This document shows, piece after piece, positions 1 through 32,000 of a stretch of 32,000 nt of DNA. Under the pieces are notes generated by a model. That model did no database searches, was not told where the DNA came from, and saw only the letters and a program-made list of their open reading frames with translations. Source of the DNA: Candidatus Nitrospira inopinata (GTDB lineage Bacteria; Nitrospirota; Nitrospiria; Nitrospirales; Nitrospiraceae); the NCBI RefSeq assembly GCF_001458695.1, contig NZ_LN885086.1, forward strand, positions 2,700,001 to 2,732,000, given 5' to 3'. The position numbers were made by a program, and so were the translations under genes. The number at the start of each line of letters is the position of its first letter. The stretch's first letter is position 1.

Positions 1-1
1 C

Positions 2-1282
2 CCCAATTGGGCCGGCCTGATCGCCGGCTTATTGCTGACCGCGGTCACGACGGGATTATTTCTGGGAATTTTGAAACTCTTTCGTTCCCTCTTTCCACAA
101 GTAATCGAAAAAGTTTCACAATGGGGTCGCACCACCAAATACTGCCTCAAGATCCAACGAGTGGAGCTCTTGTCCGGAACGCAGATCGCGGACGGCGCCT
201 TGGGCGCCGTCCGCATCTTGCGCGTCGTGGCGTACGCTTCGTTGGTTTATCTCTACGTTACATCGATCCTTGGATTCTTTCCCGCCACTCAACAGTTGTC
301 CCTCGAACTACTGGGATATCTTATCGAGCCGATCAAATTGATCGGTCTGACGTTCGTTTCCTCCCTTCCTGATTTTATCGCGATCGTCATCATCGCTCTT
401 GTCACCAAATACATCATCAAGTTGATTCATTTGTTCTTCACCGGAATCGAGCGAGGAGCCATCACCTTCCAGGGGTTTCACCGCGATTGGGCCACGCCCA
501 CGTACAAGATCGTTCGGTTCTTCGCCCTCGTCTTCGCGGCCGTGGCCATTGTTCCGTACATCCCCGGCTCCCATTCGGAAGCGTTCAAGGGCATTTCGGT
601 TTTTCTTGGCGTGTTGGTGTCATTGGGAGCCGCCGGATCGTTCAGCAACATCGTGGCCGGCATCGTGTTGACGTACATGCGGCCGTTCAGCGTCGGAGAT
701 CGCGTCAAGATCGCTGAAACGACGGGCGATATCACCGAAAAAACTCTCCTGGTGACGAGGGTTCGAACCAATAAGAACGTGGACGTGACCATTCCCAACG
801 CATTGGTCTTGAGCTCCCATATCATCAATTTCAGTTCGTCGGCCACGAACCCGCCTCCGCTTATTCTGAACACCAGCGTAACGATCGGGTACGACGTTCC
901 GTGGAGGAAAGTCCACGAATTGCTGCTCGCGGCTGCCAAACGCACGACGCACATTCTGGAGACGCCGGAGCCGTTCGTCTTGCAAACAAGTCTCAATGAC
1001 TTTTACGTCACGTACGAGATCAATGGATACACCAAACACCCCAACAAAATGGCGACCATCTACGCCGAGCTTCATCAACACATTCAAGACCAGTTCAACG
1101 AAGCGGGCGTGGAAATCATGTCGCCTCACTACACCCAAGTGCGCGACGGCAATAAAACGACAATCCCCGATGAATACTTGCCAAAAGGCTACCAGGTTCC
1201 CGGCATCCGCATTTGGCCGCTGCGCTCGTCCCGCGTGCGCTCCGAATCTCCATCCCCAGACGGAGATACCCGCCGACTATGA
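2..1282 (+). CDS. Mechanosensitive ion channel, MscS family (5' end probably lies outside the window)
   Basis: The frame is open from nt 2 to the window edge, and the first listed start (32) is TTG. There are several N-terminal TM helices, then an MscS-type beta-domain signature (FSVGDRVKIAETTGDITEKTLLVTRVRTNKNVDVTIPNALVLSSHIINFS). Stop at 1280-1282. Confidence 0.85.
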   Translation, partial: PNWAGLIAGLLLTAVTTGLFLGILKLFRSLFPQVIEKVSQWGRTTKYCLKIQRVELLSGTQIADGALGAVRILRVVAYASLVYLYVTSILGFFPATQQLSLELLGYLIEPIKLIGLTFVSSLPDFIAIVIIALVTKYIIKLIHLFFTGIERGAITFQGFHRDWATPTYKIVRFFALVFAAVAIVPYIPGSHSEAFKGISVFLGVLVSLGAAGSFSNIVAGIVLTYMRPFSVGDRVKIAETTGDITEKTLLVTRVRTNKNVDVTIPNALVLSSHIINFSSSATNPPPLILNTSVTIGYDVPWRKVHELLLAAAKRTTHILETPEPFVLQTSLNDFYVTYEINGYTKHPNKMATIYAELHQHIQDQFNEAGVEIMSPHYTQVRDGNKTTIPDEYLPKGYQVPGIRIWPLRSSRVRSESPSPDGDTRRL

Positions 1283-1507
1283 ACGCGCTTATCAATGTGC
1301 CGTATTACTCCACACGGGACCAACAGGGTCTTCTCCGGGAGAAACGGCAGGCCGGGGTCTGAAACCGCAGCAATCGCAAGCACGTGGACTTCCTTATCCA
1401 TCTTATCCATGAACATTTTTTCGCCCCGGCCTCGGCTCGATGATCTCTCGTCGGCGATGTCATGATGGATAGGGCTCACGAAAACGCTGTTTTCTTTTCC
1501 TCCTGCC

Positions 1508-1536
1508 TTGACTCACGCGGACGAACCGCGTTAATT
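1508..1536 (+). promoter_or_regulatory. Candidate sigma70-type promoter for the tRNA gene
   Basis: TTGACT (1508-1513), a 17-nt spacer, then TTAATT (1531-1536). The -10 element ends 10 nt before the mature tRNA 5' end at 1547. The spacer contains a small palindrome, CGCGG-acgaa-CCGCG. Confidence 0.45.
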
Positions 1537-1546
1537 TCCAAACCGT

Positions 1547-1622
1547 GGCGGTGTAGCTCAGTTGGCAGAGCAGCGGACTCATAAGCCGCGGGTCGGGGGT
1601 TCGATCCCCTCCACCGCCACCA
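1547..1622 (+). tRNA. tRNA with anticodon CAT (elongator tRNA-Met type; a lysidine-modified tRNA-Ile2 cannot be excluded)
   Basis: Manual cloverleaf fold. Acceptor GGCGGTG pairs with CACCGCC. D arm is GCTC-AGTTGGCA-GAGC. Anticodon loop is CT-CAT-AA. T arm is GGGGG-TTCGATC-CCCTC. Discriminator A with encoded CCA. The 1:72 pair is G:C, so it is not initiator-like. Confidence 0.93.
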
Positions 1623-1702
1623 TGTCGATGCCCGCTCCTTTCCTCGGTTTTTCATCATTCGGCTGACAAGTCACTCTGTCTCTGCTTGCGTTGCATGCGC
1701 GT

Positions 1703-2071
1703 CTAGTGCCCCATCATGCCCTTCATCTCGTTTTTCATGCCTTTCATCTCATCTCCCATGCCCTTGACGTCGTTCTTGACCTCCTCGCCAGCGTCTTTCA
1801 TCACATGCCCCTTGTGTTTCACCTCGTCGGCCTTGTCCTTCACGCCGGCTTTCATCTCTTCTTTCTTGCCGATCATCTCCGCGCGGGCTTTGTCTTTCTG
1901 ACCAAGCACGCCGGAAGTCATTTGGTCTTTCTTGCCCATTACATCGGCCTTCACCGCTTCTTTCTCGCTCCGGACATCGGCTTTGATCTTACCGATCTCG
2001 TCCGCGGCGACGGGCAAACCCATTCCCCCCAGGCACACAAACACCAAGGCGATAAACCCGAGCTTGCTCAT
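1703..2071 (-). CDS. Secreted Lys/Met-rich repeat protein, function unknown
   Basis: Strong SD (AGGAGG) 8 nt upstream of the ATG at 2071. Signal peptide MSKLGFIALVFVCLGGMGLPVAA|DE with a V-A-A cleavage motif. The mature part contains tandem 11-residue units (MGKKDQMTSGV / LGQKDKARAEM / IGKKEEMKAGV) and a Met-rich C-terminus (GMGDEMKGMKNEMKGMMGH). Confidence 0.7.
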   Translation of the reverse strand: MSKLGFIALVFVCLGGMGLPVAADEIGKIKADVRSEKEAVKADVMGKKDQMTSGVLGQKDKARAEMIGKKEEMKAGVKDKADEVKHKGHVMKDAGEEVKNDVKGMGDEMKGMKNEMKGMMGH

Positions 2072-2219
2072 GACAATACCTCCTGTGGATTGAATAACGG
2101 ATAGTACGACGTTGCGTGACCGCTCTCACTTTCACGGAAAGCGATGCAACGGACGAACGCAACCTGAAGCCGGCTGCGATCGCTCGACGAAAGCGGCTCA
2201 AGAGTTATATCATGGATCG

Positions 2220-2405
2220 ATGGGACTCCGCGGGAAAATTCTGATCGGACTTGGAGCGAGTCTCATCGCATGGGGCCTCACCGGTGACTGGCCTGTGGAG
2301 AGTGATCCGACACTTCCGGAAACCCGGTCGTTTTTCTTGTTTCTGGGAGGAGTCGTGGGAAGCGCCGGATTGCTGATCGCGATCCGAGGAGGAGGAGATA
2401 CGTAG
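2220..2405 (+). CDS. Possible small two-TM membrane protein (61 aa)
   Basis: An internal ATG of ORF 2112-2405 gives MGLRGKILIGLGASLIAWGL...FFLFLGGVVGSAGLLIAI, with two hydrophobic helices. There is no convincing SD, and the part of the ORF upstream of this ATG does not look protein-like. Confidence 0.3.
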   Translation: MGLRGKILIGLGASLIAWGLTGDWPVESDPTLPETRSFFLFLGGVVGSAGLLIAIRGGGDT

Positions 2406-2441
2406 AAATTGTCTCGTCCCAGCCGGCGTTCCGGGACAGAG

Positions 2442-3125
2442 TCACCCCCTGGCGGCTGATCGGAAATACAGTTTGAACACCACGCGCCTGCTTCTCTCTC
2501 GGTCGGGAAACCCTAAAGCATTCCGAAGAAGCTCTTGGCTCCCCCTTCCGTTTGCCGACACCTTCCGTTGAAAGCAGGCATAGGCCCACGGTGCACGGTC
2601 TCGAATCGCCACGAGGCTTTTTGACAGCACGGCAAATGAGCGTTCCTGGCTCAACTTGAGGTTTCGGATATCGTCTCCCTGGTCGTCGGTGTGGCCTTCG
2701 ATCACAAACGTCTCCACCTCATCGCCGTGCGGTCCGCAAAGAACGGCCGCGTAGCGAGGCATCGCTTCCGTTAAGAACGCCTCGGCCGCCGGAGAAAGTA
2801 CGCTCTTGCCGAACGCAAAGTTCAGGACAGTGTCCGGCACCGCCACCCTGAGCAGTGACGGATCATCCGCCCGCGCGATCGTAAGACCGTCAGACTCCAT
2901 CTCCCGACGAAGCACGTCAACGGCGGAAACCGTGGGCGCCGACGGCGATGGATTGTCTCCAGTCCCCGTGACACTCTGGGCCGCCAGCAATAACATGCAC
3001 ACCACGGCAAGCGACGTCATGAGATCGGTCGTCCCCGCCGCCGTCGAGAAGCTTCCCTCTTCGGAATCATGCGGCCCGAACGATCGGCGTTCCATGTCCA
3101 TCCTTGGCTTCCCCCGCCACGGCAT
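2442..3125 (-). CDS. MotB/OmpA-like stator anchor protein (single TM plus a peptidoglycan-binding OmpA_C-like domain)
   Basis: The ATG at 3125 directly abuts the TAG (3126-3128) of the upstream gene. The TM is preceded by an Asp (TTD34LMTSLAVVCMLLL, like the D-x-M-T-x-L signature of MotB-type proteins). The C-terminal OmpA-like motifs are FAFGKSVLSP, EGHTDDQGDDIRNLKLSQERSFAV and RSRRVVF. Confidence 0.8.
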   Translation of the reverse strand: MPWRGKPRMDMERRSFGPHDSEEGSFSTAAGTTDLMTSLAVVCMLLLAAQSVTGTGDNPSPSAPTVSAVDVLRREMESDGLTIARADDPSLLRVAVPDTVLNFAFGKSVLSPAAEAFLTEAMPRYAAVLCGPHGDEVETFVIEGHTDDQGDDIRNLKLSQERSFAVLSKSLVAIRDRAPWAYACFQRKVSANGRGSQELLRNALGFPDRERSRRVVFKLYFRSAARG

Positions 3126-4340
3126 CTACGGCCACAGGCGGGACAATCGCCACCCAGCCTTCTGAGCCTCTGCGGTAGCCGGAGGCGATGCCTTTCTTCT
3201 CCGTCGATCGTCGAGCTGCTCGATCAAGCGATTGACATCGTGAGCGGACAACGCATCGGGGGGCCGCAGCGATTCAAGCGACCGGCGCAGCTCATCAACG
3301 GCGACACAGACCGGCTCCGTAATTCGGGCCAGTGCGCCCCGCACTTCTTCGCCGATCGTCGACGCGAGGCGCTCCCGCTGAACTCGCAGATCCTCTTTCC
3401 TCAATAAAGCGAGGCTCTTGGAGATCTCCTCTAGAACCTCGACCGCCGCGTCCATCCGCTGATGGACGGCCTTGATCCCTTGAAGCGCCGTACGGTCCGC
3501 ACCGATGTTTTCATACTCGCCGCCGCCCGTTGCAACCGACGCGCGGCCAAGCGCGCCATGATCTCGAACCTTTTGTGGAAACATCTCGTCGAGAAGCGCG
3601 ATGATCCGGCGATGACGATCGGTCAGTCCGTGCCAACTGGATTTTTCCAACAGGAGAAAGACATTGGCGCACGCGAGCCCGATAATCGAGGTCACAAATT
3701 TTCCGGCCAGACCATTGATGAAGCCGGGAAGTCCCTCGATCCGGGTCCCGTTCGCATGTAATTTACCGAGCCCGATCAGAATGGCCAGAAAAGTGAACAA
3801 CAAGCCGATGCCCGTCAAAAAAGACGGCAAATGGCGGTAGAACTGGTGATTTACATGGCTCGTGCAGGCTGCCTCAAACGAAAAACATTCCGCAGCCGAT
3901 TTATCGGCATACACGGTCGGCTCCAGAAACCAGGACGATTGTTCGACCGAAAGACTTCTGCGGAAGACCAGCCAGTCTCGCGCATAAGTCGGCTCTCCGC
4001 CCATGATGCGATCTAAGGCCATGAGATCGTCGAGATCTCGCTGCTCCACCGGATCGTTCACCCTGTTTGCCCGTTTCCTCGCCTCATCGGAGAACACGAC
4101 CCACTCCGGGGCGGCTTGCCGCCTTCTCCGGACAAGCCGCAGAAGCTGCGGCTCGATCCGCTCCATCGCCGCGCGCAGCCGCCGGATGCCTCGGAGGAAA
4201 CGTCCGCCGTGCCAGAGGAAAAGAACGATAATTGCCATGGATCCGATGCAACTCGCCAGCGGGATCTGAAATCCGTCAAGAAGAGGCACATCGCGCGTCA
4301 CCCAGTCCCATACGTCATCGATGGCCGACAGGAAACTCAT
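3126..4340 (-). CDS. MotA/ExbB/TolQ-like ion-channel (stator) protein with a ~165-aa helical C-terminal tail
   Basis: Start chosen at ATG 4340 (MSFLSAIDD), with GGAGAGGG upstream; the listed ORF starts at TTG 4367. It has one N-terminal TM and a ~135-aa soluble region. A TM pair follows (LPSFLTGIGLLFTFLAILIGL ... GLAGKFVTSIIGLACANVFLLLEK) that is typical of MotA_ExbB-family channels. The tail is charged and heptad-like (AVEVLEEISKSLALLRKEDLRVQRERLAS...). Confidence 0.7.
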   Translation of the reverse strand: MSFLSAIDDVWDWVTRDVPLLDGFQIPLASCIGSMAIIVLFLWHGGRFLRGIRRLRAAMERIEPQLLRLVRRRRQAAPEWVVFSDEARKRANRVNDPVEQRDLDDLMALDRIMGGEPTYARDWLVFRRSLSVEQSSWFLEPTVYADKSAAECFSFEAACTSHVNHQFYRHLPSFLTGIGLLFTFLAILIGLGKLHANGTRIEGLPGFINGLAGKFVTSIIGLACANVFLLLEKSSWHGLTDRHRRIIALLDEMFPQKVRDHGALGRASVATGGGEYENIGADRTALQGIKAVHQRMDAAVEVLEEISKSLALLRKEDLRVQRERLASTIGEEVRGALARITEPVCVAVDELRRSLESLRPPDALSAHDVNRLIEQLDDRRRRKASPPATAEAQKAGWRLSRLWP

Positions 4341-4552
4341 GGTCGCGCGCCCTCTCCACAGATTCAATCGTGAACGACACGTTCAAGATTCACGCCGCGC
4401 CAATTCATCGTTCCGTCATGAACTTGAGAAGCCTTCGCAAGAAGAAAGATCCCCGTGAGCGGGCATTTGTGCCCGAACCAGGAAATTTTTTCCTCACGAC
4501 GGAGAGAGCGGGAAGGGAACATCGACGGTGGGTCGGAATCGGATGGATTCTT

Positions 4553-4822
4553 TTACTGTTTCAGCAAGAGACGGTTTGCCTCCGCAATCGCCTTAAGAAG
4601 AGCGGCCCGCTCCTTCTGATTGCCCTTCGAAATCGGCACACCGTCCGCAAATCGTTTTGCGGCCTGACTCAAGGTTCGCAATGTATCAGCCAAGGAATCG
4701 CCTTCGGCGGAAGGATCATGTTCGGCGTCTCGGAACAGCTTGTGGCGTCTTCTCGGTCCCACATAGAGTTGCGGCGCAATCGGATTGTCCTTTTCCAATT
4801 CAGGTCGCCTGAAGATTCCCAT
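4553..4822 (-). CDS. Hypothetical small protein (89 aa), ORFan
   Basis: ATG at 4822 is preceded by GGGAG with a 6-nt spacer. The composition looks protein-like, with a helical C-terminus (KERAALLKAIAEANRLLLKQ). I recognise no motif. Confidence 0.4.
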   Translation of the reverse strand: MGIFRRPELEKDNPIAPQLYVGPRRRHKLFRDAEHDPSAEGDSLADTLRTLSQAAKRFADGVPISKGNQKERAALLKAIAEANRLLLKQ

Positions 4823-5003
4823 TGTTTTCTCCCACAACGACGCTCGGCGCTGCTCCGTACCACGTGGTATGAGCCGGCCGATTGTCTCCTCCAGGAGGGG
4901 AGAGTTTGAATGGAGACCACACTCGCTCTCCCCGTCCCGACGCTGCTTCGTTCATGCGCCTGATCGCGCGCCCTCCGTTTTTTCCCAAAGGAAACGGGAG
5001 CCG

Positions 5004-5330
5004 CTAGTGACACCTGGCGATCAATCGCCCTCTCCTTCTTCGTGCCAGAGGGAGCCGCACGGGAACCCACTCTTCTTCCCTCACCGGCACGGCCAACATG
5101 ATCATCGAAAGCTTCTGATACATTTTCTCCAATTCTCGGCACCGTTTGACAAAACGGCCGGAGGAGAGTTTCGGGAAATAACCGCGGTATTTCTCATAAA
5201 ACCTTGCCCGTTCTTTCCACCGCTCCGCATAACATCTGAGCAGCCAGGCAGCCGACTCCCAAAGACGAAAGGGCTCCCGTTTTATCGTCTGAAGCCTTGT
5301 GGTCGGCGGAGCCATGATCATGTCTTTCAT
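5004..5330 (-). CDS. Hypothetical small basic protein (108 aa), ORFan
   Basis: ATG at 5330 (MKDMIMAPP) is preceded by a strong SD, AAGGAGGAG. The protein is rich in Trp, Arg, Lys and Tyr and looks helical (FRLWESAAWLLRCYAERWKERARFYEKYRGYF). I recognise no motif. Confidence 0.45.
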   Translation of the reverse strand: MKDMIMAPPTTRLQTIKREPFRLWESAAWLLRCYAERWKERARFYEKYRGYFPKLSSGRFVKRCRELEKMYQKLSMIMLAVPVREEEWVPVRLPLARRRRGRLIARCH

Positions 5331-5507
5331 GTTCTCTCCTCCTTTGTTGATCCCTCGTGCCGTGGGATTAAACATCGTTTCTTGCCCGCACCGCCACTAT
5401 AATTGCGTATCATGAGAACGGCATTAGTCCAACATGAAAACCATCTCATGAAGACAACGTCCATAAATGGAATGAAAAATCCCGTCGTCTTCGATCAACC
5501 GCGACTC

Positions 5508-8123
5508 TTATTCCTCTCGCAATCCTTCCACAATCGACTGTCTCGCCGCCCAGCGCGAAGGGAAGTAGCCTGCCATCAACGTGGCCGCGGCGGCCAATCC
5601 GACCGCTTGCAGGATCCCGCCAAGCGGGACGATCATGTGGATCGTCCAGCCGAACGATTGCTTGTTGATCACCTCGATCAGCAACACGGCCAGCGCTCCT
5701 CCGCCCACCAGCCCCAGTCCTATTCCTATCAGGCCCAGGTACGTCGCTTCCCATAACACCAACTGTCCTATTTGCCTCTCGCCGGCTCCGATGGCCCTGA
5801 GCGTGGCGAACTCCCTCCGACGTTCCAACACCGACGTCACCAGCGTGTTGACGATGCCGAGCATGGCGATCACGACCGCAATCGCTTCAAGCACGTAGGT
5901 CAAGAGAAACGTCCGGTCGAAAATCTCCAGTACTTCCTTGCGAAGTTCGGCGTTGCTGATCAGCAGCGGAGGGAGACGGCCGCCGATCTCGCTCAATCGA
6001 ACCGCCATGCGTTCTCGGACCAGGTCAAGATCGGCTCCTCGGTCCAGATACACGGGAAACACGGTGACGAGGTCGTCCCGCCACAACGATTGATAGAGCC
6101 GGCGATCCATGAGGACTTTTCCTCCGTCGGTCGCATAGTCATAAAACACGGCGACGACGGGAAAACGTCTGGCTCCTTCCGGCGTGACCAGCTCAAGACT
6201 GTCGCCCTCCCGGATCCCAAGCTGATCGGCCAAAATCTCGGAAACCAGCACCCCGTCGATATCCGCCGCGTGAACGAGCCGGTCGGCGGAATCACCGTGA
6301 CGCACCCAATATCGGCTCATCCGGGCATGAATCCGCAAGTCGCGCGACACGATCGCCGCCCGCCTCCCCTGCACGGTCACGCGAACGTCTCGATACGTAT
6401 CGACCTCCGCGACGCCGGGAATCGACGACAAGATCTCCGCCCACGATCCCGGCAAACTCCTTCCCGTACTCCCGGCTTCCGTCCCACGCAGCCAGAGCGA
6501 CGGCGCGACGATCACGTCCGCCATCACGGTCTCCGACACCCAGACTTCCACCGTGTTTCGGAAGCTTTTAATCATGACCAGCACGCCGATCATGATGGAC
6601 AACCCGACCATCAAGGCGGAGATGCTCACCCCGTTGCGGCCGGGATTGCGCGACGCATGATCGATCGCGATCGCCCGTATGATTCCCCCCATCGTTGATT
6701 GAAGCCCTGGCTGCCGGATTCCACGGCGCCAACCGGTCACGCAAACGGGGGCCATGCACGACAGACCGGCCAATAAGCAGAGCGTTGAGGCGTACCCCGG
6801 CACGGGAACTCCATCGATGGGGTCGGCCGTGCTCAACACTCCCGCAATGACGAGCAGGATGAATCCCCCCATGCCCAACGAGCCGACTCGCAGTCGTTGT
6901 CCCGCCTCGTAATCACCGGGCGCCAAGGCCCGCACGGGAGCCGTCCGCGCGGCGTTCATACTCGGCCCGACCGAACCGATCATGGAGACGGCGCAACCGA
7001 CGAGAATTCCTTCCGAGGCCAACCGCCAAAGCCAATCGGACTCCAGGGCAAGACTGTTCCCGACTCCCACGGGAACGTACAAATCCGAGATCGTTCGACC
7101 GAGCAACTTCACCAGTTCTCTGGCCAGAAGAAACCCCGCCGCGCTTCCGATCAAACCGCCGGCCAATCCCAACACGGCGGCTTCGGATAAAAACAAACCG
7201 GCCACCCTCGCTTGCGTCATCCCGATCGCGCGATAGATTCCTATTTCCCGCCGCCGTTGCGCGACCGCAAAAGCCATCGTGTTATAGATCAGAAACATGC
7301 CGACCAACAGACCGACCCAGCTCAGCACTGTGACGTTCAGGCGAAAGGCCCGCATCATGTGATCGACCTGCGCGGTGCGACTCGACGGACGCTCGACCGT
7401 CACGGTCGGCGGAACGATCGCGCGCACCGCTTGCGCGACTTCTTCGACGTCACGATCCTTCTCCGTGACGAGATCGATCCGATCCAACCGCCCGACCATG
7501 CCGAACGTCACCTGTGCCGCCGCAATATCCATGACCGCAAGACGACTCCACAGAGCCGTCCGATCCGTCGCGTCTTCGAGCAGCCCGACGATCTTGCAGG
7601 CCGTCAAACCAGGCCCCACTTGAAGATCGATCGTCTCGCCCACGGAGACTCCCCATTCGGAGGCCAATCCCTTCCCCAACAAAATGGTGTTCGGATCAAG
7701 CATGGCTTCCAACCGGCGATCCGCCGATTGCCGAAGATGAAACCCTCGCGATTCGACTTCGGCAAGAAGATCCAAGCCAAGCACCTGGACGGCCTCTTGG
7801 CGATCGCCGCGCGTGATGACCGCCGTTTGCAGAATGACCGGAGCGCTTGAGAGAACGCCCGGCACGTTTCGGATCGTCGTGATGATTCGTTCGTCCAGCC
7901 CCAGTTCGCCTCCGGAGATTTCGAGAGTCGTCGGCCCCGCCACGGTCAAGACCGCCTGTTCGAACGAGCGCAGAACATCGACGTTGGCCGTCCGCACCGC
8001 CACCGACGCGGAGACGCCGAGCGCCACGCCGATGACGGTCAACCCCGTGCGAAGGGGTCGCTGGAAGACTTGCGCGGCGAGAATCAGCCGCAGCACCTTG
8101 AGAAAGGACACGGCGGCCATCAT
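5508..8123 (-). CDS. ABC transporter permease, duplicated FtsX/MacB-type (YbbP-like, 871 aa)
   Basis: Two repeats of the same module: a TM helix, a large periplasmic domain, then three TMs of FtsX type. Each half begins with an FtsX-like N-terminus (LRTGLTVIGVALGVS.. and NPGRNGVSISALMVGLS..). Confidence 0.88.
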   Translation of the reverse strand: MMAAVSFLKVLRLILAAQVFQRPLRTGLTVIGVALGVSASVAVRTANVDVLRSFEQAVLTVAGPTTLEISGGELGLDERIITTIRNVPGVLSSAPVILQTAVITRGDRQEAVQVLGLDLLAEVESRGFHLRQSADRRLEAMLDPNTILLGKGLASEWGVSVGETIDLQVGPGLTACKIVGLLEDATDRTALWSRLAVMDIAAAQVTFGMVGRLDRIDLVTEKDRDVEEVAQAVRAIVPPTVTVERPSSRTAQVDHMMRAFRLNVTVLSWVGLLVGMFLIYNTMAFAVAQRRREIGIYRAIGMTQARVAGLFLSEAAVLGLAGGLIGSAAGFLLARELVKLLGRTISDLYVPVGVGNSLALESDWLWRLASEGILVGCAVSMIGSVGPSMNAARTAPVRALAPGDYEAGQRLRVGSLGMGGFILLVIAGVLSTADPIDGVPVPGYASTLCLLAGLSCMAPVCVTGWRRGIRQPGLQSTMGGIIRAIAIDHASRNPGRNGVSISALMVGLSIMIGVLVMIKSFRNTVEVWVSETVMADVIVAPSLWLRGTEAGSTGRSLPGSWAEILSSIPGVAEVDTYRDVRVTVQGRRAAIVSRDLRIHARMSRYWVRHGDSADRLVHAADIDGVLVSEILADQLGIREGDSLELVTPEGARRFPVVAVFYDYATDGGKVLMDRRLYQSLWRDDLVTVFPVYLDRGADLDLVRERMAVRLSEIGGRLPPLLISNAELRKEVLEIFDRTFLLTYVLEAIAVVIAMLGIVNTLVTSVLERRREFATLRAIGAGERQIGQLVLWEATYLGLIGIGLGLVGGGALAVLLIEVINKQSFGWTIHMIVPLGGILQAVGLAAAATLMAGYFPSRWAARQSIVEGLREE

Positions 8124-8173
8124 TCGGGCCGGATCACGAGACGCTTGGAGGAGCGGGCAAATCGCTCGATTCG

Positions 8174-8202
8174 TTTACACACTTTTGATCCTTTGTTAGA
8201 CT
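8174..8202 (+). promoter_or_regulatory. Candidate sigma70-type promoter for the LuxR-type gene
   Basis: TTTACA (8174-8179), a 17-nt spacer, then TAGACT (8197-8202), about 30 nt upstream of the ATG at 8234. An AGGAG SD lies 9 nt before the ATG. Confidence 0.35.
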
Positions 8203-8233
8203 AACTTCGTTCAATCGAAAGGAGTGCGCGAAG

Positions 8234-8506
8234 ATGCGAAGCAGAGGCAATACGGCGCTTCAGAGTCCGCGAGCGAAACGTTCTCACCGCGCGTCAGGCC
8301 CTCTGACCCCTCGGCAATCCGAAATCCTGACCATGGTCGCCATGGGCCATACCAACAGGGAAATCGCCGCCGCGCTGGATATCAGCATCCGCACGGTCGA
8401 AGTGCATCGCTATCACTTGATGCACCGGCTGGAGGTCCGCAACGTCGCCCAACTTCTCCGTCGATCATTGAAATTGGGACTGTTGCCGCGCCGCTTCGGA
8501 AAATAA
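8234..8506 (+). CDS. Stand-alone LuxR/FixJ (GerE)-type HTH transcriptional regulator, 90 aa, no receiver or ligand domain
   Basis: LTPRQSEILTMVAMGHTNREIAAALDISIRTVEVHRYHLMHRLEV is a canonical GerE-type HTH. The SD is good. Confidence 0.85.
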   Translation: MRSRGNTALQSPRAKRSHRASGPLTPRQSEILTMVAMGHTNREIAAALDISIRTVEVHRYHLMHRLEVRNVAQLLRRSLKLGLLPRRFGK

Positions 8507-8515
8507 GCCCCAACC

Positions 8516-9445
8516 CTATAACTCCTTGACGGCTCCTCGGAAGTCTTCGACCGAGCGGTATCCTTTCTTGGCCATCAACGCGGCCAACTCGGTTTCGAGC
8601 CTGCCGAACACATCAAGCCCTTCTTCCACCAACGCCGTTCCGATCTGCACGGCGGACGCTCCGCACAGGATGTGCTCAAAGGCGTCTCCGCCGTCCACGA
8701 CGCCGCCCGTGCCGATGATGGGAACGGCGCCCTGAAACAATTTGTAAAACGCGCGGACGTTGGCCAGGGCCACGGGCTTGATGATTTTTCCGCCCACTCC
8801 CCCGAATCCTCCCTTCGGTTTGATGACCACGGTTTCCCGCTCGGGGTCGACGACCAACCCGTTGCCCACCGAGTTGATCACGTTGAGAAAATCGACGCCG
8901 CTTCTCGCGATGACCTGTCCCATCGCCTCATGGTGCGCCGGATCGAAGTACGGCGGAAGCTTCACGCCCATGGGAACCGTAATCAGCGCGCGCGTCCGTT
9001 TCATCACCCGCTCCGAAGCCTCCAGGTCATAACCGATCTGCGGTTTTCCGGGAATATTCGGACAAGACAGATTCACTTCGATTAAATCCGGGCCCGCGGC
9101 GTTGATCGCGTCGGCAATGATCGTAAAATCCTCTTCGCACAGCCCCGCGACGCTCGCGATGACCGGCTTTCCAAATCGTTTGAGATCCGGGATCAATTCC
9201 GCGTAGGCGCGGTAGCCGAGATTGGGGAGCCCCATGGAATTGATGGATCCGCCCGGGAACCCATAATAACGGGGTTCCGGATTGCCTCGTCGGGGCTCGA
9301 CCGTCATCGACTTGGTCACGATGGCGCCTGCGCGCGACCGTCCCAGCGCCGTCAGCTCTTCTCGCGTTACGCACAACGCGCCGGAAGCGTTCATGAAGCA
9401 GGCGGGAAACTTGACTCCCGCGATCGTCGTGGACAAATCCGTCAT
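8516..9445 (-). CDS. pyrD: Dihydroorotate dehydrogenase, class 1
   Basis: Start at ATG 9445 (MTDLSTTIAGVKF..). Motifs present: NASGAL, NLSCPN (catalytic Cys) and GTGGVVDGGDAFEHILCGASAVQIGTAL. The start overlaps the upstream ABC ATPase stop as ATGA (9442-9445). Confidence 0.9.
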   Translation of the reverse strand: MTDLSTTIAGVKFPACFMNASGALCVTREELTALGRSRAGAIVTKSMTVEPRRGNPEPRYYGFPGGSINSMGLPNLGYRAYAELIPDLKRFGKPVIASVAGLCEEDFTIIADAINAAGPDLIEVNLSCPNIPGKPQIGYDLEASERVMKRTRALITVPMGVKLPPYFDPAHHEAMGQVIARSGVDFLNVINSVGNGLVVDPERETVVIKPKGGFGGVGGKIIKPVALANVRAFYKLFQGAVPIIGTGGVVDGGDAFEHILCGASAVQIGTALVEEGLDVFGRLETELAALMAKKGYRSVEDFRGAVKEL

Positions 9446-10140
9446 GACGATACCGACTCCTCCACGCGTTCGACTCGCGCCACGAGCCGGCCGTCCTGCA
9501 TCGTCCAAACGTAGTCGGCGGTCTGAGCCGCGTGCCGGCTGTGCGTCACCAGCAAGACCGTTTGCTTTCCCGCCGTCGCCAGTGTTTTCAACAACGTCAT
9601 GATCGCGGCGCCCTGATGGGAATCAAGGTTCCCGGTCGGCTCGTCGGCCAGAAGAAGCCGCGGGCGATGGGCCAACGCCCTGGCGATCGCCACCCGCTGC
9701 TGCTCTCCGCCGGATAACTCTCCCGGCCGGTGGCTTCGCCTTGGATCCATTCCCACCATCGCCAACATTTCATCCACACGCTTCATCACGTCGCGCCGTC
9801 CCTCCCCGCGCAACAGCAACGGCAGCGCGATATTCTCCTCCGCCGTCAACGCGGGGACCAAATGAAACGCTTGAAAAACGATTCCGATCGTCTCGCGGCG
9901 CAAGGCCGTCCATTCGGCGTTGCTGAACCCCGCGGTGGATCGCCCGCCGAGAACGATCTCGCCCGACGTCGGCTGGTCCAACCCGGCGACAAGATTCAGC
10001 AAGGTGCTTTTGCCGCATCCGCTCGGCCCCACGAACGCGCAAAAGTCGCCTTCTTTTATCTCAAGATCCACCTCGCGCAACGCGGTGACGAGGGTTCCGC
10101 CTCGGACGTAGGTCTTCGACAGTCGTTTAAGAACAACCAT
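9442..10140 (-). CDS. ABC transporter ATP-binding protein (LolD/YbbA/MacB-ATPase-like)
   Basis: Start chosen at ATG 10140 (MVVLKRLSKTY). Walker A is GPSGCGKST, the signature is [15 protein letters not shown], and Walker B is [12 protein letters not shown]. Confidence 0.9.
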   Translation of the reverse strand: MVVLKRLSKTYVRGGTLVTALREVDLEIKEGDFCAFVGPSGCGKSTLLNLVAGLDQPTSGEIVLGGRSTAGFSNAEWTALRRETIGIVFQAFHLVPALTAEENIALPLLLRGEGRRDVMKRVDEMLAMVGMDPRRSHRPGELSGGEQQRVAIARALAHRPRLLLADEPTGNLDSHQGAAIMTLLKTLATAGKQTVLLVTHSRHAAQTADYVWTMQDGRLVARVERVEESVSS

Positions 10141-10259
10141 GCACGCGCCCGCATCGCCGACGAGTGAAGCGCCGTCGCCCCGGTTCGGCACGAACGGGCA
10201 ATCGTATAACATACCGGTTCGGAACGGCACAACCTTGACAGAACCCATGCTTTCGGCTT

Positions 10260-11108
10260 ATGGACCAGTGTCATCGATTTACCGTCGGAATGATGCCATC
10301 GATGGCCGGTTCGTTCATCGATTCCGTTCGAGGGATAACCAGACAGGCCGTGCGATTTCTGTTGCCGGTCGACTGCGCGGCCTGCGGTCTTCCTCTGGCC
10401 GATAGTCCGATTCCTTGCTTCTGCGTCGGTTGTTGGAATTCCATTGTCCCCATCGCCTCTTCCCGCTGTGCCCGCTGCGGCTACCCGTTTCTCTCGCCGG
10501 CCGCGACGTCCCATGCGCCCAACCATACGTGCCAATCCTGCAGGAAACGTCCCCCCTCTTATACGAAGGCCTGGACGTTGTATCCCTACCGCTCGCCTCT
10601 GCGGGAAGCTCTGCACCTGTTCAAATACCAGGGAAAGGTCTCGCTGGCAGCTCCTTTGGCCGGCCTCATCACCGCCCACCTTCCTCGGTTCGAGTCCCTC
10701 GACGTTATCGTTCCGGTCCCCCTCCACATTGAGCGACTGCGCGAACGAGAGTTCAATCAATCGTTGCTCCTGGCGGATCGAATCGGCCGCCGCCTTGGTC
10801 TTCCGGTATCCTGCACCGACTTGATCCGCTGCCGGCCTGCTCCTCCACAAATCTCGCTGAGGCGGAAAGAACGGCTCAAAAACCTCCGCGGCGCGTTCAC
10901 CGTCCCACACCCTCGAGCCGTGGCCGGAAAACGCATCTTGTTGATCGACGACGTCTTCACAACCGGCGCGACGATCAACGAATGCGCCAAGACGCTCCGC
11001 AAGGCCGGATCAAGCGACGTATTCGCCCTCACGTTGGGGCGAACGATGGACGCGAGCCATGTCCCCGATCGATCGTTTCAGCGGCGGGATGGTCGGCCGT
11101 CCGGCTAA
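10260..11108 (+). CDS. comF: ComF/GntX-family phosphoribosyltransferase-domain protein
   Basis: N-terminal Cys-rich zinc-finger-like region (CAACG...CVGCW...CARCG...CQSC) and a C-terminal PRTase motif (ILLIDDVFTTGATINE). The start among the early Met codons is uncertain. Confidence 0.85.
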   Translation: MDQCHRFTVGMMPSMAGSFIDSVRGITRQAVRFLLPVDCAACGLPLADSPIPCFCVGCWNSIVPIASSRCARCGYPFLSPAATSHAPNHTCQSCRKRPPSYTKAWTLYPYRSPLREALHLFKYQGKVSLAAPLAGLITAHLPRFESLDVIVPVPLHIERLREREFNQSLLLADRIGRRLGLPVSCTDLIRCRPAPPQISLRRKERLKNLRGAFTVPHPRAVAGKRILLIDDVFTTGATINECAKTLRKAGSSDVFALTLGRTMDASHVPDRSFQRRDGRPSG

Positions 11109-11127
11109 CGAAGAGGAGAACGCACCC

Positions 11128-11484
11128 ATGCCGATTTACGAATACATGTGTCGAAGTTGTAAAAAACGGAGTTCGCTTTTGGTGTTAAATTATCGCAACC
11201 CGCTCTCGGCTTCCTGCCGCCATTGCGGCAGTCTTGAGTTGGACCGTGTGATGTCCCGGTTCGCCGCGCCAAAATCCGAGGAGGCTCGGATGGAGTCCCT
11301 GGCTGAGTCCGCCGATCTCGATGGACTGGACGAACAGGATCCGCAAAGCATGGCTCGTTTCATGCGAAAGATGAAACGTGAAATGGGCGAAGACTTCGGC
11401 GACGATCTGGACATGGACGCCATGATGGAACAAGAAAGCCCTATGGATCAAACCGGAGAATCGGGCGATAGTGACAGCGAATGA
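11128..11484 (+). CDS. FmdB-family CxxC zinc-ribbon putative regulatory protein with an acidic tail
   Basis: MPIYEYMCRSCKKR...CRHCGS is the characteristic MPxYEYxCxxC ... CxxCG pattern. A GAGGAG SD lies 9 nt upstream of the ATG at 11128. Confidence 0.8.
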   Translation: MPIYEYMCRSCKKRSSLLVLNYRNPLSASCRHCGSLELDRVMSRFAAPKSEEARMESLAESADLDGLDEQDPQSMARFMRKMKREMGEDFGDDLDMDAMMEQESPMDQTGESGDSDSE

Positions 11485-11506
11485 CAGCCATTGTCATACA
11501 TTTTCC

Positions 11507-11535
11507 TTGACAATCTTCGTGTGCCGCCGGACAAT
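11507..11535 (+). promoter_or_regulatory. Candidate sigma70-type promoter upstream of the HTH gene and mraZ
   Basis: TTGACA (11507-11512), a 17-nt spacer, then GACAAT (11530-11535). It is flanked upstream by 10-bp-phased TGACAGC / TGACAGC / TGTCA repeats (11472-11496). Confidence 0.45.
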
Positions 11536-11597
11536 GCGCTCCATTGCCATGATGCGCGTGGGAGAGCTTCCTTGCAAACACGGACCTTGGTGGCGGG

Positions 11598-11795
11598 ATG
11601 GGCGCGCTTCCGAAAAGCGAATTGATGACGGTCGAAGAAACGTGTCGTTATCTGAAAATCACTCGCCGCACGCTCTATCGGTATTTGAGAAGCCATCAGA
11701 TTCCCGCGTTCAAGTTGGGAAAAGAATGGCGGTTCGTCCGGTTGGATCTTGAACAATGGATTCGCAACCGAACCAGAACCGTGACCAATCGCTGA
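11598..11795 (+). CDS. Excisionase-family (MerR-like, HTH_17-type) DNA-binding protein, 65 aa
   Basis: LMTVEETCRYLKITRRTLYRYLRSHQIPAFKLGKEWRF is typical of the small helix-turn-helix excisionase-type domain. The start could instead be the internal ATG at 11625. Confidence 0.75.
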   Translation: MGALPKSELMTVEETCRYLKITRRTLYRYLRSHQIPAFKLGKEWRFVRLDLEQWIRNRTRTVTNR

Positions 11796-11814
11796 GCTGA
11801 CGAGGCCGGGAGCC

Positions 11815-12255
11815 ATGTTCGCCGGAGAATATCTGTGCAAACTGGATGAAAAAGGGCGCTTTATCGCCCCCTCCCCCCTTCGCGAGCAAATCGAAGCGGA
11901 AGGGCAGGCGGTCGTCTTCTTGAAAGGTCAAGAGCAATCGTTGCTGTTGTACTCGGCGAGGGAATGGAACCAAGTGCTCGAGCGAACGAAGGCCTCGCTG
12001 GATGACGATCAAAGCCGTCTCTTCATGCACTTTGTCGTGTCGGAAGCCGGCACCTCGGATATCGATAAAGCAGGCCGCATTCTGATCCCCGCCCGCTTGC
12101 GAAAAATGCTGCCGCTTGATGACGACCAGGAAGTCATCCTGGTCGGTTTGTACCATCGAATCGAGATTTGGAGCCCCGGCGAATGGCGCCGCTATCTGAC
12201 TCGCACGGAAGATCGGTATGAGCAAAACATGGCCAAGATCATGAATCTCTTGTAG
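11815..12255 (+). CDS. mraZ: Transcriptional regulator MraZ
   Basis: Both halves carry the MraZ signature: MFAGEYLCKLDEKGRFIAPSPLR and DIDKAGRILIPARLRKM. Length 146 aa. Confidence 0.92.
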   Translation: MFAGEYLCKLDEKGRFIAPSPLREQIEAEGQAVVFLKGQEQSLLLYSAREWNQVLERTKASLDDDQSRLFMHFVVSEAGTSDIDKAGRILIPARLRKMLPLDDDQEVILVGLYHRIEIWSPGEWRRYLTRTEDRYEQNMAKIMNLL

Positions 12256-12479
12256 CTCGATTCATGCCCTCACGTCGCCGACGATTCATCCCGCGCTCCT
12301 TTCCACTTTCCGCTCCGGTGTTCCCGATTCGCTCTCAGAAAAAAGAGACGCCCTCCGTCTTGGTCCCTCCGATCACACACGCTCGTTCCGCCGGATCACT
12401 CCCACCGCACACGGTTCAAAAACTTGGACGTCAACCTGAATGTTCCTTTACCGTCACGGTCACGTCGGAACATCTGTCG

Positions 12480-12860
12480 ATGATTCTGCCCGTTCCCCCC
12501 AGCATCAACCATCAATATGCCACCGTGAACGGCCGCCGTTTGCTGTCCTCCGCCGGTCGGTCGTACAAAGCTCTCGTCAGCCGCCACATCTGGATCGCCC
12601 TGGCCCAATCACCGGCCCGCGCTTCCTTGATGAAACGGCTCCAATCGGCACCGCTGGCTCTCTCGATCCATTTTTATTTCACGACGCCGCTGCGTCGTGA
12701 CGTGGACGGCGGTTTGAAGATCACGCAAGATGCCGTCTGCGAAGGACTGGGCATCAACGACAACCGCATTGTCGAAACCCATCTGTACAAACGGATAGAC
12801 AAACTCAACCCTCGGATCGAAGTCTGTCTGACCACTGCCGACTCCCCGCCCACGATTTGA
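12480..12860 (+). CDS. rusA: RusA-like Holliday-junction resolvase (endodeoxyribonuclease RusA family)
   Basis: It aligns by eye with E. coli RusA. ILPVPPSINHQY matches ITLPWPPSNNRYY, and LRRDVDGGLKITQDAV matches RRRDLDNLQKAAFDAL. GINDNRIVETHLYK matches WLDDAQVVDYRVVK, so the acidic catalytic residues are kept. The ORF is open from ATG 12264, with TTG 12360 also possible. The N-terminal 72 codons look non-coding, so the start is uncertain. Confidence 0.75.
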   Translation: MILPVPPSINHQYATVNGRRLLSSAGRSYKALVSRHIWIALAQSPARASLMKRLQSAPLALSIHFYFTTPLRRDVDGGLKITQDAVCEGLGINDNRIVETHLYKRIDKLNPRIEVCLTTADSPPTI

Positions 12861-13031
12861 CAGCCGCGCTCCCGCGTCCGCAAGTGAACTTATTAAGATA
12901 GAAGCCGCGTAACGACGCATTCGAAAGCGACGCGCAGCAAGCCCCTGCTCTTCAATACGAATGTTAGGCGGACAAGGTAATGAGGTATGGCCCCTTATCC
13001 AGCATCGCGGCAGAGGGAGCGGCATGAAGAA

Positions 13032-13051
13032 CCCCGCCCTTACGGGCGGGG
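13032..13051. repeat. Perfect 8-bp stem / 4-nt loop hairpin at the 3' end of the IS200-like tnpA relic
   Basis: CCCCGCCC-TTAC-GGGCGGGG. On the minus strand, the stop codon of the last tnpA reading frame lies in the loop. IS200/IS605 ends and REP elements typically carry hairpins like this. Confidence 0.7.
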
Positions 13052-13492
13052 GCTCCTTAACAATGCAAGCTGCGCGTGACCCGTCTCCTGCTCGCCTTGG
13101 CGCCGCATAGACTGGCGAATCATAGCCTCGTTGCTCCCCCCGTCGAGGCGAAAAATCCTCGCGCCCAGCCCTCGCCCCCATCCCACGACACTCGGCGCAA
13201 CCCGTGCGGGCGTTGCCTTTCAACTGCCGACTGGTCAGGCTTTTCAAGGGTTCCCCCACTTGTGCAACCGCGCATTTCGGCGGAATCACCATGGGCAGAT
13301 GGATATGGTCCCGCTCCACTCCAAATTTCCTCCAGCAACCAATTCAGGGTGCAATTCCCCCACGCCGCAGAGGACCTTCTTCAAGGATTCAGCTATGCCA
13401 AGCACGAGAATGTTCCGCCGGTACCGCGGTACCCCCACCAAATGGTCCTGGGTCTTGTACGCCACATAGACCTGTCGATAGAGCTTCATCAC
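13040..13492 (-). pseudogene. tnpA: IS200/IS605-family Y1 (HUH) transposase tnpA relic (or RAYT-like), multiply frameshifted
   Basis: Homology is spread over at least four frame segments on the minus strand. These are MKLYRQVYVAYKTQDHLVGVPRYRRNILVLGIAESLKKVL...ELVAGGNLE, then RDHIHLPMVIPPKCAVAQV..LKSLTSRQL (HUH motif). The last two are RRVSWDGGEGWARGFFASTGGAT and NEAMIRQSMRRQGEQE. Confidence 0.8.
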
Positions 13493-13611
13493 CGGCCATC
13501 AGAGCACCAGGCAAGTACCAGACGGCTCCTCGCTCACCCCCACCCTCCCAGGTGGAGACCTCCCGCGCAAGTAACTGAGCCTCCCAAGCTTCTCATGATC
13601 CCGGCCGCCTG

Positions 13612-14025
13612 GTGCAAGCCGCACGCAACAAACAATTCGTTAACCAGTTGGCGAGAGAATTAAAAGTCTTAGCCAAGAAGGGTCGCCTAAGGCATGATGT
13701 GGACGAGAGTCCTGATGTGAAATCAGCCTTGCAGGAACTACTTACAGCGTTTGAGGATCCCCCCGTTGACGATGCCAAGTTTGAGGCGCTCAAGAAAATC
13801 TTCTTGGCGGCATGTGCTGGAGATACCTCCACCAACGTGCTTCAGCAGCTTATCCTCGCTGTGGCACGAAGACTGAGCGCCGGCGAACTGGTGGTGCCGG
13901 CAACGGCGCACAAGGTCGGTCGAAACGCTCCGAGCACCAGTACTCGCAGCGTCATTGATGCCAAAACTTGGCTCTCGGAAATCGCAACGGCTTTGGGTCT
14001 TGGGTCAACTGACTTTGTAGAATAG
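13612..14025 (+). CDS. Hypothetical protein or gene fragment in a lower-GC segment
   Basis: GTG-initiated 137-aa ORF with a protein-like helical sequence (SPDVKSALQELLTAFEDPPVDDAKFEALKKIFLAA...). There is no clear SD and no motif I recognise. It may be the 3' fragment of a gene truncated by the adjacent IS relic. Confidence 0.35.
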   Translation: MQAARNKQFVNQLARELKVLAKKGRLRHDVDESPDVKSALQELLTAFEDPPVDDAKFEALKKIFLAACAGDTSTNVLQQLILAVARRLSAGELVVPATAHKVGRNAPSTSTRSVIDAKTWLSEIATALGLGSTDFVE

Positions 14026-14259
14026 TACGCAGAGCGGCTCGCCGCAGCTTTCTGCTCGCGGCTCGTGGCTGGCAGGAATCACCGTCGGCGAATCGTCTTG
14101 CTCGCCATCGATGCGTTTGAGGACTCGCATACGAGGCTCTATATAAATCAGCAGTTTTAAAATGTGACGTTTTTGACCTCTACCCGGTAAATCAGTATTG
14201 GACAAGATGCGATCATTCGCAAGAAAGCAAAGGATTCTGGTCACTTGCTCCGGTTCGAT

Positions 14260-15495
14260 CTATTCGTACCGGAGGGCGTCGATGGGATTCATCCAGGCGG
14301 CCTTGTTGGCGGGATACAAGCCGAAGAACAGCCCTACGGCCACGGAGAACACAAACGCGGCGATCACCGTTTCCGGCGAAATAATCGTCGGCCATCCGGC
14401 GACAATCGTCGTCGCCCGAGCCCCCAGAATGCCGACAAGGATTCCCAGACAGCCTCCGAGGACGCTCAAGGTCATCGCTTCGACCAAAAACTGAATCAGA
14501 ATGTGCCGCCTGGTCGCTCCCACCGCCATCCGCACGCCGATTTCCCTGGTTCGTTCCGTCACCGACACCAAAAGAATGTTCATAATGCCGATGCCCCCGA
14601 CCAACAGAGAGACGGAGGCGATGGAAAACAACATGATCGTCAACGTCTCGCTCGTATCCTCGTGCACTTTTCCGATGTCGACCTGCGTGCGGATGAAAAA
14701 ATCGTCGTCTTGATCGGGCTGCAACCGGTGCCGCTGCCTCAACACTTCGCGAATCTGCGCCACCGCGGGCGCGAGATCCTCCGGCCGTTCGGTCGAGGCG
14801 AATAACGCTCCGACGGAGCCCAAAAAATAGGTGCCGAAGACTTTCCGCTCGGCGGTGCTGAAGGGAATAAAAATGACGTCGTCTTGGTCCATTCCCTGGG
14901 CCGACTGCCCTTTCGGAGCCAACGTGCCGATGACGCGAAACGGCACGTGGTTGATACGGATGATGGCGCCGATCGGCTCTTCCCCCGGCTCGAATAAATT
15001 GTCGACCGCCGTTTGCCCGAGCACGGCGACTCGGGCCGCCGTGTCAAGATCCTGTTGCGTAAACGGCCCGCCGCCGGTGAACGACCATCCTCGAATCGTC
15101 AGATAGCTCGGTGAAATTCCATTGACCGTTCCATTCCAATTCTTGTTGCCATGGACGATCTGCATCACGTCGCGCCTGGCCCATCCGGTTTCGCGAAGCA
15201 AGGGGACGCGCTTTTTCAGCTCGACGGCATCGGCCGTCGTCAACGTCACCACCCCTCCTTGCCCTCCCCGCACACCGCCGGTCGTGACGGCCCCGGGCAG
15301 GATAAGGATGACGTTGGTCCCCATGCTGGCCACCCGCTCGGCGACGGCGGCCTTCGCCCCCGCGCCGATACTGACCATTGCAATGACCGCTCCCACGCCG
15401 ATCACAATCCCCAACATGGTTAATCCGGTTCGGAGCCGATTGCGACCGAGAATCCGAACCGCCGTCAGAGCGGTCAACAACAAAAAGGTGGGCAT
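14260..15495 (-). CDS. MacB-type ABC efflux permease (FtsX family with a periplasmic MacB_PCD-like domain)
   Basis: N-terminus is LRTGLTMLGIVIGVGAVIAMVSIG. A ~220-aa periplasmic domain follows, then a C-terminal 3-TM FtsX module. The start ATG (15495-15493) overlaps the upstream TAA by 1 nt. Confidence 0.9.
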   Translation of the reverse strand: MPTFLLLTALTAVRILGRNRLRTGLTMLGIVIGVGAVIAMVSIGAGAKAAVAERVASMGTNVILILPGAVTTGGVRGGQGGVVTLTTADAVELKKRVPLLRETGWARRDVMQIVHGNKNWNGTVNGISPSYLTIRGWSFTGGGPFTQQDLDTAARVAVLGQTAVDNLFEPGEEPIGAIIRINHVPFRVIGTLAPKGQSAQGMDQDDVIFIPFSTAERKVFGTYFLGSVGALFASTERPEDLAPAVAQIREVLRQRHRLQPDQDDDFFIRTQVDIGKVHEDTSETLTIMLFSIASVSLLVGGIGIMNILLVSVTERTREIGVRMAVGATRRHILIQFLVEAMTLSVLGGCLGILVGILGARATTIVAGWPTIISPETVIAAFVFSVAVGLFFGLYPANKAAWMNPIDALRYE

Positions 15496-16214
15496 TATGC
15501 CTCGACCGGCAGAGCGGACGCACCGGACGGTGTTTTGCGATCCGTCAAGATGCGGCCATCTTTCATGACGACTTCCCGTTCGGCATAGGCGGCAATGTCC
15601 GTCTCGTGTGTCACCAAAACGATGGTGATTCTCTGCTCCTTATTCAACCCATCGAGAATCGTCATGATTTCCAGGCTCGATTGGGTATCCAGATTGCCCG
15701 TGGGCTCGTCGGCCAGCAAGAGCGAGGGAGAAGCGACCAACGCCCGCGCGATCGCGACCCGCTGCTGTTGTCCCCCCGACAGTTGCGACGGGTAATGGTT
15801 CTCCCGGCCCTGAAGTCCGACGCGCGCGAGCGCCTCCGCCGCGAGAGTCCGCTGTTGCCTAAGCGGCAGGCCACGATAAAATAACGGAAGTTGCACGTTT
15901 TCCAACGCGCTGGTGCGGGGAATCAGATTGAAGTTTTGAAACACGAAACCGATCCGCCGGTTTCGAATCTCGGCCAATTGATCGGCGCGCAATCCTCCCA
16001 CGTCGACCCCTTGCAATCGATAACAGCCCTTCGTCGGCCGATCCAGACAACCGAGTATATTCATCAGCGTCGATTTTCCAGAGCCGGACGCCCCCATGAT
16101 TGCGACAAACTCCCCTTCCCTGATGAGCAAATCAACCCCTCGGAGAGCCTGGACCTCCACGTCGCCGAGACGATAGATCTTCCAGAGATCCTCACAAGAA
16201 ATGAGCGCGGCCAT
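15495..16214 (-). CDS. MacB-type ABC efflux ATP-binding protein
   Basis: Walker A is GASGSGKST, the signature is [15 protein letters not shown], Walker B is [12 protein letters not shown], and the H-loop is THE. Confidence 0.93.
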
Positions 16215-16321
16215 CGGCGCCGATCCTCCTCATCCATATGACGATTGCGGAAGTCATGGCGCGGTCCCAGACGCGGGCCATCTTTGGATTCATCCCGCGA
16301 CCATCATAATTGAACGCCGAA

Positions 16322-17575
16322 TCACCGACGGCGACCGCCGCCGAAACCGGGAGGCAATTCGCTCGATCTCCGTTCACTCCTGGACGATTCAAGCCCGACG
16401 ATGACCGGATCTCCCTCTTTCACATCACCATCCGACACTTCCGTCCATACGCCGTCTGAAATGCCGGTCCGAATGACCAGCGGTTCCGGCTCATCGTCGA
16501 TCGCCAGTCTCCAAATTCTTTTTGCCGGTCCGCCTTGTTCCGGAACCGCGGACTCACCGTTGACCCTTCCTCCTGCCTTCGTGCCCTGCTCATCCTTCCC
16601 CCTGGTATCCGGTCGATCCTTCTGAGGCGGGTTGAATCGCAGCGCGGCATTGGGCACCTTCAAGACGTCGTTCTTTCTGGCGACAACGATCGAGACGTTC
16701 GCCGTCATCCCGGGCTTGAGACGCAGATCACGATTGTCGACGCCCACCACCACGTTGTAGGTCACGACGTTTTGCACGTTGATCGGAGCCAAGCGAACCT
16801 GGCGAATGACGCCGTGAAACTGAACGCCCGGGTAGGCGTCAACGGTAAACGTCGCCTCCATGCCCTCGACGATCCCTCCGATATCGGACTCGCTGACGTT
16901 GGTGTCCACTTGCATTTGAGTCAAATCCAGCGCGATCAAAAACAGGTTCGGCGTCGCAAAGCTCGCGGCCACCGTCTGCCCGACCTCTACGTTGCGCGCA
17001 ACGACGATGCCGTCCACCGGCGAGCGAATGATCGTGTACTTGAGATCGAGATCGGCCGCGTTCAATGCCGCCTCCGCCTGTTTGACCTGCGCCTCGGCGA
17101 CCCGAACTTGCGCCTCGGCGCTCTCATAATTGGTCATGGCGAGATCGACGTCATTTTGCGAGACGAACTGTTCCGCCATCAACGGTTTCAGTCGCTCAAG
17201 CTCGCGCTTGCGCTGCGCAAGGTCCGTCCGCGCTTTGGCCCAGGCCGCCCGCGCCATTTCCAAGTTGCTCGCGGCCTGCTCACGACGGGCCCTGAACGGT
17301 TCGGGGTCGATCACCGCCACCGTCTGTCCCGCTTTCACCCGCGTATTGAAATCGGCGTGCAGACTCTTGATCATGCCGGACACCTGTGTGCCGACTTGAA
17401 CCGACACCACGGGGTTGATCGTTCCAGTGGCGCTGACGACCGAAACTACGGCGCCTCGCTCTACCTTGGCCGTCCGATATCGAACCGGCTCTTTCCGATC
17501 TCCGCTGAATAGGACGTATCCGCCGACGGCCAGCCCGACGGCGACGACGGTGAGGATCATGCCGACGCGCTTCAT
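16322..17575 (-). CDS. Periplasmic adaptor (HlyD/MacA membrane-fusion protein family)
   Basis: N-terminal TM anchor, an alpha-hairpin coiled coil (NLEMARAAWAKARTDLAQRKRELERLK...AEAQVRVAEAQVKQAEAALNAADLDL), and lipoyl and beta-barrel segments (YTIIRSPVDGIVVARNVEVGQTV). Confidence 0.9.
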   Translation of the reverse strand: MKRVGMILTVVAVGLAVGGYVLFSGDRKEPVRYRTAKVERGAVVSVVSATGTINPVVSVQVGTQVSGMIKSLHADFNTRVKAGQTVAVIDPEPFRARREQAASNLEMARAAWAKARTDLAQRKRELERLKPLMAEQFVSQNDVDLAMTNYESAEAQVRVAEAQVKQAEAALNAADLDLKYTIIRSPVDGIVVARNVEVGQTVAASFATPNLFLIALDLTQMQVDTNVSESDIGGIVEGMEATFTVDAYPGVQFHGVIRQVRLAPINVQNVVTYNVVVGVDNRDLRLKPGMTANVSIVVARKNDVLKVPNAALRFNPPQKDRPDTRGKDEQGTKAGGRVNGESAVPEQGGPAKRIWRLAIDDEPEPLVIRTGISDGVWTEVSDGDVKEGDPVIVGLESSRSERRSSELPPGFGGGRRR

Positions 17576-17754
17576 GCCCGTATCCTGGAAACCTCCGGCA
17601 CACGTATCTTAACAGGAAGCGGCCGGCCAATCATCTTGTGAAGCAAGACCCGCCGCGATCCACGCCCCGGATCCCCGCGGCAAGACCGATCCGGCCACCG
17701 TGCGATTCGGTCTGGCCAGACGATCGCTTTGCGGCCGGAAAACCTGGGGATGAG

Positions 17755-19095
17755 CTATCGGGCCAGGAGCTGATCAAGGAAAGCGGTTGAGACGTGTCCC
17801 TTCTGAAAATCGGCGTCTTCGAAGATCTTGCGGTGAAGCGGAATTGTCGTCTTGATTCCCTCGATCACGAATTCATCGAGCGCGCGCCTCATGCGCGCCA
17901 TCGCTTCCTGTCGATCCTTGCCGTGAGTGATCAACTTCGCGATCAGAGAGTCATAGTGGGGAACCACCGTGGCGCCCGGCTCCATGGCCGAGTCGACCCG
18001 CACGCCGAACCCCCCCGGCACGCTGTACTTGGTGATTTGTCCCGGGCACGGAATGAATTTTTCGGGATCTTCGGCGTTGATACGGCATTCCATGCTGTGG
18101 CCGTTCATCGTCACGTCCTGTTGCCGAATCGACAACGGATACCCGGCCGCCAAACGAATCTGCTCTTTGATCAAATCGATGCCCGTGACCATTTCGGTGA
18201 TCGGATGCTCGACCTGAATCCGGGTATTCACCTCCATGAAAAAAAAATTTCGCTCCTTATCGAGCAAAAACTCCACCGTTCCGACGTTGCGATACTGCAC
18301 GGTTTTGACCGCCTCGACGGCGACCCGCCCGATCTCCCGGCGAAGTTTGTCGTCGACGGCTGGAGAAGGGGTTTCCTCGACCAGCTTTTGATGACGCCGC
18401 TGAATGGAACAGTCCCGTTCCCCGAGATAAATGACGTGTCCCCGATAATCGGCCAGCACCTGAACTTCGATGTGGCGCGGCTCTAGAAAATATCGCTCAA
18501 GATAGACCCCTTCGTTTCCGAACGTGGACTTGGCTTCCGCCTGGGCGGCTTGAAAGGCTCTGGCCAAATCTTCCGCCTTGTTCACGACGCGCATGCCCCG
18601 CCCTCCGCCGCCGGCCGTCGCTTTAATGATGACAGGAAAGCCGATTTTCTGGGCCGCCTGCATCGCGTCGTCCTCATTCCGGAGTTCACCGAGACTGCCG
18701 GGCGTGACCGGCAATCCCCGTTTGGCGACGGTTTCTCGCGCTTTCGCTTTGTCTCCCATCAGAGCAATATTTTCCGACGTGGGGCCGATAAATTTGATGC
18801 CGATGGATTCGCACACCTCCGCGAAATGCGCGTTTTCCGCCAAAAACCCGTATCCGGGATGAATGGCATCGACGCCGGTCACTTCGGCGGCGCTCAGCAC
18901 GTTTGGAATGTTGCGATAGCTCATCGCGGCGTCCGCGGGACCCACGCATATTTTTTCGTCGGCTGCCCTGACGTGAACGGCGCCGTTATCAGCCTCCGAA
19001 TGGATGGCGACGGTCTTGATCCCCAGCTCTTTGCAGGCTCGAATCACGCGCAGCGCGATTTCCCCGCGATTGGCGACAAGAACTTTCTTGAACAC
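17755..19095 (-). CDS. accC: Acetyl-CoA carboxylase, biotin carboxylase subunit
   Basis: GTG start. MFKKVLVANRGEIALRVIRACKELGI, with an ATP-grasp core (GGGGRGMRVV, EVNTRIQVEHPITE). Confidence 0.96.
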   Translation of the reverse strand: MFKKVLVANRGEIALRVIRACKELGIKTVAIHSEADNGAVHVRAADEKICVGPADAAMSYRNIPNVLSAAEVTGVDAIHPGYGFLAENAHFAEVCESIGIKFIGPTSENIALMGDKAKARETVAKRGLPVTPGSLGELRNEDDAMQAAQKIGFPVIIKATAGGGGRGMRVVNKAEDLARAFQAAQAEAKSTFGNEGVYLERYFLEPRHIEVQVLADYRGHVIYLGERDCSIQRRHQKLVEETPSPAVDDKLRREIGRVAVEAVKTVQYRNVGTVEFLLDKERNFFFMEVNTRIQVEHPITEMVTGIDLIKEQIRLAAGYPLSIRQQDVTMNGHSMECRINAEDPEKFIPCPGQITKYSVPGGFGVRVDSAMEPGATVVPHYDSLIAKLITHGKDRQEAMARMRRALDEFVIEGIKTTIPLHRKIFEDADFQKGHVSTAFLDQLLAR

Positions 19096-19136
19096 GATTT
19101 CACCCCGGAATCACGGTGAGGGATGCGTTGACGTTA

Positions 19137-19697
19137 TCAGCGACCTTTGGGGTCTATGAGAAACAGGGGCTGTCCATACTCGACCGGCTTGGTGCTTTCG
19201 GCTAACACTTTGACGATCCGGCCGTCCGTTTCGGACTCGATTTCGTTCATGAGCTTCATGGCCTCAACGATGCACAAGACTTGGCCCTTTTTGACAAAAT
19301 CACCTTCTTCCACGTAGGGATCCGCGTCAGGAGACGGAGACCGATAGAACGTCCCCACGATGGGCGAGGTGATCGTCACCAAGCCGGAGGCGTCCTCCTC
19401 CGTCGAGGTAGGCTCCCCTTCCGGACGGGGGCTCGTTTGAGGAATACTCGCCGCCGACTCAGCCGAGGCAGTTGAACCGGGTCTGACACCGATTTCATGG
19501 CGGACTCGTATGCGCAGCCCCTGCCGCTCGATCTCCAACTCGGTCAAGTTGTTCCGACGAAGCAGGTTGATGAAATCCTGGATCTGCCTGACCTGCTCGG
19601 CGGTCAACAGCGGCTCCTGGCTTGGCTGACCAAGCACGTTCGACGAAAGGCTTCGGTGCGTTTTCTTTTTTGAAGGAGACGACGGCTGCGCGCTCAC
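19137..19697 (-). CDS. accB: Acetyl-CoA carboxylase, biotin carboxyl carrier protein
   Basis: C-terminal biotinyl domain with EAMKLMNEIE and a Pro/Ser/Ala linker. The GTG start at 19697 overlaps the efp stop (GTGA). A later start is possible. Confidence 0.9.
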   Translation of the reverse strand: MSAQPSSPSKKKTHRSLSSNVLGQPSQEPLLTAEQVRQIQDFINLLRRNNLTELEIERQGLRIRVRHEIGVRPGSTASAESAASIPQTSPRPEGEPTSTEEDASGLVTITSPIVGTFYRSPSPDADPYVEEGDFVKKGQVLCIVEAMKLMNEIESETDGRIVKVLAESTKPVEYGQPLFLIDPKGR

Positions 19698-20254
19698 CGG
19701 ACACGCTCCACATACGATCTGGTTCGGGTATCAATTTTAATGACGGTTCCCACTTCCAAATACAGGGGCACTTTGATGGTGGCTCCCGTTTCGACGACCG
19801 CCGGTTTGGTGCCGCCGGACGCGGTATCTCCGCGAACACCGGGCTCCGCGTCGACAACCTTGAGCTCGATAAAATTCGGCAATTCAACGGCGATCGGCCG
19901 ATGTTCATAAATAAGAATTTTCACCACCATGTTTTCCTTCAGGAGATCGACGTTTTCTCCAAGAGCTTGTCTTTCAAAAGAAAGCTGCTCGTACGTTTCC
20001 GTGTCCATGAAGGTGTACGAATCCCCCGTCGCGTACAAAAACTGCATTTCCCGCTCTTCAAGATTCGGTTCCTCAAACCGCTCACCCGACCGGAACGTTC
20101 GGTCCAAGACGTTTCCTGACAGATAACTTTTGAGCTTTGTACGGACAAACGCCCCGCCTTTCCCCGGTTTGACGTGTTGGAATTCAACGATGTAAAAGGG
20201 CTCGCCATCGACCATGAGGCGAACTCCATTTCGAAAATCGACGGTCGAAATCAC
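19694..20254 (-). CDS. efp: Translation elongation factor P
   Basis: MISTVDFRNGV...VEFQHVKPGKGGAFVRTKLK includes the conserved KPGKG loop. Length 186 aa. Confidence 0.96.
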   Translation of the reverse strand: MISTVDFRNGVRLMVDGEPFYIVEFQHVKPGKGGAFVRTKLKSYLSGNVLDRTFRSGERFEEPNLEEREMQFLYATGDSYTFMDTETYEQLSFERQALGENVDLLKENMVVKILIYEHRPIAVELPNFIELKVVDAEPGVRGDTASGGTKPAVVETGATIKVPLYLEVGTVIKIDTRTRSYVERVR

Positions 20255-20328
20255 TCTTTGCTCCCTTCGGTCAAGAATAACCCCGTTTCTGTTCCACGCC
20301 TTGCTTCATCCCCTGTCTCGGTCATTTT

Positions 20329-20805
20329 CTACTTTGTACCGGGCTCCGAAGGAATGTCTCCCGCCACCCGTTGAGAAAGATGCGCGTGCAATCCCCGCAA
20401 TGCCAACAGATACCCTGTGGGCCCGAACCCTGTAACTTGACCATGCACGACGTCGGAAATATACGAGCGCCGGCGAAATGCTTCACGGCGATGAATGTTC
20501 GAAAGATGCACTTCCACCGCTGGAACGGAGACGGCCGCCAAGGCGTCTCGTATGGCGACGCTGGTATGGGTGTAGGCCGCCGGATTGATGATAATGCCCT
20601 GATAAACCGCCTTGGCCTCTTGAATCCACGTGACCAACTCCCCCTCGTGATTCGACTGGCGAACGTCGAGTTTGATTCCCAGTTCGTCGCCGAGTTTGGA
20701 GAGAGACTCATTGATGGCGTCAAGCGTCGCCGTTCCATAGACGGACGGCTCACGATTACCCAACAGATTCAGATTCGGTCCATGGAGGATCAGCACCCGC
20801 ATCAT
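20329..20805 (-). CDS. aroQ: 3-dehydroquinate dehydratase, type II
   Basis: [39 protein letters not shown] and [11 protein letters not shown]. Confidence 0.95.
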
Positions 20806-20919
20806 AATAAAGCCGACGCTCGCGCCTTCGCCGCGACTGCGGTCTCGCCCATCCGCCTTTACCGCTCGGTGGGCTGCATTGTAACGTTCCGCCCGGACTG
20901 GGTCAAACGATCCGAGAAA

Positions 20920-21600
20920 TCATAAGGCGTGACCGCGTGTGGCACGTTGATCGCGTCGGCGAAGTTGAATGGTGGCGAGCCATTGTTCAAGCTGCGCCGC
21001 AACCATCTTTTTTCGTCCAAGAGAGACGCCCGGCTCATCCGATGAATTTTCCCCCTCGTATGCCTGATCGCCAACCGCAGACGACCGATCCTCTTTCTTC
21101 GACGTCGTCTTCGCCACCGATAGGACCGGAGCTTGACTTGACCGACGGAGAGGCTGCTCGTTTTCAGCTTCTACCGACTGCACTCCCAGCAGAGCGCAAA
21201 TCGAGAGAGCCTCTTGATCCTGCGGATTGACCTCCAAAATGACGCGACATGACCGTACCGCGGCATCCTTCCGTCCCTGAGCGGCGTGGATCTTGGCAAG
21301 CGTTCGATGCGCCCGAAGGTTTTCCGGGCTGACCCGTACGGCCTCTTCCAAGATCGCCGTGGCCTTAACGGACTGCCCCAGTTGATCATAGGCTCTGCCC
21401 AGCGCCACCATCGCCGTGATGAAATTCGGATAGGTCTTTAATCCGTCTTCCAGGACGGCGGCCGCTTCTTCCCACATCCCGGCTTTCCCGTATTCTTCCG
21501 CCAAGGAAAGAAACGCCTTCGATCCCGGCTCTTTCGCCACGATCAAGGCCAGCCGATCGATTTCCGCCGCGTTCGCCGGTTTCTCGTATCTTGATCCCAT
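20920..21600 (-). CDS. TPR-repeat protein with a disordered C-terminal region
   Basis: Several 34-residue TPR-like units (FLSLAEEYGKAGMWEEAAAVLEDGLKTYPNF; AMVALGRAYDQLGQSVKATAILEEAVRVSPEN; HRTLAKIHAAQGRKDAAVRSCRVILEVNPQD). Confidence 0.8.
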   Translation of the reverse strand: MGSRYEKPANAAEIDRLALIVAKEPGSKAFLSLAEEYGKAGMWEEAAAVLEDGLKTYPNFITAMVALGRAYDQLGQSVKATAILEEAVRVSPENLRAHRTLAKIHAAQGRKDAAVRSCRVILEVNPQDQEALSICALLGVQSVEAENEQPLRRSSQAPVLSVAKTTSKKEDRSSAVGDQAYEGENSSDEPGVSLGRKKMVAAQLEQWLATIQLRRRDQRATRGHAL

Positions 21601-21606
21601 GCCCCG

Positions 21607-22854
21607 CTACCCTACTGGGACGACCGGCGAAGGATGACAGTCGGTCCGCAAGTTTTTCACTTCCGTCAGAAGTTCATCCGCCAACTTTCGTTTTGACATC
21701 AACCCCAATTCCCTCTGTCGTCCCCCGCGCGTAAGAACGACGGCCGCGTTATTATCGCTTCCAAAGCCGGCGCCTGCTTGTGTCACATCGTTGGCGACGA
21801 TCATATCAAGCCCCTTCTCTTTCAACTTGGCCTCCGCATGGGCGACAAGCCGTTCGGTCTCGGCGGCGAATCCGACCAAAATCTGATCGGTTTTCCGAGC
21901 GGACAGCATCGCCAGAATATCAGGCGCCGGCTCAAGCTCAAGCATCAGCGACGACCGGCCGTGTTTTTTCAATTTGTGCGGCGCCCGTTCTTTAGGACAA
22001 AAGTCCGAGACGGCGGCGGCCATGACGACGACGGTCGCCCATGAAAACCGTTGGCAGAGGGCTTCCGCCATCTCTTTCGCCGTCGTGACGGAAATAACCT
22101 CCATGCCGAACGGTCTGGTCAGAGAGGTTGGCCCCGTTACTAATACCACATTGGCTCCCCGATCCCGTGCCGCCTCCGCAATAGCATACCCCATCTTGCC
22201 CGACGATCGATTGGAAATGAATCGCACGGGGTCGATCGCCTCTTGCGTGGGGCCGGCGGATATCAACACGTTCTGTCCTTGCCAATCGGATCGCGGAGTC
22301 AGAGTCGCCAAAACCGCCTCAACAATGTTCGATTCCGTCGCCAGCCTCCCCTGCGCCACTTGCCCGGAAGCCAACGGGCCCTCTTCCGGGTCGATCACGC
22401 ATACGCCGCGAGATCGAAGAAGATCCACATGCTTCGCCACGGCGGGATGCCGCCACATTCCACCGTCCATAGCCGGCGCGACGATAAGAGGACAGCGCGC
22501 GGCCAGCAGCATGGTGGAAAGCACGTCATCCGCCAATCCCAAGGCCGCCTTCGCCAGAAAATTGGCCGTTGCGGGAGCGACTACGACCGCATGCGCGTTT
22601 TCAGGAACGGTGAGATGTTTCATTTCCTCATGGGCGTGAAACAAATCCGTGATGACCCGTTCTCCGGACAGGACTTCGAAAGTCAAGGGAGCGACAAATT
22701 TCCTCGCGGCCGCCGTCATGACGACCGACACGGCGGCACCCTGCGCCTTGAATGTCCGCAGCAATGAAACGGCCTTATAGGCGGCGATACTCCCCGTCAC
22801 CCCTAAGACAAGCCGCTTCCCTTGCAAGATTCCCAGTGAACGATCCGGCGCCAT
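21607..22854 (-). CDS. coaBC: Bifunctional phosphopantothenoylcysteine decarboxylase / phosphopantothenate-cysteine ligase
   Basis: N-terminal flavoprotein domain (LGVTGSIAAYKA) and a C-terminal DFP/CoaB domain (ISAGPTQEAIDPVRFISNRSSGKMGYAIAEAA). Confidence 0.95.
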   Translation of the reverse strand: MAPDRSLGILQGKRLVLGVTGSIAAYKAVSLLRTFKAQGAAVSVVMTAAARKFVAPLTFEVLSGERVITDLFHAHEEMKHLTVPENAHAVVVAPATANFLAKAALGLADDVLSTMLLAARCPLIVAPAMDGGMWRHPAVAKHVDLLRSRGVCVIDPEEGPLASGQVAQGRLATESNIVEAVLATLTPRSDWQGQNVLISAGPTQEAIDPVRFISNRSSGKMGYAIAEAARDRGANVVLVTGPTSLTRPFGMEVISVTTAKEMAEALCQRFSWATVVVMAAAVSDFCPKERAPHKLKKHGRSSLMLELEPAPDILAMLSARKTDQILVGFAAETERLVAHAEAKLKEKGLDMIVANDVTQAGAGFGSDNNAAVVLTRGGRQRELGLMSKRKLADELLTEVKNLRTDCHPSPVVPVG

Positions 22855-22856
22855 GA

Positions 22857-23216
22857 CTACTCTTCGGCCTGAGTCTTCGACGGCGTGGCGGTGTCGTCAA
22901 CGTACACGCTGAGTTCTTTCTTGATTTCCTGAGCGTCCTCGCCGGTCATCATGGCGATGCGCTCGGTCTCGCCGTCTTTTCCGCGCTTGGCCTCTTTCAT
23001 CGCCTCACGCGCGCTTTTTCCGGTTAAATACGGAACCTTGCCGCGCAAGACTTCGTCGAGCGCGATGGTCGTCTCTTTGGTGAAGCGCGAACTCCCGACC
23101 GGTTTCGCCCCTTGCGTGAGGTGTTTGGCCCGCTGGGCGGCGACGATCACCAACCGGTAACGAGAATCGAATTGTTCGGGTGTATACTGCGGCAACAAAT
23201 TCAACATATCCGCCAT
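22857..23216 (-). CDS. rpoZ: DNA-directed RNA polymerase subunit omega
   Basis: FDSRYRLVIVAAQRAKHL motif, plus the conserved position between gmk and coaBC. Confidence 0.9.
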   Translation of the reverse strand: MADMLNLLPQYTPEQFDSRYRLVIVAAQRAKHLTQGAKPVGSSRFTKETTIALDEVLRGKVPYLTGKSAREAMKEAKRGKDGETERIAMMTGEDAQEIKKELSVYVDDTATPSKTQAEE

Positions 23217-23233
23217 AGTGACTGCTCCTCTTC

Positions 23234-23950
23234 TTATATGGATGGAGAATGGCTCCGATTGCCCTGCATGGCGTCTGCGTCGAGCGCGAATCGGCGCTCA
23301 AACCAGCTCGTGTCCACCCGCGAAGTCTTGAGCCGCTCGGCAAGAAAGACGCTTTGCAGATCTCGAAGGGACTGCGACAAATCATCGTTCAAGACGATAT
23401 ACCCATATTCGCGAAAACTGCGGACTTCTTCTTTCACCTTTTGGAGCCGGCGACGGATCTCTTCCGGCGTATCCGAGCCCCGTCCTTCAAGTCGAACTCG
23501 CAGCGTATCAAGGGACGGTGGAAGAATGAAAATCAAGACGGCATCCTCAAAATGTTTTTTGATTTGGAGCGCCCCTTGCACGTCGATTTCGAGTAATACG
23601 TCGATGCCTTGCGTCATCCTGTCGATCAAGACCGCTCGCGGCGTCCCGTACCAATTGCCGTACACGTGGGCGTATTCCAAGAATTCTTGGCGAGCCACCA
23701 TGTCCTGGAACACGGGCTCTTCGACAAAATGGTATTCGCGTCCGCTCTCTTCTCCAACACGCGGCTTTCTCGTCGTATAGGAGATGGAATGCCACAACCC
23801 TGGAACGGAGGCCACCAACCGCTTGCAGAGCGTCGTTTTACCCGTCCCGGACGGAGCTGAAACGACAAAAAGAATCCCTTTCCGCCGATAGGGATAGTGC
23901 CCCGATCCATGGTCGCCCTGTTGCGCCTCGACCGACATCACGGTAGTCAT
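23234..23950 (-). CDS. gmk: Guanylate kinase
   Basis: P-loop SAPSGTGKTTL, SYTTRKPRVGE and HVYGNWYGT. The ATG at 23950 overlaps the yicC stop as ATGA, which supports the long N-terminus. Confidence 0.93.
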   Translation of the reverse strand: MTTVMSVEAQQGDHGSGHYPYRRKGILFVVSAPSGTGKTTLCKRLVASVPGLWHSISYTTRKPRVGEESGREYHFVEEPVFQDMVARQEFLEYAHVYGNWYGTPRAVLIDRMTQGIDVLLEIDVQGALQIKKHFEDAVLIFILPPSLDTLRVRLEGRGSDTPEEIRRRLQKVKEEVRSFREYGYIVLNDDLSQSLRDLQSVFLAERLKTSRVDTSWFERRFALDADAMQGNRSHSPSI

Positions 23951-24825
23951 TCCACGTTTTGGACTTGCTCGCGAAGACGTTCCAGCTCCGCCTTCATCTG
24001 CACCACGGCTCCGGTGACCGCAAGATCGCCGGCTTTCGAGCCGATGGTGTTCACTTCTCGTCCCATTTCCTGAATGAGAAAATCCAACGTTTTTCCAGCC
24101 GGTTGAGTGCTTTCGACCGTTTCCTGAAACTGTATCATATGTGCGTTGAGTCTGACCAATTCTTCCGTGATATCGCTTCGGTCCGCATATACGGCCAGTT
24201 CTTGGTAAAGCCGTTGGACGTCCGGCATCTCCCCATTGAGCAGACGCTGAACCCGTTCTTTCATGCGGGAGAACGATTCTTGTGTCGTAACCGGGGCCCG
24301 TTCCGCAATCCGTTTCTTAAGTCCGTCGATTGTCTTCAGGCGATCCAAGAGATCACGGGCGAGCATCGCCCCTTCTTTTTTCCTCATTGCGACGAGATCT
24401 TTGATCGCCTGCGCCCCGAGCTTTTCCACCAGCTTCGCGAGTTTCGGATCGTCGGCCGGCTGATCCGAAAGAACGAAAATATCGCGAAACCCCGCGACAA
24501 GTCGGATATCAAGGGGGCCTCTCAGCTTTAAGGTTCGCTGAAGAGATCGAAGGGCGTCATGGTACTGTTTTGCCATCCCAGCGTCAAGGTGAAGAGCCCT
24601 CGTGCCCGCCCTTCCCCCTTGCAACATGACGGTCAGTTCAATGCGGCCTCTGGCGCAGTGATCCTGCACGGCTTTTTTGAGTCGGTCCTCAAGGACTCCC
24701 ATGGACTTGGGAACGCGGATCGCGACCTCCAAAAACCGGTGGTTCACGGATCGCACTTCGACGGTCACGCTCCCATCCGACCAGGCTGCCTGCCGTCGAC
24801 CGAATCCCGTCATGCTTGTAATCAT
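23947..24825 (-). CDS. yicC: YicC-family stress-induced protein
   Basis: Start chosen at ATG 24825 (MITSMTGFGR, the canonical YicC N-terminus). It overlaps the nth stop as ATGA. The longer listed ORF (to 25185) runs inside nth. Confidence 0.9.
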   Translation of the reverse strand: MITSMTGFGRRQAAWSDGSVTVEVRSVNHRFLEVAIRVPKSMGVLEDRLKKAVQDHCARGRIELTVMLQGGRAGTRALHLDAGMAKQYHDALRSLQRTLKLRGPLDIRLVAGFRDIFVLSDQPADDPKLAKLVEKLGAQAIKDLVAMRKKEGAMLARDLLDRLKTIDGLKKRIAERAPVTTQESFSRMKERVQRLLNGEMPDVQRLYQELAVYADRSDITEELVRLNAHMIQFQETVESTQPAGKTLDFLIQEMGREVNTIGSKAGDLAVTGAVVQMKAELERLREQVQNVE

Positions 24826-25475
24826 CGCCGTCGCTTTCCTTTCCAATGACACAGGTCGTACAACGGACAGGCGCCGCACCGGGGCATTCGTGCAAGACAC
24901 ACGTATCGCCCGTGCAACAAGAGTCGCTGAGACAGGCCGGTCCATTGACGTCGAGGGAACAAGCGCTGCAGATCGTGCTCGATGCGTTCCGGATCGTCGG
25001 AGTCGGTCAAATTCAACCGATTGGCCACACGTTTGACATGGGTGTCCACGACGACGGCGGGACGGCCGAAGGCGGCGCCCAGAATAACGTTGGCGGTCTT
25101 TCTCCCCACCCCGGGAAGAGAGGTCAGCTCCTCCATCGTCGTCGGAACTGTTCCGTGAAATCGCTCCGCGATGGCTCGCCCGCATTCGATCACGTGTTTT
25201 GCTTTGGTTTTATAAAATCCGGTCGGCTTAATGATCGACTCGATCTCCGTCGGATCCGCCAGCGCCATATGACGGGGGCTCTGATATCGACGAAACAACT
25301 CCGGCGTGACTTGATTCACCCGACGATCGGTGCATTGCGCGGAAAGGATCGTGGCCACCAACAATTCCCATGGAGAATGATAGTCCAGCTCGACCTTCGC
25401 GGTTTTCATGGCTCTCATGAGAACGGCCGCAATCGCGGCCGGACGATCGCCATGGATGGGCGTTCGCGTTGTCAC
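24822..25475 (-). CDS. nth: Endonuclease III (DNA glycosylase/AP lyase)
   Basis: HhH motif LTSLPGVGRKTANVILG and a C-terminal [4Fe-4S] ligand pattern, C-x6-C-x2-C-x5-C (CLARMPRCGACPLYDLC). Confidence 0.95.
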   Translation of the reverse strand: MTTRTPIHGDRPAAIAAVLMRAMKTAKVELDYHSPWELLVATILSAQCTDRRVNQVTPELFRRYQSPRHMALADPTEIESIIKPTGFYKTKAKHVIECGRAIAERFHGTVPTTMEELTSLPGVGRKTANVILGAAFGRPAVVVDTHVKRVANRLNLTDSDDPERIEHDLQRLFPRRQWTGLSQRLLLHGRYVCLARMPRCGACPLYDLCHWKGKRRR

Positions 25476-25502
25476 GGTCGGTCCCCGGATCGATGTGGCC
25501 GA

Positions 25503-27242
25503 TCAATGGAAGACAAGGTCGGCGCTCTCTTGGGAGACATACGTTGAAGGACCTTCTTGATGCCCCGGTATCGATCTTGACGCGGCCTTCTCGATCACCT
25601 CCAACAACGGAGGCCACGTGTGGGGTTGGAGCGCGGAGATGCCGATCGCGCGATAGCGGCGACAGAGCAGCTCCACCTGCTGAGCAGGCAGTCGATCACA
25701 CTTATTGAAGACGAGCACGCGCGGAATTTCATCCAAATCGAGATCCCGTACAATGTCGGCGACGGCCGCAATCTGCATGTCGATGTCCGTCACGCCGGCG
25801 TCGACGACGTGAAGCAACAAATCCGCTTCGCGTAATCCTTCCAACGTCGCGCGGAACGTTCGAACCAATTCCTGCGGAAGATCGCGAATAAACCCGACGG
25901 TATCGGTAATAATGATTTCGCGGTCTCGAGGGAAACGAAGGCGTCGGCTCGTGGTATCCAACGTCTCAAACAGCCTGTCTTTGGCGGACACGCAGCTACC
26001 GGTCAATTGATTCAACAGCGTGGATTTTCCCGCGTTGGTGTATCCGACAAGCGACACGATCGGAAGACCGTATCGCCGGCGTCTGACTCGGCGTCGGTCT
26101 TGCTGTTTGGAAAACAGTTCAAGCTCCCGCTCAAGGCGCGTAATGCGATCCCGAATCCGACGGCGATCGGTTTCCAGTTTTGTTTCTCCGGGTCCTCTGG
26201 CGCCGATTCCGCCGCCGAGTCTGGACAGATCAGCCCCCTTCCCTGAAAGTCTGGGAAGCAGGTACCGTAGCTGCGCCAGCTCGACCTGTACTTTCCCTTC
26301 ACGACTGTGCGCTCTTCTGGCAAAAATATCCAGAATCAATTGCGTCCGGTCGATCACTTTGATGTCGGTCATTTCGGCGATGGCACGCGATTGGGCCGGC
26401 GTCAACGTTTGATCGATGATCACCATGTCCGCTCCCTGATGAAGCGTTCGGATCAACACCTCCTTCAATTTTCCGCTCCCCAGTAAATACCGTTGATGCC
26501 CTTCGTCCGTCCGTTGCACGACGCGATCAATCACGGTTACACCGGCTGAACGGGCTAGCTCGGCAAGCTCGGCCAAACGTTCCTCCTGCTCGCCCCGTCC
26601 CCGAGGCGACGCGCTTACCAACATAGCGGCCTCATGACCGTTCTTGATAACTTGGTGACTGCGGGCGGCTTGGACCTTTGCCTCCAGTTCTTCGATAAAT
26701 CGGTCGAATCGAATGGCGCAGCGATGGAACGGAACGGCTCCCAAAACGTTGCAAAGCCTATTTTCCCCGTTGGGTGGAAGAATGTGCGCGAGATAAAGAT
26801 AACCGGGGGTTCCCTCGGATGAGACAGAAAGGGTGCCGATCAAGTCGAGCCGCAGATAAGCAAGGTCGGTGATGGCCTCTTGGCTCAGCGGTTGATCATG
26901 CAGTTGCGTTCGGATAAATCGCAATCCTCGCAACGACCGAGGGCCGGCCCTGAACTTTGCCGCCGTCGCAGGGGTCAAACACAAATCGGTTCCTACAATG
27001 ACTTCCTGGACAATTCCCCGTCTCGTCAGAACAACCCCGATGGGACGGCGGACATCAAGAGTCAGTTGACTCATGGTTTTGGCCAACTCTGATCCCAAGA
27101 CCTGGTCCGCCGCCACACGGCGTCGATACAGCCGCTCGATCGCCGCGATTTGGCTCGGCCGAAGGCCGGCTATCTGGCCACGCACCTCAGGAATGGAGAG
27201 CCTCCTCTCTCCGAACGCCTCCGACATCGAGCAAAGACTCAA
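25503..27242 (-). CDS. hflX: GTPase HflX with a ~200-aa N-terminal extension
   Basis: HflX N-domain (VIDRTQLILDIFARRAHSREGKVQVELAQLRYLLPRL), G1 GYTNAGKST, G3 DTVGF and G4 NKCD. ATG 27242 would overlap tsaD by 56 nt. An alternative GTG at 27185 starts 1 nt after the tsaD stop. Confidence 0.9.
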   Translation of the reverse strand: MSLCSMSEAFGERRLSIPEVRGQIAGLRPSQIAAIERLYRRRVAADQVLGSELAKTMSQLTLDVRRPIGVVLTRRGIVQEVIVGTDLCLTPATAAKFRAGPRSLRGLRFIRTQLHDQPLSQEAITDLAYLRLDLIGTLSVSSEGTPGYLYLAHILPPNGENRLCNVLGAVPFHRCAIRFDRFIEELEAKVQAARSHQVIKNGHEAAMLVSASPRGRGEQEERLAELAELARSAGVTVIDRVVQRTDEGHQRYLLGSGKLKEVLIRTLHQGADMVIIDQTLTPAQSRAIAEMTDIKVIDRTQLILDIFARRAHSREGKVQVELAQLRYLLPRLSGKGADLSRLGGGIGARGPGETKLETDRRRIRDRITRLERELELFSKQQDRRRVRRRRYGLPIVSLVGYTNAGKSTLLNQLTGSCVSAKDRLFETLDTTSRRLRFPRDREIIITDTVGFIRDLPQELVRTFRATLEGLREADLLLHVVDAGVTDIDMQIAAVADIVRDLDLDEIPRVLVFNKCDRLPAQQVELLCRRYRAIGISALQPHTWPPLLEVIEKAASRSIPGHQEGPSTYVSQESADLVFH

Positions 27243-28269
27243 CCTGAAGCGTCGGTTGAATATCGAAGTCTCTCGTCCAGCACTGATGAGTCATCAAGGC
27301 ATGCCGGCCCGCCACAGCGATCATGGCCGCGTTGTCCGTACAATATTCGATGGGAGGCACGATAAGCCTTACTCCTTCTTGATGTGCGCGATCCCGAAGC
27401 AGCGTCCGTAATCTGCTGTTCGCCGACACTCCTCCGACGACCGCCAGAGCGGCGAGTCTCTCCTGAACAAGCGCCACAAACGCCTTCGTGACCAACGTGT
27501 GCACGATCGCTTCCTGGTATCCTGCCGCCAGATCGGCGACGTGCCTTGCCCGCTCCTCTTGATTCATATCTCGCAGCTTGTACAGCAACGACGTCTTCAG
27601 CCCGCTGAAACTGAAATCTAAACGACTGTTCCGATGATGGAGGCGGGGAAACTGAATCGCATTCGGATCACCGTGTTTTGCGAGCTTATCGATCGCCGGC
27701 CCCCCCGGAAATTCCAAACCCAGCATCTGCGCGCCCTTATCAAAGGCCTCTCCCGCCGCATCATCCCTCGTACAGCCCAGTAAGACGCAGCGGCCGGTCC
27801 GTTCCCGTCTGAATAAATGGGTATGACCACCGGAGACGACCAACACAATGCACGGGAGGGGAAAATCCGAATCGGCAAGCCAGGCCGAAGAAATATGTCC
27901 TTCCAGATGATTGACTCCGATCAACGGAATGTTGAGGCCATAGCTGAGGGCTTTGGCATAATTGACGCCCACCAAGAGCGAGCCCGCCAACCCCGGTCCT
28001 CTGGTCACGGCAATCGCTCCAAGGTCTTTTTTCTCGATGCAGGCTTGTTTTAGAGCCTCGTTGACGACTCCGTTGATCATTCCGATATGGGCTCGGGCTG
28101 CCAATTCAGGCACCACCCCGCCGAACTTCCGGTGAACGGCAATTTGGGATGAAATGACATTCGACAACACCCGACCGTCTGCATCGATGACAGCCGCGGC
28201 CGTTTCATCGCACGAGGATTCGACCCCAAGGACGGGGCGTGGGTCCCATGCAAAATTGCTTGCTAACAT
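27187..28269 (-). CDS. tsaD: tRNA N6-adenosine threonylcarbamoyltransferase TsaD
   Basis: LGVESSCDETAAAV, GVNHLEGHI (metal-binding His pair), VSGGHTH and VGGVSANSRLR. Confidence 0.95.
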   Translation of the reverse strand: MLASNFAWDPRPVLGVESSCDETAAAVIDADGRVLSNVISSQIAVHRKFGGVVPELAARAHIGMINGVVNEALKQACIEKKDLGAIAVTRGPGLAGSLLVGVNYAKALSYGLNIPLIGVNHLEGHISSAWLADSDFPLPCIVLVVSGGHTHLFRRERTGRCVLLGCTRDDAAGEAFDKGAQMLGLEFPGGPAIDKLAKHGDPNAIQFPRLHHRNSRLDFSFSGLKTSLLYKLRDMNQEERARHVADLAAGYQEAIVHTLVTKAFVALVQERLAALAVVGGVSANSRLRTLLRDRAHQEGVRLIVPPIEYCTDNAAMIAVAGRHALMTHQCWTRDFDIQPTLQVESLLDVGGVRREEALHS

Positions 28270-28398
28270 TGTTTGGAAGCCAAAACTTGCGGATGAATTG
28301 GAATGCCGAATTACGGCACAATCAAAAAATGACCGCTTGGACTCTCGGGCTTGTCAAACACCCCGATCACAATCGAACCGCCGCCGCTCTCAGAAACT

Positions 28399-30825
28399 CT
28401 ACACACCTGCCATCGCTTCTTGTTGAATAAAGACAGGCGCACCGTCCCGAAGCACCACTTTGACCTTTCGACACTCTTTGAAGCGGCCGCGGATGAGCTC
28501 GTCGGAGAGAGGATCGCCGATCGCCCGCTGAATCGCTCGGCGCATCGGCCTCGCTCCGTACAATGGTTCGTACCCCTCTTTGATAAGCCATTGCTTCACT
28601 TCGTCATCGACTTCTATTTCAATTCCCTTCTCAAGAAGGCGGTTGTTCAGCTCCCGAATCAAAATGTCCAGAATGCTATACAGATGGTCTTTCTCCAATT
28701 GATGGAAGATAACGATTTCGTCGATTCGGTTCAAAAACTCCGGGCTGAACGACTTGCGCAGCTCCCCCATCACTTCTTCCTTCTTTCGGCGGGCGACTTC
28801 ATCTTCGGTGCTTTGGAATCCCAGCGAAACTCCCTTCTGGATGTTCTTTGTCCCGATATTGGATGTCATAATGACAACCGTGTTCTTGAAGTCCACCTTT
28901 CGACCCAGGCTATCCGTCAACACTCCATCGTCCAGCACTTGAAGCAAGACGTTGAAAACGTCAGGATGTGCCTTTTCAATTTCATCGAACAGAACGACCG
29001 AATAGGGCCGGCGCCGAACCTTTTCGGTGAGCTGCCCCCCTTCCTCGTAACCTACGTAGCCGGGCGGAGCGCCAAAAAGTCGCGAGCTGGTGAATTTCTC
29101 CTGATATTCTGACATGTCAACCCGAATCAATGCGTCTTCGCTGTTGAAGAGAAACTCCGCCAACGTCCTCGCCAGTTCGGTCTTTCCAACCCCTGTGGGT
29201 CCCAAAAAGATGAATGAACCGATCGGCTTCTTGGCCTCTTTTAAACCGGCGCGCGACCGCCGAATCGCTCGGGCAACCGCTGAAATGGCCTCATCTTGGC
29301 CGACGACGCGTTTATGGAGAAACTCTTCCATTCTCAGCAGCTTGTTAGACTCTTCTTCTTCCAGCTTAAAAAGCGGAATGCCGGTCATCTTGGAAACCAC
29401 ATAGGCGACGTCTTCTTTGCCGATGACGGGCTTGTTCTTCTCTTGGCTCTTTTTCCATTCCCGCTTCGACTCGTCCAACAGTTTGCGCAGCCGCTCTTCC
29501 TCTTCTCGATAACGAACGGCTTCCTCAAAATTCTGCATGGAAATCGACAGCTCTTTTTCCCGAGACACTTTTTTGAGTTCTTGTTCCATCGCTTTCAATT
29601 CCGACGGAAGCGCATACGTCTGCAGCTTGGCACGCGAGCCGGTCTCGTCGATCAAATCGATCGCTTTATCGGGCAAAAACCGATCCGTGATGTATCGATC
29701 GGAAAGTTTGACGGCTTCCACGATCGCTTCTTCCGTAATTTCGACTCCATGATGCTCTTCATACCGATCCCGCAAGCCATTAATGATCTGAATCGTTTCA
29801 TCCACACTGGGAGGCTGCACATAAATAGGCTGAAACCGCCGCTTCAACGCCCCGTCTTTTTCGATATGCTTTCTGTATTCATCCAAAGTCGTCGCGCCGA
29901 TACATTGAATTTCTCCTCGCGAGAGAGCTGGCTTGAGCATGTTCGACGCATCTATAGAACCCTCGGCCGCCCCGGCTCCGACCAACGTGTGAAGCTCATC
30001 AATGAAAATAATGATGTTGCCGGCCTGCACGATTTCTTTCATCACGACCTTGAGCCGTTCTTCAAATTGGCCCCTGTACTTTGTGCCGGCCACCAACGAA
30101 CCCAAATCCAAGGCAATGACCCGCCTGGATAGCAGATTATCGGGAACCTCGGACTGGACGATCCGCTGGGCCAATCCTTCAACGATCGCGGTTTTGCCCA
30201 CCCCCGACTCGCCGATGAGCACGGGATTATTTTTGCTTCTTCGGCTCAGAATTTGAAGAACCCGCTCGATTTCATCCGCCCTTCCGATCACCGGATCCAG
30301 TTGACCCTCTTGAGCCAACTGGGTCAGGTCACGCCCGAATTCATCCAGCGCCGGCGTATTGCTTTTCCGATCGCGCTCGCGAGGAGCGGACTTTCGCAAG
30401 AAGGTCACCGTCAATTGCCGGGCGGTCAGCAAATTGGCCCCCAAGCTTCGAAGGATTTTCCCGCCGATGCCCTCTTCCTCGCGCAGCAGACCCAGGAGCA
30501 GATGCTCGCTTCCGATGTGGTTATGACCCAATAATCTGGCTTCCTCGACTCCATACTCGATCACTTTTTTTACGCGCGGGCTGAAGGGGATCTCACCGAA
30601 CGTCATGGTCGTCCCCCCTCCAGGGAGATTGCGCTCAATCTCGAGGCGAATTTGCTCGGTAGAAAGCCCCATTTTCTTCAAAATCATGAGGGCGATCCCG
30701 TCCGCCTCGCGCAGGATGGCCAAGACAAGATGCTCCGTCCCCAGGTAATCATTCTGGTGTCGCTCGGCTTCCTCACGCGCAAGGATGATGATTTTCCGAC
30801 CCTTGTCCGTAAATCGTTCGAACAT
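28399..30825 (-). CDS. clpC: ATP-dependent Clp protease ATP-binding subunit ClpC (class I AAA+)
   Basis: [31 protein letters not shown] (Clp_N repeats) and two Walker A motifs ([20 protein letters not shown]). There is a UVR-like middle region ([31 protein letters not shown]). Confidence 0.95.
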
Positions 30826-30897
30826 CCTGCCTCCTTCTCCTGGATCCCGACCAGCGTAAGATCGCTCGCGAACAAACCATGCGAAAAAGTTGAACTA

Positions 30898-30926
30898 ATT
30901 TTAACCGCGGCATTCCCATGAGTCAA
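30898..30926 (-). promoter_or_regulatory. Candidate sigma70-type promoter for clpC
   Basis: On the minus strand: TTGACT (30926-30921), a 17-nt spacer, then TAAAAT (30903-30898), about 70 nt upstream of the clpC ATG at 30825. A GGAGAAGGAGG SD lies just before the ATG. Confidence 0.5.
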
Positions 30927-31136
30927 GGTTGCTTCCGAAAGAACAGGGTCGATCATCGACAGTCTCTCTAATTCCGATTGCAGGATTGGTCATGGCTATT
31001 GCACAATTGAGCAGTGATGCGACCAGTTGTGCACACCCTCTCCTAGTCGAGAGGGAAAAAGCATCTCGATAGAGCCACTAGAGCCATTGACCTTTCCAAT
31101 AACAAAAACACCCCTCCCGCCCATTCAATTCTCTTT

Positions 31137-31997
31137 ATGAAAAGTAAAACGATCGGGCTGCTCATCAAACCAAAATCCCCTGAAATAAAACCTACTCTCC
31201 AAGGAGTTGTCGCTTGGCTGCGAGAACGGTCCATCCCTGTTCTCCTGGATACAACGGCCGCCGCCCTATTGAACGAACTCGGCGGTATTCAAAAAATACA
31301 ACTGGCCAATCAAGCCGACATCTTGCTCGTCTTAGGGGGAGATGGAACCATTCTGTCCGCCGCCAGGCTGGCTGCGGACAGAAGCATCCCTATTCTTGGC
31401 GTCAATATGGGAGGCCTTGGATTTCTGACGGAAGTGCGGCTCGACAATCTCTACGCCTCTCTTGATCGAGTGTTCGCCAACGACTTTGCGGTCGATGAAC
31501 GATTGATGCTCCAGGCCCACATCCATCGACATGGAGAAACTGTGGCGCAGGGTACCGTCTTAAACGATGTCGTAATCAGCAAAGGCACTCTGGCGCGCAT
31601 GATCGAATTGAAAATCGCGATCCAGGGCCAATTTGTCACCAATCTTCGAGCGGACGGCTTAATCATCAGCACTCCGACAGGTTCAACCGCGTATTCCCTA
31701 TCTGCCGGCGGCCCTATCATCAATCCCTCCGTTCAAGCCTTGATTTTGACCCCCATCAGTCCGCACACGTTGACCCACCGCCCCCTGATCGTTCCGGGGA
31801 ACGTTGACATTGAGGTCACCCTGACCAGCAAGGACGACGGGGCCATGGCGACCCTCGACGGGCAAGTCGGCATCGCCATGGTTCAAGGAGATACCGCGCT
31901 CGTCAGGACTTCCGATCGCCGAACCAAACTGATTCGGTTTCCCGAAAGCCACTACTATGAAGTGCTGAGGGAGAAGCTAAAGTGGGGCGACGGATGA
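31137..31997 (+). CDS. nadK: NAD kinase
   Basis: GGDGTILSAARL, and the NAD-kinase signature TPTGSTAYSLSAGGPI. Length 286 aa. Confidence 0.95.
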   Translation: MKSKTIGLLIKPKSPEIKPTLQGVVAWLRERSIPVLLDTTAAALLNELGGIQKIQLANQADILLVLGGDGTILSAARLAADRSIPILGVNMGGLGFLTEVRLDNLYASLDRVFANDFAVDERLMLQAHIHRHGETVAQGTVLNDVVISKGTLARMIELKIAIQGQFVTNLRADGLIISTPTGSTAYSLSAGGPIINPSVQALILTPISPHTLTHRPLIVPGNVDIEVTLTSKDDGAMATLDGQVGIAMVQGDTALVRTSDRRTKLIRFPESHYYEVLREKLKWGDG

Positions 31998-32000
31998 CGG

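Follow-up and report, generated by a model that had tools for sequence, protein, structure and literature searches.

Two neighbouring genes on the minus strand of Candidatus Nitrospira inopinata encode proteins, here called A and B, that belong to the ZorA/ZorB class and not to MotAB, ExbBD or TolQR. They lie, in the same orientation, in a window (the whole stretch of DNA analysed) of 32,000 nucleotides. The pair is a vertically inherited core feature, order-wide in Nitrospirales, and the short tail of A is a stable trait of the Nitrospira family. The pair suggests an undescribed, possibly non-defence use of the ZorAB motor. Our observations concern family placement, architecture, conservation, selection, synteny and the absence of effectors. 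On balance, we lean towards the view that A and B form a functional, proton-driven, peptidoglycan-anchored ZorAB-class complex, which would act as a lineage-core, envelope-coupled sensor or transducer and would not be a mobile anti-phage island. The sensor/transducer reading is based on the finding that the two genes are inherited vertically, as a unit, and lie among housekeeping genes. Ion-motive force may drive a signalling or effector module.

The first-pass annotation had proposed a ZorAB-like stator, and PADLOC, PDB sequence searches and Foldseek all point to ZorA/ZorB. Protein A matches the PADLOC model ZorA1 (PDLC00598, 2.3e-15) and 17 further ZorA models, and B matches almost the full length of the model ZorB1 (PDLC00609, 4.3e-31). 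ZorA/ZorB models, ZorA2 and ZorB2 included, are the sole defence models in PADLOC matched by the two proteins. The significant PDB sequence matches of A are exclusively ZorA chains, and the only match of B is the type II ZorB 8vvi_A. The best Foldseek matches of A are the ZorA structures 8qyh, 8qyd, 8qyk and 8qyy (E about 1e-7, TMt 0.62-0.69), better by about 10^5-10^6 in E-value than TolQ, ExbB and MotA, which match only weakly (E values of at least 0.057, in the range 0.06-1). B aligns over near full length to the ZorB chains 8vvi, 8qyd_F and 8vvn, and many OmpA-like peptidoglycan-binding domains are also among its Foldseek matches. A protein identical to A (P0001) carries the precomputed Pfam assignment PF28082 'ZorA-like_t1'. 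Second-tier relatives of A have 550-830 aa, and all five that were scanned against PADLOC score as ZorA1 (1e-32 to 1e-44). The NCBIfam ZorA and ZorB scores are far under the curated cut-offs (ZorA_3 with 34.6 bits vs 250 for A; ZorB2 with 31.9 vs 400 and ZorB1 with 16.7 vs 400 for B).

Two cytoplasmic helices together with a beta-sheet (hairpin) are typical of Zorya A subunits (PMC12505986), and such a domain is present in the AF2 model of A. The ion-path residues of the ZorAB-class motor are found as well, namely Asp26 in B, T183 in A and, probably, the TM3 serine in the form of A S218. Pfam MotA_ExbB and MotB_plug have no match in A or B even at E <= 1, and the PDB sequence search with A gave no MotA, ExbB or TolQ chain at E <= 1. 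A filing of the pair under MotAB, ExbBD or TolQR was dropped because no Pfam MotA_ExbB or MotB_plug match exists. The ExbBD/TolQR placement, named beforehand as the ordinary outcome of profile searches, was not found, and Tol or Ton synteny is absent from the 80 related loci compared.

The coordinates of the features are listed in Table 1. The two minus-strand ORFs are as first described, A with three transmembrane segments and B with one by hydropathy. Gene A was assigned to ATG 4340 on the grounds of the GGAGAGG motif and of the identical 404-aa database protein P0001, and a TTG at 4367 was rejected as start. The stop codon of A, TAG at 3128-3126, is directly followed by the ATG at 3125 (junction '...CCG TAG ATG CCG...'), as the first-pass annotation had noted. 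However, the exact abutment that was read from it probably does not hold. The true start of B is probably ATG 3101 (Met9), since the homologues mostly have 207-219 aa (the closest 219 aa, among the matches listed) and a purine-rich stretch, GGGGGAAG...AAGG, lies immediately 5' of this codon; ATG 3125 is probably non-functional. With this start the gap between A and B is 24 nt, and the conserved aspartate of B becomes residue 26, a number identical to that of E. coli ZorB Asp26. A promoter and terminator scan found nothing at the locus, and an Rfam scan of positions 1-6000 gave a tRNA as sole match. A tRNA-linked island, prompted by the adjoining tRNA-Met, was considered and set aside in view of the unremarkable GC content and the vertical inheritance of the pair.

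Table 1. Features of the ZorAB-like locus (positions within the window; residue numbers of B count from Met9)
Feature	Position	Strand	Remarks
Gene A, ZorA-like channel/rotor subunit	3126..4340	(-)	404 aa, ATG 4340
Shine-Dalgarno-like GGAGAGG	4351..4357	(-)	10 nt 5' of the A ATG, read from sequence
A TM1 (aa 24-50)	4191..4271	(-)	hydropathy peak 24-42
A membrane-proximal cytoplasmic domain (aa 101-170)	3831..4040	(-)	two helices + beta-hairpin
A TM2 (aa 171-197), periplasmic loop and TM3 (aa 204-235)	3636..3830	(-)	putative ion-path helices
A variable linker (aa 255-279)	3504..3578	(-)	after D251-x-x-F254-P255
A C-terminal helical module (aa 280-384)	3189..3503	(-)	three amphipathic helices
Gene B, ZorB-like anchor subunit	2442..3101	(-)	219 aa from the probable start ATG 3101; ORF reaches ATG 3125 (227 aa)
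B transmembrane helix (aa 21-44)	2970..3041	(-)	AF2 helix 21-44
B periplasmic OmpA-like peptidoglycan-binding domain (aa 60-213)	2463..2924	(-)	Pfam OmpA 1.2e-8
orf94	4553..4837	(-)	small same-strand gene upstream of A; clade-specific
orf123	5004..5375	(-)	small same-strand gene, farther upstream than orf94; clade-specific

The hydropathy segments of A are at aa 24-42, 174-192 and 213-231; together with the single segment of B they agree with the peptides cited in the first-pass annotation. In the AF2 model the TM1 helix runs on into the cytoplasm to aa 76 (helix 28-76, pLDDT about 90). The cytoplasmic domain contains helices 102-115 and 117-128 and strands 130-133 and 142-145 (pLDDT 78-90). 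It harbors an acidic motif in which D102, D104, D105 and D110 are invariant columns. This cluster is no more than a candidate equivalent of the Ca2+ site E86/E89 of E. coli ZorA, as the HMMER alignments begin only at residue 110 and do not reach that site. TM2 and TM3 are the best-conserved part of the protein (mean column identity 0.86-0.91), with T183 in TM2 and S218 in TM3 invariant. HMMER aligns T183 with Thr147 of E. coli ZorA. S218 is probably, but not certainly, the equivalent of E. coli ZorA Ser184: the two coincide only in an inferred, ungapped register counted back from a shared LEK motif, whereas the gapped HMMER alignment sets L222 opposite Ser184. The TM3 helix ends with the invariant D251-x-x-F254, followed by P255 (at least 90% conserved).

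Beyond TM3 there are about 170 residues, mostly helical. A charged helical tail had been claimed for this part, and its helical nature was borne out, but the tail is not continuous, as a linker precedes three amphipathic helices. From P255 to residue 289 the family has 27-35 aa, variable and rich in S, A, Q and P; mean column identity over residues 259-289 is 0.47, and the AF2 model has pLDDT <50 at residues 260-282, the blocks 261-280 averaging 34. The helices are predicted at 280-316, 322-357 and 366-384 in the AF2 monomer model (pLDDT 55-75) and have a hydrophobic period of 3.6-3.75. V300, L303, E332 and V333 of this C-terminal module are among the positions at least 90% conserved, and the module aligns weakly to the initial part of ZorA tails.

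Protein B has the Asp and the C-terminal OmpA-like domain reported in the first-pass annotation. The Asp26 codon is at 3024-3026 in the motif DLMTSL (Asp34 of 'TTDLMTSL' in the 227-aa numbering), and D26, L27, M28, S30 and L31 are invariant in 50 sequences. In the PDB sequence search this motif pairs with 'sDMMTSL' of ZorB 8vvi_A. The Pfam OmpA match is above the gathering threshold. The domain carries the motifs GHTDDxGD...NLKLSQERSFAV, with the peptidoglycan-binding residues TDD...NLxLSQxR conserved and the cysteines C122 and C176 invariant, and its AF2 pLDDT is mostly 85-98.

The A tail is much shorter than that of ZorA, as had been noticed at the outset. There are 147-185 residues after TM3 in 71 of 71 family sequences, vs about 530 in E. 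coli ZorA. The post-TM3 length of canonical ZorA relatives peaks at 400-449 aa, and the distribution over the superfamily is bimodal. The Zorya hallmark of a long coiled-coil ZorA tail, which spans about 70 nm with its roughly 500 aa, is thus missing from A. Long ZorA tails are reported for all Zorya subtypes (PMC11946911). In E. coli, deletion of the entire tail led to loss of motor assembly, every truncation of it abolished defence, and ZorAB without effectors gave no defence (PMC11946911). In the light of these tail and effector requirements, any output of a short-tailed, stand-alone pair is hypothetical.

If A and B assemble like their homologues in E. coli ZorAB, five copies of A would enclose two of B in the inner membrane, with the B dimer held on peptidoglycan by the OmpA-like domain. 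The proton path would include Asp26 of B and Thr183/Ser218 of A, and proton flow may make A rotate round B. The cytoplasmic part of A would consist of a flexible linker of 27-35 aa and about 105 helical residues, with a reach of at most about 15 nm when fully extended, vs about 70 nm for E. coli ZorA. Engagement of peptidoglycan would gate the proton flow; we infer the role as envelope sensor from context and inheritance pattern only. The target of the short tail may be a partner from another part of the genome or the membrane itself.

Conservation of the pair was analyzed in 80 loci, kept from 87 species-representative genomes; all 80 are Nitrospira/Nitrospiraceae/Nitrospirota, two of them with unspecific or evidently mislabelled titles. 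The pair is carried across nitrite-oxidising Nitrospira. A and B are adjacent in 79 of these 80 Nitrospira/Nitrospiraceae species. Pairwise distances of A and B correlate with those of KsgA and PdxA (r = 0.81-0.88), as closely as KsgA and PdxA do between themselves. Both genes are under purifying selection, with dN/dS of 0.17-0.27 for A and 0.16-0.32 for B, and the functional residues are invariant across sequences that are merely 41-89% identical.

All ORFs within +/-7 kb of the pair in the 80 loci were clustered de novo. The only conserved neighbours are opposite-strand housekeeping genes, and the flanks contain KsgA, PdxA, a GGDEF response regulator, AnmK and similar genes, all on the opposite strand. 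The surroundings of A and B are made up of housekeeping genes and are no defence island. The ORFs scanned in the 32-kb window include no fli/flg/che, tol/pal, tonB or gliding genes, in agreement with the initial description, and TolA, TolB, Pal, TonB and Fli are absent from the conserved neighbours of the 80 loci. One Tol-like item exists: in most Nitrospira, a lone YbgF-like TPR gene lies on the opposite strand at a distance of about 3 kb. A ZorC/D/E-like partner had been declared missing, and this was extended: no ZorC, ZorD, ZorE, ZorF or ZorG was found by PADLOC and Pfam among the ORFs scanned in the window, and no ZorC+ZorD, ZorE or ZorF+ZorG among the conserved neighbours of the 80 loci. 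An 808-aa Clp ATPase was rejected as Zor partner, its PADLOC matches being generic AAA cross-matches.

Two small upstream ORFans had also been pointed out. Both orf94 and orf123 are real genes restricted to the window's own clade, and neither has a Pfam or PADLOC match. The dN/dS of orf94 is 0.15-0.26, vs about 1.1 for the overlapping alternative frame, and that of orf123 is 0.07-0.22. Co-occurrence with the pair is limited, as orf94 is present in 7 of 80 loci, profile search included, and orf123 in 8 of 80. They were rejected as hidden universal partners, since profile searches found them in the window's clade only. Co-transcription of orf94 with A and B is possible. In two distant lineages (L082 and L084), unannotated genes on the same strand come after the short pair. 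Those of L082, which encode 1245 and 250 aa, were rejected as partners, as they have no defence-model match and do not recur at any other locus.

Four other explanations were weighed against the sensor/transducer reading. The pair may be a bona fide Zorya system with effectors encoded elsewhere or unrecognised, possibly orf94 and orf123, which the tail would recruit on phage-induced envelope damage. This would agree with type I ZorA/ZorB being the nearest relatives, with the two uncharacterised same-strand genes just upstream in this clade and with the unannotated genes after the pair in L082 and L084. We consider it unlikely, however. No Zor effector model matches any neighbour, the candidate genes are confined to 7-8 of 80 loci or, for those of L082, to a single locus, and vertical inheritance with housekeeping synteny is atypical of defence systems. 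Moreover, all subtypes have long tails and truncation kills defence (PMC11946911).

Still less probable is a minimal abortive-infection or stress module, in which the channel alone would open on envelope perturbation and dissipate the proton-motive force without any effector. The complete ion path and the peptidoglycan anchor are conserved and no partner is conserved in cis, as such a module would have it, and an early proposal that the ZorAB proton channel aids abortive infection is recounted in the PADLOC paper (PMC8565338). A pure leak, however, would make the conserved C-terminal helical module superfluous, and E. coli ZorAB is insufficient for defence and acts directly, not abortively (PMC11946911). 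A decaying Zorya relic, its tail cut, its effectors lost and its function gone, would account for the short tail and the missing effectors, but is strongly disfavoured by the purifying selection, by functional residues that stay invariant at 41-89% identity, by the constant length and by retention across the entire order. An ordinary MotAB/ExbBD/TolQR member with partners elsewhere is effectively refuted: a remote TolQ/ExbB fold likeness (Foldseek probability 0.85-0.99, E 0.06-0.4) and the YbgF-like gene stand against the missing Pfam and PDB matches to these families, the far better ZorA matches, a B domain of OmpA type and not of TolR/ExbD fold, and the lack of Tol, Pal, TonB or Fli genes in the window and among conserved neighbours.

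The preferred reading, a core envelope-coupled sensor or transducer, bears on the view of Zorya as a whole. Zorya is currently seen as a sensor motor, whose 70-nm tail passes a signal to DNA-targeting effectors. Published Zorya surveys dealt with complete canonical operons only and concluded that long tails are universal. The literature searched on ZorA/ZorB-like proteins, Zorya and Nitrospira contains no description of this pair. If a short, effector-less ZorAB is fixed and under purifying selection across an order of nitrifiers, the motor may serve a purpose that does not depend on the known effectors, such as surveillance or upkeep of the envelope, or may be coupled to partners as yet unrecognised. 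More tentatively, the pair could be the first ZorAB-class motor outside phage defence, a core proton-driven envelope sensor/transducer with a minimal tail, either ancestral to Zorya or a domesticated descendant. In the ancestral variant, Zorya would have arisen from the short form by tail elongation and effector capture. The pair bears on the evolutionary origin of Zorya, and it offers a natural 'minimal ZorAB' for probing the stimulus sensed by the motor and the role of the tail base. For the biology of Nitrospira, it flags a conserved, envelope-associated, energy-coupled complex in environmentally important nitrifiers.

With TolQR, ExbBD and MotAB the pair presumably shares the common principle of a pentameric A ring round a B dimer, a transmembrane aspartate and ion flow, and the OmpA anchor of MotB is analogous to that of B. 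However, the cytoplasmic domain of A is different, an extra C-terminal helical module is present and the context of a TolA, TonB or FliG partner is lacking. The type II (ZorABE) and type III (ZorFABG) Zorya systems have the ZorAB core in common with the Nitrospira pair, whose flanking small ORFs encode no ZorE, ZorF (DUF3348) or ZorG (DUF2894) by Pfam and PADLOC and whose A tail is below the lengths reported in any subtype (PMC11946911). Short pairs also occur in metagenomes (for example L084, L081 and L086). Their A proteins have about 400-420 aa with PF28082 'ZorA-like_t1', and the B gene overlaps A directly at its 3' side, with an OmpA-type B in L084; in L081 and L086 the genes downstream of A are truncated and carry no annotation. 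These pairs are distant from those of Nitrospira: against the Nitrospira profile, P0280 reaches about 129 bits. The gene after B in L084 encodes a soluble, coiled-coil-like protein of 516 aa, of which no counterpart was seen close to the Nitrospira pairs.

The closest likeness is to type I Zorya (E. coli ZorAB 8qyd and Shewanella ZorAB 8vvn), which gives the best sequence and fold matches of the pair. The Nitrospira pair differs from it in the absence of zorC and zorD, in its vertical inheritance and synteny with housekeeping genes, and in the low-confidence linker of A, which breaks the extension exactly where the E. coli tail begins. Shared with type I are the A core of three transmembrane segments and a cytoplasmic beta-hairpin domain, the conserved TM2 threonine and, probably, the TM3 serine. 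Shared too are a B subunit with a single transmembrane helix, Asp26 in D-[LM]-M-T-S-L and no MotB-type plug match, its OmpA-like peptidoglycan-binding domain with conserved cysteines, and the same gene order, A then B.

The products of A and B very probably form a complex of the ZorAB class, the membrane motor of Zorya anti-phage systems. The first-pass annotation had likened this orphan pair to ZorAB, and the profile searches it proposed bear the likeness out: Pfam returned no MotA_ExbB or MotB_plug domain in either protein even at E <= 1, the sole domain in a local scan being OmpA in B (1.2e-8), while PADLOC models for both ZorA and ZorB matched. Eighteen ZorA models matched A (best ZorA1 PDLC00598, 2.3e-15, aa 103-256), and ZorB1 PDLC00609 matched B over nearly the entire model (4.3e-31). 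NCBIfam also returned ZorA and ZorB models, with scores far under the curated cut-offs. The local Pfam copy was scanned without PF28082, named 'ZorA-like_t1' by a second tool; precomputed annotation assigns this family to P0001, the database protein identical to A, and to all but 1 of the 120 homologues listed. When a profile built from 14 family members of A was searched against all PDB sequences, the significant matches were ZorA chains only (8vvn_C, 1.3e-12; E. coli ZorA 8qyk/8qyy/8qyd/8qyh, 3e-11 to 6e-8; 8vvi_F, 9e-4), with no MotA, ExbB or TolQ chain at E <= 1. For B the sole match was type II ZorB 8vvi_A, where 'tDLMTSL' of B aligned with 'sDMMTSL'. The AlphaFold2 model of A (71-sequence alignment; mean pLDDT 70.7, core blocks 85-93) gave ZorA structures as best Foldseek matches (E ~1e-7, target-normalised TM 0.62-0.69), against E 0.06-1 only for TolQ, ExbB and MotA. 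Its cytoplasmic domain consists of two helices and a beta-hairpin (H102-115, H117-128, E130-133, E142-145), a fold described as unique to Zorya-type A subunits in a recent stator survey (PMC12505986). The B model (pLDDT 80.6) comprises a TM helix and an OmpA-like domain, and aligns near full length with ZorB chains 8vvi, 8qyd_F and 8vvn in Foldseek.

The true start of A is ATG 4340, as a GGAGAGG lies 10 nt upstream and P0001 (404 aa) is identical to the resulting protein. Exact abutment of the two genes had been reported: the A stop TAG (3128-3126) is indeed followed directly by ATG 3125, but this codon is probably not the initiation codon of B. Among the homologues listed, those of B are mostly 207-219 aa (the closest 219 aa) and begin at the equivalent of Met9 (ATG 3101), which is preceded by the purine-rich GGGGGAAG...AAGG. 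B thus probably starts at ATG 3101, not ATG 3125 (window 3101-3125, minus), and these lengths and the motif point to a likely 24-nt spacer in an arrangement that is operon-like even so. Hydropathy predicts TM segments at aa 24-42, 174-192 and 213-231 in A and one in B.

Features of the window around the A-B pair
Feature	Position (nt)	Strand	Remarks
A	3126-4367 (TTG start) / 3126-4340 (ATG start)	minus	ORF, co-oriented with B
B	2442-3125	minus	ORF, co-oriented with A
orf94	4553-4837		small ORF upstream of A
orf123	5004-5375		small ORF upstream of A
orf97	2112-2405	plus	dN/dS 0.28-0.95
Repeat protein	1703-2071	minus	122 aa, secreted
First MacB-type system	5508-8123	minus	871-aa fused double FtsX/MacB_PCD permease
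ABC ATPase gene	9442-10248		beyond LuxR-type and DHODH genes
Reversed GC skew	11001-12000		local
Small-ORF run	11100-14200		unannotated ORFs between housekeeping genes
RusA-like Holliday-junction resolvase	12264-12860		Pfam RusA 7.5e-7; inside small-ORF run
Second MacB-type system	14260-17575	minus	classical MacB (411 aa) - ABC ATPase - HlyD/MacA operon
Clp-family AAA+ ATPase	28399-30825	minus	808 aa; PADLOC PDC-M37B 1e-44, DolB 5e-35
Near neighbours			MscS channel, tRNA-Met, secreted Lys/Met/His-rich repeat protein, four small unknown ORFs, fused MacB/FtsX permease, LuxR-type regulator, DHODH, ABC ATPase
Farther neighbours			second MacAB-HlyD set, AccB/AccC, EF-P, AroQ, CoaBC, Gmk, YicC, HflX, TsaD, Clp ATPase, NAD kinase

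The engaged ion-binding site of E. coli ZorAB is formed by Asp26, Thr147 and Ser184 (PMC11946911). In 50 B sequences Asp26 (Met9 numbering; codon 3024-3026) and the flanking DLMxSL are invariant, as are the OmpA-type peptidoglycan-binding motifs and two cysteines. In 71 sequences of A, conservation is highest over TM2, the loop and TM3, T183 and S218 included. The HMMER alignment equates T183 with Thr147. S218 is the probable equivalent of Ser184, by an ungapped helix alignment from a shared LEK motif; the gapped HMMER alignment places L222 there instead.

Over 300 close homologues of A were found; among those listed, the named ones are all annotated Nitrospira, with 41-89% identity and mostly 380-424 aa, and B homologues show the same distribution pattern. 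Scanning one genome per GTDB species gave 87 species. The 80 loci kept are from Nitrospira, Nitrospiraceae or Nitrospirota, bar two titled 'uncultured bacterium' and one 'uncultured Nitrosospira sp.', the latter taken as a mislabel. An exhaustive profile search with A over 1.84 billion representatives gave ~30 clusters of the full-length short form at >200 bits (named members all Nitrospira, Nitrospirota or Nitrospirales in the ten looked up) and, after a score drop, hundreds of 550-830-aa proteins, of which all five scanned with PADLOC scored as ZorA1 (1e-32 to 1e-44). In 79 of the 80 loci A has B downstream of it, in the same orientation. The flanks seen in the window are shared only with its 7-8 closest relatives, hot-spring-type MAGs. 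In ~50-57 other species A and B stand as a two-gene unit between opposite-strand housekeeping genes. To one side lie KsgA/RsmA, a small unknown protein, PdxA, a Na/Ca exchanger and LarC/LarB; to the other, a small lipoprotein, a response-regulator diguanylate cyclase, a YbgF-like TPR protein, DUF2726 and AnmK. In a comparison of 51 species, the pairwise divergence of A and of B tracks that of KsgA, PdxA and the GGDEF regulator (Pearson 0.73-0.88) as closely as these three genes track one another (0.74-0.84). Against six close relatives, dN/dS is 0.17-0.27 for A and 0.16-0.32 for B, compared with ~1.1 for an overlapping alternative frame used as control. Taken together, distribution, A-B adjacency, synteny, correlated divergence and dN/dS indicate that A-B is a core pair of genes, functional and inherited vertically, rather than a mobile defence island. 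In most Nitrospira (~54 loci, within L008-L080 of our comparison), the conserved lipoprotein (~136 aa, no family) is divergent from the pair, ~300-640 bp upstream of A, and is followed by the diguanylate cyclase and the TPR protein; the window's clade lacks this arrangement. The pair might conceivably have a regulatory link to this flank, such as one through c-di-GMP.

No ZorC, D, E, F or G was found in the window, and PADLOC returned nothing relevant among neighbours near and far, in keeping with the earlier remark that a ZorC/D/E-type partner is missing. The small ORFs orf94 and orf123 are real genes, given their dN/dS of 0.07-0.26, and may be co-transcribed with A-B. No family match was found for them, and even by profile search they are confined to the window's clade, so the neighbourhood comparison rules them out as general partners. 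The status of orf97 as a gene is doubtful. The repeat protein, with Lys/Met/His/Asp-rich repeats ('KADV..GKK', 'MKGM'), is under purifying selection (dN/dS 0.11-0.23). Of the 80 loci only 7 carry it, neither Pfam nor PADLOC matches it, and from its composition it may bind metal in the periplasm, e.g. copper. The small-ORF run may be what is left of a prophage or mobile element. MacB-type ABC export is encoded twice within 12 kb, by two separate systems, and the lone ABC ATPase gene goes with the fused permease. The Clp ATPase was rejected as a sign of a defence system, its PADLOC matches being generic AAA-domain cross-matches. Two related loci have genes next to the pair. In the Nitrospirales MAG GCA_021604005.1 (L082), two same-strand genes downstream (10646-15168, plus) encode a multi-TM protein of 1245 aa, which has a P-loop-like motif (GFPGQGKTT) in its C-terminal part, and a 250-aa protein, both without Pfam or PADLOC match and absent from all other loci. 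In L084, the gene after a short ZorA-like (417 aa) / ZorB-like (225 aa) pair encodes a soluble protein of 516 aa (9615-11165, plus), Ala/Glu/Leu/Gln-rich and without TM segment. Its only match, a weak one (1.7e-4), is to the tail part of a ZorA3 model, and the arrangement may amount to a 'tail in trans'.

The tail of E. coli ZorA (residues 223-729) is a pentameric coiled coil ~70 nm long, and all tail truncations abolish defence (PMC11946911). The tail of A had been described as much shorter, and this holds for the whole family, with 147-185 aa after TM3 in 71 of 71 members. In A, the helix of TM3 stops at residue 253, right at the point where the tail of E. coli ZorA would begin; D251 and F254 are invariant and P255 is at least 90% conserved. 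From P255 to residue 289 there is an S/A/Q/P-rich stretch of 27-35 residues, with pLDDT <50 at 260-282 and a mean column identity of 0.47 at 259-289, and then three amphipathic helices (280-316, 322-357, 366-384; hydrophobic period 3.6-3.75). Among the best 150 superfamily representatives, post-TM3 length is bimodal, with peaks at 150-199 aa, mostly the Nitrospirales-type form, and at 400-449 aa, the canonical ZorA length; lengths below ~150 aa are likely gene fragments for the most part.

The role of A-B is much less certain than its molecular identity. The core, syntenic pattern under purifying selection favours, by a modest preference, a role for A-B as a constitutive sensor or transducer coupled to the envelope, its output being trans-encoded or at the level of the membrane. 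By homology to E. coli ZorAB, A5B2 complexes would be anchored to peptidoglycan by the OmpA-like dimer of B, and proton passage via Asp26/T183/S218 would drive A around B. Torque or a conformational signal would then pass to the short helical module; no nuclease is encoded beside A-B. That A-B belongs to a split Zorya system for defence, its partners unrecognised, is rather improbable for a vertically inherited core pair. Less probable still is an effector-less proton-leak module, with which the conserved ion path would agree; the peptidoglycan-binding motifs are conserved as well. A relic, for which the lack of Zorya partners might speak, is very improbable given the dN/dS values. An ordinary Mot/Exb/Tol system, similar in its channel-and-anchor design, is the least credible, as the profile and structure searches place the pair with ZorAB.

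A-B is not a new kind of machine, since its homology is already covered by a Pfam family name and PADLOC models. Full-text literature searches found no paper on effector-less ZorA-like pairs or on the Nitrospira A-B pair, and we regard A-B as a variant of ZorAB. Long tails are reported for every Zorya subtype and called universal in the structural literature, from surveys that took in canonical zorABCD, zorABE and zorFABG operons only and left out pairs without a canonical operon (PMC11946911). While E. coli ZorA carries a 70-nm shaft, A of Nitrospira carries a short, flexibly linked helical module.
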